A stretch of DNA of 64,000 nt from Candidatus Metaruminococcus caecorum (GCA_904420045.1 CAJFTY010000024.1:524-64523); one strand, 5' to 3'; counted from the first letter of the stretch, positions 1-64,000 are shown. The notes: generated by a model from the sequence alone, not told the origin. Numbers and translations are program-made.

Positions 1-504
1 ATAGTTGATGTCGATGTACTGCTTGGCGTGCAGAACGTATTCCTCCGCGCGGGTGGCTTTGGAGGATTGGGATTCTCCCAGCAGCGAAAGCAGCTCGAAC
101 ACCTTTCCGCAGACAAAAAGCTCTTTTTGACAGCCGGACAGCTCCGCGTCTTTGATTGCTTGAAAGATCGGTTCGGCCTCGGGCAGGTCCAGGATGTAAT
201 TGTCCCGCAGTTTGGGAACGTCAAAGAAAAGCTCAAATCCCACCCAGCTATAGTACCAGGGATCGGCCGGATCGGCGCTGTAGCGCACCATCTCGTACGG
301 GTGGATCACAAAGATCTGCCCTTTTGAGGAGGGGTATCCACGCCCGCCCACCCACAAGGTACCCTGGCCGGAGAAAACATAATGCAATAAGTAATACCGC
401 CGGGAGGTAGGCCCCCGGTAAAAGTCCGGCGGACAGCGCTCTTCCCCGTATTCTGTGGGGTTTATGTCATTTAATTTTCGATCTGCAAGAACGATCATCT
501 TCAT
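1..504 (-). CDS. AraC-family transcriptional regulator, N-terminal cupin part; the 3' end of the gene (HTH domain) lies beyond the left edge
   Basis: Manual reverse translation from ATG at 504..502 gives MKMIVLADRKLNDINPTEYGEERCPPDFYRGPTSRRYYLLHYVFSGQGTLWVGGRGY...DPADPWYYSWVGF. This is paralogous to the AraC protein at 14368..15189 (YYLFHYILSGKGTF...DPWHYVWVGF). It is absent from the ORF track because it has no stop in the window. Plus-strand ORFs 28..327 and 156..410 are its antisense shadows. Confidence 0.8.
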   Translation of the reverse strand, partial: MKMIVLADRKLNDINPTEYGEERCPPDFYRGPTSRRYYLLHYVFSGQGTLWVGGRGYPSSKGQIFVIHPYEMVRYSADPADPWYYSWVGFELFFDVPKLRDNYILDLPEAEPIFQAIKDAELSGCQKELFVCGKVFELLSLLGESQSSKATRAEEYVLHAKQYIDINY

Positions 505-571
505 AAAAATCCCCCTTACGAAAAACATTATAACAGAAAAAAACGAGAATAGCAACAAAACATAACGACAA

Positions 572-591
572 ATTGTCCCACATTGTCCCAT
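572..591. promoter_or_regulatory. Tandem 10 bp direct repeat ATTGTCCCAC/ATTGTCCCAT in the divergent AraC / beta-galactosidase intergenic region; candidate AraC-type operator abutting a weak -35
   Basis: The repeat is read directly from the sequence. A TATAAT lies at 614..619 with only a poor -35 (TGGCTT, 591..596), as expected for an activator-dependent promoter. A related TTGTCCC motif occurs at 15222..15228, downstream of the second AraC gene. Confidence 0.45.
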
Positions 592-647
592 GGCTTCTTC
601 CATTTTTTAGGACTATAATAAAAACATCAATTGGTTAAATCCAATAA

Positions 648-6104
<5,457 letters not shown>

Positions 6105-6132
6105 TTCCAAGCATTCACAACGTATGATGTAG

Positions 6133-6176
6133 AAAAAACCTCCCCGGTGAACCAAGGCTTCACCGGGGAGGTTTTG
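6133..6176 (+). terminator. Rho-independent terminator after the beta-galactosidase gene
   Basis: A 12 bp stem CCTCCCCGGTGA / TCACCGGGGAGG (6139..6171) is followed by TTTT. Confidence 0.85.
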
Positions 6177-6438
6177 CGCTCTACGGGAAAACAGCGTGCA
6201 AAAAAATGTTGGGGACATTCCATTTTCTCTTCATTTGTGGTAGAATAAACTGCAAAGCAGCTATTCTACTTACAGAAGGCCATGGCGATTTTACCATTTC
6301 GCTTCATGGCAGAATAGCTACAAATAGCGATTTTACCTGCGGATCGCCCCGGTAGAATAAAAACTTTGTTTGAAACAAGTCTACGGTGGACAGTCCCGGC
6401 ACAGGGGAAGCCCCTTGGGGAAAGGAAGAAGATTGAAC

Positions 6439-7254
6439 ATGCAGCAGTTTATGGACGTACATACCCACAGCTCCTATTCGTTTGACGGTGTGGACTCCCC
6501 GGGGGCAATGGCAGACCGGGTACAGGAACTGGGCCTGGCAGTGTGGGCCCTCACCGACCACTGCGAGGCCAACGACCCCGACTCCGCCGGCTGCAAAACC
6601 GCCTGCACAGGCTCTTACGATGCAATACAGGAGCTCAGGGCATCGGGCAGATGCAGGGGCGTGGAGCTTTTGGCTGGAATCGAACTGGGGCAGATCATGC
6701 AGAATCAGGCGTTTGCGCTGGAGTGCCTGAAGGCACGGGAATACGATTTTGTCATCGGCTCGCTGCACAACAGCGCGGGACGCAAGGACTTTTATTACAT
6801 GAACGCTCAGGAGGCCCGCACGGATACGGCGCTGCTGGTAGAGGAATATTACCAGGAGATGCTCCAGATGGTGCGGTTGAATCAGTTGGACGTTTTAGGG
6901 CATTTGACCTATCCGCTGCGGTATGTGGTGGGGGAATACAAGATTCCCTTTGACATGGCTCCCTACGGGGATCTAATTGACGAGATCTTTAAAACCCTGA
7001 TCCAAAACGGCAAGGGGATCGAGATCAACACCTCCGGGCTGCGGCAAAAGCTGGGGCTCACCCTTCCCCACAAGCCCTACCTGCTCCGTTATCGGGAGCT
7101 GGGGGGCGAGCTGATTACCGTAGGCTCCGACGCCCACTGCGTTCAGGATCTGGGCAAGGGCGTCGGGGACGCGTATGAGCTTTTGCGGGAATGCGGGTTT
7201 TCGTACGTGCACTATTTTAAATCCCGTAAACCGGTAGCAATTAAAATCCGGTAA
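6439..7254 (+). CDS. PHP-domain histidinol-phosphatase (HisJ/HisK family)
   Basis: N-terminus MQQFMDVHTHSSYSFDG is the PHP metal-binding motif, with later TDHCE, GSLH and GSDAH motifs. I chose the internal ATG at 6439 (RBS AAAGGAAG) rather than the track start at 6370. Confidence 0.8.
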   Translation: MQQFMDVHTHSSYSFDGVDSPGAMADRVQELGLAVWALTDHCEANDPDSAGCKTACTGSYDAIQELRASGRCRGVELLAGIELGQIMQNQAFALECLKAREYDFVIGSLHNSAGRKDFYYMNAQEARTDTALLVEEYYQEMLQMVRLNQLDVLGHLTYPLRYVVGEYKIPFDMAPYGDLIDEIFKTLIQNGKGIEINTSGLRQKLGLTLPHKPYLLRYRELGGELITVGSDAHCVQDLGKGVGDAYELLRECGFSYVHYFKSRKPVAIKIR

Positions 7255-7382
7255 AGAAATGGGGAAAACGGTTGCAAACCCGGAAAACCCTGCTATAATA
7301 TAGTACAATTCCTGTGAAGGATTGTAGATAAACATCCACTGGGAAAGGGCGCGGAGGTTAACGTGCCTGGCACAGGAAAGGA

Positions 7383-7877
7383 ATGAAGAGTATTATGGAT
7401 AAGCTGCTGAAACTCCTACAGGAAAACGCCCGCTTTTCCAACGAGCGTCTGGCCGCCATGCTGGGAATCACCGAGCAGGAAGTGGCGGATAAAATTGAGG
7501 AGTACGAAAAAAAAGGGATCATCAAGGGCTATCAGGTCCTGCTCAATTACGACAAAATCCAGCCGGAGCAGGTGACCGCTCTGATCGAACTGAAGGTGAC
7601 CCCCAAACGGAACCTGGGGTTTGAGGAGATTGCCCGCACCATCATGATGTATGAGGAAGTGGAAAGCGTTTACCTGATGTCCGGCGGGTATGACCTGTCG
7701 GTGCGGGTAACCGCCAAGGATTTTAAGGATGTGGCGCTGTTTGTCTCCCACAGGCTGGCCATTCTGGACTCGGTGCTCAGCACCGCCACCCACTTTATCC
7801 TGTCAAGATATAAGGAAAACGGGGTCATCCTGTACGACGAGCCTGTGGATGAAAGAAGAGGAGTGGCGTTTCTGTGA
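7383..7877 (+). CDS. Lrp/AsnC-family transcriptional regulator
   Basis: N-terminal HTH (LLKLLQENARFSNERLAAMLGITEQEVADKIEEYEKKGIIKGY) plus an AsnC-type ligand domain. It overlaps the next gene by 4 nt. Confidence 0.88.
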   Translation: MKSIMDKLLKLLQENARFSNERLAAMLGITEQEVADKIEEYEKKGIIKGYQVLLNYDKIQPEQVTALIELKVTPKRNLGFEEIARTIMMYEEVESVYLMSGGYDLSVRVTAKDFKDVALFVSHRLAILDSVLSTATHFILSRYKENGVILYDEPVDERRGVAFL

Positions 7878-9046
7878 TCGAAATGGATTATGATGGAGTC
7901 TTGTCGGAAAAGGTGCGGGGCATCAAGCCCAGCGGAATCCGCCGCTACTTCGCCATCGCCGAGGAAATGGAGGACGTGATCTCCCTGGGAGTGGGCGAGC
8001 CGGATTTTAAAACCCCCTGGGTGATCCGCAAGGCGGGGATGGACTCCCTGGCCAAGGGGAAAACCCAATATTCGGCCAATGCCGGCCTGTCTATGCTGCG
8101 GTCGGAGATTGTCCGGTATCTGGACCGGCGGTTTAATCTGGTCTATCACCCGGAAAACGAGGTGCTGGTTACGGTGGGCGGCAGCGAGGCCATCGACATG
8201 TGCATCCGCTCGGTGGTGGACGACGGGGACGAGGTTTTGATTCCCGAGCCCTGTTTTGTGTGCTACGACCCCATTGTGACGTTAAGCGGCGGTAAATCGG
8301 TGCCGATCCCCACCCGGGCGGAGGACAGTTTCCGCCTGACGGCGCAGGAGCTCCGGGATAAGATCACCGACCGCACCAAGCTTTTGATCCTGCCGTTCCC
8401 CAACAATCCCACCGGGGCGGTGATGCGCCGGGAGGATCTGGAAGCCATTGCCCAGGTGCTGCGGGAAACCAATATTCTGGTTCTGTCGGACGAGATTTAC
8501 GCGGAGCTCACCTACAACGGCCGGCATGTGTCCATCGCGTCGATCCCCGGCATGCGGGAGCGCACCGTGGTAATCAACGGATTTTCCAAGGCGTATGCCA
8601 TGACTGGCTGGCGGCTGGGCTTTGCGGCGGGGCCAGAGCCGGTGATCCGTCAGATGACCAAGGTTCACCAGTATGCCATCATGTGCGCCCCCACTACCAG
8701 CCAGTACGCGGCAGTGGAGGCTTTAAAAAACTGCGACGACGCCATCCAGATGATGGTGGACGAGTACAACATCCGCCGCCGCATGCTGGTGGATGGGTTC
8801 CGCCGGATGGGGCTTGACTGTTTTGAACCCGAGGGCGCCTTTTACGTGTTCCCCTCGATCCAGAGCACGGGTCTTTCTTCGGAGGAGTTCTGCGAGAAGC
8901 TTTTGCACGCCCAGCGGGTGGCGCTGATCCCCGGCACGGCGTTCGGCGCCAGCGGAGAAGGGCATGTGCGGGTCTCTTATGCGTATTCCCTCAACCACCT
9001 GGCGGAGGCGTTAAAGCGGATCGAGCGGTTTTTACATAGTCTATAA
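7874..9046 (+). CDS. Class I/II pyridoxal-phosphate-dependent aminotransferase (aspartate/aromatic type)
   Basis: PLP-lysine motif GFSKAYAMTGWRLGF and the PNNPTG motif are present. Length is 390 aa. It forms a typical Lrp-aminotransferase pair. Confidence 0.9.
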   Translation: MIEMDYDGVLSEKVRGIKPSGIRRYFAIAEEMEDVISLGVGEPDFKTPWVIRKAGMDSLAKGKTQYSANAGLSMLRSEIVRYLDRRFNLVYHPENEVLVTVGGSEAIDMCIRSVVDDGDEVLIPEPCFVCYDPIVTLSGGKSVPIPTRAEDSFRLTAQELRDKITDRTKLLILPFPNNPTGAVMRREDLEAIAQVLRETNILVLSDEIYAELTYNGRHVSIASIPGMRERTVVINGFSKAYAMTGWRLGFAAGPEPVIRQMTKVHQYAIMCAPTTSQYAAVEALKNCDDAIQMMVDEYNIRRRMLVDGFRRMGLDCFEPEGAFYVFPSIQSTGLSSEEFCEKLLHAQRVALIPGTAFGASGEGHVRVSYAYSLNHLAEALKRIERFLHSL

Positions 9047-9200
9047 ACGGCCTGGAAGGGATCCCGTGTTCCTGTGGCGTGCAAACTGTTCAAAAACCGT
9101 CTATGGACTTTCAAGTCTGTTTATGCGAAAATCGTGTATATAGGCATGTGGGTTTCCGCTCGGCGGAGTTCGTAAAGGAAAGAAGGAGTGTGGTTTTTCT

Positions 9201-10085
9201 TTGGACAGGTTAACCGTAAAGGCACCTGCAAAACTCAACCTGTCGCTGGACGTGTGCGGCGTCCGGGAGGACGGTTATCATATTTTAAAAATGATTATGC
9301 AGACCATTGATCTGTGCGATTATGTCACGGTTGCAACCAATCAGAAGGGGAGCATTACCATCCGGTGTGACCGCGCCGATGTTCCTCTGGACAACCAAAA
9401 CATCGCCTACCGCTGTGCGGCGGCGTTTTTTGAGGAAACCCAAATCCTCAACTGCGGCGTGGAGATCGACATTCAAAAGCACATCCCCTCCCAGGCGGGC
9501 TTAGGGGGTGGCAGCGCGGATGGCGCGGCTACGTTGGTGGCGCTCAACGAGCTGTTTGACGCGGGGCTTTCCAAAGAGGAGCTGTGCGACATCGGGGTGG
9601 CCTGCGGCGCGGACATCCCCTTCTGCATCATGGGAGGAACCATGCTGGCGGAGGGCGTAGGGGATATCTTTACCCCCCTGCCCAGCCTGCCGGAGGACTG
9701 CTGGTTTGTGGTGGCAAAGCCGGGAGTCGGCATCAGCACCGCCGAAGCTTATCGGGCGTACGATCAGAAGGGAGCCCGGCACCGGCCGGACCACGATCAG
9801 CTGGTAGCGGAAATTGTCTCGGGCAATCTGGAGCAGCTGGGCCAGTCCATGCACAACGTACTGGAAGAAGCGGTACGCGCAGATTTCGTCCAGCCTCTCA
9901 AGCAGGCGATGGACGCGGCTGGTGCACTGGGCAGCATGATGACCGGAAGCGGCTCGGCAGTGTTCGGGCTGTTTGACAATAAGCGCAAAGCATCCCGCTG
10001 TGAAAACCAGTTGGAGGACTGTGCCGATCAGGTGTTTTTGTGTCAGCCGCTGGAGCACGGCGCGGTGATCTGCAAAGAAAATTGA
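9201..10085 (+). CDS. ispE: 4-diphosphocytidyl-2-C-methyl-D-erythritol kinase
   Basis: N-terminus KAPAKLNLSLDV and GHMP-kinase motif PSQAGLGGGSADGAA. The start is TTG, preceded by GAAGGAG. Confidence 0.9.
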   Translation: MDRLTVKAPAKLNLSLDVCGVREDGYHILKMIMQTIDLCDYVTVATNQKGSITIRCDRADVPLDNQNIAYRCAAAFFEETQILNCGVEIDIQKHIPSQAGLGGGSADGAATLVALNELFDAGLSKEELCDIGVACGADIPFCIMGGTMLAEGVGDIFTPLPSLPEDCWFVVAKPGVGISTAEAYRAYDQKGARHRPDHDQLVAEIVSGNLEQLGQSMHNVLEEAVRADFVQPLKQAMDAAGALGSMMTGSGSAVFGLFDNKRKASRCENQLEDCADQVFLCQPLEHGAVICKEN

Positions 10086-10109
10086 ATTCATTTGAATAAA
10101 GGAAAAAAC

Positions 10110-10156
10110 TTCCGTCCACACTAAGGCCAACAAGCTTTGGAAGGACGGAATTTTTT
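10110..10156 (+). terminator. Possible terminator of ispE ending immediately before the spoIIR start
   Basis: Outer stem TTCCGTCC / GGACGGAA with an inner CCAA/TTGG stem, followed by TTTTTT (10151..10156). The loop is long, so confidence is modest. Confidence 0.4.
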
Positions 10157-10765
10157 ATGAGCAGGATTCGCAAACTGGAAATTGCTCTGGTGATCGGACT
10201 GATTGTATCCATCGTATTTTGCAGCGTGGGAAGCTTTGCGTCCACCTGTGAGGGAATTCGGGAAAACGTGCTGCGCCTGCATATTTTGGCGAACTCCGAT
10301 TCCAAGGAGGACCAGGCGTTAAAGCTCAAGGTGCGGGACCGCATCCTTCAGGAAACAGGGGACCTGTTCTACGCCGAGACCAAACAGGGAGCAGAGCAAA
10401 AAGTGAGCGCACAGCTGGACCGTGTCCAGCATATCGCCGAAGACGAGATCAAACGCCAAGGCTATGAATATCCTGTGCAGGTGGAGCTGACCAACATGTT
10501 TTTTGATACCCGCCAGTATGGAGAGATCACGATGCCGGCTGGCCGGTACGACGCGATGCGGGTCACCATCGGAACCGCTCAGGGAAAAAATTGGTGGTGC
10601 GTGCTGTATCCTCCTTTGTGCCTGCCCGCCGCTGAGCCAGAACAGGAGCTCAGCCAGGCGCTCACCGACGAACAGGTGGATCTGGTGGAGAAAAATCCCA
10701 AGTATGAAGTTCGCTTTGCCATTGTAGAGCTTTGGGAAACGCTCAAAGAAAAACTGTTTGGATAA
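10157..10765 (+). CDS. spoIIR: Stage II sporulation protein R
   Basis: N-terminal TM segment followed by the signature LRLHILANSDSKEDQALKLKVRDRIL and WWCVLYPPLC. Confidence 0.9.
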   Translation: MSRIRKLEIALVIGLIVSIVFCSVGSFASTCEGIRENVLRLHILANSDSKEDQALKLKVRDRILQETGDLFYAETKQGAEQKVSAQLDRVQHIAEDEIKRQGYEYPVQVELTNMFFDTRQYGEITMPAGRYDAMRVTIGTAQGKNWWCVLYPPLCLPAAEPEQELSQALTDEQVDLVEKNPKYEVRFAIVELWETLKEKLFG

Positions 10766-10902
10766 ATCTTTGATCAATCTCTACATCCGGTTTGGAAACT
10801 GTATTTTTGTGATATTAAAACAGAATAATACGAATTGTAAATAAAAGCGAATGAAACAGCTGAAAAAATCCGGAGAAGTTCACTTTAAAGCCGCTTTCCC
10901 TC

Positions 10903-10931
10903 TTGACAAGAGGGAAAGCATGTGCTATTAT
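10903..10931 (+). promoter_or_regulatory. Sigma-A-type promoter for tRNA-fMet
   Basis: TTGACA (10903..10908), a 17 nt spacer, then TATTAT (10926..10931), about 25 nt upstream of the tRNA 5' end. Confidence 0.7.
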
Positions 10932-10957
10932 AAATAAGCTCTCTTGTGAGAGGATAT

Positions 10958-11034
<77 letters not shown>

Positions 11035-11038
11035 TCAA

Positions 11039-11075
11039 AAAAGCCTGAACGCAAATCTGCGTTCAGGCTTTTTCC
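11039..11075 (+). terminator. Rho-independent terminator after the tRNA
   Basis: A 13 bp stem AAGCCTGAACGCA / TGCGTTCAGGCTT with loop AATC, followed by a T-run. Confidence 0.85.
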
Positions 11076-11205
11076 ATGCAGATATGGATGATCCAAGGCA
11101 GCCGGAATGGAGAGATTGTATGAACGAACAAAACGTCAAAGACTTTGTTTATTATGGTGCGGAAAAATATTCATCCATTGAGTTGCTCCGGCAAATGGTT
11201 CCGTT

Positions 11206-11916
11206 TTGCTATTTGTATTTGCCTTTTTTTGCGTGGGTGCAAGCATTGTGGGAAATGTATTTGCATTTGGAATCGTTGGAACAGCAGTCACATTGTGTTA
11301 TACGTTTTTTATATACACATTTCACTTATGGTGCCCTAAGCCATCGTTTTCCTGCCGTTTTGCGACCAATGCGCTGGGCGTGATTACACTCACGGTTCAG
11401 TTGCAATTGTTTGTATATACCATTTTATATACGGGAAATTATTTTAATTTTTTGGATATCATTCTTCTGATTGGCTTACAGATTTTAACGGCGGTTACGT
11501 ATGCTCTGATTACCATAAAAAGAATTAAAAATGGAAAATTTTTTGGCAAAAAGGGAAATGGCTCTGCTGTTTGTACGGCAACAATTGCGGGGGCAGCTTC
11601 TTTGGGGTATTCTTTTTTAAGAATACTGTTTAAGAATATGGATAAGAATATCGCCATGTGGATAGCCGTTTTTATATTTACAATGCTTTTTATGTTTTTG
11701 GCTATCCTTGCCACGTTTCATATGCTTAAAGTCTATTATGCAAAAAAGTATCAAATTACCTGCGGCGAAGACGGAGAAAGCATTTCGCAGATGCTGGTCC
11801 TTCCTCCCAAAAAGAAAATGAGCCTGGCGAAAAGAGTTTTAAAAGCAGTGCGGTGGGGATTGCTTATTCTTGTGCTTATTGCCATATTGTACGGTATGTA
11901 TCAAGCAAGCCGATAA
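11206..11916 (+). CDS. Hypothetical polytopic membrane protein in an AT-rich islet
   Basis: Multiple hydrophobic segments (FAFFCVGASIVGNVFAFGIVG, ILLIGLQILTAVTYALITI, IAMWIAVFIFTMLFMFLAILA, LLILVLIAILYG). GC content is much lower than the flanks. The start is uncertain (TTG at 11206), and an upstream ORF in another frame (11084..11383) may be its frameshifted N-terminus. Confidence 0.55.
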   Translation: MLFVFAFFCVGASIVGNVFAFGIVGTAVTLCYTFFIYTFHLWCPKPSFSCRFATNALGVITLTVQLQLFVYTILYTGNYFNFLDIILLIGLQILTAVTYALITIKRIKNGKFFGKKGNGSAVCTATIAGAASLGYSFLRILFKNMDKNIAMWIAVFIFTMLFMFLAILATFHMLKVYYAKKYQITCGEDGESISQMLVLPPKKKMSLAKRVLKAVRWGLLILVLIAILYGMYQASR

Positions 11917-12073
11917 GCAGCACAGCGCCGGAAAAGCACATGTACAGTAAACAAAGGAAACTCTTTGAGGCGATGTATAATAAGGATAGCAAACTTCTGA
12001 TTGCCTTTGTAATTGAGTCCCATCCTGCTTGTTATTGGGATATAATTCATAAAATAAGCTAGCTGCCCAAAAT

Positions 12074-12102
12074 TTGACAGACCAGACTCCCGGATGTATG
12101 AT
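12074..12102 (+). promoter_or_regulatory. Sigma-A-type promoter upstream of the ribosomal-protection-like GTPase
   Basis: TTGACA (12074..12079), a 17 nt spacer, then TATGAT (12097..12102). This leaves a leader of about 100 nt before the ATG at 12212. Confidence 0.6.
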
Positions 12103-12211
12103 GAAAAATAACTGCGGTGCGGCTGATGAACCGCGTATTCGGAATGTCCGGCTTGGTAAGCCGAGTAGCCGGATGAAGTCAAAAAGCTTGTGAACAGGCA
12201 GGTAAGATCGT

Positions 12212-14155
12212 ATGCGCACAGGAACAATGAATCTTGGAATTTTAGCTCATGTGGACGCGGGGAAAACCTCTGTGACCGAACAGCTTTTGTTTTTGAGCGG
12301 GAGCATCCGCCGGGCGGGGAGCGTGGACAGTGGAACCGCCCACACCGACTGGCTGGAGGTGGAGCGCCGGCGGGGGATTTCGGTGAAATCCGCGTCTTCG
12401 GTGTTACAGTACCAGGGGCTGGACATCAATTTGATCGACACCCCCGGCCATGTGGATTTTATCGGCGAGGTGGAGCGCTGCCTTGGAGTGCTGGACGGCG
12501 CAGTGCTGGTGATCTCCGGTGCGGAGGGGGTGCAGTCCCAGACCCGTCTGCTTTGGCGGGCGCTGGAGCAGCTGAGAGTCCCCACCCTGATTCTGGTCAA
12601 TAAGGTAGACCGGGTGGGTTGCCAGCCTCAAGAAGTGCTGGATCAGATCCGGCAGGAGCTCACCGGGCGGCTGTTTGTCACCCAGGAGGTGTTCTCCCCC
12701 GGAAGCGAGGACTGCCGGGTAGCCGCACCAAGCGGATACTGGGAAACCGCCCTGGAGGCCGCTGCGGAGTACGACGACCAGATGGCTCAGGCGTTTTTGG
12801 AAGAAACCGCAGTGGATCGGGAAACGCTGCTAAACTCCTTGCGGGCGGGGGTGGCGGCCAGGGAGCTGTTTCCGGTGCTGTTCGCCTCCGCCAAGATGGG
12901 GGTGGGGATGAAAGAGCTGTTGGACGGGATCGTAGAGTTTTTACCTCAGGCCCCTCAACAGGACGAAGCGCCCCTTTCCGGTGTGGTCTACAAGGTGGAG
13001 CACGACCCGGTGATGGGAAAGGCCGCTCATCTGCGGCTGTTTTCCGGCTGTATCAAAAACCGGGACAGCCTTACGGTGCTGGGATCGGAGCAGGCCCAGA
13101 AAATCACCCAGATCCGCCGGCTGAACGGGCAGAAGGCCGTGGACATCGGAGAAATTCACAGCGGGGAAATCGGCGCGGTGTACGGGCTGTCGAGCATCAA
13201 AACCGGCGATGTAATCGGACAGGCTCCCGACCGCCCGGTCTGCAAGCTGGCGGTTCCGCTTTTGCAGGTGCAGGCATATCCCGCCGCGGAGGACGAGCTC
13301 CCCGCGCTGACGGCGGCTTTGCAGGAGCTGTCAGAAGAAGATCCCCTGCTGAACCTGGAGTGGACGCCGGAAAGCCGGGAACTGCACCTGCGGATCACCG
13401 GCATGATCCAGCTGGAGATATTAACCGAGCTGATCCAGGAGCGGTACCGGCTGGCGGTGCGCTTTTCCGCTCCCACGGTGATTTATAAGGAAACGCCTTC
13501 CTCCCCGGCGGAAGGGCTGGAGGTGTACACCATGCCCAAGCCCTGCTGGGCGGTGGTCAAGCTGCTGGTGGAGCCGCTTCCCCGGGGGAGCGGGATTCAG
13601 TACGAGTCGGCGATCAAGGAAAAACAGCTTCCCTACCGGTACCAGAATCATGTTCGCACAAGCCTGTTTGATTCGATTAAGCAGGGCCCTCTTGGGTGGG
13701 AGGTCACCGACGCCAAATTCACCCTGGTGGACGGGGAACACCACCATGTCCACACCCATCCGCTGGACTTTTTTGTGGCGACGCCGGTGGCGGTGCAGCG
13801 GGCTCTGGTCAACAGCGGCACCATTCTGTTGGAGCCCATGACCAAAGTGACGCTTTCGGCTGGAGAGGAGTTTTTGGGCCGGGTGATCCGGGATGTGATG
13901 AACATGCGGGGAACCTTCGACACCCCGCTGATCCGTCAGGGACAGTTTACGCTGGAAGCTGTTTTGCCGGTGGCAACCTCTTTGGACTACCCCATTGATT
14001 TTCGCTCCATGACCTCCGGAAAGGGAACCTACGCCTCGGAGTTCTGCGGCTATCAGGAGTGCCCGCTGGAGCTTGGGAAAACTGCGCCCCGCCGGGGCGT
14101 GGACCCGCTGGACCGTTCCAAATGGATTCTGTACGCCAGAAGTGCGATGCAGTGA
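12212..14155 (+). CDS. Tet(M)/Tet(O)/Tet(W)-family ribosomal-protection-like translational GTPase (EF-G paralogue)
   Basis: NLGILAHVDAGKTSVTEQLL...DTPGHVDFIGEVERCLGVLDGAVLVISGAEGVQSQTRLL...LVNKVDR aligns by eye with the Tet(M)/(W) N-terminus (IGILAHVDAGKTTLTESLL...DTPGHMDF...NKID). At 647 aa it is close to the roughly 640 aa of RPPs rather than the roughly 690 aa of EF-G. The resistance phenotype is not inferable from sequence. Confidence 0.8.
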   Translation: MRTGTMNLGILAHVDAGKTSVTEQLLFLSGSIRRAGSVDSGTAHTDWLEVERRRGISVKSASSVLQYQGLDINLIDTPGHVDFIGEVERCLGVLDGAVLVISGAEGVQSQTRLLWRALEQLRVPTLILVNKVDRVGCQPQEVLDQIRQELTGRLFVTQEVFSPGSEDCRVAAPSGYWETALEAAAEYDDQMAQAFLEETAVDRETLLNSLRAGVAARELFPVLFASAKMGVGMKELLDGIVEFLPQAPQQDEAPLSGVVYKVEHDPVMGKAAHLRLFSGCIKNRDSLTVLGSEQAQKITQIRRLNGQKAVDIGEIHSGEIGAVYGLSSIKTGDVIGQAPDRPVCKLAVPLLQVQAYPAAEDELPALTAALQELSEEDPLLNLEWTPESRELHLRITGMIQLEILTELIQERYRLAVRFSAPTVIYKETPSSPAEGLEVYTMPKPCWAVVKLLVEPLPRGSGIQYESAIKEKQLPYRYQNHVRTSLFDSIKQGPLGWEVTDAKFTLVDGEHHHVHTHPLDFFVATPVAVQRALVNSGTILLEPMTKVTLSAGEEFLGRVIRDVMNMRGTFDTPLIRQGQFTLEAVLPVATSLDYPIDFRSMTSGKGTYASEFCGYQECPLELGKTAPRRGVDPLDRSKWILYARSAMQ

Positions 14156-14179
14156 CCTGTGAAAAGATAGAACCGATTT

Positions 14180-14217
14180 GTCCCTATACCGTCCATAGAC
14201 GGTATAGGGACTTTTTA
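14180..14217 (+). terminator. Rho-independent terminator
   Basis: A 14 bp stem GTCCCTATACCGTC / GACGGTATAGGGAC with loop CATA, followed by TTTTT. Confidence 0.9.
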
Positions 14218-14367
14218 TCGTCTGTGGGTTGAATTCTGTTTGACAGTTGTGACAAATCAGAAAGGGGGAAACTGTCATCTTTTCTAAAATCCGTTCCAGC
14301 CGTTTACTTTTTGTATCCGGAATGATACTTTAATAGTAAAATAGAGCGGCGCTAGCTTTGGAAAGGA

Positions 14368-15189
14368 ATGGTTTCCCAGACGCGTTCCAACGAACGAAGG
14401 GAACCTTTGGAAAACAACATGAAGGATGAAATTATCATACTGGACAAAGGACTTTACGACGCCAATCCCATCGTCTGCGGCCATCAGATCTGCGAGCCTT
14501 CCTACTGGTATCAGTCGGTGCGGGGGTATTATCTGTTCCACTACATTTTGTCGGGGAAGGGAACCTTTGAAAACCAGGGCCGGATGTACCGTCTGGGGGA
14601 AGGGGATCTGTTTATCATCCGCCCCGGGGAATCCACCAAATACCAGGCGGACGCTGAAGATCCGTGGCATTATGTGTGGGTGGGCTTTTCCTCGGTGCAG
14701 GATCTGTCCCGGGCGGTGGAACAGGATGTGCTCCATGTACCAGAGCTCCGGTACGTCTTTGAAGATCTGATCCGGGCCAGGGAGCTGAACGAAAACTGCG
14801 AGTATTACATCAGCGCCAAGGTGCTGGAGATTTTGTGCCAGATCGACCGGAGGCATCCAGGGGAGCAAAACGCGCCGGTGTATGTAAAAAAAGCCGCTTC
14901 CTACATCCGGGCCAATTATATGAAGGAGATCACCGTGGCGGAGCTTTCCGCCATGCTGAATCTGGAACGCTCCTATTTCAGCGCAATCTTTAAAAAGGAG
15001 ATGGGGGTTTCTCCCCAGACGTTTTTAATCGACTGCCGGTTAAACAAAGCGGCGGAGCTTTTAGCCCTGTACCACTATAAGGTGGAGGAGGCCGCGTACG
15101 CCTGCGGCTATACCGACCCGGCCAGCTTTTCCAAGATGTTTAAAAAGAAGTTCGGTGTTTCCCCCAGAAAATACACAAGCACAAAGTGA
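14368..15189 (+). CDS. AraC-family transcriptional regulator (cupin plus HTH_18)
   Basis: The C-terminal AraC HTH is IRANYMKEITVAELSAMLNLERSYFSAIFKKEMGVSPQTFL...ACGYTDPASFSKMFKKKFGVSP. An alternative start is ATG 14419 (MKDEIIIL). Confidence 0.9.
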   Translation: MVSQTRSNERREPLENNMKDEIIILDKGLYDANPIVCGHQICEPSYWYQSVRGYYLFHYILSGKGTFENQGRMYRLGEGDLFIIRPGESTKYQADAEDPWHYVWVGFSSVQDLSRAVEQDVLHVPELRYVFEDLIRARELNENCEYYISAKVLEILCQIDRRHPGEQNAPVYVKKAASYIRANYMKEITVAELSAMLNLERSYFSAIFKKEMGVSPQTFLIDCRLNKAAELLALYHYKVEEAAYACGYTDPASFSKMFKKKFGVSPRKYTSTK

Positions 15190-15321
15190 ATTTTGTGCAG
15201 AAAAACAACATCAGTGCCGATTTGTCCCGCAAAAGCCTATTCTTTCTTTCCGGATTCCCTGCTATGATGAGAGTACAACAGGCGGGTACTAAACTGGAAA
15301 TGAATGGGAGGTTGCGGCTTT

Positions 15322-18300
15322 ATGATCCGAAAATGGAAGCGAACGCTTTGTCTTTTGATGGCGGGAGTAGTCAGTGCTTCTCTGCTTCTTCCGATCCAAA
15401 CGCTGACGGCGGGCGCGCAGGATGAATTCGTGTACGATGTGTCGTTTGAAAACAGCACCTACAAGGCCGACACCAAGGGCATTGACTTTGGCCGGAACGG
15501 GGATCAGTGGAAGCGAGGGCAGAGCTTTGTAGCTCTGGAAAACAGCGCCCTGACCTCGGTGGAGGTCAAAATCATCGCCGTGGACGAGCAAGGTGCTCCG
15601 GGGGATCTTACAGCGGAGCTATATCTCTGCGATCCAGACAGTAAAATGCCTGCGGGCGCGGCGCTGGCAACCGCCGAGCTGTCCGGGAAAGGCATTTCGG
15701 CCTCGGGGTTTTCGGTGGTGGAAATCCCGCTGCAGTATGACAAGCTCCAAAAGGGGAGCATGTACGCAGTGGTGCTGGGACAAAAAACCAAGACCGGGTG
15801 GTACGGCTGGTACTGTTCCTACGACAACTCGAATCCGAACTGGTGGCAGCCGGGCAGCGTCAATCCCCAGATCAAGCAAAAGGGGTGCGATGAAGATCTG
15901 CCCAGCTTTAAAATGAACGAGGACAGCCAGTTTTTGGACGACACCGGCTGCGGGGATCTGTGGCTGAAGGCACACTATGCTCCCAGGGAAGTGGAAGCGC
16001 TGTGCTACGACCTGTCGTTCGTCAACGACACCTACGGGCCGGACACCAAGGGGATCGACTTCGGCCGGGCCGGGGATCAGTGGAAGCGGGGGCAGACCTT
16101 TGCGGCCACCCAGGACAGCAACCTGGAATCGGTGACCGCCAAGATCATCGCTGTGGACGAGCAAGGGGCGCCCGGGGATCTCACGGCGGAGCTCTACCGG
16201 TGCGACAGTGAGACCAAAGCTCCCGTAGGCGAAGCCCTGGCAACCGCCGAGCTTTCCAAAGAGGCTGTTTCCGCCTCGGAATTCACCGAAGTGACCATCC
16301 CCCTGCGGTACGAGGGGATGAAGAAAGACGAGCTTTACACCGTGGTGCTGGGGCAAAAGACCCGAACGGGGTGGTACGGATGGTACTGCTCCTATGACAA
16401 CTCCAACCCGGAGTGGTGGAAGCCGCCGTTTGTCAACCCCCAGATCAAGCAAAAGGGGTACGATGAGGATTTGGCAAGTTTTTTGTATGCGGAGGATGGA
16501 ACGATGACCGACGATTCCCGCTGCGGCGATTTGTGGCTGAAGGCAAACTACAGCTTGGACGAAGTTCTGCAGCCTGAGGACGATTTGGCAACCCAGTATC
16601 AAAAAGATATGGAAAACGGCGGGCTTTCCTTTTACATGGACCGGATTTTAGCCCGCCCCGGCGTGGACCCGTCTTTGATCGAGGACTCTGGCTTGATGAC
16701 CCGGGGCAGGGCCCTGTACACCAAGGGAACCAACAGCAATGGACTGATCCAGGAGTTTGGCTTCGGCGGGACGATGCGCTACATCAAAGTGGACCGCACG
16801 GGCTACACCCTGCAAATCAACGGCAAGAAAGCCTCTGATTTTGTGGAGGACACCTCCCGGCGGGTGGACTATCCCAGCCACTGGACCTCTTTTTACACAG
16901 GAAAAGAGGGCGGCGCAGAGGCGGGCCTTGCGGTTACCACCAAGCGTTTTATCACTGAAAACAACACGGCAGTGACCATTTTGGAGATTCAAAACACCAC
17001 CGGCGCAGACAAAACTGTCGAGCTTTCCATGCTGGTTCCCTCCTGTAAGCAGAAGGATGGGGACACCCTGGTGGGCCAAGCGCGGGTGGACTATAAAAAT
17101 CTTGTGCTGAAGGCGTCGATGGACGGCGGAAAAATCTCTGGGGAGCAAATTCAAAAATCTGTGACCATCCCGGCGGGACAGACCGTGTCCCAAAAGGCGC
17201 AGATGGGCTTTATCGACGAAAAAGACGCCCAGACCGGTGCGGAGTACAAACAGTATGCGGGCTATACGCCCGAAAAGGCGTTTGAAACCCATGTGCAGAA
17301 ATACAACTACTGGTGGGTGGAAAACATCCCCAGCATGTGGGTGCCCGACGCGTATATTCAGAAAATGATCGCCTACCGCTGGTGGATCGCCCGGGCAAAT
17401 GTGGTGGACGCAGGCACCTACAGCTATCCGTTCCCCACCGCCATGGAGGGTGTGTTCGGGTACAACAACGCCATTGTCAACGCGGTTCCCTGGCAGATGG
17501 ACGAATCCCGGTATCTGCGCTCCCCCTTGGTGGGATACGGAACTTGGGCGGACGCTGCGTTTGTGGCCGCAGGCGGCATTTACAAGGATAACCCCGCCGG
17601 CGTCTGGGGCGTAAAGCCCCAGCACTACATCTCCAAAGCGGGGTGGGAAAATTATAAGGTCCACGGCGGTTCCACCGCGTTTTTAGAGGCGATGGCCGAC
17701 GCGGGCGCGGGAGATGTGCAGGGAACCAGAGCGAATTTTGACGCGGACGGCGACTATATCTACGACATCCAGTACGACGCCTGGGACAACGACACCGCTT
17801 CGTTGTCGGTAGGTGGCAAACAGCAGCGCATCGACACTGCAGCGCTTGCCTGGGCCAACGCCACGGCGGTCAGCGAAATGTACCGCGCGGCTGGCAATGA
17901 AAGCCAGGCAAAGGTGTATCAGGAATTCGCCAGCCAGATCCAAAAGGTGAACCTGCAAAACAGTTGGGACGCCGACTCTAAGCAGTTTTTGATGAAAACC
18001 GAAAGCGGCGCATTCATCCCCTTTCGGGACATCAACAACTACTACGCCTTTATGGTGGGGATGATCCCCCAGGATGCCGGGTATGACACGGCGCTGCGGG
18101 TGTGGGGCGACGAGACGGAGTTCCCCCTGTGGCCCATGTATGTCAGCAACTCCAAGGACTATGAAATCATCCAGAACGACGACCGGTACACCGACCGTTC
18201 CCGGAATTTCTCGCCTGGCAACACGGCCATCACCTTGAAGATGTTTGCGAACGTCATCAAGGAGTACGACGCGCCCAACATCACCGGAGAGGCGTTCATG

Positions 18301-20121
18301 GAGGTGCTCAAGCAGTACACCATGACCTGCTTTGTGAACAAAAACATCCACTATCCCGACGCCAACGAGTTCTGGAACGGCAATCCGGAAACCCCTTACC
18401 GCTCCTGGATCCATCACAACTGGCACTCCCAATACAACACCCTGATCATTGAAAACGTGATGGGAATTACCCCCAGGGACGACAAGGTAATTGAACTTCA
18501 TCCCATCGACGCGGGGATGGAGGCGTTTAAACTCACCAACGTCCGGTATCATGGCAAAGACATCGGCGTGGAGCTCAACCGGGACGGGTATCACCTGTAT
18601 GTGGACGGCAAAGAGGTCGCCGCAACCGACCGGCTGTGCCACTTTACCTGGGATTCTCAGACTGGCAAGGTGACGGTGCTGGACGACAGCGGGGCCGTGG
18701 TCAAAACAAACGCCGCCGTGACAGATTTTAAGGCCTCCAGCGAAGTGGAGTACAAAAACGACCGCGTGGCGGAGCTTATGGATGCGGCGGTGGACTACAA
18801 GCCCGGGGACACGGTGGTGGAAAAAGACACCCTGAAAACCGATGAAGATCCCGTCCATACCGGCAGTTACAAGCTGGTGCCCGAGGACGGATCGGACTGG
18901 GAGGAAAACTTTAACCTGGACTTCGGCGACCAAAACGGCGACCAGTACAAACGGGCCCAGATGTTCGTGGCCACCCAGGGAGGAACCATGACCGGCGTTC
19001 AGGTGATGATTAAAAACAAAACCGCTGCAAAAGACGTGACGGTGGAGCTGTACGACGCGGATCAAAATGGAAAGCCCGGACAAAAGCTTGCCTCCACGGT
19101 GATCCCGGTGGAAAAAATCCCCACGGATATGGGAATTGTGACGGCCCAATTTACCTACACGCTGGAAAAGGGAAAGGCATACTACATCATACTGGGCCAG
19201 GAGTCCGGCGGCGAGGGAATCTACTGCTGGGCGTTGAGCGCCAAGAGTATGGACACCGGTGTACAGGCCCGGCAGGAAGGCTACGACGGCGCCCTTGCCA
19301 TGTATAAAATCGAAAACACCGGCAATCTGGTCAACGAGACGAAACTGGGCGACTATTACCTGGAGGTGTTCTATCAGGAGAGCGCCGGCCACGTGCACGA
19401 CTGGTCACAGGAATGGAGCTCGGACGGTGAAAGCCACTGGCACACCTGCTCTGGCTGCGGGGAGATCAAAGACAAAGCTTCTCACAGCGGCGGCGAGGCG
19501 AACTGCTCTGCCAAAGCAAAGTGCACGGTCTGCGGCAGAGAATACGGGCAGCTTGACAGCGAAAAACACGATTTTGCAGCCGAGTTTACCGTGGACAAAG
19601 CGCCCACTTGCACAGAAAAGGGAGAAAAATCCAAACACTGCGTCCGCTGCGGCGCGGTAACCGAGGTCACCGAGATCCCTGCGCTGGGCCACGAGTACGG
19701 CAAGTGGGAGAAAAACGACGGGCAGACCCATAAAAAGGTTTGCAAAACCTGCGGCGATACGGACACCCAGGAGCATGCCTGGGACAGCGGAACGGTTACG
19801 ACGCCGCCCACCGACACGGCGAAGGGGGCAAAAACCTATACCTGTACAGTGTGCGGTGAAACCAAGGTTCAGGAGCTCCCCGCGCTGGGCGGTTCCCAGT
19901 CCCAGCCGCCACAAGAAAATCCCGGTCCGGACAATTCTCGTCCGGACGGCGTTCAGAGCCCCTCGTCAGAACAGGCGAATGAGCCCAGCGGGGAGTTAGA
20001 AAGCCCGCAGACGGGGGACGCAGTCCCCACCGCATGGGTTGGATTGTTGGCGGCCGCTTCCTTAGGAGCATTGGCTGCGGCAACCGGTAAACACAAGCGG
20101 CGGACCGGTTCTGATTCCTAG
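15322..20121 (+). CDS. Giant secreted surface protein (1599 aa): three copies of an unassigned ~190 aa domain, a central (alpha/alpha)6-barrel glycoside-hydrolase-like region (GH63/MGH1-like by eye), Cys-rich repeats and an SPQTG sorting signal
   Basis: RBS GGGAGG precedes ATG 15322 and there is a signal peptide (MIRKWKRTLCLLMAGVVSASLLLPIQTLTAGA). The central region contains DAWDNDTAS and IDTAALAWANATAVSEMYRAAGNESQAKVYQEFASQIQ, which resemble GH63/trehalase-type motifs. The C-terminus is SPQTGD followed by a hydrophobic stretch and KHKRR. Confidence 0.75.
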   Translation: MIRKWKRTLCLLMAGVVSASLLLPIQTLTAGAQDEFVYDVSFENSTYKADTKGIDFGRNGDQWKRGQSFVALENSALTSVEVKIIAVDEQGAPGDLTAELYLCDPDSKMPAGAALATAELSGKGISASGFSVVEIPLQYDKLQKGSMYAVVLGQKTKTGWYGWYCSYDNSNPNWWQPGSVNPQIKQKGCDEDLPSFKMNEDSQFLDDTGCGDLWLKAHYAPREVEALCYDLSFVNDTYGPDTKGIDFGRAGDQWKRGQTFAATQDSNLESVTAKIIAVDEQGAPGDLTAELYRCDSETKAPVGEALATAELSKEAVSASEFTEVTIPLRYEGMKKDELYTVVLGQKTRTGWYGWYCSYDNSNPEWWKPPFVNPQIKQKGYDEDLASFLYAEDGTMTDDSRCGDLWLKANYSLDEVLQPEDDLATQYQKDMENGGLSFYMDRILARPGVDPSLIEDSGLMTRGRALYTKGTNSNGLIQEFGFGGTMRYIKVDRTGYTLQINGKKASDFVEDTSRRVDYPSHWTSFYTGKEGGAEAGLAVTTKRFITENNTAVTILEIQNTTGADKTVELSMLVPSCKQKDGDTLVGQARVDYKNLVLKASMDGGKISGEQIQKSVTIPAGQTVSQKAQMGFIDEKDAQTGAEYKQYAGYTPEKAFETHVQKYNYWWVENIPSMWVPDAYIQKMIAYRWWIARANVVDAGTYSYPFPTAMEGVFGYNNAIVNAVPWQMDESRYLRSPLVGYGTWADAAFVAAGGIYKDNPAGVWGVKPQHYISKAGWENYKVHGGSTAFLEAMADAGAGDVQGTRANFDADGDYIYDIQYDAWDNDTASLSVGGKQQRIDTAALAWANATAVSEMYRAAGNESQAKVYQEFASQIQKVNLQNSWDADSKQFLMKTESGAFIPFRDINNYYAFMVGMIPQDAGYDTALRVWGDETEFPLWPMYVSNSKDYEIIQNDDRYTDRSRNFSPGNTAITLKMFANVIKEYDAPNITGEAFMEVLKQYTMTCFVNKNIHYPDANEFWNGNPETPYRSWIHHNWHSQYNTLIIENVMGITPRDDKVIELHPIDAGMEAFKLTNVRYHGKDIGVELNRDGYHLYVDGKEVAATDRLCHFTWDSQTGKVTVLDDSGAVVKTNAAVTDFKASSEVEYKNDRVAELMDAAVDYKPGDTVVEKDTLKTDEDPVHTGSYKLVPEDGSDWEENFNLDFGDQNGDQYKRAQMFVATQGGTMTGVQVMIKNKTAAKDVTVELYDADQNGKPGQKLASTVIPVEKIPTDMGIVTAQFTYTLEKGKAYYIILGQESGGEGIYCWALSAKSMDTGVQARQEGYDGALAMYKIENTGNLVNETKLGDYYLEVFYQESAGHVHDWSQEWSSDGESHWHTCSGCGEIKDKASHSGGEANCSAKAKCTVCGREYGQLDSEKHDFAAEFTVDKAPTCTEKGEKSKHCVRCGAVTEVTEIPALGHEYGKWEKNDGQTHKKVCKTCGDTDTQEHAWDSGTVTTPPTDTAKGAKTYTCTVCGETKVQELPALGGSQSQPPQENPGPDNSRPDGVQSPSSEQANEPSGELESPQTGDAVPTAWVGLLAAASLGALAAATGKHKRRTGSDS
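15433..16578 (+). repeat. In-frame tandem duplication (2 x 573 bp, 191 aa) inside the surface hydrolase gene; a third diverged copy lies at about 18904..19380
   Basis: Copy 1 starts YDVSFENSTYKADTKGIDFGRNGDQWKRGQSF and ends CGDLWLKAHY. Copy 2 starts YDLSFVNDTYGPDTKGIDFGRAGDQWKRGQTF and ends CGDLWLKANY. Long stretches are near-identical at DNA level (GTGGACGAGCAAGG.GC.CC.GGGGATCT.AC.GCGGAGCT). Confidence 0.9.
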
Positions 20122-20154
20122 CACAGGGACGCGTCTCTTTGAAAAAATGATCAG

Positions 20155-20190
20155 CGCCGGGCGGAAAAAGTTTTTCCGCCCGGCGTTTTG
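20155..20190 (+). terminator. Rho-independent terminator
   Basis: Stem CGCCGGGCGGAAAAA / TTTTTCCGCCCGGCG followed by TTTT. Confidence 0.85.
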
Positions 20191-20330
20191 CCGTGCAGGT
20201 TCTTTCGCCGCGGGAAAAATCCCAGGTGGAACGCAAATACCTTCCCCACAATTTTCTTCTTGTTTTTTGCGAATCGTTGTAATATAGTAAAAGCAGTCAG
20301 GATAAACGACGAAAACAAAGGGGGACGAAT

Positions 20331-20840
20331 ATGAATTTGTTGATGAGCGATACGCCGCTGCCGGTTACCCTGCCGGGAACCTGCCGCTATGTGGATCTGT
20401 CGAAGCTGACAATCGCCAATTGTATGGGATGTTTCGGGTGTTGGGTGAAAACACCTGGCAGCTGCGTTCTGCGGGACGACGCAGTGAAGGTATATCCCTT
20501 GATTGCGAAAAGCACAAATCTCCTCTATGTCAGCCGTATCAAATATGGATCCTATGATGTGACGATGAAAACGATGCTTGAACGCGCGATTCCGATTCAG
20601 CAGGCGTTTATCCGCGTCCACCAGGGAGAAACGCACCACGTGCAGCGCGCTGTGGAGAAAAAACAGGCGGTGATTGTCGCCTACGGAGCCCAATCCCAGG
20701 AGGAAAAACGGCTGTTTGAACGGCTGGTGGAACGCAATGCCCGCAATATGCAGTTTTGGTCCCACCGGGTCCGGTTCGTCTGTGAGGAGGATCTTTTCGC
20801 CGCTGTGGAACAGGAGGTGGCAAAGTGGGACGATTGCTGA
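20331..20840 (+). CDS. Flavodoxin-like-fold / iron-sulfur-flavoprotein-like protein lacking the usual N-terminal FMN loop
   Basis: CMGCFGCWVKTPGSCVLRDD resembles the Cys motif of NADPH-dependent FMN reductase and iron-sulfur flavoproteins. It starts about 25 aa short of the normal GSPR motif. RBS is AAGGGGG. Confidence 0.55.
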   Translation: MNLLMSDTPLPVTLPGTCRYVDLSKLTIANCMGCFGCWVKTPGSCVLRDDAVKVYPLIAKSTNLLYVSRIKYGSYDVTMKTMLERAIPIQQAFIRVHQGETHHVQRAVEKKQAVIVAYGAQSQEEKRLFERLVERNARNMQFWSHRVRFVCEEDLFAAVEQEVAKWDDC

Positions 20841-21469
20841 TTGTCAACGGAAGTCCCCGGGCTCCGCGCTCCAATTCCAAGCGGTATGGAGAACTTTTTG
20901 CGCGCTGTTTTTCCGGCGATACTGACACCTATTTGATTACCGAGAAAAAACATATGCGCGTGTTTGAGGAGCTGAACCGTTACCAGGATATGCTGTTGGT
21001 ATTTCCGCTTTACGCAGACGGAATCCCTGCGGTTTTGCTGCGCTTCCTCCAGGAACTGGAAGCGTTCTCACCCTCCCAAAAGCCGGTGATTCATGTGCTG
21101 ATGAACTGCGGATTTCTGGAGCCAGATCAAAATCAGACCGCCTGCGATATGGTTAAAATGTTCTGCGCCCAAAACGGATATCGTTTTGGGTCCTGCCTGC
21201 TGATCGGCTCCGGCGAGGCAATTCTCACGACCCCGTTTGCTTTTTTGGCCAGGCGTGGAATCAAAAAGCTGGCGGCTTCCATTGAACGGGGCCGGCCAGG
21301 TATATTTAAAACCACAATGCCGATCTCCAAAGAAATGTTTGTAAAGGCATCTACCCAATTTTGGATCCGATATGGTGAAAAAAACAAGATTGGAAAACAA
21401 CAGATGGAAACGATGAAAATTGAGGGTGAGGGAACCGAAATAGAAGAATGCTTTCGTCAAACCGATTAA
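20825..21469 (+). CDS. NAD(P)H-dependent oxidoreductase, flavodoxin-like fold
   Basis: N-terminus LLIVNGSPRAPRSNSKRY is the FMN_red/flavodoxin_2 motif. GTG start with strong RBS AGGAGG 7 nt upstream. It overlaps the previous gene by 16 nt. Confidence 0.7.
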   Translation: MGRLLIVNGSPRAPRSNSKRYGELFARCFSGDTDTYLITEKKHMRVFEELNRYQDMLLVFPLYADGIPAVLLRFLQELEAFSPSQKPVIHVLMNCGFLEPDQNQTACDMVKMFCAQNGYRFGSCLLIGSGEAILTTPFAFLARRGIKKLAASIERGRPGIFKTTMPISKEMFVKASTQFWIRYGEKNKIGKQQMETMKIEGEGTEIEECFRQTD

Positions 21470-21646
21470 TTTGACGCGTATAATTTGTTAAACATTACCA
21501 TTGATGAAAACATTATTGTGAATTTTTTCAGAAGAAGTTCTAAAAATATTGCATTTATAAGAAAAGTATGTTATGATGCAAATAAACCCTTTCAAAAAGA
21601 TTCACCAAACATTCACAGAAGGGAATAAAAAAGGAGGATGTTTCGA

Positions 21647-23479
21647 ATGAAGAAACGCAACGGCCTGTTTTCTTCGCTTTCCGTCATTCTGGCGGCGGCG
21701 ATCGTAGCGGGCACCACCATGATTGCCGGCGCAGCGGAAGCGAATATCCCTGCGGAACCGGACGAGAACGGCATCTATGCTACCTTTAAGGGTAGCGATT
21801 TCATGCAGAACGACCGGGCGGGCGGCAACAGCAGCGAAAAAGATACCGAAGCCGGCGTCACCAAACTGCTGGGCAGCTTTAACAACGAGTTCTGGGGCCT
21901 GTACTGCAACAACATCAGTGGGGATAAAGTTTACAAAATCGGTGTGTATATGACCATTGACGAGGTTGTAGAAACTGGTTGGGACTTCAAGATCCGTCCT
22001 GCCAATGAGTATTATTTCGTCTACAAAAATGGCGATCTGTTTGACGCCAGCGCCACCGAACCTCAGAAGGTCATTCTGTCGGTTCCCTTCAAAGGCACCG
22101 ACCGCGAGATGAAAATGATCGCGGAAGGCCTTAGAGGCACTATCGACAAAGTGGTCATCGCTTCTGCGGACTACAACTTTATGGCGAACCAGGGCGACTA
22201 CAAGCTCCTTTTGGAAGAAGTGGCAAACCAGGGTTCTGCGATCGACGCGTCCAAACCTGCGGAGGGCACCTGGACCCCTTCTCACGAAGTGGAAGAGCCT
22301 TCTAAGTCCGGCGAGAAAGAGATCAAGTCCTTCAAACTGGGTGAAACCGCGGGCGTGATTTCTGGCGATAAGATTACCGTTGAGATGCCCAAAGACACGG
22401 ATCTGACCAACCTGACGGCTACCGCAGTGATCTCCGACAAGGCGACCATCAGCCCCGATCCTGCGACCGTGAAAGACTTTAGCAAGCCTGTTACCTTTAC
22501 CGTGACTGCGGAAGATGGCACCACTGCCACCTACACGGTCACCGCTACTGTGAAAGCGGATGAGGGAAATCCGGATGAGATTCCCGCGAAAGCCGCTGAC
22601 AAATACCTGGTCAACGGAAAAGAAGTTGCTATCGGCTACGACAGCACTGAAAAGGTCGTAGAGATTCTGGCGAAAAAGGATCTCAACAATATCAACCTGG
22701 AAGGCGGAGCCAGCAAAGACGAAGTGAACAACTGCGTCGTGATCCCCAAGACCACCAACGGCCGTGCGTTCTGGAACTTCACGGTTGACGCGACCGAAGG
22801 CAATTGGAACGATGGCGTTGTCACTGTTTACAAAGTCAAAGTAAAAGAAGAGGATCTGAAAGATCTCAGCGATGATACCGTGTTGTTCCACTTTGACAAC
22901 AAGTACGGCGGCGGAGATTTTGCAATCCCCTTCACCAAAGCGGACTATGTGAAAGCTCCGAAGGATGAAAATGGCTACGGCAGCTTTGTTATTAAAATGG
23001 ACGATGCCACCAGAAAAGCAATTGATTCCGGTATTCAGGGCGATCTGACCCATGTGGAAGGCCGGTTTGGCGGCAACGGAGCTGCGGAGCTGTATGTATC
23101 CGCTGAGATGACCCATTACGCCATTGACGAAGCGGGAGCACCGCTGTACAACGTGCAGAACCCCGATTCTCTGGCTGTGAAGGATGACGACAACACGTCT
23201 TCCGGCGACAACACCTCATCTGGAGACAACACATCTTCCGGTGACAATACGTCTTCTGGCGACAATACGTCCTCGGATGACAACACGTCTTCGGACGACA
23301 CGTCTTCGGACGACGGATATGTTCCGGACGACAACAGCACTCCCAGCTACGATGATAACACCAACAATGGTGACGGCAACAACAACCCTGTTACCGGCGC
23401 TGCTGGCATTGCGGTAGGCACCTTGGTTCTGGCGGCTGCGGCTGGCGCAACTCTGGTCCTGACCAAAAAAAGAAAATAA
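21647..23479 (+). CDS. Secreted surface protein with a cadherin-like/Ig-like beta-sandwich repeat, a D-N-T-S-S-G hexapeptide repeat linker and an NPVTG sorting-signal-like anchor
   Basis: RBS AAGGAGG lies 9 nt before ATG 21647 and there is a signal peptide. The module EIKSFKLGETAGVISGDKITVEMPKDTDLTNLTATAVISDKATISPDPATVKDFSKPVTFTVTAEDGTTATYTVT is typical of surface beta-sandwich domains. The C-terminus is NPVTG followed by a hydrophobic stretch and KKRK. Confidence 0.8.
   Translation: MKKRNGLFSSLSVILAAAIVAGTTMIAGAAEANIPAEPDENGIYATFKGSDFMQNDRAGGNSSEKDTEAGVTKLLGSFNNEFWGLYCNNISGDKVYKIGVYMTIDEVVETGWDFKIRPANEYYFVYKNGDLFDASATEPQKVILSVPFKGTDREMKMIAEGLRGTIDKVVIASADYNFMANQGDYKLLLEEVANQGSAIDASKPAEGTWTPSHEVEEPSKSGEKEIKSFKLGETAGVISGDKITVEMPKDTDLTNLTATAVISDKATISPDPATVKDFSKPVTFTVTAEDGTTATYTVTATVKADEGNPDEIPAKAADKYLVNGKEVAIGYDSTEKVVEILAKKDLNNINLEGGASKDEVNNCVVIPKTTNGRAFWNFTVDATEGNWNDGVVTVYKVKVKEEDLKDLSDDTVLFHFDNKYGGGDFAIPFTKADYVKAPKDENGYGSFVIKMDDATRKAIDSGIQGDLTHVEGRFGGNGAAELYVSAEMTHYAIDEAGAPLYNVQNPDSLAVKDDDNTSSGDNTSSGDNTSSGDNTSSGDNTSSDDNTSSDDTSSDDGYVPDDNSTPSYDDNTNNGDGNNNPVTGAAGIAVGTLVLAAAAGATLVLTKKRK
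23189..23313 (+). repeat. Imperfect 18 bp tandem repeat (about 7 units) encoding (DNTSSG)n inside the surface protein gene
   Basis: The units are GACAACACGTCTTCCGGC / GACAACACCTCATCTGGA / GACAACACATCTTCCGGT / GACAATACGTCTTCTGGC, and so on. They differ mostly at synonymous positions. Confidence 0.9.
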
Positions 23480-23498
23480 GAGTTGACAGTAAGTAAAG

Positions 23499-23530
23499 AC
23501 GAGGGCTGATTTTTCAGCCCTCGTTTTTTA
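23499..23530 (+). terminator. Rho-independent terminator
   Basis: Stem ACGAGGGCTGA / TCAGCCCTCGT followed by TTTTTT. Confidence 0.85.
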
Positions 23531-23624
23531 TTAAAAAGTTCTACAAAGGTATTATAAAAGAATGAAGGAAACAAATGATGACTGCCGTGGTTTGCGGCAG
23601 ACGAAATGAAAAGAGGAATCAATC

Positions 23625-23897
23625 GTGGAGTTTCAAAAAGATCGTGATCGCATTTATCTGGAGGATCATTCTGGTAAGCTCCTGGCCGAGGTGACGTTCC
23701 CGGAGGTAAGCCCCGGCGTGGTACAAATCGACCACACCTATGTGGACGAATCCCTGCGGGGCCAGGGAGTGGCAGGGCAGTTGATGGAACAGGCGGTCCG
23801 GCAGATTCGAGAGCACGGCTGGCGAGCGGTCCCCGTCTGCTCCTACGCGGTGAGCTGGTTTCAAAAGCATCCGGACTGGCGGGAGCTTTTGGGATAG
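23625..23897 (+). CDS. Small GNAT-family N-acetyltransferase (YjdJ-like, single C-terminal GNAT motif)
   Basis: HTYVDESLRGQGVAGQLMEQAVRQIREHGWRAVPVCSYA is the acetyl-CoA-binding Q/RxxGxG/A motif. Length is 90 aa, with a GTG start and RBS AGAGGA. Confidence 0.75.
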   Translation: MEFQKDRDRIYLEDHSGKLLAEVTFPEVSPGVVQIDHTYVDESLRGQGVAGQLMEQAVRQIREHGWRAVPVCSYAVSWFQKHPDWRELLG

Positions 23898-23955
23898 CAT
23901 CGTCTGGGCCCATCCCTCTGAAACCCAGCCGAGGGCTTGATTCTAAGTAACCCCC

Positions 23956-23988
23956 AAAGAGCTCCCTTCTGCAAGGGAGCTCTTTTTC
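23956..23988 (+). terminator. Rho-independent terminator
   Basis: Stem AAAGAGCTCCCTT / AAGGGAGCTCTTT with loop CTGC, followed by a T-rich tail. Confidence 0.75.
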
Positions 23989-24347
23989 TCTGAAAAACAG
24001 ATAGGAAATTGAAAATATCCGCAGAAATACAGTATCTATCAGCAAAATAGCTAAAAGAAGAAAATTACAACAAATGAAAGAGCCTTTAAAGTTATAAAAA
24101 TCGGCACTTGAAACAGAGTGTCGTTTTCTATACAGTGAAACAACAGACGATTTCATTTCTGTTTAAACACCTTAAAACGTATTAGACTTTGATTTGTCAA
24201 GGGTTTGTTGCGTAAACAATGCTTTGCACCTTTTACAAATCATAAGCGAATAAGTAACTTTTCATAAGCAGAAAAGAAATGACAATGTTTAAAGGAGCAT
24301 GATAAAATAAATAAAAAGATAAATTGGAAGTTGAGAGGAAATTGAAC

Positions 24348-25004
24348 ATGAATAAGGAATGGTCTGACCTTAATAAAACAATGCAGGCACAAATAAAAAA
24401 GAAAGATACTTTTAAGATGGGGATTGATACTTTACTTCGTTTACGCAGTCAGATAATGCAAACCTTAATATCTTTCAAAGAGGAATTAAGCAGAGAAGCT
24501 TTTAACTCAATCCCCTTTATAAGCGCTGATGGTTATCATAGTAAGACAATTGCATATTCAATTTGGCATATTTTCCGCATTGAAGATATCGTTGTGCATA
24601 CAGTGATAAATGAAGATGAACAAGTATTTTTTGCGGACAATTATCAAGAGCGTATCAATTCACCTATCATCACAACAGGAAATGAACTCATGAAACAGCA
24701 GATTGCAGACTTTTCAAAACAGCTTAATCTGGAAGAATTATATTCATATATTCTTGAAGTACGGGAAAGCACTGAGACAATGCTTGAACGGTTATCTTAT
24801 GATGATTTAAAAAGAAAAATACCGGAAGAAAGAAAAGGATACTTAAAATCGTTAAATGTAGTAAACGACAATGAAAAAGCAATTTGGCTGATTGATTATT
24901 GGTGTAATAAAGATATTCGTGGACTAATTCAAATGCCGCTCTCAAGACATTGGATTATGCACACAGAAGCCTGTTTGCGTATAAAGAACAAGATACATTC
25001 ATAA
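24348..25004 (+). CDS. DinB-superfamily protein in an AT-rich islet
   Basis: The KTIAYSIWHIFRIEDIVVH motif is DinB_2-like. I chose ATG 24348 (RBS GAGAGGAAA) over the TTG at 24324. GC content is much lower than the surrounding genes. Confidence 0.6.
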   Translation: MNKEWSDLNKTMQAQIKKKDTFKMGIDTLLRLRSQIMQTLISFKEELSREAFNSIPFISADGYHSKTIAYSIWHIFRIEDIVVHTVINEDEQVFFADNYQERINSPIITTGNELMKQQIADFSKQLNLEELYSYILEVRESTETMLERLSYDDLKRKIPEERKGYLKSLNVVNDNEKAIWLIDYWCNKDIRGLIQMPLSRHWIMHTEACLRIKNKIHS

Positions 25005-25180
25005 GCGAAAGTTCCAGTTTGTCAGAGAAAAACAGATGGATGAAAGCGGCGGTGGGATTCTTGCGCCGGTGTATCAAAAACATTCAAAAAACCGTAAGGT
25101 TTTTTCTCTTGCAGGACAGGCGAATATGGTATACTATGAATACAGAAGTGTTTGGATTTTGAACCAGAGGTGAGACTCGA

Positions 25181-25930
25181 TTGATTGCGATTTTGTCGCC
25201 GGCCAAAAATATGCGGAGCGCCAAAATGCAGGGGCTTTCTTTGACGGAACCGGATTATTCCCGGCAGACGGCGGAGCTTTCCGCCCTGCTGCGGGCCATG
25301 AGCCCCTGGCAGTTCGAAAGCGCGATGCAGCTCAATCCAGATCTGGCTCTGAAGGCGTTTGGGCTCTCTCAGGATTTTCCGGAGGACATCGTTTCGGCCC
25401 GGGGAGGCAGCGCGGCGGCGCTGTCCTATTACGGGCTGGCGTATCAGCATTTGGACGCGGCAACGCTCAGCCTTGAGGATTTTGCCTTTGCACAGGATCA
25501 TCTGCGGATCGTCAGCGCGCTTTACGGCCTTCTGCGGCCCGCCGACCGGATTTTCCCCTACCGGCTGGAGTTCCAGTGCCGGGTAAAGCCCGGCGGAAAA
25601 AGCCTGTACGCCTTTTGGGGCGGCCGCCTGCGGGAGGATTTGTTCCGCCTGGGGGAGCCGGTAATCAACTTGGCGTCAGGGGAATACTCCAAAGCGGTAC
25701 GCCCGAAACATTCTGGTCAAGGAACCATGATTACCTGCGAGTTTAAAACCCGCCGGGGACAAAAGCTCATTACCCTGCCCACCGAAGCCAAAATGGCCCG
25801 GGGGAGGATGGCCCGGTTCATTGTTCAAAACCGGCTGGATTCCCCGGAACGGCTGACCTCCTTCGATTGGGGCGGCTGGACGTTTCAGCCGGGACTTTCC
25901 AGCGGGGATACATTGGTCTTTATCCGGTGA
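25181..25930 (+). CDS. yaaA: Peroxide-stress protein YaaA (UPF0246)
   Basis: N-terminus MIAILSPAKNM, with later motifs LSALYGLLRPADRIFPYRLE and AKMARGRMARF. TTG start with RBS AGAGGTGA. Confidence 0.85.
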   Translation: MIAILSPAKNMRSAKMQGLSLTEPDYSRQTAELSALLRAMSPWQFESAMQLNPDLALKAFGLSQDFPEDIVSARGGSAAALSYYGLAYQHLDAATLSLEDFAFAQDHLRIVSALYGLLRPADRIFPYRLEFQCRVKPGGKSLYAFWGGRLREDLFRLGEPVINLASGEYSKAVRPKHSGQGTMITCEFKTRRGQKLITLPTEAKMARGRMARFIVQNRLDSPERLTSFDWGGWTFQPGLSSGDTLVFIR

Positions 25931-25968
25931 AAAAATGCGTGAAACGATTTTATGCGGAGTAGAACAAC

Positions 25969-26718
25969 ATGAATAAACAGGAATTGTATGATAAACTGAA
26001 AACACAGCTCGCCATCGAATACAACTGCCGTCCGGAGGATTTTTCCCGCCGGGAAAACGTGGTGACCCTTTCTGCCGCCAACGAAGGGCGGCGAGTGTAC
26101 GCCGACCGGCCATTCTTTTTCCAGATGGCGACACTGGGAGGCAACGCGGTGATTACTGCGGACGAGCGGCTCCACCCATGGCTCCACGAATATGTGGAAG
26201 ATCAGCCCGGTCACTGGCTGTTTGAGCACCGGTCCCTGTGTAGAATCGACAACCAGCTGAAAAAGTACGGGAAACGTCTGTGGCAGACCCACCACATGTT
26301 CCTGCCGGACATGGAGATCACCTCGGTAAAGGATCTGGTGCCTGTGCGTTGGCACGAGCAGGAAAACCTTCATTCGTTTTACGCCGAAAAGCGGTTTCCA
26401 AACGCTTTGTGCAGCCGCTTTATGCCTGCAAGGCCCGATATGCTGGCGGTGGCGGCTTACGACGGGGAGCAGATCATCGCCATGGCGGGGTGCTCCGCCG
26501 ATACGCCGGAGCTCTGGCAGATCGGGATTGACGTGCAGGAACAGTACCGGGGCAGAGGGATCGGGACCTATCTGGTGACGCTTTTAAAAAACGAGACCAT
26601 CCGGCGGGGAAAAATCCCCTTTTACGGCACCAGCCTGTCCAATCTTCCCTCCTGGCGGATCGCGTTAAACAGCGGATTTTTCCCCGCCTGGATTGAAGTG
26701 GAGACAATTGAAGAATAG
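25969..26718 (+). CDS. GNAT-family N-acetyltransferase
   Basis: IGIDVQEQYRGRGIGTYLVTLLKNE is the acetyl-CoA-binding motif in the C-terminal half. Confidence 0.75.
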   Translation: MNKQELYDKLKTQLAIEYNCRPEDFSRRENVVTLSAANEGRRVYADRPFFFQMATLGGNAVITADERLHPWLHEYVEDQPGHWLFEHRSLCRIDNQLKKYGKRLWQTHHMFLPDMEITSVKDLVPVRWHEQENLHSFYAEKRFPNALCSRFMPARPDMLAVAAYDGEQIIAMAGCSADTPELWQIGIDVQEQYRGRGIGTYLVTLLKNETIRRGKIPFYGTSLSNLPSWRIALNSGFFPAWIEVETIEE

Positions 26719-26765
26719 TTTTGGGCTTTTAGAGCCTTATTTTTACAAAAGCGGAGGAAACAACC

Positions 26766-27230
26766 ATGTTGGAAGCGGGAATGAAAGCGCCGGCGTTTAC
26801 GCTGGCAGACAAGGACGGGAATCTTGTGTGTCTTCAGGACTTTTTGGGTAAAAAGGTGGTGCTGTACTTTTACCCCAGGGACAACACCCCCGGCTGCACC
26901 CGGCAGGCCTGCGCCTTTAAGGACGCGTATCAGGGGTTTCTGGACAAGGACGTGGTGGTGATCGGGATCAGCAAGGACAGCGTGAGTTCCCATCAAAAGT
27001 TTGCGGAAAAATATGAGCTGCCGTTTCTTTTGCTCAGCGATCCGGAACGTCAGGCCATCGAGGCCTACGGTGTATGGCAGGAAAAAAAGCTGTATGGCAA
27101 GGTGAGCTTTGGGGTGGTGCGCTCCACCTTTGTGATCGGGGAGGACGGGACGATCCGAAAGGTGTTTTCCAAGGCAAAGCCCGACTCAAACGCCGGGGAG
27201 ATTCTGGCCTATTTAGAGGGCGAACAGTAA
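26766..27230 (+). CDS. bcp: Thioredoxin-dependent thiol peroxidase (peroxiredoxin Bcp)
   Basis: FYPRDNTPGCTRQACAF is the PxxxTxxC peroxidatic-Cys motif. Length is 154 aa. Confidence 0.92.
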   Translation: MLEAGMKAPAFTLADKDGNLVCLQDFLGKKVVLYFYPRDNTPGCTRQACAFKDAYQGFLDKDVVVIGISKDSVSSHQKFAEKYELPFLLLSDPERQAIEAYGVWQEKKLYGKVSFGVVRSTFVIGEDGTIRKVFSKAKPDSNAGEILAYLEGEQ

Positions 27231-27995
27231 ATGGATGCAGGCTGGAATCCATGGCACGGCTGTCATAAGTTCAGCGCCGGGTGCCAAAACTGCTATGTGT
27301 ACCGGATTGACTTAGGCCACGGCCGGGATCCGTCCCAGGTGAGCAAAAACGCCTTGTTTGACCTCCCGGTGCGCCGGGGTCGGAACGGAGACTATAAAAT
27401 CCCTCCTGGTTCGACGGTGTACACCTGCTTTTCCTCGGATTTTCTGCTGGAGGACGCGGACGGCTGGCGGCCCGACGCCTGGCGGATGATGAAAGAGCGG
27501 GACGACCTGCGGTTTTTGTTCATCACCAAGCGGATTCACCGGCTGGCGGACTGCCTCCCCGCAGATTGGGGAGAGGGATATGAAAACGTCCACATCTGCT
27601 GCACCATGGAAAATCAAGAGGCGGCGGACAAGCGGCTTCCCATTCTGATGGACGCCCCCGTTCGTCACAAGGGCATCGTGTGCGAGCCTTTGCTGGGTCC
27701 CATCGACTTAAACGGTATGCTGGGCCCCTGGGCGGAGCAGCTCATCGCCGGGGGCGAGTCGGGAAATGGGGCTAGGGTCTGCGACTATGACTGGGTGCTC
27801 TCGCTGGCAGCACAGTGCTATCAGGCGGGAGTGGCTTTTTCCTTTAAACAGACTGGGGCTCGGTTTAAAAAAGACGGACGGCTGTACCGGGTTCCCCGGC
27901 GGGAGCAGCACCGCCAGGCAAAAAAGGCGGGAATTGACAGCGAGCCAAAGGGAGATTCCTGTGGGGATTTCATTCCAGCACAACTGACCTTTTAA
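27231..27995 (+). CDS. DUF5131 (phage Gp37/Gp68-family) protein
   Basis: The N-terminal signature WNPWHGCHKFSAGCQNCY is present. Its ATG directly abuts the bcp stop (TAAATG). Confidence 0.75.
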   Translation: MDAGWNPWHGCHKFSAGCQNCYVYRIDLGHGRDPSQVSKNALFDLPVRRGRNGDYKIPPGSTVYTCFSSDFLLEDADGWRPDAWRMMKERDDLRFLFITKRIHRLADCLPADWGEGYENVHICCTMENQEAADKRLPILMDAPVRHKGIVCEPLLGPIDLNGMLGPWAEQLIAGGESGNGARVCDYDWVLSLAAQCYQAGVAFSFKQTGARFKKDGRLYRVPRREQHRQAKKAGIDSEPKGDSCGDFIPAQLTF

Positions 27996-28020
27996 GAATC
28001 AACAGAAAGGAGGCGCAGAA

Positions 28021-28353
28021 GTGGACAGTGCGTTTGAGCGGATTTACAAAGTTGTGGAGAAAATCCCCCGGGGAAAGGTTTGCACCTACGGACAGGTGGC
28101 CCGCATGGCTGGAAGCCCCCGCTGGGCCCGGGTGGTGGGATACGCCCTGCACGCCAATCCCCGGCCGGGGGTCATTCCCTGCCACCGGGTGGTCAACCGT
28201 CTGGGGGAATTGGCTCCGGCGTTTGCCTTTGGCGGGGAAAACCGTCAGCGGGAGCTTCTTACGGCCGAGGGCGTGACCTTTCTGCCCGACGGCAGGGTGG
28301 ATATGAAAGCTTGTTTTTGGCAGGGGGATCCCTTGCTTTTGGATATCCGTTAA
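28021..28353 (+). CDS. Single-domain MGMT/Ogt-family protein (DNA-binding alkyltransferase domain only, active-site Cys retained)
   Basis: GKVCTYGQVARMAGSPRWARVVGYAL...IPCHRVV contains the PCHRV motif. Length is 110 aa, with a GTG start and RBS AAAGGAGG. Confidence 0.85.
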   Translation: MDSAFERIYKVVEKIPRGKVCTYGQVARMAGSPRWARVVGYALHANPRPGVIPCHRVVNRLGELAPAFAFGGENRQRELLTAEGVTFLPDGRVDMKACFWQGDPLLLDIR

Positions 28354-28373
28354 AATCAGAGGAGGAATGGAGT

Positions 28374-28718
28374 ATGCCGTGTATTCAAATTAAAACCAAT
28401 GTGGAGATCAAAGCCCCGCAGGAGCAGGAGATCAAATCCCAGCTGGGGCACGCGATCTCGCTGATTCCGGGCAAGAGCGAGCAGTGGCTGATGATTACCC
28501 TGGAGCCCGGCCGTACCATCTATTTTCAGGGGGAAAAGGAATTTCCTGCGGCGTTTGTAGATGTAAGCGTGTATGGAAGCTCCACCCGGGAGGCTTACCG
28601 CGCCCTGACCCGAGCGATTACCGATATTTTGCAGGCCGAACTGGGCATTCAGGCGTCCCGTATCTATGTGAAATACACAGAGTGCGAGCACTGGGGATGG
28701 AACGGAGAGAATTTTTAG
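28374..28718 (+). CDS. MIF/tautomerase-superfamily protein
   Basis: MPCIQIKTN has Pro-1 after Met removal. The protein is 114 aa with RBS GGAGGA. The track ORF 28080..28718 carries a spurious N-terminal extension overlapping the MGMT gene. Confidence 0.7.
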   Translation: MPCIQIKTNVEIKAPQEQEIKSQLGHAISLIPGKSEQWLMITLEPGRTIYFQGEKEFPAAFVDVSVYGSSTREAYRALTRAITDILQAELGIQASRIYVKYTECEHWGWNGENF

Positions 28719-28894
28719 GGAATTGGGACGGATTCCGAAAAAATTCATGCCGATTTCACAGAGATGTACGATTTTTTTGCCCCTTTCCACAAAAAAAAAT
28801 CAAATAAATTGTACAGAAAAGTATTTACAATATAGCGAAAAGTTGTATAATAGTAATAGATATTTACGATGTATATGAAAGGGGAAAATAGTCT

Positions 28895-29641
28895 ATGGAA
28901 CTCAAAAATTTAATTTCAACAAGTGAAACAGTTGATGTCTTTAAGGACGGCAAGATGGCGATCAAACTGTTCAAGGAAGGCTGCCCCAAAACTATGGCGC
29001 TGTACGAGGCGCTGACCCATTCTCGGGTCGAAGCAACCGGGCTGCGGGTTCCGGTGATACATGAGGTTTCAGTGATTAAAAACCGCTGGGCCATCCACAT
29101 GGATCTGATCGAGGGCAAGACCCTGGCAGACGTGATGAAGGACGACCCCGCCAACATGGAAAAATATGTGGATCAGATGGTGGATATCCAGATCGAAATC
29201 CACTCCAAGTCTGTTCCGAAGCTCAGCAAGCTGAAAGATAAACTGATCCGCCAGATCAACCTGCTGGACACGGTGGATGACGCGGTCAAATATGAACTGC
29301 TCACCCGGCTGGACAGCATGCCCAAGCACACTAAGCTCTGCCACGGAAACTTCATGCCGGAGAACATCATCATGAACGACGAGGGCGTGTATGTGGTGGA
29401 CTGGGTGGCGGCCCGCCAGGGCAACGCCAGCGCGGACGTGGGGCGCACCTATCTGCTGCTGTCCTTAAAGAATCCCGAAATGGCGGAGATGTACCTCAAC
29501 AAGTTCTGCGAAAAGACCAACACCTCTAAAAAATATGTGCAGGATTGGCTGCCCATTGTGGCGGCGTTCCAGCTCACCGAAAACAACCCCGCGGAAAAAG
29601 ACCTGCTGATGAAATGGGTCAACGTGGTGGCCTACGAATAA
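28895..29641 (+). CDS. APH/choline-kinase-like phosphotransferase-family protein (catalytic-loop variant HGN)
   Basis: KLCHGNFMPENIIMNDEGVYVVDWVAARQGNASADVGRTY matches the HGDxxxxN...IDW kinase core, except Asn replaces the catalytic Asp (AAC at 29348..29350). Confidence 0.7.
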   Translation: MELKNLISTSETVDVFKDGKMAIKLFKEGCPKTMALYEALTHSRVEATGLRVPVIHEVSVIKNRWAIHMDLIEGKTLADVMKDDPANMEKYVDQMVDIQIEIHSKSVPKLSKLKDKLIRQINLLDTVDDAVKYELLTRLDSMPKHTKLCHGNFMPENIIMNDEGVYVVDWVAARQGNASADVGRTYLLLSLKNPEMAEMYLNKFCEKTNTSKKYVQDWLPIVAAFQLTENNPAEKDLLMKWVNVVAYE

Positions 29642-29652
29642 ACACAGCGCAA

Positions 29653-29688
29653 AAAGTGGGGCAGAAAGATTTCTGCCCCACTTTTTTG
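29653..29688 (+). terminator. Rho-independent terminator
   Basis: Stem AAGTGGGGCAGAAA / TTTCTGCCCCACTT followed by TTTTTT. Confidence 0.9.
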
Positions 29689-29710
29689 CTATGCGAGGGG
29701 GAACTATTTT

Positions 29711-30031
29711 ATGCGGCGTTATGAACGGGACCGGTGGATGAAAATTCTGCTGATTATAGGCGGGATTTTGTTGGTAGGAGCGATTGTATTCACAAAATTG
29801 CTGGGCAATTGGGGATATCACACTCTTTCCGTGAGGCCGCACGGTAGCTGGCGGAATTTCCTGCCAGCTGTGGCGCCGGTTGTCCCGCTGTTTTGGGGCG
29901 GCTGGCTGTTTGGCTTAAAAATTCGGGAAAAGCATCGGGGATGGAGCATCTTTTTCCGAATTTTTCTATGTTTGTGCTGCGTGGGATTGGTCTGTTTTTT
30001 TCTGGCTGCTGGACATCCTTTGACAGCGTAA
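29711..30031 (+). CDS. Hypothetical small membrane protein
   Basis: Three or four hydrophobic segments and RBS GAGGGGG. No family was recognised. Confidence 0.5.
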   Translation: MRRYERDRWMKILLIIGGILLVGAIVFTKLLGNWGYHTLSVRPHGSWRNFLPAVAPVVPLFWGGWLFGLKIREKHRGWSIFFRIFLCLCCVGLVCFFLAAGHPLTA

Positions 30032-30156
30032 GCCGGGGCGCTCTTGCGCGCCCCAAAATTTCAAATTTGCCGGATGGCGAAAAGGCTGTCCGGCAAATTA
30101 TTCATTCTGTCTAAAATCCGGGAGGATTTTCACCCGAGGATTGGCAGGCGGGACGG

Positions 30157-30186
30157 TTGACAGTTGTTTTTGGGGTATGGTATAAT
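30157..30186 (+). promoter_or_regulatory. Sigma-A-type promoter of adhE with extended -10
   Basis: TTGACA (30157..30162), an 18 nt spacer, then TGgTATAAT (30181..30186). Confidence 0.7.
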
Positions 30187-30266
30187 GTGATTGTTAAAAA
30201 AATAACAACTACACCGATTCAACAGGCAAACACACGTGATGGAAGAATGAATGGAGGATTCAAACC

Positions 30267-32891
30267 ATGGAGAAAAAGCAGAAAGCTGCTCCGGCGAACA
30301 CCGGCTTGGTGGACAACGTGGATGCGCTGATCGCCAAGATGGCGCAGGTGCGCGAAGCCCAGCGGATTTTCGCGACCTACACCCAGGAACAGGTCGACAA
30401 GATCTTTTACGAAGCGGCAATGGCCGCCAACCAGCAGCGGATTCCCCTGGCCAAAATGGCGGTGGAAGAGACCGGCATGGGCGTTGTGGAAGACAAGGTC
30501 ATCAAAAACCACTACGCGGCGGAGTACATTTACAACAAATATAAAAACGAAAAGACCTGCGGCGTGATCGAACGGGACGACGCGTTCGGCGTGACCAAGA
30601 TTGCCGAGCCCATCGGCGTTGTGGCGGCGGTTATCCCCACCACCAACCCCACCTCCACCGCGATCTTTAAAACCCTGATCTCGTTGAAAACCCGCAACGG
30701 CATCATCATCAGCCCCCACCCCCGGGCGAAAAAGAGCACCATCGCTGCGGCGAAGGTGGTTCTGGACGCGGCGGTCAAAGCCGGCGCTCCTGAGAACATC
30801 ATCGCATGGATCGACGTGCCCTCTCTGGAACTGACCAACGAGGTCATGGCCAGCGCCGACATCATCCTGGCTACCGGTGGCCCCGGCATGGTCAAAGCGG
30901 CGTACTCCTCCGGTAAACCCGCCGTGGGCGTGGGTGCGGGCAACACCCCTGCCATCATCGACGACACCGCCGACATCAAGCTGGCGGTCAACTCCATCAT
31001 TCACTCCAAGACGTTTGACAACGGCATGATCTGCGCCTCCGAGCAGTCTGTGATCGTGCTGGATAAAGTATACGAGGCGGCCAAGAAAGAGTTCGCGTAC
31101 CGCGGTTGCTACTTCCTCAACCCCGAGGAGACCGAGAAGGTCCGCAAGACCATCATCATCAACGGCGCCCTGAATGCGAAGATCGTCGGCCAGAAGGCCC
31201 ACACCATCGCGGAGCTCGCCGGCGTGAAGGTCCCCGAGAACACCAAGATCCTCATCGGCGAAGTCGAGAGCGTGGAGCTCGAGGAAGAGTTCGCCCATGA
31301 AAAACTTTCCCCCGTGCTGGCGATGTACCGGGCGAAGGACTTTGACGACGCGGTCGCCAAAGCGGAGCGCCTGATCGCCGACGGCGGTTACGGCCACACC
31401 TCTTCCCTGTACTGCAACCCGGTCACCGAGCGCGCGAAGATCGACCGGATGGGCCAGGCCATGAAAACCTGCCGCATCCTGGTGAACACCCCCTCTTCTC
31501 AGGGCGGTATCGGCGACCTGTACAACTTCAAGCTCGCTCCCTCTCTGACGCTGGGCTGCGGCTCCTGGGGCGGCAACTCGGTTTCCGAAAACGTAGGGTG
31601 CAAGCACCTGATCAACATCAAAACCGTGGCCGAGAGGAGAGAGAATATGCTGTGGTTCCGCGCGCCTGAAAAGGTTTACTTCAAAAAAGGCTGCATGCCG
31701 GTCGCCCTGGACGAGCTGGGCACCATCATGGGCAAAAAACGCGCCTTTATCGTCACGGATACCTTCCTCTACAAAAACGGCTATGTGAAACCCATCGAAG
31801 TGAAATTGGATGAAATGGGCATCGAGCACACCTGCTTCTTCGAGGTTGCTCCCGACCCGACCCTGGGCTGCGCCACCAAGGGCGCCGAGGCCATGCGCGC
31901 CTTCGAGCCCGATGTGATCATCGCCCTGGGCGGCGGCTCCGCGATGGACGCCGGTAAGATTATGTGGGTGCTGTACGAGCATCCCGACGTCAACTTCCAG
32001 GATATGGCCATGGACTTCATGGATATCCGGAAACGGATTTACACCTTCCCCGAGATGGGCAAAAAGGCCTACTTTGTGGCCATCCCCACCTCTTCCGGTA
32101 CCGGTTCCGAGGTGACTCCCTTCGCCATCATCACCGATGAGAACACCGGCGTAAAATGGCCGCTGGCGGACTACCAGCTGCTGCCCAACATGGCGATTGT
32201 GGACACCGACAACATGATGAACCAGCCCAAGGGCCTGACTTCCGCGTCTGGTATCGACGTGTTGACCCACGCGCTGGAAGCGTACGTCTCCGTGATGGCC
32301 AGCGACTACACCGACGGCTTCGCCCTGAAGGCGATGAAGAGCGTAATGGATTACCTGCCCGCTGCCTATGAAAAAGGCGCGGCGGATCCCGAAGCCCGTC
32401 AGAAAATGGCCGACGCGGCCTGCATGGCCGGTATGGCATTCGCCAACGCGTTCCTGGGGCTCAACCACTCCATGGCGCACAAGCTGGGCGCGTTCCATCA
32501 CATCCCCCACGGTGTAGCCAACGCGTTGATCCTCACCAACGTGATGAAATACAACGCCTCGGAAGTTCCCACCAAGATGGGCACCTTCCCCCAGTATCAG
32601 TACCCCCACACCCTGGCCCGGTACGCCGAGGCTGGCCGCTTCTGCGGAATCTCCGGCAAGACCGACGAGGAAGTTCTGGAGAAATTCTGCGCGAAGATCG
32701 AAGAACTCAAAGCCACCGTGGGCATCCCCAACTCCATCCAGGCTTGGGGCATCGACGAGAAGGTGTTCCTGGAGACCTTGGACGAGATGGTCGAGCAGGC
32801 CTTCAACGACCAGTGCACCGGCGCCAACCCCCGTTACCCGCTGATGAGCGAGATCAAAGAACTGTACCTGAAATCCTACTACGGCAAATAA
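30267..32891 (+). CDS. adhE: Bifunctional acetaldehyde-CoA / alcohol dehydrogenase
   Basis: 874 aa. The N-terminal ALDH domain has NGMICASEQS (catalytic Cys) and the C-terminal iron-ADH domain has GGGSAMDAGK and the HxxxH region. The architecture is unambiguous. Confidence 0.97.
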   Translation: MEKKQKAAPANTGLVDNVDALIAKMAQVREAQRIFATYTQEQVDKIFYEAAMAANQQRIPLAKMAVEETGMGVVEDKVIKNHYAAEYIYNKYKNEKTCGVIERDDAFGVTKIAEPIGVVAAVIPTTNPTSTAIFKTLISLKTRNGIIISPHPRAKKSTIAAAKVVLDAAVKAGAPENIIAWIDVPSLELTNEVMASADIILATGGPGMVKAAYSSGKPAVGVGAGNTPAIIDDTADIKLAVNSIIHSKTFDNGMICASEQSVIVLDKVYEAAKKEFAYRGCYFLNPEETEKVRKTIIINGALNAKIVGQKAHTIAELAGVKVPENTKILIGEVESVELEEEFAHEKLSPVLAMYRAKDFDDAVAKAERLIADGGYGHTSSLYCNPVTERAKIDRMGQAMKTCRILVNTPSSQGGIGDLYNFKLAPSLTLGCGSWGGNSVSENVGCKHLINIKTVAERRENMLWFRAPEKVYFKKGCMPVALDELGTIMGKKRAFIVTDTFLYKNGYVKPIEVKLDEMGIEHTCFFEVAPDPTLGCATKGAEAMRAFEPDVIIALGGGSAMDAGKIMWVLYEHPDVNFQDMAMDFMDIRKRIYTFPEMGKKAYFVAIPTSSGTGSEVTPFAIITDENTGVKWPLADYQLLPNMAIVDTDNMMNQPKGLTSASGIDVLTHALEAYVSVMASDYTDGFALKAMKSVMDYLPAAYEKGAADPEARQKMADAACMAGMAFANAFLGLNHSMAHKLGAFHHIPHGVANALILTNVMKYNASEVPTKMGTFPQYQYPHTLARYAEAGRFCGISGKTDEEVLEKFCAKIEELKATVGIPNSIQAWGIDEKVFLETLDEMVEQAFNDQCTGANPRYPLMSEIKELYLKSYYGK

Positions 32892-32906
32892 GAATCGGTG
32901 TAATAC

Positions 32907-32938
32907 GAACGGCTCCCCTGGAAACAGGGGAGCCGTTC
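32907..32938. terminator. Stem-loop between convergent adhE and the XRE gene (no clear U-run on either side)
   Basis: A 14 bp stem GAACGGCTCCCCTG / CAGGGGAGCCGTTC with loop GAAA. Confidence 0.55.
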
Positions 32939-32941
32939 TGC

Positions 32942-33178
32942 TTATACAAGATATTTTTCCGCTTCTGGATAGGGCAGGGGAAGGTTCGTCAGACCAGCCA
33001 AATAGTCAATGCTGACATGGAATGTGCAAGCAACCTTTATTAATATGGGAAGATTCGGATGCAGCTCATCCCGTTCGTATTTTAGATAGAGTTCTACGCT
33101 AATTCCGAGGACTAAACTCATTTTACTAATGGTGTATTGACGGTCTTTGCGCAGCTTTTTCAATCGCTTTCCGAACAT
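32942..33178 (-). CDS. XRE-family HTH transcriptional regulator (78 aa)
   Basis: MFGKRLKKLRKDRQYTISKMSLVLGISVELYLKYERDELHPNLPILIKVACTFHVSIDYL is a canonical Cro/C1 HTH_3 domain. RBS is GAGGAG and the region is AT-rich. Confidence 0.85.
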   Translation of the reverse strand: MFGKRLKKLRKDRQYTISKMSLVLGISVELYLKYERDELHPNLPILIKVACTFHVSIDYLAGLTNLPLPYPEAEKYLV

Positions 33179-33206
33179 GTCAAATGCTCCTCATTTTTTT
33201 GTACAT

Positions 33207-33235
33207 TATAGTCGATATATCGAATATAGTCAATA
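33207..33235. promoter_or_regulatory. Operator-like repeats in the divergent XRE/XRE intergenic region
   Basis: Direct repeats TATAGTCGATA (33207..33217) and TATAGTCAATA (33225..33235), overlapped by the perfect 12 bp palindrome TCGATATATCGA (33212..33223). Confidence 0.45.
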
Positions 33236-33269
33236 CATCTCCTACAAACTAAACTGGGTTTGTAAGGAG

Positions 33270-33497
33270 ATGAGCAGTATGATTGTATACGAACCTTTTT
33301 GGAGAACATTGAAAGCGAAAAAGATCAGCACCTACTATCTTATTTATAAGTGCAATATCAGCAGTTCTACCATTGGCAGAATACGGAAAGGACAGCCGTT
33401 GACGACTACCACCATCAATGATCTTTGCAGAATCCTGAATTGTAGAATTGAAGAAATTGCCCAATATGTCCCCAGCGACGCGGATCAAACCTTGTAA
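33270..33497 (+). CDS. XRE/Cro-like HTH protein (about 75 aa)
   Basis: YEPFWRTLKAKKISTYYLIYKCNISSSTIGRIRKGQPLTTTTINDLCRILNCRIEEI is an HTH_26-like domain. The start is ATG 33270 or 33279 (RBS AAGGAG); the track start at 33147 overlaps the divergent gene. Confidence 0.75.
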   Translation: MSSMIVYEPFWRTLKAKKISTYYLIYKCNISSSTIGRIRKGQPLTTTTINDLCRILNCRIEEIAQYVPSDADQTL

Positions 33498-33529
33498 ACA
33501 TATTTTCTCCTGTGAACGCCTTCCAGTGA

Positions 33530-33580
33530 TTGCAAAGAACCCGTTTTTTCGCTATAATAGTTGTTAGTCTAGATTAACAA
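33530..33580 (+). promoter_or_regulatory. feoAB promoter plus a 20 bp near-palindromic operator just downstream of the -10
   Basis: TTGCAA (33530..33535), a 17 nt spacer, then TATAAT (33553..33558). The palindrome TTGTTAgTCTAGAtTAACAA follows at 33561..33580 (9 of 10 arm positions pair). Confidence 0.6.
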
Positions 33581-33600
33581 TTTATAGGGAGGCGTTCTTT

Positions 33601-33828
33601 TTGACGCTGGATCAATGTAAGATCGGGAAACGCGCCCGGATCCTCGCAGTGGGCGGTCAAGGGGCCCTGCGGCGCAGGCTGTTGGACATGGGGCTTACCC
33701 CCCACACGGCAGTGATGGTGCGCAAGGTGGCCCCCATGGGGGACCCTATCGAGCTGCATGTGCGCAGCTATGAGCTGACCATCCGCAAAGAGGATGCGGC
33801 CAATATTGAAGTGGAGGCGCTGGACTGA
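33601..33828 (+). CDS. feoA: Ferrous iron transport protein A
   Basis: 75 aa SH3-like FeoA (GKRARILAVGGQGALRRRLLDMGLTPHTAVMVRKVAPMGDPIEL). TTG start with RBS AGGGAGG. Confidence 0.9.
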   Translation: MTLDQCKIGKRARILAVGGQGALRRRLLDMGLTPHTAVMVRKVAPMGDPIELHVRSYELTIRKEDAANIEVEALD

Positions 33829-35834
33829 TGGTATTTGCACTGGCCGGAAACCAAAACTGCGGCAAGACCACGCTGTTCAACCAGCTGACAGGCTCCAACC
33901 AGCACGTGGGGAATTTCCCCGGCGTGACGGTGGAGCGCAAGGACGGCGTCATCCGGGGGCACAAGGACTGTACGGTGGTGGATCTGCCAGGGATCTACTC
34001 GCTGTCCCCCTACACCAGCGAGGAGATCGTCACCCGGGACTTTTTGTTAAACGAGCACCCTGACGGGATCATCAACATTCTGGACGCCACCAACATCGAG
34101 CGCAACCTCTATCTGAGCATGCAGCTTATGGAGCTGGACATCCCCATGGTGATCGCCCTGAACATGATGGACGAGGTGCGGGGCTCGGGCGGAACCATCA
34201 AGATCGAGCAGCTCCGCAAGGATTTGGGGGTGCCGGTGGTACCCATTTCCGCCAGCAAAAACGAGGGGATCGACGAGCTGATTGACACCGCTGTGCAGAT
34301 CGCCCAGCACAAGACCCGGCCCGCCCGCCAGGATTTTTGCTCCGGGCCGGTGCACCGGTGTATCCACGCCATCGCCCACCAGGTGGAGGATCACGCCCAG
34401 CGGTGTGGGATTCCCCAGCGGTTCGCCGCCACCAAGCTGGTGGAAGGGGACGAGCCCATGCGGGCCCTTTTGGGCCTGACCGAAAACGAGCTGGACATGG
34501 TGGAGCATTCGGTCACCGAGATGGAGCGGGATCTGGACACCGACCGGGAGGCTGCTCTGGCGGACATGCGCTACACCTTTATTGAGCAGCTCTGCCAGGA
34601 TTCGGTGGTCAAGGGGCGCGAGAGCAAGGAGAGCCTGCGCAGTATCAAAATTGATAAGCTTTTAACCCACAAATACCTGGCGATCCCCATGTTTTTGGGG
34701 ATTATGCTGGTGATCTTCTGGCTGACCTTCGGGGTGTTTGGCAAGATTTTAAGCGATCTTTTGTCCATGGGGATCGACGCGCTGACCGAACTCACCAGCA
34801 GCGCCCTTACAAGCTACGGCATCAACCCGGTGGTACACAGCCTGATGATCGACGGGGTGTTCGCCGGGGTGGGGAGCGTGTTGTCCTTCTTGCCCATTAT
34901 CGTGGTGCTGTTTTTCTTCCTGTCGATTCTGGAGGACTCGGGCTATATGGCCAGGGTCGCCTTTGTAATGGATAAGCTGCTGCGAAAGATCGGCCTGTCG
35001 GGGAGAAGCTTTGTCCCCATGCTCATCGGCTTTGGGTGCAGCGTGCCCGCCATTATGGCCACCCGCACCCTGTCCAGCGAGCGGGACCGCAAGATGACGA
35101 TTTTTCTCACCCCGTTTATGAGCTGCAGCGCAAAGCTTCCCATCTACGCTATGTTTACCGCGGCGTTTTTCCCCGACCATGGGGCGTTGGTGATGATTGG
35201 GCTGTATGTGTTCGGCATGCTTATGGGGGTGTTAAGCGGGCTGGTGCTCAAAAAGACCGCTTTTAAGGGAAATCCCGTCCCCTTTGTGATGGAGCTTCCC
35301 AACTACCGGTTCCCCAGCGCCAAAAGCGTGGCCCTGCTGATCTGGGACAAGGCCAAGGACTTTTTAATCCGGGCGTTTACCGTGATTTTTGTGGCCTCGC
35401 TGGTCATCTGGTTTTTGCAGACCTTCGACACCCGCTTGAACGTGGTGGCCGACAGTGCCGACAGCATGCTGGCGGGAATCGGCCGTCTGATCGCCCCGGT
35501 GTTTGCCCCCTTGGGATTTGTGGACTGGCGGGCCTCCACCGCGCTGCTCACAGGATTTTCCGCCAAGGAGGCGGTGGTCAGCACCCTGGCGGTGCTCACC
35601 GGTACCAATACCGCCACCCTGCCTGCCGCGCTGGCAGGGATCTTCTCTCCCTTAGCGGCGGTGGCGTTTCTTGTATTCACCCTGCTGTACACCCCCTGCG
35701 TGGCGGCGGTGAACGCCGTCCGGCGGGAGCTGGGCGGCCTAAGGTATGCCCTGGGTGTGATGGTCTGCCAGACCGGGGTGGCCTGGGTTGTGGCTACGCT
35801 GGTCTATCAGGCCGGCCGGCTGTTCATTCACTAA
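33828..35834 (+). CDS. feoB: Ferrous iron transport protein B
   Basis: G1 motif GNQNCGKTTLFN, G-domain motif DLPGIYS, and a polytopic permease domain. Its ATG overlaps the feoA stop (TGATG). Confidence 0.96.
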   Translation: MVFALAGNQNCGKTTLFNQLTGSNQHVGNFPGVTVERKDGVIRGHKDCTVVDLPGIYSLSPYTSEEIVTRDFLLNEHPDGIINILDATNIERNLYLSMQLMELDIPMVIALNMMDEVRGSGGTIKIEQLRKDLGVPVVPISASKNEGIDELIDTAVQIAQHKTRPARQDFCSGPVHRCIHAIAHQVEDHAQRCGIPQRFAATKLVEGDEPMRALLGLTENELDMVEHSVTEMERDLDTDREAALADMRYTFIEQLCQDSVVKGRESKESLRSIKIDKLLTHKYLAIPMFLGIMLVIFWLTFGVFGKILSDLLSMGIDALTELTSSALTSYGINPVVHSLMIDGVFAGVGSVLSFLPIIVVLFFFLSILEDSGYMARVAFVMDKLLRKIGLSGRSFVPMLIGFGCSVPAIMATRTLSSERDRKMTIFLTPFMSCSAKLPIYAMFTAAFFPDHGALVMIGLYVFGMLMGVLSGLVLKKTAFKGNPVPFVMELPNYRFPSAKSVALLIWDKAKDFLIRAFTVIFVASLVIWFLQTFDTRLNVVADSADSMLAGIGRLIAPVFAPLGFVDWRASTALLTGFSAKEAVVSTLAVLTGTNTATLPAALAGIFSPLAAVAFLVFTLLYTPCVAAVNAVRRELGGLRYALGVMVCQTGVAWVVATLVYQAGRLFIH

Positions 35835-35865
35835 ATACGTGTTTCACCTGAAAGGAGCGTTGCCG

Positions 35866-36012
35866 ATGGGCCCATTGGATTACATCCTCATTGGAGTGGT
35901 TGTGCTTTTGGCGGCGGCAGCCCTTGTGTACAGCCTTCGCCGGAAAGGAAGCTGCGGCGACTGCTCCGCCTGCGGGAAGGACTGTCCTTCCAGGAGGGAG
36001 AACAGGAAATGA
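35866..36012 (+). CDS. FeoB-associated Cys-rich small membrane protein
   Basis: MGPLDYILIGVVVLLAAAALVYSLRRKGSCGDCSACGKDCPSRR is one TM segment plus a CxxCxxCxxxC tail. RBS is AAAGGAG. Confidence 0.75.
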   Translation: MGPLDYILIGVVVLLAAAALVYSLRRKGSCGDCSACGKDCPSRRENRK

Positions 36013-36033
36013 AATTTTTTGTCTCGCCTTGCT

Positions 36034-36322
36034 ATGATACCACGGTTATGTGGGCTTCCCGGCGGCTTTAGCCGCTTGCCCGCTGCGACGGGTTAGGGGA
36101 TACGCGCCGCCGTATCCCCTAACAACCCCCGGGCGGCACAAGGGGATGTGTCCCCTTGTGTAACCCCTCACAGTTGCGGCCTCGGTGGGCTGACAAAGGC
36201 GGGGAGGCTTGAACATTGGCTCTTGCTTAGTGTAAACAATCAGCTTACCGTTCAGGCACAGCGCATGTAGCTTATAGCTAGGGTGAAAAAATTGCGAAGC
36301 AATTTTCATTATAATGATACCA
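36034..36322. other. Structured GC-rich ~270 nt intergenic segment bounded by a 9 bp direct repeat (ATGATACCA)
   Basis: The direct repeat lies at 36034..36042 and 36314..36322. Internal hairpins are GTTAGGGGATAC(N8)GTATCCCCTAAC (36092..36123), CACAAGGGGA(TGTG)TCCCCTTGTG (36137..36160) and AAAATTGC(GAA)GCAATTTT (36286..36304). No convincing ORF is present. Confidence 0.5.
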
Positions 36323-36338
36323 AGAAAGGCGGAACATC

Positions 36339-36821
36339 ATGATTCAGGACGCATACATTCCCTTTACCATCGAAAAGCAAAAGCACATCGCATTGATTGC
36401 CCACGACAGCAAGAAAAAAGAGCTGGTGGAATGGGTGGATCAGAACAAGGAGATTCTTAAAAACCACTTTCTCTGCGGAACCGGAACCACCGCCCGGCTG
36501 ATCTGCGAGCAGACGGGACTTCCAGTCAAAGGGTACAACTCCGGCCCCTTAGGGGGCGATCAGCAGATCGGTTCCCGGATTGTGGAAGGCAACATCGACT
36601 TTGTGATCTTTTTCTGGGACCCGCTGGAAAGCCAGCCCCACGACCCGGATGTGAAGGCGCTTTTGCGCATCGCGGTGGTGTACGACATCCCCATCGCCAA
36701 CAACAAGGCCACGGCGGACTTTTTGCTCACCTCCCGGTATATGAATGAGGAATATGAGCGCACGGTGCTCAACTACAACAAGATCATCCAGAACCGGATC
36801 AAGGATATGAAACTCGACTAA
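36339..36821 (+). CDS. mgsA: Methylglyoxal synthase
   Basis: Motifs IALIAHDSKKKELVEW, CGTGTTARLI and PLGGDQQIG are present. Confidence 0.93.
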   Translation: MIQDAYIPFTIEKQKHIALIAHDSKKKELVEWVDQNKEILKNHFLCGTGTTARLICEQTGLPVKGYNSGPLGGDQQIGSRIVEGNIDFVIFFWDPLESQPHDPDVKALLRIAVVYDIPIANNKATADFLLTSRYMNEEYERTVLNYNKIIQNRIKDMKLD

Positions 36822-36852
36822 CCGCTTGAAGGGAAAGGACGGCGAACAGCGT

Positions 36853-37233
36853 ATGACACAGGTGGCGGCCGGAATCCTTCTGCGAAACGGCCAGGTGCTG
36901 CTGGGCTTGCGGGCTCCCGGCGGAAACTGCGGCGGCTTGTGGGAGTTCCCCGGCGGCAAGCTGGAGCCGGGAGAGACCCCCGAGCAGTGTCTCGTCCGGG
37001 AGTGCATGGAGGAAGTGGGGCTTTTGGTGGAACCGGTCAAGCTCATCAGCCGGGTGGTGTATCCCTTCCCCGATCAGCCCATCGAACTGTTTTTCTATCA
37101 GGTCCGTGCGGGGGAAGGAGAACCCAGCCCCCTTGTCCACCAAAAGCTTTGCTGGGCGCCGGTGGAGGAACTGGACCGCTATGCGTTTTCTCCCGCCAAC
37201 CGGGAAGCGCTTGCATACATAAAGAATGTATAA
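36853..37233 (+). CDS. NUDIX hydrolase, MutT/8-oxo-dGTP diphosphatase-like
   Basis: The Nudix box is GGKLEPGETPEQCLVRECMEEVGL. I chose ATG 36853 over the TTG at 36826. Confidence 0.85.
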   Translation: MTQVAAGILLRNGQVLLGLRAPGGNCGGLWEFPGGKLEPGETPEQCLVRECMEEVGLLVEPVKLISRVVYPFPDQPIELFFYQVRAGEGEPSPLVHQKLCWAPVEELDRYAFSPANREALAYIKNV

Positions 37234-37235
37234 TA

Positions 37236-37268
37236 AAACGAGCTGTGAAAAAATTCACAGCTCGTTTT
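37236..37268 (+). terminator. Rho-independent terminator
   Basis: Stem AAACGAGCTGTGAA / TTCACAGCTCGTTT followed by a T-run. Confidence 0.85.
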
Positions 37269-37321
37269 AATCTTTTCGAGCGGGCGGCGCGGTTATCGAT
37301 CACTTGTTTACGTTTGGTTCA

Positions 37322-37373
37322 TTGACGGGAGAGGCCCTGTGGATTTATAATAATGACTGACTGGTCGGTCAGT
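37322..37373 (+). promoter_or_regulatory. Promoter of the RND-TetR operon with a candidate TetR operator
   Basis: TTGACG (37322..37327), an 18 nt spacer, then TATAAT (37346..37351). The inverted repeat ACTGAC-N6-GTCAGT follows at 37356..37373. Confidence 0.5.
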
Positions 37374-37412
37374 TCTGGCCCGCAGCTTATAGAAAGGCGG
37401 AAAATTTGCCCT

Positions 37413-40400
37413 ATGCTTTCAAAATTCAGCGTAAAAAAGCCGCTGACGATTGTCGTCGCGGTCATAATCGTCCTGTTGCTGGGTGTAATCTCCTTTACCA
37501 GCATGACCACCGACATGCTCCCTAAGATGGATCTGCCCTATGTGGCGGTCATCACCACATATCCCGGAGCCAGTCCCGAAAAGGTGGAGCAGTCGGTGAC
37601 AAAGCCATTGGAACAGACTCTGGCCACCGCCGGGGGAATCAAGGAGATCACCAGTGTTTCCAACGAGAATTCCAGCATGGTGATTTTGCAGTTCGAGCAG
37701 GACACCAACATGGACAGCGCCATGATCGAGCTGTCCTCCATGGTGGATCAGGTCAAGGGCCAGATGGACGACGGGGTCGGCGCTCCCACCCTGATGAAAA
37801 TCAATCCCGACATGATGCCGGTGATCGTGGCCAGCGTGGACGTGGAGGGGAAAAACAGCGTGGAAACCTCCAAGATCGTCAACGAGACCGTTCTGCCCGC
37901 CCTGGAGCGGCTGGACGGCGTGGCGTCGGTTTCCGCCATGGGACTGGTGGAGGATTCCCTGCGGATCACGCTGGATTCGAAAAAAATCGACGCGTTAAAC
38001 GATAAAATCTTAAAATCCGTGGACAGCGAGTTTGCCTCCGCCCAGGCGGAACTAGTAAAAGCGGAGAAAAAACTGGCGGCTGCCCAGAGCGAGTATGACA
38101 AGCAGAGCAAAACACAGACCGACAGCCTGGCCCAAAAGGCGGTGGAGCTGGAACAGGGGATCAAACAGGCCCAGCAGGGCCTGGATGCCCTGACCGCCCC
38201 TTTAAAAGAGGCCAAGGAGCAGAAAACGACCCTGACAAAACAGAAAGAGGAGCTCCAAAAGGCCATCGACGCCATGACGGCGGCGGGCGTCCCCGTGCCC
38301 CAGGAGCAGACGAAGGCCATGGAACAACTCACCCAGGGGCTTACCGCCTGTGAGCAGGGAATTAAGACCATGGAGGAGCAGCAGAATACGCTCACCGAAA
38401 CCCTCAAAAGCCTTCAGCAGGCCCAGACCCAGCTGGAAGCTGGAAAGCTCACCCTGAATCAGGAACTCACCAAGGCGTCGGTGGAGCTTGAAAACAGCAA
38501 AAAGGAGCTTGCCTCCAAAAAAGCCGAGATGGAAAGCGCCAAGGAATCCGCGTATGAAAAGGCGGGGCTTGGCGGGCAGATCACCATGGACACGGTGGGA
38601 AAGCTTTTGCAGGCCCAAAACTTTTCCATGCCCGCCGGAACCCTGGCGGGAGAAAAGGCGGAGTACACCGTCAAGGTGGGGGAGCAGTTTACAACTGTGG
38701 AGGAACTTAAAAACCTCTCGCTGTTCCACCTGTCCGCCGGGGACATCGGCCCGGTGAAGCTTTCGGACATCGCAACGGTGGAACAGAAAAACAACGCGGG
38801 AGACCTGTACGCAAAAATTAACGGGAACGACGGCGTGCTGTTAAGCGTCCAGAAGCAGAGCACCGCCTCCACGGCGGAGGTCTCCCACAAGGTAACCGAC
38901 GCTATGGAACAGTTGGAACAGGACAACCCCGGTATGCACCTGACCAATTTAAGCGACCAGGGGGAGTACATCGACATCGTGATCGACTCGGTGCTCAACA
39001 ACCTTTTGCTGGGCGGCCTGCTGGCGGTGTTGATCCTGCTCATTTTCCTGCGGAACCTAAAGCCCACCATCATCATCGCGTTTTCCATCCCCATCAGCCT
39101 GCTGTTTGCAGTGGCGATGATGTACTTTACCGGCGTTACGTTAAACGTCATCTCCCTGGCGGGGCTGGCGCTGGGCGTGGGTATGCTGGTGGACAACTCC
39201 ATCGTGGCCATTGAAAACATCTACCGGCTGCGATCCCAGGGAGTGCCCGCGGCTCAAGCCGCCGTCAAGGGAGCGGGGCAGATTGCCGGTGCAATCGCGG
39301 CATCCACCCTGACCACAGTCTGTGTGTTCCTGCCCATTGTGTTCACCGAGGGGATCACCCGGCAGCTGTTCACCGATATGGGCCTGACCATCGCGTATTC
39401 CCTGATCGCCAGCCTGATTGTGGCGCTGACGCTGGTACCCACGATGTCTGCGACGATTCTCAAAAAAACCTCCGAGAAGCCCCACAAGCTGTTTGACCGT
39501 TTCACGGCGTTTTACGGCAGGCTTTTGGACCGATGCCTGCATCATAAGGCGTGGGTGCTTTGCGGCGTGGTGGTTTTGCTGGGGGTCAGCGCCGTGGGCG
39601 CAGCCACCATGGGCACCGCCTTTATGCCAGAGATGGACTCCAATCAGGTGATGATTACCATGGAGGCGCCCCAGGGCTCCGACGGGGAGGAGGTGCGGGC
39701 GTTGAGCGATCAGGTGATCGAGCGTCTCACCCAGATTGAGGATGTCCAGACCATCGGCGCTATGCAGGGCGGCAGCATGATGGGCATGGGTTCGGGTAGC
39801 GGACGCACCGTGTCCATGTACGCCATCTTAAAGGAGAAACGGGAGCACACCAGCAAAGAGGTCTCCGCCCTGATCGCTCAAAAGACGGAGGATCTGGACT
39901 GCGAGCTCACCGTTCAGTCCTCCTCCATGGATATTTCCGCCATGGGGGGATCGGGAATTGAACTCCAGATCAAGGGCGACGATCTGGACAAGATCCAGTC
40001 CATTGCAAAGGATCTGGCGGCGCTTTTGAAAGAAGTTCCCGGTGTGACGGAAGTAAACAACGGCATGGAGGACACCAATCAGGAACTTCGGATCGTGGTA
40101 GACAAGGACAAAGCCACCCAAAACGGTCTGACGGTGGCCCAGGTGTATCAGGCGGTAGCCGCCTCCTTGCAGGACGAGACCGAGGCGACCACCCTGAACA
40201 CCGACTCCCAGGAATACCCGGTGATCGTGGCCCAGCCGGAAGGGGAGGCCCTGACGCCGGACAACATTGGGGAACTGTCGTTGACTGCCACGGTGGACGG
40301 ACAGAGCAAAACCGTGTCCCTGTCCGATGTGGCCAAGGTGGAAACCGCCCAGAGCTTACAGAGCATCAGCCGGGACAATCAGATGCGCACCCTGTCGGTG

Positions 40401-41078
40401 AGCGGCAGCGTGGACGCCGACCACAACATCGGTCTGGTGGGCCGTGAGGTGGAAAATAAGCTCGCATCCTATGACGTCCCGGCAGGGTATTCGGTGGAGC
40501 TCAAAGGCGAAAACGAGACCATCAACAACACGCTGTTCGATCTGATTAAGATGATCCTGTTGGCGGTGGCGCTGATCTACCTGATTATGGTGGCTCAGTT
40601 CCAGTCTCTGCTGTCCCCGTTTATCGTCATGTTCACCATCCCGCTGGCGTTTACCGGCGGCCTGCTGGCCCTTTGGATCACCGGGTCGGAGATCAGCATG
40701 ATCGCCATGCTGGGCTTTTTAATGCTGGCGGGCATCGTGGTCAACAACGGCATTGTGTTTGTGGACTATGTCAATCAACTGCGGCAGGAGGGCATGGAAA
40801 AACACGCCGCCTTGCTGGAGGCGGGCAGGACGCGTATTCGTCCCATCTTGATGACTGCGCTGACCACCATCCTGGGGCTGTCCACCCTGGCGCTGGGAAT
40901 GGGTTCGGGGGCGGAGATGCTCCAGCCCATGGCCATTGTCACCATCGGAGGACTTGCCTATGCCACCTTACTGACCCTGTTTGTGGTTCCTGCACTATAC
41001 GATCTGTTCAACCGCCGTCCCATGAAAAACCACAAATTGGAATTGGAGGAGATCCCGGATGATCACCCGGCTGTATAA
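37413..41078 (+). CDS. RND-superfamily efflux permease (AcrB/SwrC-like, 1221 aa) carrying a ~190 aa coiled-coil insertion in the first extracytoplasmic loop
   Basis: The N-terminus FSVKKPLTIVVAVIIVLLLGVISF...DLPYVAVITTYPGASPEKVEQSVTKPLE is ACR_tran-like. There are 12 TM segments in the two-fold repeat pattern, with a second large loop. I chose ATG 37413 over the track start at 37353. Confidence 0.9.
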   Translation: MLSKFSVKKPLTIVVAVIIVLLLGVISFTSMTTDMLPKMDLPYVAVITTYPGASPEKVEQSVTKPLEQTLATAGGIKEITSVSNENSSMVILQFEQDTNMDSAMIELSSMVDQVKGQMDDGVGAPTLMKINPDMMPVIVASVDVEGKNSVETSKIVNETVLPALERLDGVASVSAMGLVEDSLRITLDSKKIDALNDKILKSVDSEFASAQAELVKAEKKLAAAQSEYDKQSKTQTDSLAQKAVELEQGIKQAQQGLDALTAPLKEAKEQKTTLTKQKEELQKAIDAMTAAGVPVPQEQTKAMEQLTQGLTACEQGIKTMEEQQNTLTETLKSLQQAQTQLEAGKLTLNQELTKASVELENSKKELASKKAEMESAKESAYEKAGLGGQITMDTVGKLLQAQNFSMPAGTLAGEKAEYTVKVGEQFTTVEELKNLSLFHLSAGDIGPVKLSDIATVEQKNNAGDLYAKINGNDGVLLSVQKQSTASTAEVSHKVTDAMEQLEQDNPGMHLTNLSDQGEYIDIVIDSVLNNLLLGGLLAVLILLIFLRNLKPTIIIAFSIPISLLFAVAMMYFTGVTLNVISLAGLALGVGMLVDNSIVAIENIYRLRSQGVPAAQAAVKGAGQIAGAIAASTLTTVCVFLPIVFTEGITRQLFTDMGLTIAYSLIASLIVALTLVPTMSATILKKTSEKPHKLFDRFTAFYGRLLDRCLHHKAWVLCGVVVLLGVSAVGAATMGTAFMPEMDSNQVMITMEAPQGSDGEEVRALSDQVIERLTQIEDVQTIGAMQGGSMMGMGSGSGRTVSMYAILKEKREHTSKEVSALIAQKTEDLDCELTVQSSSMDISAMGGSGIELQIKGDDLDKIQSIAKDLAALLKEVPGVTEVNNGMEDTNQELRIVVDKDKATQNGLTVAQVYQAVAASLQDETEATTLNTDSQEYPVIVAQPEGEALTPDNIGELSLTATVDGQSKTVSLSDVAKVETAQSLQSISRDNQMRTLSVSGSVDADHNIGLVGREVENKLASYDVPAGYSVELKGENETINNTLFDLIKMILLAVALIYLIMVAQFQSLLSPFIVMFTIPLAFTGGLLALWITGSEISMIAMLGFLMLAGIVVNNGIVFVDYVNQLRQEGMEKHAALLEAGRTRIRPILMTALTTILGLSTLALGMGSGAEMLQPMAIVTIGGLAYATLLTLFVVPALYDLFNRRPMKNHKLELEEIPDDHPAV

Positions 41079-41667
41079 TGCCAAGGAACAGGCAATATTA
41101 GAGGGCGTAATCCGCTTGATTAACAGCGGCGCGGACGTAGGCTCTCTGACGGCGGAGGATATGGCAAAATCCGCCGGGATCGGCAAGGGCACGCTGTACC
41201 TGTATTTTTCCTCCAAAGAGGATATCCTGTCCCATGCCATCGGCTACTGTATTCAGAACCAGCTGAGGGAGCTGGAGGCTGCTGCGGGACGGGAGGGAAC
41301 TTTTCACTCCCGCGTTACAGCGGCGCTTTCCTGCCTGCGGGACAGTGCCGCCCGGGGAAACGCCGTGTTCCGTCTGATGATCTCCGGGCTGCTGGGAGAG
41401 GAGTTTTACCAGCGCTTTGGCGGGGAGTTTCGCAAGGAGGTTCAAAGCTGGCTGGATCAGATCCTCGATTCTTTGATCCGGGCGGGTGTTCGGGACGGAG
41501 TGTTTTCGGCTTCACAGGAGACCGACTATCTGCACCAGGTCATTTTGGGCGCGGTGCTGGGATTTTGTTACCGGCACCTGTGTCCGCCCTGCCCGGACGG
41601 GAAGGCGGTTCAAAGGGGGATGGATTACGCCCTCTACATGGTGATTGCGGCCGGGAAGGAGGAATAG
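41059..41667 (+). CDS. TetR/AcrR-family transcriptional regulator
   Basis: The HTH is TAEDMAKSAGIGKGTLYLYFSSKEDIL. It overlaps the pump gene by 20 nt. Confidence 0.9.
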   Translation: MITRLYNAKEQAILEGVIRLINSGADVGSLTAEDMAKSAGIGKGTLYLYFSSKEDILSHAIGYCIQNQLRELEAAAGREGTFHSRVTAALSCLRDSAARGNAVFRLMISGLLGEEFYQRFGGEFRKEVQSWLDQILDSLIRAGVRDGVFSASQETDYLHQVILGAVLGFCYRHLCPPCPDGKAVQRGMDYALYMVIAAGKEE

Positions 41668-41670
41668 AGC

Positions 41671-41898
41671 GTGGATTTTATGGGTGATATTCAGCCGGGG
41701 CGTTACCGGCATTTTAAAGGAAAGGAATACGAGGTGCTGTATCTGGCCCGGCACAGCGAGACGCTGGAGCCGATGGTGGTGTACCGCGCCCTGTATGGAG
41801 AGCGGAGCGTCTGGGTGCGCCCGGCTTCCATGTGGAATGAATGGGTGGAGGCAAACGGCCGGATGGTCCGGCGGTTTGCGCCAGTACAGGAAAATTAA
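41671..41898 (+). CDS. DUF1653-domain protein
   Basis: GRYRHFKGKEYEVLYLARHSETLEPMVVYRALYGERSVWVRPASMW is the DUF1653 signature. GTG start 7 nt after GGAGGA. Confidence 0.75.
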   Translation: MDFMGDIQPGRYRHFKGKEYEVLYLARHSETLEPMVVYRALYGERSVWVRPASMWNEWVEANGRMVRRFAPVQEN

Positions 41899-42167
41899 CA
41901 TTTGCGCGCCGATATTCCAAGTTTCGAAAACCGGCAAAACCGGGCTGTCGACAAAATGGCAGCTATTTTGCCGGTTCTTTTTGCTATTTTGACAAATTAT
42001 GCGGGAGTGGCTTGTTGATTTGGGCTTTTTGTGGTAAACTGATTGATAAGAATATCAATGAGAATGGGGAAGAACACCCCGGTATCCGGACCGGGCGCGT
42101 TTGGGATGTTTGTCCCCGCCGATTCAACCGTTTTTGTTGAGCAAATCATGGATAAGGAGACGATACG

Positions 42168-43673
42168 ATGGCTTACTATTTTAAAGAACCCTCCCACACG
42201 TTCAGCGAGTATCTGCTGGTTCCGGGGTATTCGTCCAAGGAGTGTATCCCCGCTAATGTCAGCCTGAAAACGCCGGTAGTCAAGTTCAAAAAGGGCGAGA
42301 CTTCTCCCATTGAGCTAAACATCCCCCTGGTGTCCGCGATCATGCAGTCGGTGTCCGGGGAAAAAATGGCGGTGGCCCTGGCAAAAGAGGGCGGCATGTC
42401 GTTTATCTACGGTTCCCAGTCGGTGGAAGACGAAGCAGCCATGGTTTCCTATGTAAAAAATTATAAAGCGGGCTTTGTGGTCAGCGACTCCAACATCCGC
42501 CCGGATCAGACCCTTCAGGATATTCTGGATCTGAAGGAAAAGACCGGACACTCCACGGTGGCTGTCACCGAGGACGGCACCGCCACCGGCAAGCTGCTGG
42601 GCATTGTCACCAGCCGGGATTACCGAATCAGCCGGATGGACACCGCCACCAAGGTGTCGGAGTTTATGACCCCCTTTGACAAGCTGATTTACGCAGATAA
42701 AAACACCACCTTGAAAGAGGCGAACAACATCATCTGGGACCACAAATTAAACTCTCTGCCCCTGGTGGATGAAAACGGCTGCCTGGCATACATGGTGTTC
42801 CGCAAAGACTATGATTCCCACAAAGAAAATCAGTTGGAGCTGCTGGACGAGTCCAAGCGGTACATGGTGGGCGCGGGCATCAACACCCGGGACTACGCCC
42901 AGCGGGTTCCCGCGTTGGTGGAAGCCGGTGCGGACGTGCTGTGCATCGACTCTTCCGAGGGTTTCAGCGAGTGGCAGAAGATGACCATCGACTACATCCG
43001 GGAAAACTATGGCGACACCGTCAAGGTAGGCGCGGGCAACGTGGTAGACCGGGAAGGCTTTTTGTTCCTGGCCAAGGCGGGCGCCGATTTTGTGAAAGTG
43101 GGTATCGGCGGCGGCTCCATCTGCATCACCCGGGAACAAAAGGGCATCGGCCGTGGACAGGCTACTGCGCTCATTGAAGTGGCCCAGGCCCGGGACGAGT
43201 ATTTTGAAGAGACCGGTATCTATGTGCCGATCTGCTCCGACGGCGGAATTGTTCACGATTATCATATGACCCTGGCGCTTGCTATGGGGGCGGACTTTTT
43301 GATGCTGGGCCGGTATTTCTCCCGGTTCGACGAAAGCCCCACCAACCGGGTGAGCATCGGCGGTACCTATATGAAAGAGTACTGGGGCGAAGGCTCCAAC
43401 CGGGCCCGAAACTGGCAGCGGTACGACCTGGGCGGCGCGGGCAAGCTGTCCTTTGAAGAGGGCGTGGATTCCTACGTCCCCTATGCGGGAAGCTTAAAAG
43501 ACAATGTCAACCAGTCGCTGAGCAAGGTGCGCTCCACCATGTGCAACTGCGGGGCTATGACGATCCCGGAATTGCAGGAAAAGGCCAAGATCACCCTGGT
43601 GTCCGCCACCTCGATTGTGGAGGGCGGCGCACACGACGTGGTGCTCAAGGACACCTCCAACAATGTAAAATAA
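42168..43673 (+). CDS. guaB: IMP dehydrogenase
   Basis: The catalytic loop is [24 protein letters not shown] pair is inserted (GFVVSD...LGIVTSRD...LPLVDENG). Length is 501 aa. Confidence 0.9.
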
Positions 43674-43717
43674 GCCCCTTCCCGGCAACTGGACTGCTCC
43701 AGAAAAAACACACAATG

Positions 43718-43746
43718 AAACCCCCTCCGGTAACGGAGGGGGTTTT
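43718..43746. terminator. Bidirectional stem-loop between convergent guaB and the GT2 gene
   Basis: Stem AAACCCCCTCCG / CGGAGGGGGTTT with loop GTAA, flanked by an A-run and a T-run. Confidence 0.85.
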
Positions 43747-43796
43747 ATGTACAGATTGCAATGGACAGAAGAATACATCCGAGGCTAAGATGGCGA

Positions 43797-44873
43797 CTAT
43801 TTCCCGTATTTGAGCTTCATAAACAATCCAGACGCTTTGTTGCTGAGGGTGTAAGCGGTTTTGGCGGTGAGCTTATTGAGCCACCTCCACCGGGTGCGCA
43901 AAACCAGTGCCGTGGCCCGCGGACCCAGCCCGCCGGATTTGCAGCAGCGCGCAGCCTGATGAACGGAAGGAGTTTGCAAAAGCCGGTCTACGTATTCGTT
44001 TTTCTGCGCCTTGGACAGAGGGCAGCTGGGGTGATATAGAGACACCAAGCAGGCTAAAATTCCCTTTACATAAAACTGGGAGAAGATGCTTTGATTTTCC
44101 TCCGTCAGCAGATCGTGTTCCCGAAATAATTCGGTTAGCTTATTCTGGAATACATTTAGCGACTCCAACCGGTTTTCCAGGTATTTGCTGTTGAGCCCCT
44201 GCTTGGAGCGGTTGTAGTACTGGTACAGAGGACGGCTTTCAAAGACAAAGTTCTGCACATGGGAAAAAACGTCCAGATTAAAAATCCGGTCCTCACAGCT
44301 ACGGTATTCCCGAAACCGGATGCTGTGCTCTTCCACCAGACTGTGACGGTAGACTTTGTTCCAGGTCACATACATCAGCTGACGGGCCATGAGCAGGGGA
44401 AGACGCTCTAAAAACGCCCGCTGGGTAGAGGCGGTAAACGCTTGTTCTGAAAACAGATCGGCATGCTGTTTTCCGTCCCAGACGGTGATCATGTTGTATC
44501 CACAGACCGCCAGATCGCAGCCGCTCTGACGGATGTGTTCCTTGAAAACCGCCAGTAGGTCTGGCTCCAACAGGTCGTCGGCGTCCATAATATACAGATA
44601 CTCGCCCTGCGCGCGGTCGAGTCCAAGATTCCGTGCGGAACTGGGGCCTGCGTTGACAGAACGGCCATCTTCCGTTTTTTCCAACAAAAAGACCCGGCTG
44701 TCCCGGGCGGAAAATTCCTCTATAATCTCCCGGGTGCGGTCGGTGGAGCCGTCGTTGACCACCAGCAGTTCAAAGTCTGCAAACGTCTGAGAGAGAACGC
44801 TTTTGATCGCGGCGTCAAGATAGTTTTCGGCATTGTACGCCGCGATCACGACGCTGAAAAAAGGCGATGACAC
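43797..44873 (-). CDS. Family 2 glycosyltransferase
   Basis: FSVVIAAYNAENYLDAAIKSVLSQTFADFELLVVNDGSTD plus the DxD motif (IMDADD). GTG start 4 nt after the licD stop, with RBS GGGAGGGA. Confidence 0.9.
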   Translation of the reverse strand: MSSPFFSVVIAAYNAENYLDAAIKSVLSQTFADFELLVVNDGSTDRTREIIEEFSARDSRVFLLEKTEDGRSVNAGPSSARNLGLDRAQGEYLYIMDADDLLEPDLLAVFKEHIRQSGCDLAVCGYNMITVWDGKQHADLFSEQAFTASTQRAFLERLPLLMARQLMYVTWNKVYRHSLVEEHSIRFREYRSCEDRIFNLDVFSHVQNFVFESRPLYQYYNRSKQGLNSKYLENRLESLNVFQNKLTELFREHDLLTEENQSIFSQFYVKGILACLVSLYHPSCPLSKAQKNEYVDRLLQTPSVHQAARCCKSGGLGPRATALVLRTRWRWLNKLTAKTAYTLSNKASGLFMKLKYGK

Positions 44874-44877
44874 GATG

Positions 44878-45660
44878 CTATTCTCCCTCCCAAGTTAGAT
44901 CCATGTGATGTGGCTGGCGCTGCTCCACTGGGGGAAGCTCCCAGTAATTTCCATACAAGTGACGCAGGTATAGATCCGCCTGTTCAGGAATTGGAAGGGA
45001 GCGTCCTTCAAATTCCACATACGTGGGAACTCCAAAGTATTCTTTTGGCATGATCTCCTTGCGGTAACGGGCCATCCCAAAAATGTTGGCCCACTGGCTG
45101 CACTGGTTGGGGCTCCAATGGGCGATGACCTTTTTGGAGATCTTTCGGTAAAACTTGAACAGAAATTTCGGGGTCAGCTTGATAAACGCACTGGTAATCA
45201 TCTGGGATCGCTTTCCCCTGTTTTGGGACGGCTGCTGATACACCGAGATGTGATACAGGTAAGAAAAGGTTTTTTGAATGTTTTGAAGCACGCCGGAGGA
45301 GGGAATGCCGTCCAGTGGAAAAACATCGATGCAGGGGCATTCCTGTAAGGGTAGCGCCGGGTCGGACACATCGTATAAAAAGCCGATGGGAGCTTCCGGA
45401 AAGCTGTGCTTTTCCACAGGCTCGTAATACAAGGTTCCCACTTTTTTGCCCTCGGCCAATGCCTCAAACCGCTCAAAAATATCCCGGGGCATAGCCACGT
45501 CCACATCGTCATCCCACGGAATAAACCCCTGGTGCCGAACAGCACCCAGTGTGCTTCCGCCGATCAGGTAATAGGGCAGGTTGTGTTCCCGGCAGAATAT
45601 GTCCAGTTGGTCGAGCATAGATGCCAAGGTAAGCTGCAATGTACGTAGTTTGGATTCCAA
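44878..45660 (-). CDS. licD: LicD-family phosphotransferase (phosphocholine/ribitol-phosphate transfer to cell-wall glycopolymers)
   Basis: YYLIGGSTLGAVRHQGFIPWDDDVDVAMPR is the LicD signature. The start is TTG at 45660; an alternative ATG lies 14 codons downstream. Confidence 0.85.
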   Translation of the reverse strand: MESKLRTLQLTLASMLDQLDIFCREHNLPYYLIGGSTLGAVRHQGFIPWDDDVDVAMPRDIFERFEALAEGKKVGTLYYEPVEKHSFPEAPIGFLYDVSDPALPLQECPCIDVFPLDGIPSSGVLQNIQKTFSYLYHISVYQQPSQNRGKRSQMITSAFIKLTPKFLFKFYRKISKKVIAHWSPNQCSQWANIFGMARYRKEIMPKEYFGVPTYVEFEGRSLPIPEQADLYLRHLYGNYWELPPVEQRQPHHMDLTWEGE

Positions 45661-46003
45661 CAGCGGTTCGTCCTTTCTGAATCATCCATAAGATCCATAA
45701 AAACCGTCAAATTATTTTTTTATCATACCATATTAAAACGATTATTGCAAATCTTATCTATGAATTCTGCGCATAAAAAAGAGAAAAATGGCCCAAATAC
45801 GCGATTTGCATGGATCACGGCCATAAAAAAAGAGCCCCTTTAAGGAAGACACTTCGTAAGGAAATTGTCTCCCTTTGGCTTTTGTAATCAGTCAGAATGA
45901 TTGGATTGTAGAAAAATCAATGATATTGGAACATTAATCTTTATTTAATTTCTCTACATGGTATAATTACTACAATGATTAATTGCTGTTGGAGGATTAA
46001 ATA

Positions 46004-46882
46004 GTGCTTGGATTAAAACGTGGAACGATAAAACTATGTGAACATGAAAAAGAATGGGAACTTGAAGCTCAGAATACAATTGCTCGTTTGAAGCAGATAT
46101 TAGGTAATGTTATAAAAGATATTCAGCATGTGGGGAGTACCTCTATACTTTCCATAAAGGCAAAACCAATCATTGATATTGCAGTCGCAGTTGACGATTT
46201 TGATGATATTCTCAATTTTGAACAAGAATTAAAAGACAATGGATTTTACCATCGCCCCAATACACAAGCATCACTCAGGAATCAGTTGTTGTTTGCTTGT
46301 GGTAACTTTTATGAAGGTACGGGGGATTTGCAAACTCATTTCGTCCATGTTGTCCATACAAATAGTATGGATTGGATAAATTACATAAATTTCAGAGATT
46401 ATCTTAACAACACACCTTCAGCTGCAAAAGAATACGAAGACTTAAAGGTAGCCCTTTCTCTACAAGTGCCCGTTGATAAAGGAAGAGAAAAGTATCTTGA
46501 GGGGAAACACAATTTTATTGCCTATACATTAAGAAAAGCACTTGTAAAATCCTATCTCGGAAAAACAGTAAATATAAAAATAGACAGACCCATCGGAAGC
46601 ATACACCCCAAACACCCAGAACTTGTCTATCCTATCAATTACGGGTATATACCAAATGTGTTCGGTGGTGATGGTGAAGAACTCGATGTGTATTTGCTTG
46701 GTGTAGATATTCCGGTTGAAGAATATACAGCTCATATTATCGGAATCGTTCATAGGCATAACGATGTGGAAGATAAGCTGGTCGCCGCACCTGAAGAATT
46801 CAATTTCGATGAAAATAAAATTTCAGAATCAGTTAGTTTTCAGGAACAATACTACGAAAGTGAAATTGAACTGTTCAACTAA
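46004..46882 (+). CDS. Fusion protein: N-terminal GrpB (UPF0157 nucleotidyltransferase-fold) domain plus C-terminal family-I inorganic-pyrophosphatase-like domain; AT-rich islet
   Basis: The GrpB part is HVGSTSILSIKAKPIIDIAVAV...HFVHVVHTNS. The PPase-like part is DRPIGSIHPKHPELVYPINYGYIPNVFGGDGEELDVYLLG, compared with E. coli Ppa YPANYGYI...DGDPVDVLV. GTG start with RBS GGAGGA. Confidence 0.7.
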   Translation: MLGLKRGTIKLCEHEKEWELEAQNTIARLKQILGNVIKDIQHVGSTSILSIKAKPIIDIAVAVDDFDDILNFEQELKDNGFYHRPNTQASLRNQLLFACGNFYEGTGDLQTHFVHVVHTNSMDWINYINFRDYLNNTPSAAKEYEDLKVALSLQVPVDKGREKYLEGKHNFIAYTLRKALVKSYLGKTVNIKIDRPIGSIHPKHPELVYPINYGYIPNVFGGDGEELDVYLLGVDIPVEEYTAHIIGIVHRHNDVEDKLVAAPEEFNFDENKISESVSFQEQYYESEIELFN

Positions 46883-46964
46883 TTGATAAGAAAAATTTCA
46901 AATATTAAGTCCATAATTATAGCGAGCATCGGATTTTGACACCAAAATCCATATAAAAGTTTGG

Positions 46965-46999
46965 GGCACCCTCCTTACGGAAGGTGCCTCAAGTTTTTT
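46965..46999 (+). terminator. Probable terminator of the GrpB-fusion gene
   Basis: Stem GGCACCCTCC / GGAAGGTGCC (9 of 10 paired) with loop TTAC. TTTTTT follows 5 nt downstream. Confidence 0.5.
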
Positions 47000-47245
47000 A
47001 TGTAGACCGGGCGGAGTTTGAGCCCCGCCCTTACAGGAATCGTTACTCATGCGCTGGCAAGGAGCCGTTTTTATAAAAAGGATGCGCGACCGGCTCCGAT
47101 TTTTCACTGCGTGTCTGCGATGTGCTGTGTGAAAAAGGCTGCCGCAGGCATGTTTTTTTAACGACCGTAACGCCCTGCCGTTTTTAGTATATGCCGTTTG
47201 GCCTAAAGGAACACTGGAAAATTTTAAAAATTTTAGGGAGGGCGT

Positions 47246-47911
47246 CTATAACAGCTTGGTGCCGTTGACCAGAAGCCGGAAATGCAGCCCCAAAAACTCC
47301 GCGGCCTTGCGGCACAACAGCATCCGGTTTAAAAAGATTTCAAAGTAATCCATCACCGCGCAGATCTCGGTGTCGATGGTCAGGGACAGCACGCAGGCGC
47401 GCTTGTCCTCGCTGATGGCTACCTGGGAGCTTTCCACCGCGAAGTTCACCCGGTCGTGGATGTCAAAGGTGGCAACGTCCCGGTTACGCACACGGGTGCG
47501 GCGCACATCGCTTTTGTCCGCGATAATCAGCGCGGCGGTCACCGCGTTGACCGGTGTTCCGGTTCCCTCGTCGTGGTTGCCGATGGCGGCGATGACGGTG
47601 GCGAGCTCCCCGGGGTCCATCCCCAGGTTGTCCAGAATCCGAAACGCCATGTTGGCGCCCGACAGAGCATGATCCACCCGGTTGATGATGTTTCCGATGT
47701 CGTGTAGATACCCAGCGATCTTTGCCAGCTCCACCGTGCGGTCGGAAAATCCCAGCGTCTTTAAAATAGAGGCTGCGTTTTCCGCCACCCGGGTCACATG
47801 GGCGAAGGCGTGCTCGGTGTAGCCGATGGCGCACAGGGCCTCGTCCGCTTTTTTGATATAGGTGCGGATCGCGTCGTTTTGTTTAATTTGTTCATAGGTG
47901 ACAAGGCTCAT
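47246..47911 (-). CDS. HD-domain phosphohydrolase
   Basis: The H...HD motif is HAFAHVTRV...AGYLHDIGN, with a later GNHD. RBS is AAAGGA. Confidence 0.8.
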   Translation of the reverse strand: MSLVTYEQIKQNDAIRTYIKKADEALCAIGYTEHAFAHVTRVAENAASILKTLGFSDRTVELAKIAGYLHDIGNIINRVDHALSGANMAFRILDNLGMDPGELATVIAAIGNHDEGTGTPVNAVTAALIIADKSDVRRTRVRNRDVATFDIHDRVNFAVESSQVAISEDKRACVLSLTIDTEICAVMDYFEIFLNRMLLCRKAAEFLGLHFRLLVNGTKLL

Positions 47912-47934
47912 AAGATGCGTCCTTTCTGTCTGAA

Positions 47935-49761
47935 TTACATCGACTGCACCAGGTCGTACAGTTCCTGGGCGGTCTGGGCCGGAACTCCCGCGGCCTTTTG
48001 AAGCTCCTGAAGAGTCGCGCTTTTTAACGCTTCTTTGGTCTTAAAGGCGGTAATGAGTTTAATGGCTTTTTTCTCACCGATGCCGTTTATTTTTGTGAGT
48101 TCCAGCTGAAAGGAGCTTTTTTTGTGCACCTTCCGCTGGTAGGAAATGGCGAACCGGTGAACCTCATCCTGAATTCTGGTGACCATGGTAAAGGCGGAGC
48201 GGTTGGCGCTGATGGCGATCTCCCCGCCGTCGGTGGCGATGGCCCGGGTGCGGTGCTTGTCGTCCTTGACCATGCCAAACACAGGAATGGTAAATCCCAT
48301 CTCCCGGATCAGGGGCTCCACGGTGGAGACATGCCCCTTGCCGCCGTCCAGCAGGATCAGGTCGGGCAGCCGGCCAAACCCTTCGCCGGAGTCCTTTTCC
48401 TCCTGATAGCGGTTGAGCCGCCGGGTGAGCACCTGCTTCATAGAGGCATAGTCGTCCGCGCCCGCCATGTCCTTGAGGGCGAACCGCTTATAGGCGGACT
48501 TTAACGGCCGCCCGTTTTCAAACACCACCATACCCGCCACAATTCCGGAATCCCCCAGGTTGGAGATGTCGTAGGCCTCGATGTAATAAGGCGCGGCGGG
48601 AAGTCCCAACAGCCTTGCAAGCTCGTCTAGTGCAGCCACCTCCCGGCCGGTGCGTCCCACCCGGTCGGACAGCTGCTCCGACGCGTTGTTCATGGCCATG
48701 AGGGTGAGCTTTTTCTGCTCCCCCCGCTGGGGAACAGCGATGGTCACGCTGTGGCCCGCCAGGGAGGACAGCCACCGGTGCAAAAGCTCCAGATCATCCA
48801 CCGGCTCGTCCAACGTAACCAGTTTTGGAATGTCTTGATTCCCGGCGTAATACCGGGTGATAAATTCGTTTCGGGCTCCCGCCAGGTCAAAGGTGTCGGG
48901 CAGAACAAAGGTCTCCTTGTCCGTCAGGCGGCCGCCCCTGAATTTAAGCACCACAAACGCCGCCATGTCGTAGTTTTGCGCCCCCGCGATCACATCCTGG
49001 TTTTTCTCGTCCCCGGTGATAATCTTCTGGGTCTGGGCGATGCGCTCAATGGCCCGGATGCGGTCCCGCAGATGGGCGGCCTTTTCAAAGTCCAGCGCCT
49101 CGGCGGCGGCTTCCATCTGCCGGGTCAGCTCCTGCACCGACTGGACGCTGCCGGTTTTGATGTAGTCCAGCGCCTGGCGGATGATCTCCTGATATTCGTC
49201 CTCGCTGTACCGCCCCTGGCAGACCCCCATGCATTTTTTGATGTGAAAGTTTAAGCAGGGCCTTGCTTTTTTAAAATCCTCCGGGAATTTCCGGCGGCAG
49301 GAGGGGAGCAAAAACACCCGGTTGGCTTCTTCCACTGCCTGTTTGACCGAATAGCTGCTGGTATACGGCCCCAAAAAACGGTCGTGATCGTTTTTTTGTT
49401 TGGCCGCGGAAATTCGGGGAAAGGGCTCGTTGGTGACCTGGATATAATGATAGCCTTTGTCATCCTTGAGCAAAATATTATATTTTGGATTGTATTGTTT
49501 AATCAGGCTGCATTCCAGCACCAGGGCTTCGAACTCGCTGTCGGTCACAATGTAGTCAAAGTCGTAGACATTTTCCACCATCTTGCGGACCTTTTCGTCG
49601 TGTTTGGCTCCGGTGCGGAAATAGCTGCGCACCCGGTTGGTGAGGACCTTAGCCTTGCCCACATAGATCACCTTGCCGGTGCGGTCCTTCATCAGGTAAA
49701 CGCCCGGGGAGGTGGTCAGTTCCCGGGCCTTTTTTTGCAAGTATTCGATGCGCTCGTTCAC
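47935..49761 (-). CDS. uvrC: Excinuclease ABC subunit C
   Basis: The GIY-YIG motif is GVYLMKDRTGKVIYVGKAK, with a UvrBC-interaction region and a C-terminal (HhH)2 domain. I chose GTG at 49761 (RBS AAGGAGG 6 nt upstream) rather than the track start at 49824. Confidence 0.93.
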   Translation of the reverse strand: MNERIEYLQKKARELTTSPGVYLMKDRTGKVIYVGKAKVLTNRVRSYFRTGAKHDEKVRKMVENVYDFDYIVTDSEFEALVLECSLIKQYNPKYNILLKDDKGYHYIQVTNEPFPRISAAKQKNDHDRFLGPYTSSYSVKQAVEEANRVFLLPSCRRKFPEDFKKARPCLNFHIKKCMGVCQGRYSEDEYQEIIRQALDYIKTGSVQSVQELTRQMEAAAEALDFEKAAHLRDRIRAIERIAQTQKIITGDEKNQDVIAGAQNYDMAAFVVLKFRGGRLTDKETFVLPDTFDLAGARNEFITRYYAGNQDIPKLVTLDEPVDDLELLHRWLSSLAGHSVTIAVPQRGEQKKLTLMAMNNASEQLSDRVGRTGREVAALDELARLLGLPAAPYYIEAYDISNLGDSGIVAGMVVFENGRPLKSAYKRFALKDMAGADDYASMKQVLTRRLNRYQEEKDSGEGFGRLPDLILLDGGKGHVSTVEPLIREMGFTIPVFGMVKDDKHRTRAIATDGGEIAISANRSAFTMVTRIQDEVHRFAISYQRKVHKKSSFQLELTKINGIGEKKAIKLITAFKTKEALKSATLQELQKAAGVPAQTAQELYDLVQSM

Positions 49762-49790
49762 GTAGAGCCTCCTTTTCTTGGAAGAGGAAG

Positions 49791-49827
49791 AAAGAACAAA
49801 AGCGCTGCCTATGGGATTAGGCAACGC
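49791..49827 (-). terminator. Possible terminator of ptsH (minus strand)
   Basis: On the minus strand: GCGTTGCCT (AATCCCAT) AGGCAGCGC followed by TTTTGTTCTTT, with one mismatch in the stem. Confidence 0.45.
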
Positions 49828-49853
49828 TCTGTAGCTGCATTTACGTCAAAGAA

Positions 49854-50117
49854 TTACTCGGAAAAGCCGGATTCCACCAGTTTCACCAGGCCATCCACAG
49901 CTTCCTGCTCGTCCACACCGTCTGCGATGACACGGATGTCGGTGCCGCCCATAATGCCCAGAGAGAGCACGCCAAGCAGGCTTTTCGCATTGACGCGGCG
50001 CTCCTCTTTTTCCACCCAGATGGAGGATTTATATTCGTTGGCTTTCTGAATAAAAAACGTGGCGGGTCTTGCGTGCAGACCAACTTGATTCTGAACCGTT
50101 ACATCTTTTACGTACAT
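49854..50117 (-). CDS. ptsH: Phosphocarrier protein HPr
   Basis: The His-15 site is GLHARPA and the Ser-46 site is NAKSLLGVLSLG. Length is 87 aa. Confidence 0.93.
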   Translation of the reverse strand: MYVKDVTVQNQVGLHARPATFFIQKANEYKSSIWVEKEERRVNAKSLLGVLSLGIMGGTDIRVIADGVDEQEAVDGLVKLVESGFSE

Positions 50118-50169
50118 ATATTGACTCTCCTATACTACACAAGATTGTAATGATTTGACCGATGGGACT

Positions 50170-50197
50170 ATTATACCATATCATACCCCGCCGTCAA
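50170..50197 (-). promoter_or_regulatory. Sigma-A-type promoter of ptsH with extended -10 (minus strand)
   Basis: On the minus strand: TTGACG (50197..50192), a 16 nt spacer, then TGgTATAAT (50175..50170). Confidence 0.6.
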
Positions 50198-50332
50198 TCG
50201 CGCGGTGCGGGTTTTTCACGGAATTCTGAAAAATTCTGCTTTAGTCCCGATAAATGGCCTCCGAAAAATTCAATGATTGTATAAAATTACTATAATATTT
50301 TCAACAATCTCGTCACTATTGATTATGCGCTG

Positions 50333-51070
50333 CTATTCCGGTTTGTGCCTGAATTCCTCTAGGAATTTCCGGTCCTGGGGAGTGAGTTCGGCGGTTTCCA
50401 GCATATCCGGGCGCTTTTGCAGGGTGCGGATAAGGCTTTGTTCCCTCCGCCAGCGTTCGATGTTGGCATGATGGCCGGTCAGCAGAATTTCCGGCACCCG
50501 GCGGCCGTCCCACACCTCGGGGCGGGAGTACTGGGGGTATTCCAGCAGGCCGTTGTAATGGCTTTCCAGCTCAAAGCACTCCGGGTCGGACAGCACCCCG
50601 TCGCACAGCCGGGCCACGCAGTCCGCCAGCATCAGCGCCGGGAGCTCCCCGCCGGTGAGCACAAAATCCCCGATGGAGATTTCCTCGTCTACCAGCTTGT
50701 CCAGCACCCGCTCGTCCACGCCCTCGTAGTGGCCGCAGAGCAAAAACAGGTGGGGGAGCTTGGAGAGCTCCACCGCCTTTTGCTGGGTGAGTTTCTGCCC
50801 TTGTGGGGACAGATAGATCACATGGGGCGTGCTCCCGGCCTTTTCACACACGGCGGAGTAGCACCGGTCAATGGGGTCGGCTTGCATGACCATTCCCATG
50901 CCGCCGCCATAGGGCGCGTCGTCCACCCGTTTCTGCTTGCTCAGCGTGTAGTCCCGGATGTTGTGGCACTCCACCGTGATGGCGCCCTTTTTGCGGGCAC
51001 GTCCGATGATGCTTTCCCCCATGACGGCCTCGCACATGTCGGGGAACAGGGTGGCAATATCAATCCTCAT
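50333..51070 (-). CDS. trmD: tRNA (guanine37-N1)-methyltransferase
   Basis: MRIDIATLFPDM, LLCGHYEGVDERV and LTGGELPALMLADCVARL are present. I prefer ATG 51070 over the TTG at 51076. Confidence 0.93.
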   Translation of the reverse strand: MRIDIATLFPDMCEAVMGESIIGRARKKGAITVECHNIRDYTLSKQKRVDDAPYGGGMGMVMQADPIDRCYSAVCEKAGSTPHVIYLSPQGQKLTQQKAVELSKLPHLFLLCGHYEGVDERVLDKLVDEEISIGDFVLTGGELPALMLADCVARLCDGVLSDPECFELESHYNGLLEYPQYSRPEVWDGRRVPEILLTGHHANIERWRREQSLIRTLQKRPDMLETAELTPQDRKFLEEFRHKPE

Positions 51071-51584
51071 GGTCAAACAGCCCTTTCAGCGGTGTAATTT
51101 CCATCCGGCCGGCGGCCAGGTCGGTTTTCTGGATCACGTCGGGGATGGCGGGAATCAGCACGTTGTTCCCCTTGTCGTCGGTGACCTGGTAGACATCGTT
51201 GGCGCCCGTTTCAAACACATCGGTCAGGGTGCCATATACAAGCTCCGGATTTCCGGCGTCTGCCACCGTCAGGCCGATCAGGTCCTGGATGAAGTAGGTC
51301 CCTTCGGGCAGGGAAACCTGCTCCCGGTCGCAGTACAAAATTTTGCCGATGAGCGCGGAAGCGGCGTCTACCGTGTCCACACCGGCGAATTTTACCACCA
51401 TCACGTTTTTGTGAGGCCGCGCGCGCACCACCTCCAGGGTTTCGGCGCCCCGGCGCAGGTACAGCTGTTCAAATTGGGCGAAAAAGTCCGGGGAGCTGCA
51501 CCAGGGCTGCACCCGAACCTCCCCGGCGATGCCGTGGGTGGTCACAATTTTTCCGATTTCCAAATAGCGTTTTTGCTTGTCCAT
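51060..51584 (-). CDS. rimM: 16S rRNA processing protein RimM
   Basis: YLEIGKIVTTHGIAGEVRVQPW is the N-terminal beta-barrel motif. I chose ATG 51584 (RBS AAGGAAGGA) over the track start at 51686. Confidence 0.9.
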   Translation of the reverse strand: MDKQKRYLEIGKIVTTHGIAGEVRVQPWCSSPDFFAQFEQLYLRRGAETLEVVRARPHKNVMVVKFAGVDTVDAASALIGKILYCDREQVSLPEGTYFIQDLIGLTVADAGNPELVYGTLTDVFETGANDVYQVTDDKGNNVLIPAIPDVIQKTDLAAGRMEITPLKGLFDHED

Positions 51585-51689
51585 GTGGGCAGTCCTTCCT
51601 TTCCGGGCGTGAGGCGGTGAATTGTGACAAAGAGAAAACAAGGGAATGCCGAATATCCGGCATTCCCCCAAGTTTTCTGGATCCACCGC

Positions 51690-51923
51690 CTAGTCGATTT
51701 CAACCATGATTTTCTGGTTGATCCGACTGGCGCCCGCCCGCATCAGCGTGCGCAGCGCTTTGGCGATCCGGCCCTGTTTTCCGATGACGCGGCCCATATC
51801 GTCGGGGGCGACGTTTAAATGATAAACGACAATGCCTTCTTCGTTGGGCTCGTCCACGGTGACGCGGACGGCGTCTTTGTCTTCCACAAGGCCTTTTGCG
51901 ATGGTTTTGAGTAATTCTTCCAT
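51690..51923 (-). CDS. KH-domain RNA-binding protein (YlqC family)
   Basis: The motif is DDMGRVIGKQGRIAKALRTL (GxxG KH loop). It occupies the conserved position between rpsP and rimM. Confidence 0.9.
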   Translation of the reverse strand: MEELLKTIAKGLVEDKDAVRVTVDEPNEEGIVVYHLNVAPDDMGRVIGKQGRIAKALRTLMRAGASRINQKIMVEID

Positions 51924-52022
51924 ACCTGTACCCTCGATTCATGATCCGGCGATGGAGCGGGACGGCGCGCGCCGCCTCGCTGCCGCGGCCCCCAATCGGG
52001 AACCGTTACGCAGTGTCTGACA

Positions 52023-52265
52023 CTACATAGCGCCGCCGTCTTTCAAAATCTTCTTCACGGTATCGGTGGGTTGCGCGCCGTTTGCGATCCATTTCTGGGC
52101 CTTGTCGGCGTCGACTTTGATTACGCTGGGCTCTTTGGTGGGATCGTAGTAACCGATCTCCTCGATGAACCGGCCGTCGCGGGGATATCTGGAATCCGCA
52201 ACGACGATGCGGTAGAAGGGAGCTTTTTTGCCGCCCATCCGACGAAGTCTTATTTTAACAGCCAT
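52023..52265 (-). CDS. rpsP: 30S ribosomal protein S16
   Basis: [35 protein letters not shown]. The ATG is at 52265 after RBS AGGAGGTG. Confidence 0.96.
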
Positions 52266-52360
52266 GACTGTCACCTCCTGCAACCGGATATCCGGCCAAA
52301 ATTTCTATTTACACCCCGCGTAAGCGGGAGTGAAACCGAGTGTAATTCATGTTTCGAAGT

Positions 52361-53713
52361 TTATCCCATCGGGGGCATGCCCGGCGGGGGCATCATGGGG
52401 ATTCGCCGTTTGCCTTTTTTGCCCTTCATGCCGCCCAGCTGCTTCATCATCTTCTGCATCTGTTCAAACTGGCGAAGCAGCTTGTTGACGTCCTCCACCT
52501 TGGTGCCGCTGCCCGCAGCGATGCGCCGCTTGCGGCTGGGGTTGATGATGGAGGGCTTTTCCCGCTCCTTGGGGGTCATGGAGGTGATGATCGCCTCGAT
52601 GCGGTACATCTGGCGGTCGTCCACATCCACGTTTTCCAACTGTTTCCCCACCCCGGGGAGCATAGACATGATCTGCTTTAACGGGCCCATCTTGCGGATC
52701 TGCCGCATCTGGTCCAGCAGATCGTTCATATCAAAGCTTGATTCCTTGAGCTTTTTGGCGAGCTTTTGGGCGTCTTTTTCGTTGACCTGGTTCTGGGCTT
52801 TTTCGATCAGGGTGAGCATGTCGCCCATCCCCAAAATCCGGGAGGCCATCCGCTCGGGGTGGAACGGCTCCAGATCCTCCAGCTTTTCGCCGATGCCGGC
52901 GAACTTAATGGGCTTTCCGGTGACGGCCAGCACGGACAGGGCGGCGCCTCCGCGGGTGTCACCGTCCAGCTTTGTGAGCACCACGCCGTCAATTCCCAGG
53001 GCTTCATTGAAGGACTGGGCCACATTGACCGCGTCCTGGCCGGTCATGGCGTCCACCACCAGCAGGATTTCGTCGGGGGTGACCTCCGCCTTGACCCGTT
53101 TGAGCTCATCCATCAGCTCCTCGTCGATGTGCAGGCGGCCGGCGGTGTCCAGAATTACGATGTCGTTGCCGTAATCCTTAGCCTGGCGCACCGCCTCCCG
53201 GGCGATCTTGACCGGGTCGGCTTTGCCCATTTCAAACACCTTGGCGCCGGCCTTTTCACCCACAACCTGAAGCTGTTCAATGGCGGCGGGGCGGTAAACA
53301 TCGCAGGCCACCAGCAAAGGACGGTGCCCCTGGGAGAGAAAGTGCTTGGCGAGCTTTGCCGAATGGGTGGTTTTACCGCTTCCCTGAAGGCCGCACATCA
53401 TGATGACACAGGGTGGCTTGGAGGGGAACTTGATGCGGGAGTTTTCGCTGCCCATCAGGGAACAGAGCTCCTCGTTGACAATTTTGATGACCTGCTGGGC
53501 GGGGGTTAGGCTTTCCAGCACCTCGCTGCCCACGCAGCGTTCGCTGACTTTGGAGACAAAATCCTTGACGACCTTATAGTTAACATCCGCTTCCAGCAGG
53601 GCGAAGCGGACCTCGCGCATGGCCTCTTTTACATCGGCCTCGTTTAACTTACCCTTGGACCGCAGGCGTTTGAACGCGGCGGAGAGTTTGTCGGAAAGCC
53701 CTTCAAATGCCAT
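52361..53713 (-). CDS. ffh: Signal recognition particle protein Ffh
   Basis: The NG domain has GLQGSGKTT, DTAGR and TKLDGD. The C-terminal M domain is Met-rich (QMQKMMKQLGGMKGKKGKRRIPMMPPPGMPPMG). Confidence 0.97.
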   Translation of the reverse strand: MAFEGLSDKLSAAFKRLRSKGKLNEADVKEAMREVRFALLEADVNYKVVKDFVSKVSERCVGSEVLESLTPAQQVIKIVNEELCSLMGSENSRIKFPSKPPCVIMMCGLQGSGKTTHSAKLAKHFLSQGHRPLLVACDVYRPAAIEQLQVVGEKAGAKVFEMGKADPVKIAREAVRQAKDYGNDIVILDTAGRLHIDEELMDELKRVKAEVTPDEILLVVDAMTGQDAVNVAQSFNEALGIDGVVLTKLDGDTRGGAALSVLAVTGKPIKFAGIGEKLEDLEPFHPERMASRILGMGDMLTLIEKAQNQVNEKDAQKLAKKLKESSFDMNDLLDQMRQIRKMGPLKQIMSMLPGVGKQLENVDVDDRQMYRIEAIITSMTPKEREKPSIINPSRKRRIAAGSGTKVEDVNKLLRQFEQMQKMMKQLGGMKGKKGKRRIPMMPPPGMPPMG

Positions 53714-53735
53714 GTTGCTCCTCCTCTAAATGACG

Positions 53736-54110
53736 TTAGCTGTTTTCCTCCGAGATTTGGCGGGCCAGCAGGCGGATCTCTTTGAGATTCCGCTCCAGCT
53801 CCCCGGAGTATTTGTATTGATCGTTGATTTCATAGGAGCGTTCGGCCAGCTCGCGGATGCGCTCCAGCGCCTGTTCCATGTCGTAAAACCGCTCGGCCAG
53901 GCGAAGCTTATCCTCCAGCTCGAACAAAAAGACCTCGCCCCGCTTGATCCCATCCCGCACACCCTGGCGGGTGATTTTTTTCAGCTCCGCGATTTCGGAG
54001 AGGGACAGGTCCTCGTTGTAATAAAGCTCGATCAGGTCGCGCTGCTTATCGGTGAGCATGTTGCCGTAAAAATCCAACAGGGTGGATACCCTCAGGTTTT
54101 TTGTTGCCAT
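53736..54110 (-). CDS. ylxM: YlxM (UPF0122) sigma-70-region-4-like DNA-binding protein
   Basis: LLDFYGNMLTDKQRDLIELYYNEDLSLSEIAE. It sits immediately upstream of ffh, as in other Firmicutes. The ATG is at 54110 after RBS AGGAGG. Confidence 0.9.
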   Translation of the reverse strand: MATKNLRVSTLLDFYGNMLTDKQRDLIELYYNEDLSLSEIAELKKITRQGVRDGIKRGEVFLFELEDKLRLAERFYDMEQALERIRELAERSYEINDQYKYSGELERNLKEIRLLARQISEENS

Positions 54111-54355
54111 AAACAGCCTCCTGTTCAAAATCAAAGAAAGCTTTTTCCCTTTACACTTGTTTGAGTATACAGGAGAAGTTCTGCTTTGTCAAGGGGTTTG
54201 CTTTACATTTACAAAAAAATTGTCGCAGCCTTGTAAAAAACAGAAAGAACCTCGTTTTTCTGGGGAAATCCGCCGGGACAAACAAAATTGCGCGCCGGAC
54301 ACATATAAATAAGGAAAGCGGAATTTTTCCGCGCTGTGAAACGGGGGAGTCAACC

Positions 54356-55042
54356 ATGTTTTCTGCACTGATTTCGTTTGTGGCAACGCATCTTTTGTAC
54401 TTTGCACTGCATCTGGAGGGGAACGGCTCGTTCCCCAAACCTCTGTCTGCCAAGGAGGAAAAGCTGTGCTTCGATCAAATGGCAGCCGGGGACTTAAAGG
54501 CCCGGGATAAGCTGATTGAGCACAACCTGCGGCTGGTGGCGCACATTATTAAAAAGTACTACTCCGCCACCAACGACCAGGAGGATTTGATCTCCATCGG
54601 CACAGTGGGGCTGATCAAAGCGGTGGGGACGTTCGATTACAGCAAAGGCACCCGGTTTGCAACCTATGCGTCCAGGTGCATAGAAAACGAAATCCTGATG
54701 CACTTCCGAAACCTGAAAAAAACCTCAGGTGAGGTGTACATCAACGATCCCATTGATATGGACAAAGAGGGCAATACCCTGACCATGATGGACATTGTTG
54801 CCGACGACGAAAACATCATCGACAGCATTGATCTGAAACTGCGTTCCGAACAGCTCCACAAGCACATTGAAGGGGCGCTGGACGAGCGGGAACAGACCAT
54901 CATCAAGCTCCGCTATGGCTTGGGTGGCCGCAGGCCGATGACCCAGCGGGAAGTTGCGTCCAAGCTGCACATCTCCCGGTCGTATGTCAGCCGGATTGAA
55001 AAAAAGGCGCTGCTGATCCTCCGAAAAAAGATGGAGCAGTAA
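54356..55042 (+). CDS. sigK: Sporulation sigma factor K (pro-sigma-K, uninterrupted)
   Basis: The pro-sequence and cleavage region (LLYFALHLEGNGSFPKPLSAKEE) resemble B. subtilis pro-SigK (YVKNNAFPQPLSSSEE). EHNLRLVAHIIKKY, CIENEILMHFR and ISRSYVSRIEKKAL are present. I chose ATG 54356 over the track start at 54161. Confidence 0.88.
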   Translation: MFSALISFVATHLLYFALHLEGNGSFPKPLSAKEEKLCFDQMAAGDLKARDKLIEHNLRLVAHIIKKYYSATNDQEDLISIGTVGLIKAVGTFDYSKGTRFATYASRCIENEILMHFRNLKKTSGEVYINDPIDMDKEGNTLTMMDIVADDENIIDSIDLKLRSEQLHKHIEGALDEREQTIIKLRYGLGGRRPMTQREVASKLHISRSYVSRIEKKALLILRKKMEQ

Positions 55043-55073
55043 AATATGCGGTCGCTGGGCATATCGCCTGGAA

Positions 55074-55108
55074 CAGCCCCCGGAGCAGATTTTCTCCGGG
55101 GGCTGTTT
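55074..55108 (+). terminator. Rho-independent terminator of sigK
   Basis: A 12 bp stem CAGCCCCCGGAG / CTCCGGGGGCTG followed by TTT. Confidence 0.8.
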
Positions 55109-55454
55109 GGATGTTTGGAGCACGCCTGATTTTTTTCCTAGAATTGTGTATAAGCGAACGGTTATACATCGCTCGGCAAATGCCTCTGGTCACAAATTCG
55201 TGTCGACTGAGAGAAGAAAAATTGAAACTGGTTATTGCATTCAAAATTTAAACTTGTTATACTCAACGTAGATCAAATATAAGAATTGGCTTTGCAGCAG
55301 GCCAAGTGGTAAACAGGCTTGGTGAGGATTTGTCACAGGACGTTTTTATGCGCGTTTTTGTGGTGCGGCTGTGAAAGCGCATAAAAGCGGGCTGGAACAG
55401 TGGCCTGGAAAGGATTTTCCGGCTGCGGCTGCTCTGGCTGAAAGGGGTGATGTC

Positions 55455-58169
55455 ATGTCGATCGAACAGGAAGCCAAAGTCTTTATGGAACAGCTTCAGC
55501 AGGTGTATTATGTAGACAGAGATCTGAACAAAACGCTTTCGTTGATGGACAAGGACGTCAGATGGATTGGCTCAGGCCAGGCGGAAATTTGCCGGGGCCT
55601 GGAGCAGGCAAAAGCCTTGCTGGAAAAAGAACAGGCAGAATTTTATAATTCCTTTCAGATTTTAAAGTCGTCTTACGAGGCCGTGGCTCTTTCCAAGGAA
55701 TTTTGTTTTGTCTGGGGATTTTTGACGATACAGGAAAAAGCGCCCTACACCATTTTAATGGAGCTGAATGTGCGGGTGTCCGCCATCTGCCGTAAAACCG
55801 ACCAGGGGCTTCGGCTGTACGAACTGCATATGTCGCTTCCCAGTGCGGACCAGGATGACAGTGAATTTTTTCCGAAAAAACTTGCAAAAGAGGCCAATCG
55901 CAAGCTGGAACTGCTGCTCGCGGAAAAGTCGGAGGAAATTGAAGCTCGCAATCGGGATCTGAAAAATCTGATGCAAAATGTTCCCGGGGGGATTTTTCGC
56001 TGTCTGGACGATGAATCGCTGACCATTCGCCAGATGAGCGACGGCTTTTTATCCATGTTCGGATATACGCGGGAAGATATAAAAAACCGGTTTCACAACA
56101 GCTTTTTAGAGATGATCGCGCCCGAGGACCGGGAAAAGGCGCTGCAGGACGCCGCAGATCAGACCAAAAACAGCGACCGGAAAGAACTGCAGTACCGCGT
56201 AGTCTGCGCCGACGGCAGCCTGATGTGGGTGCTGGACAAAGGGCAGCTTTATCAAACCGGGGACGGGCAGAGGTCGTTTTACTGCGTTTTGGTGGACATC
56301 ACCGAGCAGAAAAAGGATCAGGAAGAAATCCGCAGAATGTTGGAACGCCATCAGATCATTATGAATCAGGCAAACGACATCATCTTTGAGTGGGATATTC
56401 TCAAGGATGGTTTTGTGTTTTCCAACAATTGGATGAAAAAATTTGGTTATGAGCCGCTGACCACTCGGGTTAGGGAATGCTTCCTGGAACAATCGCACGT
56501 CCATCCGGAGGACCGGCGTCTGTTTACAGACGCGATGGATTCCATCCGGGCGGGGATCCCCTATACAGAAACTACGATCCGGATTGAAAACGGCGATCAA
56601 AAATATCTTTGGTGCCGGGTGCGGATGACCGGTCAGTTTGACCGGCAGGGGCGTCCTTTTAAAGCAGTTGGCGTCATCGTGGACATCGACAGTGAAAAAA
56701 AGCAGTCGCAGCTATTGACCGAACGGGCCGAGCGGGATACGCTGACCAAACTTTACAATAAAGGAACCGCCCAGGTTTTGATTGAGCAGCACTTGGCCAC
56801 CTGCCGGGACGATGCGCTTAATGCGGTGTTAATAATTGATGTGGATAATTTTAAACAGATCAACGACTCAAAAGGGCATTTGTTTGGAGACGCATATTTA
56901 AGTGAAATTGCCCGCAGAATCAAAAAACTGTTCCGGGAACAGGATGTAGTCGGCCGTATCGGAGGGGACGAGTTTATCGTTTTCATGAAGGATATCACCG
57001 ATCCGGAGCTTGCCAAACGGCGGGCGGGACAGATTCTTGAAGAGTTTGCCAAGCTTTCCGTCAAGGATATACAAAGCCAGGCGGCCTCCTGCAGCATTGG
57101 GATTGTCGTTGCCCGGGGGAATTCCATGCGGTTTAAAGACCTTTTCCAGCGGGCGGACATGGCCCTGTACAGTGCAAAAAAGCAGGGAAAGCGGCGCTTT
57201 ATGGCTTACGACGACAGTATGGTGCAGGGATTTGCAGGAGAAAGCGCGGCCGCCGCACCGCATTCGGCGGTGGGCGATGTCATTGACTCGGAAAACCCGT
57301 CTCCAGCGGTGACCAGCACGCTGGTGGAAAATATTTTCCGCATTCTTTACGAGGCGCCGGATATTGAAGCAGCGGTGGGCGCAATTTTGGAAATTGTCGG
57401 CCGTCAGTATGATGTCAGCCGGGTTTATATCTTTGAAAACACAGAGGACGACCAGTATTGCAGCAACACCTTTGAATGGTGCAACGACGGGGTGGAGCCT
57501 GAAATTCAGCATTTAAAGCGGGTAAGCTATCAGGAAGACCTCAAAGGGCACTATCTGGATAACTTTAACAAAAATGGCGTGTTTTACTGCCGCGACATCC
57601 GGACGCTTCCTCAGGAGCAGTATGCAATTTTGCATCCGCAGGGCATTCAGTCCCTGCTTCAGTGCGCCATTCAGGACAATGGCAGGGTTAAAGGATATGT
57701 GGGCTTTGACGAGTGCCGCCACAGGCGGTTCTGGACGCAGGAGCAAATCGACACGTTGTCGCTCATATCCGAAATCCTCAGTGTATTCCTGCTGAAAAAG
57801 CGCGCGCAGGACAGCCTGGAAAAAGTGGTAGCCGGTATGCAGACGGTGCTGGATAATCAAAGCTCCTGGGTATACGTCATTGATCCGGACAGCTATCAAA
57901 TGTGGTTTGTCAACCAAAAGACTGTTGAGCTGGTGCCGGGTGTAAAGACAGGGGACTTTTGTTACCGTGCATTTTTCGGCAGAGAAACCCCCTGTGAACA
58001 CTGCCCGGCCAGGGAGTTTTTACAGGGGAACACCAGCTCCACGGAAATTTATAACCCGCAGCTAAACGTCTGGTCCTGCGTGGATGTATCTAAAATCCAC
58101 TGGGAAAATAAGCCGGCCTTGCTTTTGTCCTGTTATGACATCACCCGGTATAAGGTGCAGGAAGAATAA
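55455..58169 (+). CDS. Multidomain diguanylate cyclase: NTF2/SnoaL-like N-terminus, two PAS domains, active GGDEF with I-site, then GAF and a Cys-motif PAS-like domain
   Basis: RIGGDEFIVFM is preceded by REQD (RxxD exactly 5 residues upstream), and DTLTKLYNKG is the GGDEF entry motif. The PAS blocks are GIFRCLDDESLTIRQMSDGFLSMFGYTRED and DIIFEWDILKDGFVFSNNW. The C-terminus contains CYRAFFGRETPCEHC. I chose ATG 55455 (RBS AAAGGGG) over the GTG at 55371. Confidence 0.88.
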   Translation: MSIEQEAKVFMEQLQQVYYVDRDLNKTLSLMDKDVRWIGSGQAEICRGLEQAKALLEKEQAEFYNSFQILKSSYEAVALSKEFCFVWGFLTIQEKAPYTILMELNVRVSAICRKTDQGLRLYELHMSLPSADQDDSEFFPKKLAKEANRKLELLLAEKSEEIEARNRDLKNLMQNVPGGIFRCLDDESLTIRQMSDGFLSMFGYTREDIKNRFHNSFLEMIAPEDREKALQDAADQTKNSDRKELQYRVVCADGSLMWVLDKGQLYQTGDGQRSFYCVLVDITEQKKDQEEIRRMLERHQIIMNQANDIIFEWDILKDGFVFSNNWMKKFGYEPLTTRVRECFLEQSHVHPEDRRLFTDAMDSIRAGIPYTETTIRIENGDQKYLWCRVRMTGQFDRQGRPFKAVGVIVDIDSEKKQSQLLTERAERDTLTKLYNKGTAQVLIEQHLATCRDDALNAVLIIDVDNFKQINDSKGHLFGDAYLSEIARRIKKLFREQDVVGRIGGDEFIVFMKDITDPELAKRRAGQILEEFAKLSVKDIQSQAASCSIGIVVARGNSMRFKDLFQRADMALYSAKKQGKRRFMAYDDSMVQGFAGESAAAAPHSAVGDVIDSENPSPAVTSTLVENIFRILYEAPDIEAAVGAILEIVGRQYDVSRVYIFENTEDDQYCSNTFEWCNDGVEPEIQHLKRVSYQEDLKGHYLDNFNKNGVFYCRDIRTLPQEQYAILHPQGIQSLLQCAIQDNGRVKGYVGFDECRHRRFWTQEQIDTLSLISEILSVFLLKKRAQDSLEKVVAGMQTVLDNQSSWVYVIDPDSYQMWFVNQKTVELVPGVKTGDFCYRAFFGRETPCEHCPAREFLQGNTSSTEIYNPQLNVWSCVDVSKIHWENKPALLLSCYDITRYKVQEE

Positions 58170-58291
58170 GCCGAGCACGCGGGGCGGCTTGCCGCGGCCT
58201 TTTCAAAACCGGCTTTTGGTTTAAGACGGCCGGCGCCGTTTCCCAGCATGGGTTTCAAACCGTCAGAAGCTGCCAAAGGAGAGAATGAGCC

Positions 58292-59506
58292 ATGGATCGA
58301 AACCTCTCGGATGAGAAACAACTGAAGATACAAACCTTTGGGGGACTTTCCATCCGCTATGGGGATCGGGTGGTCTCGGAAAATACCGGCCGCAGCAAAA
58401 AGGTTTGGGAACTGATCCAGTATCTGATTGCGGTGCGGTACACAGGGGTTTCCGTGGAGCGGCTGATCGAAGCAGTCTGGGAGGACAAGGAACTGGAAAA
58501 CCCCATGAACGCGCTGAAAAACCTGGTATACCGGGCCCGCACCACCCTGAAGGCGCTGTCGCCTTCGGATGAAAAGGTGGAGTTTATCCGGTTTGAGCAC
58601 AACTCCTACCTTTGGAACACCGACCTTCCCTGTGTCGTGGACGCGGAGGAAATGGAACGCTGTCACCGTTTGGGATACGACACAAGCCGCGAGGAAAAAC
58701 AGCGGATGCAAAGCTTTGCCCGGGCAGTGGAGCTTTATCAGGGGGAATATCTGCCAAAATCTTCCTTTCTCGACTGGGTGATTGTGAAAAACGCCTATTA
58801 CGCCACGCTGTATAAAGAATGTGTTTTAGGTCTGGCAAAGCTCTTGTCCGACGATCAGCGACCGGATGAAGTCATCCGTCTGTGCGAGCGGGCGCTGGAG
58901 TTCTGCCCCTACGAGGAGGAGATCCACTGCGCGCTTTTAGCGGCCTATGCGGCCACCGGGCAGGAGAAAAAAGCGGCAGCTCATTACAGCCGCCTGAACG
59001 AGACGTTTTTCGATCAGTTTGGGGTGTCGCCTTCCCCAGAGACCACAGCGCTGTACAAATCGGTCATCAAGAGCCTGCACAACATTGAAACGGATCTTTC
59101 GGCAATCAAAGACGATCTGCGGGAAATCTGCGACCGCAAGGGCGCGTTCTGCTGTGACTATGATATTTTTCAAAACATCTACCGCTTGCAGGCCCGCTCG
59201 ATGGCCCGCACCGGAAGCAGCATTTACATTGCCCTTTTGACCATCACCGATGAAAGAGGGGAAGTCCCGTCCAAAGAGACCATCAAACGGGTGGTGCGGC
59301 CGCTGTACAGAATGGTAGCCGCTGGGCTGCGCCGGGGTGATGTAGTGGCTCCGTACAGCTCCACTCAGTTTGTAGTGATGCTGCCCATGACAACCTATGA
59401 AAGTGCGAAGATGGTCACCGGCCGCCTGCTGAGCCGGTGCAAACGGCTTTTGAATAAAGAAGAAGTCAAAGTGACGGTCACCGTCGCTTCGGTGGACCCT
59501 GTATAG
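58292..59506 (+). CDS. SARP-type winged-helix plus BTAD transcriptional regulator fused to a degenerate GGDEF domain
   Basis: The SARP part is LKIQTFGGLSIRYGDRVV...KKVWELIQYLIAVRYTGVSVERLIEAVWED...NALKNLVYRARTTL. The BTAD part is AVELYQGEYLP...ALLAAYAATGQEKKAAAHYSRLNETFFDQFGVSPSPETTALY. The C-terminal GGDEF fold reads LRRGDVVAPYSSTQFVVMLP where LRxxDxxxRYGGDEFxxxLP is expected. Confidence 0.85.
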   Translation: MDRNLSDEKQLKIQTFGGLSIRYGDRVVSENTGRSKKVWELIQYLIAVRYTGVSVERLIEAVWEDKELENPMNALKNLVYRARTTLKALSPSDEKVEFIRFEHNSYLWNTDLPCVVDAEEMERCHRLGYDTSREEKQRMQSFARAVELYQGEYLPKSSFLDWVIVKNAYYATLYKECVLGLAKLLSDDQRPDEVIRLCERALEFCPYEEEIHCALLAAYAATGQEKKAAAHYSRLNETFFDQFGVSPSPETTALYKSVIKSLHNIETDLSAIKDDLREICDRKGAFCCDYDIFQNIYRLQARSMARTGSSIYIALLTITDERGEVPSKETIKRVVRPLYRMVAAGLRRGDVVAPYSSTQFVVMLPMTTYESAKMVTGRLLSRCKRLLNKEEVKVTVTVASVDPV

Positions 59507-59549
59507 GAAATCGGACGATAAAACCCTGTGTCTGGAAGGGAGGTTAGGC

Positions 59550-60773
59550 ATGATCCGATCAACCAAGGTTCGATCCCTTTCTGTGCTGTGCGCGGCCTGC
59601 TTTCTGGCATCTGTCCTTTTATCCTCCTGCGTGCCGGCAGTGGATGGGCCGAAAGATGCAAGCTCCTGGGGCAGCTCTGCGACAGCCTTCCAGGGGAGTT
59701 CGGAACAAGGCGCTTTCTCCTCCGGCGGGAGGGAGTATGAAGGAACGTCTGCGCCCAGCGTGTCCGCAGAGGATTCACAGTACGCTTCCCAGACGTCCAG
59801 ACAAAGCAGCCCGCACAGTTCTCAGAGCCGGGGGGAATTCTCGGCGGGGACGTCTTCTTCCCGAAGCTCATCCAAAGGGACGGGAGACGGCGCAAAGCCT
59901 TCTTCCAAGCCGGCGGGAACGAGTTCAAAAGGGGGAGGGGGAACCTCCGCAAAGCCTCCTGCACAAAGGCCTATATCGGTTAAAACTCCCAAGGCATCCG
60001 GATCGGTAGTGCTGGGAAAAGGCGGCACGTCCATCGACGCCAGCAACGGCGCGGAGGGCTACATCATGGTCAAGCACACCGGCAGCAGCAAGCGGCTGAA
60101 GCTGCAAATCAAAAAGGACGGCAAGACCTACAGCTACGATTTAAACAACAAGGGAAATTACGAAGTATTCCCATTGACGATGGGAAGCGGAAGCTACAGC
60201 GTGATGGTGGCGGAAAACATCGCCGGAACCAAGTACAGTGTGTTATACAACACCACCATTTCGGTCAAACTCAAGGATGCCCTGACAACTTATTTGTATC
60301 CCAGTCAGTACGTATGGTTTACCGCGTCCTCCAAGGCGGTGAAAAAATCCTACGAGCTGTGCGCGGGCAAGAACACCGAGCTTGAGATGGTGCAGGCGGT
60401 GTACTCCTATATCATTCAAAACATCAAGTACGATAAGAAAAAAGCGGCCACGGTGACGTCAGGCTACCTGCCCGATGCAGACGAGACCTTAAGCTCCGGC
60501 AAGGGAATCTGCTTTGATTACGCGGCGCTGCTGGCAGTGATGCTCAGGGCCCAGGGAATTCCCACCAAACTGGTCAAGGGAAAAGTGGCCCCCAACGATA
60601 TCAGCCACGCGTGGAACATGGTGTACGTCAAGGAAAAAGGGTGGATCAAGGTGGGATTTACCTTTCAGGCGAAAACCTGGACCCGGATGGACCCCACGTT
60701 CAGCGCCTCGCCTTCAGGGCTGACCGATTTTATCGGCAACGGAAAAAACTACACGGGACTGTATGAGTATTAA
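59550..60773 (+). CDS. Transglutaminase-like (Cys-protease-fold) lipoprotein with a Ser/Gly-rich linker
   Basis: Lipobox LLSSC, a low-complexity S/G/P linker, and the core GKGICFDYAALLAVMLRAQGIPTKLVKG...ISHAWNMVYV...WTRMDPT (Cys-His-Asp). Confidence 0.85.
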   Translation: MIRSTKVRSLSVLCAACFLASVLLSSCVPAVDGPKDASSWGSSATAFQGSSEQGAFSSGGREYEGTSAPSVSAEDSQYASQTSRQSSPHSSQSRGEFSAGTSSSRSSSKGTGDGAKPSSKPAGTSSKGGGGTSAKPPAQRPISVKTPKASGSVVLGKGGTSIDASNGAEGYIMVKHTGSSKRLKLQIKKDGKTYSYDLNNKGNYEVFPLTMGSGSYSVMVAENIAGTKYSVLYNTTISVKLKDALTTYLYPSQYVWFTASSKAVKKSYELCAGKNTELEMVQAVYSYIIQNIKYDKKKAATVTSGYLPDADETLSSGKGICFDYAALLAVMLRAQGIPTKLVKGKVAPNDISHAWNMVYVKEKGWIKVGFTFQAKTWTRMDPTFSASPSGLTDFIGNGKNYTGLYEY

Positions 60774-60805
60774 CGGCGGACAACCGAAAGAAAGGCTGGA
60801 ACACA

Positions 60806-61873
60806 ATGGATACGAGCAACAAGCAAACCAAGCGCAGGCGCTATCTCCCCGCGTCGGAGCTTGCGATGTTCTGCGGACAACTGGCGATGATTTTGCAGTC
60901 GGATATCCTGCTCAGCGACGGAGTCGCCTCCCTGTGTGAAGAGGGAGCGCGAACCGGCAACGCCCAGGCGTTCGGACGGCTTCGGGACACCGTGCAGGAG
61001 ACCGGCTCCCTGTACCTGGCGGTCAAACAGGCAGGCTTTTTTCCGCCCTACCTTGTCAATATGGTGCGGGTGGGCGAGCAGGCGGGCAAGCTGGACGAGG
61101 CGATGGAAAGCCTCAGCCGGTACTACGAGCGGGAGGATCAAATCCGCAAATCCATCCGCAGCGCGGTGGTGTATCCCGCGGTGTTGATGCTGATGATGGC
61201 GGTGGTAATCGCGGTGCTGCTGATCAAGGTCATGCCGGTGTTTGCTCAGGTGTTTGACGATCTGGGCGGACAGGCGGTTTCCACCTCCAATGCGATGATG
61301 CGGTTCGGCATGACGGCGGGGATTTGCGCGCTGGGGCTGATTGGGCTGGCCTTTGTGGTCGTGCTGGCGCTGCTGATGGCCTCCCGCACCCAAAAGGGCT
61401 ATCGGGCCCTGATTCGGCTGGGGAGCCGTTTCCCGCTGACCAAGGGGATTTTTGCGAAGCTCACCTCCAGCCGGTTTGCGTCGGCCATGGCCATGCTTTT
61501 GCAGAGCGGCATGGACGTTGATGAATCACTGGAGCTGGCGCAGGAATGTGTCACCGACGAAGCAGGGCGGAGCAAGGCCGCCCGCTGCCGGGAGCTGATG
61601 GCCCAGGGCGTTACCTTTGCGGACGCGCTGGAACAGACCGAGATGTTTGAGCCGCTGTATCTGCACATGGTGCGCACCGGCAGCCAGACTGGCCGGGAGG
61701 ACATGGTGATGAAAAAGCTGGGCGAGCTTTGCTCCGGCCAGGCAGATGAGTCTTTGTCCCGTCTGGTTTCGGTGATCGAGCCTACGCTGGTGGCGGTGAT
61801 GAGCGTCATCATCGGCGCAATTCTGCTGGCGGTGATGCTGCCACTGACTGGCGCCATGTCCGCCATCGGGTAA
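60806..61873 (+). CDS. Type II secretion / type IV pilus platform protein (GspF/PilC/ComGB family)
   Basis: Two T2SS-F repeats are present: FCGQLAMILQSDILLSDGVASL...FPPYLVNMVRVGEQAGKLDEAMESL and FASAMAMLLQSGMDVDESLELA...FEPLYLHMVRTGSQTGREDMVM. There are three TM segments. The 355 aa size is ComGB-like. Confidence 0.9.
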   Translation: MDTSNKQTKRRRYLPASELAMFCGQLAMILQSDILLSDGVASLCEEGARTGNAQAFGRLRDTVQETGSLYLAVKQAGFFPPYLVNMVRVGEQAGKLDEAMESLSRYYEREDQIRKSIRSAVVYPAVLMLMMAVVIAVLLIKVMPVFAQVFDDLGGQAVSTSNAMMRFGMTAGICALGLIGLAFVVVLALLMASRTQKGYRALIRLGSRFPLTKGIFAKLTSSRFASAMAMLLQSGMDVDESLELAQECVTDEAGRSKAARCRELMAQGVTFADALEQTEMFEPLYLHMVRTGSQTGREDMVMKKLGELCSGQADESLSRLVSVIEPTLVAVMSVIIGAILLAVMLPLTGAMSAIG

Positions 61874-61953
61874 AAAATTCCAGCCCACAGGAAAAAATCC
61901 TGGGGAAACAATCCCTACGAGGTTTTGGGACACAGACGAAAGGAGGAGCAGCC

Positions 61954-62280
61954 GTGCATCTATACCGTCAGAAGAAATCCGTTCGCTGGGGAATTTTCGC
62001 GTCCCTGGCGTTGTTTGCAGCGGCTGTCCTGGCAGCGGCGTTTTTGCTTCAAAAAACCACCGACTCCGCATCGGCGGAACGCAAAAAACAGATGGAGGCA
62101 GCGATCCACAAGTCCATCGTAAGCTGCTACGCAGTGGAGGGCCAGTATCCAGAAAGCCTGGAGTATCTGGAAAAGCATTACGGGCTTTCGGTGGACCGGG
62201 ACCGGTTTGTGGTGGAATATTCGGTGTTTGCTTCCAACCTTTATCCCGCTGTGCAGGTGGCGGAAAGGGGGAACGGCTGA
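61954..62280 (+). CDS. Small N-terminally membrane-anchored protein of the type IV filament cluster (no family recognised)
   Basis: GTG start after strong RBS AAAGGAGGAG. It has MHLYRQKKSVRWG followed by IFASLALFAAAVLAAAFLL (TM) and about 70 aa of soluble sequence. There is no E at +5. Confidence 0.6.
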   Translation: MHLYRQKKSVRWGIFASLALFAAAVLAAAFLLQKTTDSASAERKKQMEAAIHKSIVSCYAVEGQYPESLEYLEKHYGLSVDRDRFVVEYSVFASNLYPAVQVAERGNG

Positions 62281-62281
62281 C

Positions 62282-62761
62282 ATGGGAAACCCGGTAAAAA
62301 ACGCCCATTCGGTGGACGTGGTTTTTGCAGTGGCACTGTTTGCGCTGTTCGCGGTGCTGTCCCTCATGCTGGTGCTCATCGGCGTGCGGTCTTACTCCGG
62401 CGCGGTGGAGCGCTCCGCAGCGGCCGCCCAGACCAGGGCTCAGGTGCTGTATCTGTCCAACAAGGTCCGGAGCGCCGACCAGGCGGGGGGCGTAGCCGTG
62501 CGGCAGGAAAACGGCATATGCGTGCTTTCCCTGGCGGAGGAAACGGACGGCGAGCCCTATGAAACCCTGATTTATTGTCACGATGGAAAATTGATGGAAC
62601 AGCTTGCGGCCAAAGGAGATTCGTTTGAGCCGGGAAACGGGCAGGAAATCGCCGAGGCCGCGTCCTTTCAGGCGTCTCTGTCCCAGAGCGGAAGGCTTTT
62701 GATCCAGGTGGGGAGCGGCGGGACGGTCCGTTCCTTTGAACTGGCGCTGCGCAGCCGGTGA
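62282..62761 (+). CDS. Small N-terminal-TM protein, pilin-like topology (possibly the DUF4860-type family seen next to T2SS-F genes in Clostridia; unverified)
   Basis: Its ATG lies 1 nt after the previous stop. It has MGNPVKNAHSVDVVFAVALFALFAVLSLMLVLIGV followed by an Ala-rich helix (SGAVERSAAAAQTRAQVLYLSNKV) and a beta-rich C-terminus. Confidence 0.6.
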   Translation: MGNPVKNAHSVDVVFAVALFALFAVLSLMLVLIGVRSYSGAVERSAAAAQTRAQVLYLSNKVRSADQAGGVAVRQENGICVLSLAEETDGEPYETLIYCHDGKLMEQLAAKGDSFEPGNGQEIAEAASFQASLSQSGRLLIQVGSGGTVRSFELALRSR

Positions 62762-62801
62762 CAGGGCGCGGCTTTTTCACAGGACGAAAGGAGGAGACAG
62801 G

Positions 62802-63260
62802 ATGAAAACGGTAAAATCCCGGGTGTTTTTAGTGGAACTGATTCTGGTGATCCTCTTTTTTGCGCTGTCCACGGCGGCGGTGCTGCAGTTGTTTATGGCG
62901 GCCAACCGGCAGAGCGAACGCAGCGAGCTGCGCACTCAGGCGCTGGTGGAGGCCCAGAACATGGCGGAACGGCTTAGAAATACGGAGCACCCTCAAACGG
63001 TGCTGGACAAAGAGGGATGGTCTGCCGTGGCATCGGGTCCATCCACCTGCTACACCCGTCGGTATGACCGGGCATTTCAGCCTTCCGGCGAAGGGGAGAT
63101 CGTGCTGTCCGTCACGGTCGAACAACAAAATTCCGAGGGAGGCGGAACGCTTTTGAAGATGAAGGTGGCGGTGGAGGACACCGCGGACAACGGCGGCAGA
63201 ACGCTCTGCTCCCTGGACGCGGACCGGTATCTCCCGGGATGGAAGGAGGGTGCGCGGTGA
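62802..63260 (+). CDS. Pseudopilin-like protein with a non-canonical class III signal (R instead of G at -1)
   Basis: MKTVKSRVFLVELILVILFFALSTAAVLQLF aligns with the canonical KGFTLVELLVVIAI prepilin N-terminus, including Glu at +5. RBS is AAAGGAGGAG. Confidence 0.7.
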   Translation: MKTVKSRVFLVELILVILFFALSTAAVLQLFMAANRQSERSELRTQALVEAQNMAERLRNTEHPQTVLDKEGWSAVASGPSTCYTRRYDRAFQPSGEGEIVLSVTVEQQNSEGGGTLLKMKVAVEDTADNGGRTLCSLDADRYLPGWKEGAR

Positions 63261-63742
63261 AAGCTTCCAACCGGTTCCACATCGGGACGGGCGTGTCCTC
63301 TTTAATCATGATTTTGGTGGTGCTTTGCCTGACGGTGTTCGCCGTGCTTTCTTACACCACCGCCCGGGCGGATGCGGCGCTGACCCAGAAAAGCCTGGAC
63401 GCCGCCGATGCGTACTACCGCGCCGCATCCCGGATGGAGCGCACGCTGGCCCAGGTGGATGGGGTGCTGGCCGCAGCCGCCGAACAGGCCGGCGATTCCC
63501 AGACTGCGTATCTGGCCGGTGCAAAAGAGGCGCTGTTAAAGCTTGACGGCGCCAAGGCAGAGCAGGCGGGCGAGGGACTCACCCTGATCCTTCAACAGGA
63601 TCTTGGGGACGGCAGAACTCTGCGGGCAGTGCTGGACATCCCGCCCGCGGGAGACGCGCGGTACCGGATCGAGTCTTATAAACTGCTGCCTGTTCAAAAC
63701 TGGAACCCGGATTCGGACGTGCAGGTCTGGCCAGGGGAGTAG
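63257..63742 (+). CDS. Minor-pseudopilin-like protein (G at -1, no Glu+5)
   Basis: Its GTG overlaps the previous stop (GTGA). It has VKASNRFHIGTG followed by VSSLIMILVVLCLTVFAVLSY and a long Ala-rich helix. This resembles GspK/ComGF-type minor pilins lacking E5. Confidence 0.55.
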   Translation: MKASNRFHIGTGVSSLIMILVVLCLTVFAVLSYTTARADAALTQKSLDAADAYYRAASRMERTLAQVDGVLAAAAEQAGDSQTAYLAGAKEALLKLDGAKAEQAGEGLTLILQQDLGDGRTLRAVLDIPPAGDARYRIESYKLLPVQNWNPDSDVQVWPGE

Positions 63743-63772
63743 AAATTCCGCATTTAGAAAGGATCGGTCAAC

Positions 63773-64000
63773 ATGCAGATCATGGAAGTTTTAAAGCGGG
63801 CGGTTCAAACAGGCGCGTCCGACCTGTTTCTGGTGTCCGGATGTCCGCTGTCCGCAAAAGTTAACGGGGAGATCGCCTATTTCAGCCAGGAGAAGCTGGA
63901 CAGCGGCGTCGCGCAGGGGTTAATCTCTGAAATCTATGAGATTGCCCATCGGGACCAGTTGGGGCGGTTGATGCAAACGGGTGACGACGACTTTTCGTTT
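63773..64000 (+). CDS. PilT/ComGA-type type IV filament ATPase, N-terminal 76 aa only (runs off the right edge)
   Basis: Manual translation gives MQIMEVLKRAVQTGASDLFLVSGCPLSAKVNGEIAYFSQEKLDSGVAQGLISEIYEI. This matches the PilT N-terminal domain pattern (AVEQGASDLHLTVGSPPMIRVNGEL). It is absent from the ORF track because there is no stop in the window. Confidence 0.75.
   Translation, partial: MQIMEVLKRAVQTGASDLFLVSGCPLSAKVNGEIAYFSQEKLDSGVAQGLISEIYEIAHRDQLGRLMQTGDDDFSF

Follow-up and report, generated by a model that had tools for sequence, protein, structure and literature searches.

Gene content and limits of the cassette

The window analysed (i.e. the whole stretch of 64,000 nt from Candidatus Metaruminococcus caecorum) contains a seven-gene cassette on the + strand that encodes, in order, a transglutaminase-like lipoprotein, a PilC/GspF-like platform, four small proteins (termed s1, s2, s3 and s4) and an ATPase of the PilT/PilU family. 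The lipoprotein gene spans positions 59550..60773 and the gene for the platform, a polytopic protein of 355 aa, positions 60806..61873. The small genes encode the bitopic protein s1 (61954..62280, 108 aa), whose ORF has a GTG start and an AGGAGG ribosome-binding site; the DUF4860 protein s2 (62282..62761, 159 aa); the minor-pilin-like protein s3 (62802..63260, 152 aa); and s4 (63257..63742, 161 aa), a candidate ComGG-like, cap-type pilin-like protein whose GTG-initiated ORF has a 4-nt overlap with the s3 stop. The ATPase gene (63773..64000) is cut by the end of the window, as the initial annotation had observed, such that only the N-terminal 76 aa are encoded within it. Recomputation gave exact agreement with the gaps originally reported between the platform and ATPase genes (i.e. 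80, 1, 40, -4 and 30 nt) and with the ORF coordinates and sizes. The unit had been drawn from the platform to the ATPase; this block is real but was drawn too small, since in 71 loci the platform gene is immediately preceded by an orthologue of the lipoprotein gene.

The complete ATPase gene was obtained from an identical contig (L001:12968-14029) and encodes a protein of 353 aa. A strong terminator is located 17 nt past its stop codon. As this terminator lies directly 3' of the ATPase gene, the initial annotation's counter-hypothesis of a PilD peptidase and a major pilin immediately downstream fails, and neither gene was present there in the extended sequence.

Platform and ATPase families

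The platform contains two T2SSF domains (Pfam PF00482, 3.3e-42), consistent with its earlier description as a GspF/ComGB-size platform, and its best PDB match is PilC of M. xanthus (4.9e-33). Its NCBIfam scores were all under the equivalog cutoffs, with 196.2 for GspF (cutoff 424), 133.3 for ComGB (NF041012; cutoff 240) and 147 bits for PilC. The 76-aa ATPase fragment matched only TIGR01420 (pilT_fam), and the full protein exceeded the cutoff of this model by a wide margin (429.9 versus 319.1 bits) and also matched Pfam T2SSE (8.9e-42). A score of 136.8 bits was obtained against the ComGA equivalog (NF041000; cutoff 300), whilst the GspE and PilB models aligned with the ATPase core only and were both under cutoff. 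The protein aligned over its full length to Aquifex PilT (2gsz, 2.4e-109), including the AIRNxIRE motif, and the Walker A, Walker B, Asp box, His box and AIRNMIRE motifs were retained in 71 orthologues. By family scores and motifs, this is a bona fide PilT/PilU-family ATPase and not a ComGA or GspE protein, in keeping with the PilT-like N-terminus noted at the outset. PilT is classically a retraction motor.

Conservation of the cassette in Clostridia

Eighty loci were compared, in which the platforms were only 31-45% identical to that of the window. The platform-to-ATPase core was present in identical order in 73 of 80 genomes, comprising Oscillospiraceae, Christensenellaceae, Lachnospiraceae and other Clostridia; the remaining seven loci were cut off by contig ends. 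Conservation of the same six-gene order at this level of platform identity indicates that the arrangement is preserved far beyond chance. The proposal that the order would be kept in related genomes thus held over a range much wider than the Oscillospirales originally named. In 73 loci, the +/-10 kb examined contained a single T2SSE-family ATPase and a single platform. Clustering of neighbour families across the 80 loci identified the transglutaminase-like gene and the regulator described below as conserved neighbours, and no others. The operon is real, widely conserved in Clostridia and unstudied; no description of it was found in the literature searched.

A surface enzyme and a linked regulator

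The product of the first gene is a transglutaminase-like surface lipoprotein with a papain-fold Cys-His-Asp triad (Pfam Transglut_core 1.3e-23, DUF553 6.9e-11) and an LSSC lipobox at its N-terminus. The triad was conserved among 72 orthologues, with Cys in 71, His in 72 and Asp in 72. A gene on the + strand at 58292..59506 encodes a regulator with a winged helix (Trans_reg_C, 3.4e-05), a SARP-like BTAD domain (4.8e-16) and a degenerate GGDEF domain, the last giving weak diguanylate-cyclase matches at the C-terminus. Orthologues of this gene were located no more than about 5 kb from the cassette at 36 loci. All 37 sequences retained the RxxD motif of the I-site and had (Y/F)SxxQ(F/Y) in place of GGDEF. 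These features make the regulator a candidate c-di-GMP-responsive activator, and the cassette is possibly under c-di-GMP control.

Pilin-like features of the small proteins

A class III signal peptide comprises a short leader with Gly or Ala as its last residue, a hydrophobic segment of ~21 residues and Glu5. A six-frame regex scan of the window bore out the assertion that none of the four small proteins has the canonical prepilin motif. The individual motifs reported for s3 (KSR/VFLVE, with Arg at -1 and Glu at +5) and s4 (GTG/VSSLI, lacking Glu) were present, and s1 and s2 had, as described, neither type of motif.

In s3, the Glu at pilin position +5 was invariant (72/72), and the residue at -1 varied widely (R 31, P 18, S 7, G 7, H 3, K 2, A 1, T 1, N 1 and L 1); Gly or Ala was thus present in eight sequences and absent from 64, and Arg or Pro was present in 49. 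Marginal profile matches to PDB entries (E 0.02-2.2) were to type IV pilins or geopilins in 13 of 16 cases, with the L-I/M-E-L register aligned among the matches listed. Sub-threshold family matches of s3 were to ComGE (7 of 36 members, best 3.7e-4), PilV (three) and GspI and XpsI (two each), and Pfam N_methyl was detected in one of 36 members (E 0.05). In s4, a Gly before the hydrophobic helix was invariant (74/74) and position +5 was always hydrophobic, never Glu. No Pfam family matched s4, and ComGG of NCBIfam was matched below threshold by 9 of 37 members (best 0.0026). Leaders of streptococcal Com pilins end in Ala at -1 and ComGG normally lacks Glu5 (PMC7212644); s4 consequently looks, from its sequence, like an ordinary ComGG-type cap pilin and not an oddity. 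The Ala-1 leaders also show that the rule invoked by the initial annotation, that PilD-type peptidases require Gly at -1, was too strict. Comparison of the small proteins with each other using hhalign gave probabilities of 89% for s3-s4, 85% for s4-s2 and 75% for s3-s1.

The most conserved of the four is s1, which has an invariant head motif (CYAxEGxYP...Y..YG) and is a candidate main subunit. Its N-terminus is a plain signal-anchor that conserves neither Gly nor Glu and shows no class III features. No Pfam or NCBIfam family was matched by s1, and marginal profile matches were to the TcpA and CFA/III pilins. The s1 family comprises 1297 clusters at 50% identity and is common in gut and rumen Clostridia (including Christensenella, Anaerotruncus, Pseudobutyrivibrio, Agathobacter and Eubacterium-like Lachnospiraceae). 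For s2, a match to Pfam DUF4860 (PF16152) was obtained (4.5e-21; 75.1 bits versus a gathering threshold of 25), and NCBI and UniRef list its homologues under the name 'DUF4860 domain-containing protein'. An Asp or Glu was found at the helix's N-terminal edge in 71 of 80 s2 sequences, and sub-threshold ComGF matches were given by 2 of 36 members (best 1.1e-3).

AlphaFold models of s1 (pLDDT 88.3; helix 5-62, a short helix and a beta-hairpin) and s2 (pLDDT 89.3; helix 6-64 followed by eight beta-strands) both comprise a helix of ~58 residues and a beta head, such that both proteins are predicted, in confident models, to adopt the 'lollipop' shape of pilins. The top Foldseek matches of s1 were full-length type IV pilins with non-significant E-values of 1.8-8, and the highest-probability match of s2 was the type IV-like pilin TTHA1219 (probability 0.82, E 0.15, TM 0.33), also non-significant. 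The best E-values were 0.05-0.15 for s2 and 1.8 for s1, with TM scores of <=0.36 for both. The fold anticipated for the small proteins was hence recovered in the models of s1 and s2 but without a significant structural match. Calling all four pilin-like has good sequence support in the case of s3 alone and weak support in that of s4; for s1 and s2 the label reflects predicted architecture.

The Arg or Pro residues at -1 in 49 of 72 s3 leaders and the plain signal-anchor of s1 should hold these proteins in the membrane, which makes a true extruded filament doubtful. One alternative is that s1-s4 are uncleaved, membrane-anchored structural or stator parts (cf. archaellin-like FlaF/FlaG and, functionally, PilN/PilO or GspL/GspM) that link a PilC-PilT motor to the wall and the enzyme, e.g. 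for local wall remodelling. Leaders that appear non-cleavable in most lineages, retention of the surface Cys-His-Asp enzyme in the operon, absence of a major pilin and the non-significant structural matches of s1 and s2 to solved pilins all accord with such an arrangement. However, the invariant Glu5 of s3 and Gly of s4 are hallmarks of filament subunits, the helix and all-beta heads predicted for s1 and s2 differ from the ferredoxin-like domains of PilN/O and GspL/M, and hhalign comparisons with GspL, GspM and GspC were negative, so that we consider this alternative unlikely.

Pilus components missing from the locus

The six-frame regex scan of the 64 kb window returned neither a canonical class III motif nor the prepilin-peptidase motif, GxGD(V/F)K(L). 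Across the 80 loci, each pattern had one chance-looking match in the +/-10 kb flanks and nothing else: for the peptidase, GAGDIKI close to the C-terminal end of an ORF of 536 aa (L088), and for the pilin, a match on the opposite strand (L078). Apart from that one chance-looking match, motif scanning of the window and flanks and neighbour-family clustering yielded no A24 prepilin peptidase, and PilB, PilM/N/O, PilD and a canonical major pilin were absent from the cassette loci within 10 kb. The observation that no prepilin peptidase, major pilin, PilMNO or secretin is visible therefore extends past the window, as none follows and the operon terminates after the ATPase. No type IV filament is known to form in the absence of a prepilin peptidase. 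The searches covered the window and the flanks of the loci, and a peptidase, PilB or pilins could be encoded in trans.

Another alternative is an accessory role, in which the cassette would contribute PilT as the retraction motor, an additional platform and a set of four minor pilins, for the tip or for priming, to a canonical type IVa pilus whose PilB, PilD, PilMNO and major pilin act in trans. In its favour, operons of minor pilins, like pilT, often lie apart from pilB and pilD. The conserved priming set of T4aP, T2SS and Com systems consists of four minor pilins (PMC7212644), MSH loci likewise have no peptidase of their own and use a borrowed one (PMC6668835), type IV pili occur widely in Clostridiales (PMC6916266), and the s3 and s4 leaders of some lineages look cleavable (e.g. 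KSG/LFLME). Set against this are the strict co-inheritance, as a single operon in 73 loci, of the platform, PilT, the four small genes and the transglutaminase gene, with no other pilus gene within 10 kb; the lack of Gly or Ala at -1 in 64 of 72 s3 proteins, 49 of which have Arg or Pro, residues that are not known to be accepted by PilD-type enzymes; the lack of any class III feature in s1; and the normal sharing of one platform by both motors of a pilus system. An accessory module is accordingly possible but, in our assessment, rather doubtful.

Comparison with known systems

The cassette exhibits two features of the superfamily of type IV filaments (TFF), namely a T2SSE/PilT-type hexameric ATPase and a polytopic platform with two T2SSF domains. 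For class III signal peptides the picture is mixed: s3 has Glu5 (72/72) with Gly or Ala at -1 in 8/72, s4 has the Gly (74/74) and no Glu5, s1 has neither and s2 has only the helix-edge Asp or Glu; the single s3 member noted above (E 0.05) was the one case in which Pfam N_methyl was detected. A PilT retraction ATPase, above the TIGR01420 cutoff and with AIRNMIRE, is shared with type IVa pili. The cluster nevertheless falls outside the standard Com, T4aP, T2SS and Tad definitions, in line with the divergent Com/T4P-like machine or undescribed variant that the initial annotation had proposed.

Assignment as a Com system failed on the ComGA and ComGB cutoffs, the absence of a ComGC match, ComGE, ComGF and ComGG matches that were sub-threshold only and the position of the ATPase as last gene. 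For T4aP, PilB, PilM/N/O, PilD and a canonical major pilin are absent locally and each locus has one T2SSE-family ATPase. Membership of the T2SS was rejected on the GspF score (196.2 versus 424), the core-only GspE match and hhalign probabilities of <=11% for the small proteins against E. coli GspG-K, GspL, GspM and GspC. In Tad systems the ATPase and platform come from other families, and the cassette fails membership there also.

The ComG pseudopilus of monoderm Bacilli is similar in having one ATPase, one platform of ~340-355 aa, small pilin-like proteins and no PilMNO or secretin; s4 resembles ComGG in its tiny residue before the helix and lack of Glu5, and s3 and s2 gave recurrent weak matches to ComGE and ComGF, respectively. 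Unlike comG, in which comGA is first, the cassette has a PilT-family ATPase as the last gene, confirming the inverted order already noted; it also lacks a ComGC with a class III peptide and ComC, most of its leaders have neither Gly nor Ala at -1, and it adds the transglutaminase-like lipoprotein and BTAD-GGDEF regulator. A divergent clostridial competence pseudopilus for DNA uptake would explain why ComGF, ComGE and ComGG were the only recurrent sub-threshold family matches of s2, s3 and s4, and would suit the ComGB size of the platform and the simplicity of the machinery. This explanation is highly improbable given a clear PilT that scored 136.8 against a ComGA cutoff of 300, a platform that scored 133 against a ComGB cutoff of 240, the missing ComGC and ComC, the different gene order and the absence of comEA, comEC and comF from the recurrent neighbour families.

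Monoderm T4aP systems (e.g. Clostridium and Streptococcus sanguinis) share with the cassette an AIRNxIRE PilT, a PilC-like platform and clustered minor pilin-like proteins. The extension ATPase PilB/PilF, PilD, PilMNO and a canonical major pilin are considered conserved in these systems (PMC6916266), whereas the operon described here and the 10 kb to either side contain none of them. The T2SS pseudopilus tip (GspH-I-J-K) likewise combines four small pseudopilin-like proteins with a GspF-like platform and includes one small protein with Glu5 and a cap-like one without; however, the cassette lacks GspE, GspD, GspC, GspL and GspM and its host has no outer membrane. Precedents for a single motor are the use of one ATPase for extension and retraction by Tad CpaF, and of PilT in aiding extension of V. 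cholerae MSHA pili (PMC11300603, PMC9815625). In contrast to the cassette, which has none locally, such single-motor filaments have canonical pilins and a peptidase.

Discussion

The best explanation, on which our judgement is evenly balanced, is that the cassette encodes a divergent and compact member of the type IV filament superfamily, self-contained and widely distributed in Clostridia; the cassette itself is probably self-contained. The PilT-family hexameric ATPase would dock on the PilC-like platform as the sole motor in the cassette and drive four bitopic pilin-like proteins that associate via their hydrophobic N-terminal helices. In such an assembly, s4 would be a ComGG/GspK-like cap without Glu5, s3 a ComGE/GspI-like subunit with Glu5, s2 a protein with a bulky beta-sheet head and s1 the small candidate main subunit, and together they would build a tip-like complex or short pseudopilus that extends into the cell wall or across it. 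The small proteins may be processed unusually, and polymerisation of s1-s4, PilT-driven assembly and disassembly and independence from a peptidase are likewise proposed. Telling against it, the likenesses of s2, s3 and s4 to ComGF, ComGE and ComGG are all under curated cutoffs. The co-transcribed lipoprotein, which is predicted to be catalytically intact, would be a partner on the outer face whose task might be to remodel the wall or, alternatively, to process or cross-link the assembly, and the BTAD regulator with its degenerate GGDEF probably ties expression to c-di-GMP; these roles for the enzyme and the nucleotide are ones that we infer.

A bolder form of this explanation, which we put forward tentatively, is that the cassette represents a new, self-sufficient class of the superfamily in which PilT is the sole motor, the cleavage site has been lost, no prepilin peptidase is used and a surface transglutaminase-like protein is an integral partner. 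DUF4860 and s1 would be the signature subunits of this class, which would be missed by pilin and TXSScan-type models. Self-sufficiency of the cassette would break two rules, i.e. that a prepilin peptidase must cleave the subunits and that PilT only retracts. If true, the proposal would also provide a function for DUF4860 and for the unnamed s1 family of >1000 clusters. Were the cassette instead dependent on a canonical pilus encoded elsewhere, it would still constitute a conserved, unannotated module of minor pilins, platform and PilT. The combination of a transglutaminase-like surface enzyme with a regulator that probably senses c-di-GMP suggests that these abundant commensals carry a regulated device at the envelope or for adhesion, and a device of this kind would escape detection by pilin-based tools.

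Gene organization and end of the operon

The initial annotation placed an atypical type IV filament gene cluster at the end of the window, and its gene map was reproduced exactly by the ORF list and the raw sequence. On the forward strand, a platform gene (60806-61873; 355 aa) is followed by genes for four small bitopic proteins, s1 (61954-62280; 108 aa), s2 (62282-62761; 159 aa), s3 (62802-63260; 152 aa) and s4 (63257-63742; 161 aa), and by an ATPase gene that begins with an ATG at 63773 and continues past the window end, with intergenic spacers of 80, 1, 40, -4 and 30 nt. The s1 gene has a GTG start seven bases 3' of an AGGAGG site, and s4 starts at a GTG within the GTGA that overlaps the s3 stop. 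In Pfam searches the platform showed two T2SSF domains and s2 matched DUF4860, and the ATPase fragment in the window matched only the PilT/PilU family of NCBIfam. No second platform or second ATPase was found in the window using phmmer, and a six-frame regular-expression scan of the 64 kb detected neither a canonical class III motif nor a prepilin-peptidase motif. No riboswitch (including c-di-GMP riboswitches) or other RNA was found before the cassette with Rfam, whose sole match in the window was one tRNA gene (10958-11031) far upstream. Two very large ORFs elsewhere in the window (648-6101, 1818 aa; 15304-20118, 1605 aa) begin with N-termini resembling signal peptides, and their products may be surface or adhesin proteins.

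An identical platform sequence was present on 22 metagenomic contigs, the longest of which (L001) carries the complete ATPase of 353 aa. On this contig, a strong intrinsic terminator (L001:14046-14070; 10-bp stem with 8 GC pairs, T-run) lies 17 nt 3' of the PilT stop. The next gene (L001:14369-14665) begins after a 340-nt gap beyond the ATPase and appears unrelated; by our reading, a GVGKT Walker motif in its product resembles that of MoxR-type AAA ATPases. The terminator directly after the ATPase, followed by an unrelated gene, indicates that the ATPase gene is the last of the operon. The same arrangement rules out PilD and a pilin just 3' of the ATPase; PilD with a GFxxxE pilin immediately downstream had been named in advance as speaking against an atypical system, and it does not occur on L001.

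Conservation across Clostridia

Conservation was assessed using one genome per GTDB species (185,579 species representatives). Eighty loci were recovered, with platforms 31-45% identical to that of the window, from Anaerotruncus, Faecalispora, Christensenella, Pseudobutyrivibrio, Agathobacter, Roseburia, Eubacterium-like Lachnospiraceae, Oscillospiraceae and others. Complete genomes bearing the cassette include those of Anaerotruncus massiliensis AT3 (NZ_LT962687), Christensenella spp., Pseudobutyrivibrio xylanivorans and P. ruminis. With just 45% identity, the nearest platform orthologue among the species representatives belongs to a Gracilibacteraceae MAG, and the window organism seems to lack genus-level representation in the GTDB species set, though identical contigs occur in several metagenomes. 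When the six window proteins were used as phmmer queries, the order platform, s1, s2, s3, s4, PilT was common to essentially every one of the 80 loci, answering the question of whether this gene order is kept in related genomes. In 73/80 loci, a single platform and a single T2SSE-family ATPase lay within 10 kb, the remaining seven being interrupted by contig ends. A motif scan of the 10-kb flanks of the 80 loci turned up one match for the canonical pilin pattern (L078) and one for the peptidase pattern (L088), both chance-looking and neither convincing. Other neighbours varied by lineage (glgCD/spoVG/pth/mfd in one group, holB/ricT/rsmI in another, as named from our reading of translated sequences), indicating that the cassette behaves as a self-contained unit. 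A decaying remnant is ruled out by the retention of motifs and order across families.

The window also contains a SigK gene (54356-55042; TIGR02846, 302.5 bits versus a cutoff of 298.65), which adjoins a ylxM-ffh-rpsP-rimM-trmD block on the opposite strand, and the organism is probably a spore-former. As the cassette is also found in Pseudobutyrivibrio, a genus that is not known to sporulate, it is not sporulation-specific.

The ATPase

The full ATPase scored 429.9 bits with TIGR01420 (cutoff 319.1) and 136.8 with ComGA (cutoff 300), and the GspE and PilB models matched its core only. Its alignment with Aquifex PilT (2.4e-109) runs end-to-end and covers the AIRNxIRE motif specific to PilT, and the PilT orthologues of related loci (53-65% identity) keep all catalytic motifs and AIRNMIRE. 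The cassette ATPase is a genuine PilT. This PilT-family assignment, together with a platform containing two T2SSF domains, rules out a SpoIIIA-like or Tad-like identity.

The four small proteins

Among the four, s3 is the clearest pilin relative. A Glu aligned with pilin Glu5 is invariant (72/72), and 13 of 16 matches of the family profile to PDB sequences were type IV pilins or geopilins (E 0.02-2.2), with the correct L-I/M-E-L register in the s3-pilin alignments among the matches listed. Sub-threshold matches of s3 members were recurrent (ComGE, 7/36; PilV, 3; GspI and XpsI, 2 each). PilD-type enzymes need a tiny residue at -1, and one is present in only 8/72 s3 proteins (R 31, P 18, S 7, G 7, H 3, K 2; A, T, N and L once each). 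In s4, an invariant Gly (74/74) precedes a hydrophobic helix without Glu5, and weak ComGG matches recurred in 9/37 members. Such a Gly without Glu5 is the normal pattern of ComGG, a protein described as non-canonical and missed by InterPro and PilFind (PMC7212644). The s4 profile produced only noise against PDB sequences. No recurrent pilin family was detected by Pfam in the s1, s3 and s4 families, N_methyl being matched in 1/36 s3 members.

The most conserved of the four is s1, in which a CYAxEGxYP...Y..YG motif is invariant and whose family comprises 1297 clusters at 50% identity among 1.84 billion representatives; ten s1 representatives looked up by cluster membership carried neither names nor organisms. 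It matched no Pfam or NCBIfam family, is annotated in databases just as "hypothetical protein", and has a plain basic signal-anchor at its N-terminus without conserved Gly or Glu. Two weak ComGF matches were obtained for s2, beyond which it had no informative sequence match, its profile yielding noise against PDB sequences. A protein search with s2 alone matched only itself and a 21-row concatenated s1-s4 alignment matched nothing among the 8000 candidates listed; the productive query was a short s1+s2 with the transmembrane parts stripped.

AlphaFold models of s1 (pLDDT 88.3; a 58-residue helix, a short helix and a beta-hairpin) and s2 (pLDDT 89.3, from a 59-sequence alignment; a 59-residue N-terminal helix, then eight beta-strands) both exhibited pilin lollipop architecture. 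In Foldseek searches against the PDB, the top matches of s1 were N. gonorrhoeae PilE and T. thermophilus PilA4, and the highest-probability match of s2 was T. thermophilus TTHA1219 (0.82); none was significant, the pilin matches having E values of at least 0.15 and TM scores of at most 0.36. The lollipop fold, for which the initial annotation proposed a test, is seen in the architecture of the s1 and s2 models and not in a significant structural match. Pairwise profile-profile comparison gave weak links among the families (s3-s4, 89%; s4-s2, 85%; s3-s1, 75%), and no link emerged when the four profiles were compared by hhalign with individual E. coli GspG, H, I, J, K, L, M and C sequences. The label 'pilin-like' accordingly has a good foundation in s3 and a reasonable one in s4, and refers to architecture only in s1 and s2.

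Most leaders have an uncleavable look and the cassette has no linked peptidase; this is the main weakness of the mechanism proposed below and makes a true extruded filament uncertain. A stator-like, membrane-anchored complex that forms no filament is improbable, having these leaders on its side and the invariant Glu5 of s3 and invariant Gly of s4 against it.

Transglutaminase-like partner and candidate regulator

Clustering of all ORFs flanking the platform loci identified one further universal cassette member, a transglutaminase-like gene directly 5' of the platform gene in 71 loci (window 59550-60773, forward strand; Transglut_core, 1.3e-23). A lipobox is present in the window copy and in at least 41/72 family members, and the Cys-His-Asp triad is kept in 71-72 of the 72 sequences.

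A winged-helix/BTAD (SARP-like) regulator with a fused, degenerate GGDEF domain is encoded on the same strand at 58292-59506 and has orthologues in 36 loci (e.g. L031:7310-8560). Its RxxD I-site (inhibitory site) is retained in 37/37 copies whilst GGDEF has decayed to (Y/F)SxxQ(F/Y), the pattern expected of a c-di-GMP receptor and not of a cyclase; we regard this cassette-linked protein as a candidate transcription factor for sensing c-di-GMP. Directly 5' of the regulator, a PAS-PAS-GGDEF protein (55371-58169; gene called as 904 aa on L001:4653-7367) combines a cyclase domain that is intact (TIGR00254, 5e-38) with an unassigned C-terminal extension of ~300 aa, and could be a source of c-di-GMP input. 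An additional conserved 140-aa ORF (e.g. L027:8561-8983), without a Pfam match, lies between the regulator and transglutaminase-like genes in inspected Pseudobutyrivibrio loci (e.g. L027, L031), its family occurring in 29 loci.

Comparison with known systems and proposed mechanism

The cassette holds both universal engine parts of the superfamily of type IV filaments (TFF) and four pilin-like proteins, and falls outside every named family (Com, type IVa pilus [T4aP], T2SS and Tad). A divergent Com pilus, towards which the weak ComGE, ComGF and ComGG matches point, is very unlikely: neither the ATPase nor the platform reaches its cutoff (ComGA and ComGB, respectively), and ComGC and ComC are absent. 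PilB, PilMNO, PilD and a major pilin, regarded as conserved in monoderm T4aP (PMC6916266), are all missing locally. An accessory PilT, platform and minor-pilin module serving a canonical pilus encoded elsewhere is a reading that we consider possible though doubtful. The cassette is neither a T2SS nor a Tad system. In the generic TFF model of Denise et al., a major pilin has to be recognizable by HMM (PMC6668835). The cassette is probably unable to supply one, and this may explain why it has been overlooked so far. No paper mentioning DUF4860, and nothing relevant on pili of Pseudobutyrivibrio, Christensenella or Lachnospiraceae, was found in the searchable literature.

The mechanism proposed here, taken as a whole, has in our estimation an even chance of being correct. 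A PilT-like hexamer and a PilC-like platform would form the motor; one ATPase serving in both extension and retraction has precedents in Tad CpaF and in PilT of MSHA pili (PMC11300603, PMC9815625). Through their alpha1 helices, s1-s4 would join to give a short pseudopilus or a tip-like complex, with s4 as cap, s3 as Glu5-bearing partner, s2 as bulky-headed member and s1 possibly as repeating unit. At the outer face, the transglutaminase-like lipoprotein would remodel the cell wall, or else cross-link or process; pseudomurein endoisopeptidases share the transglutaminase-like fold, which may point to a wall endopeptidase role. Expression would probably be tied to c-di-GMP via the BTAD-GGDEF regulator. 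The cassette is a real variant inside the type IV filament superfamily, strongly conserved and apparently undescribed; its main interest lies in its PilT-only motor, degenerate signal peptides and obligatory transglutaminase-like partner.
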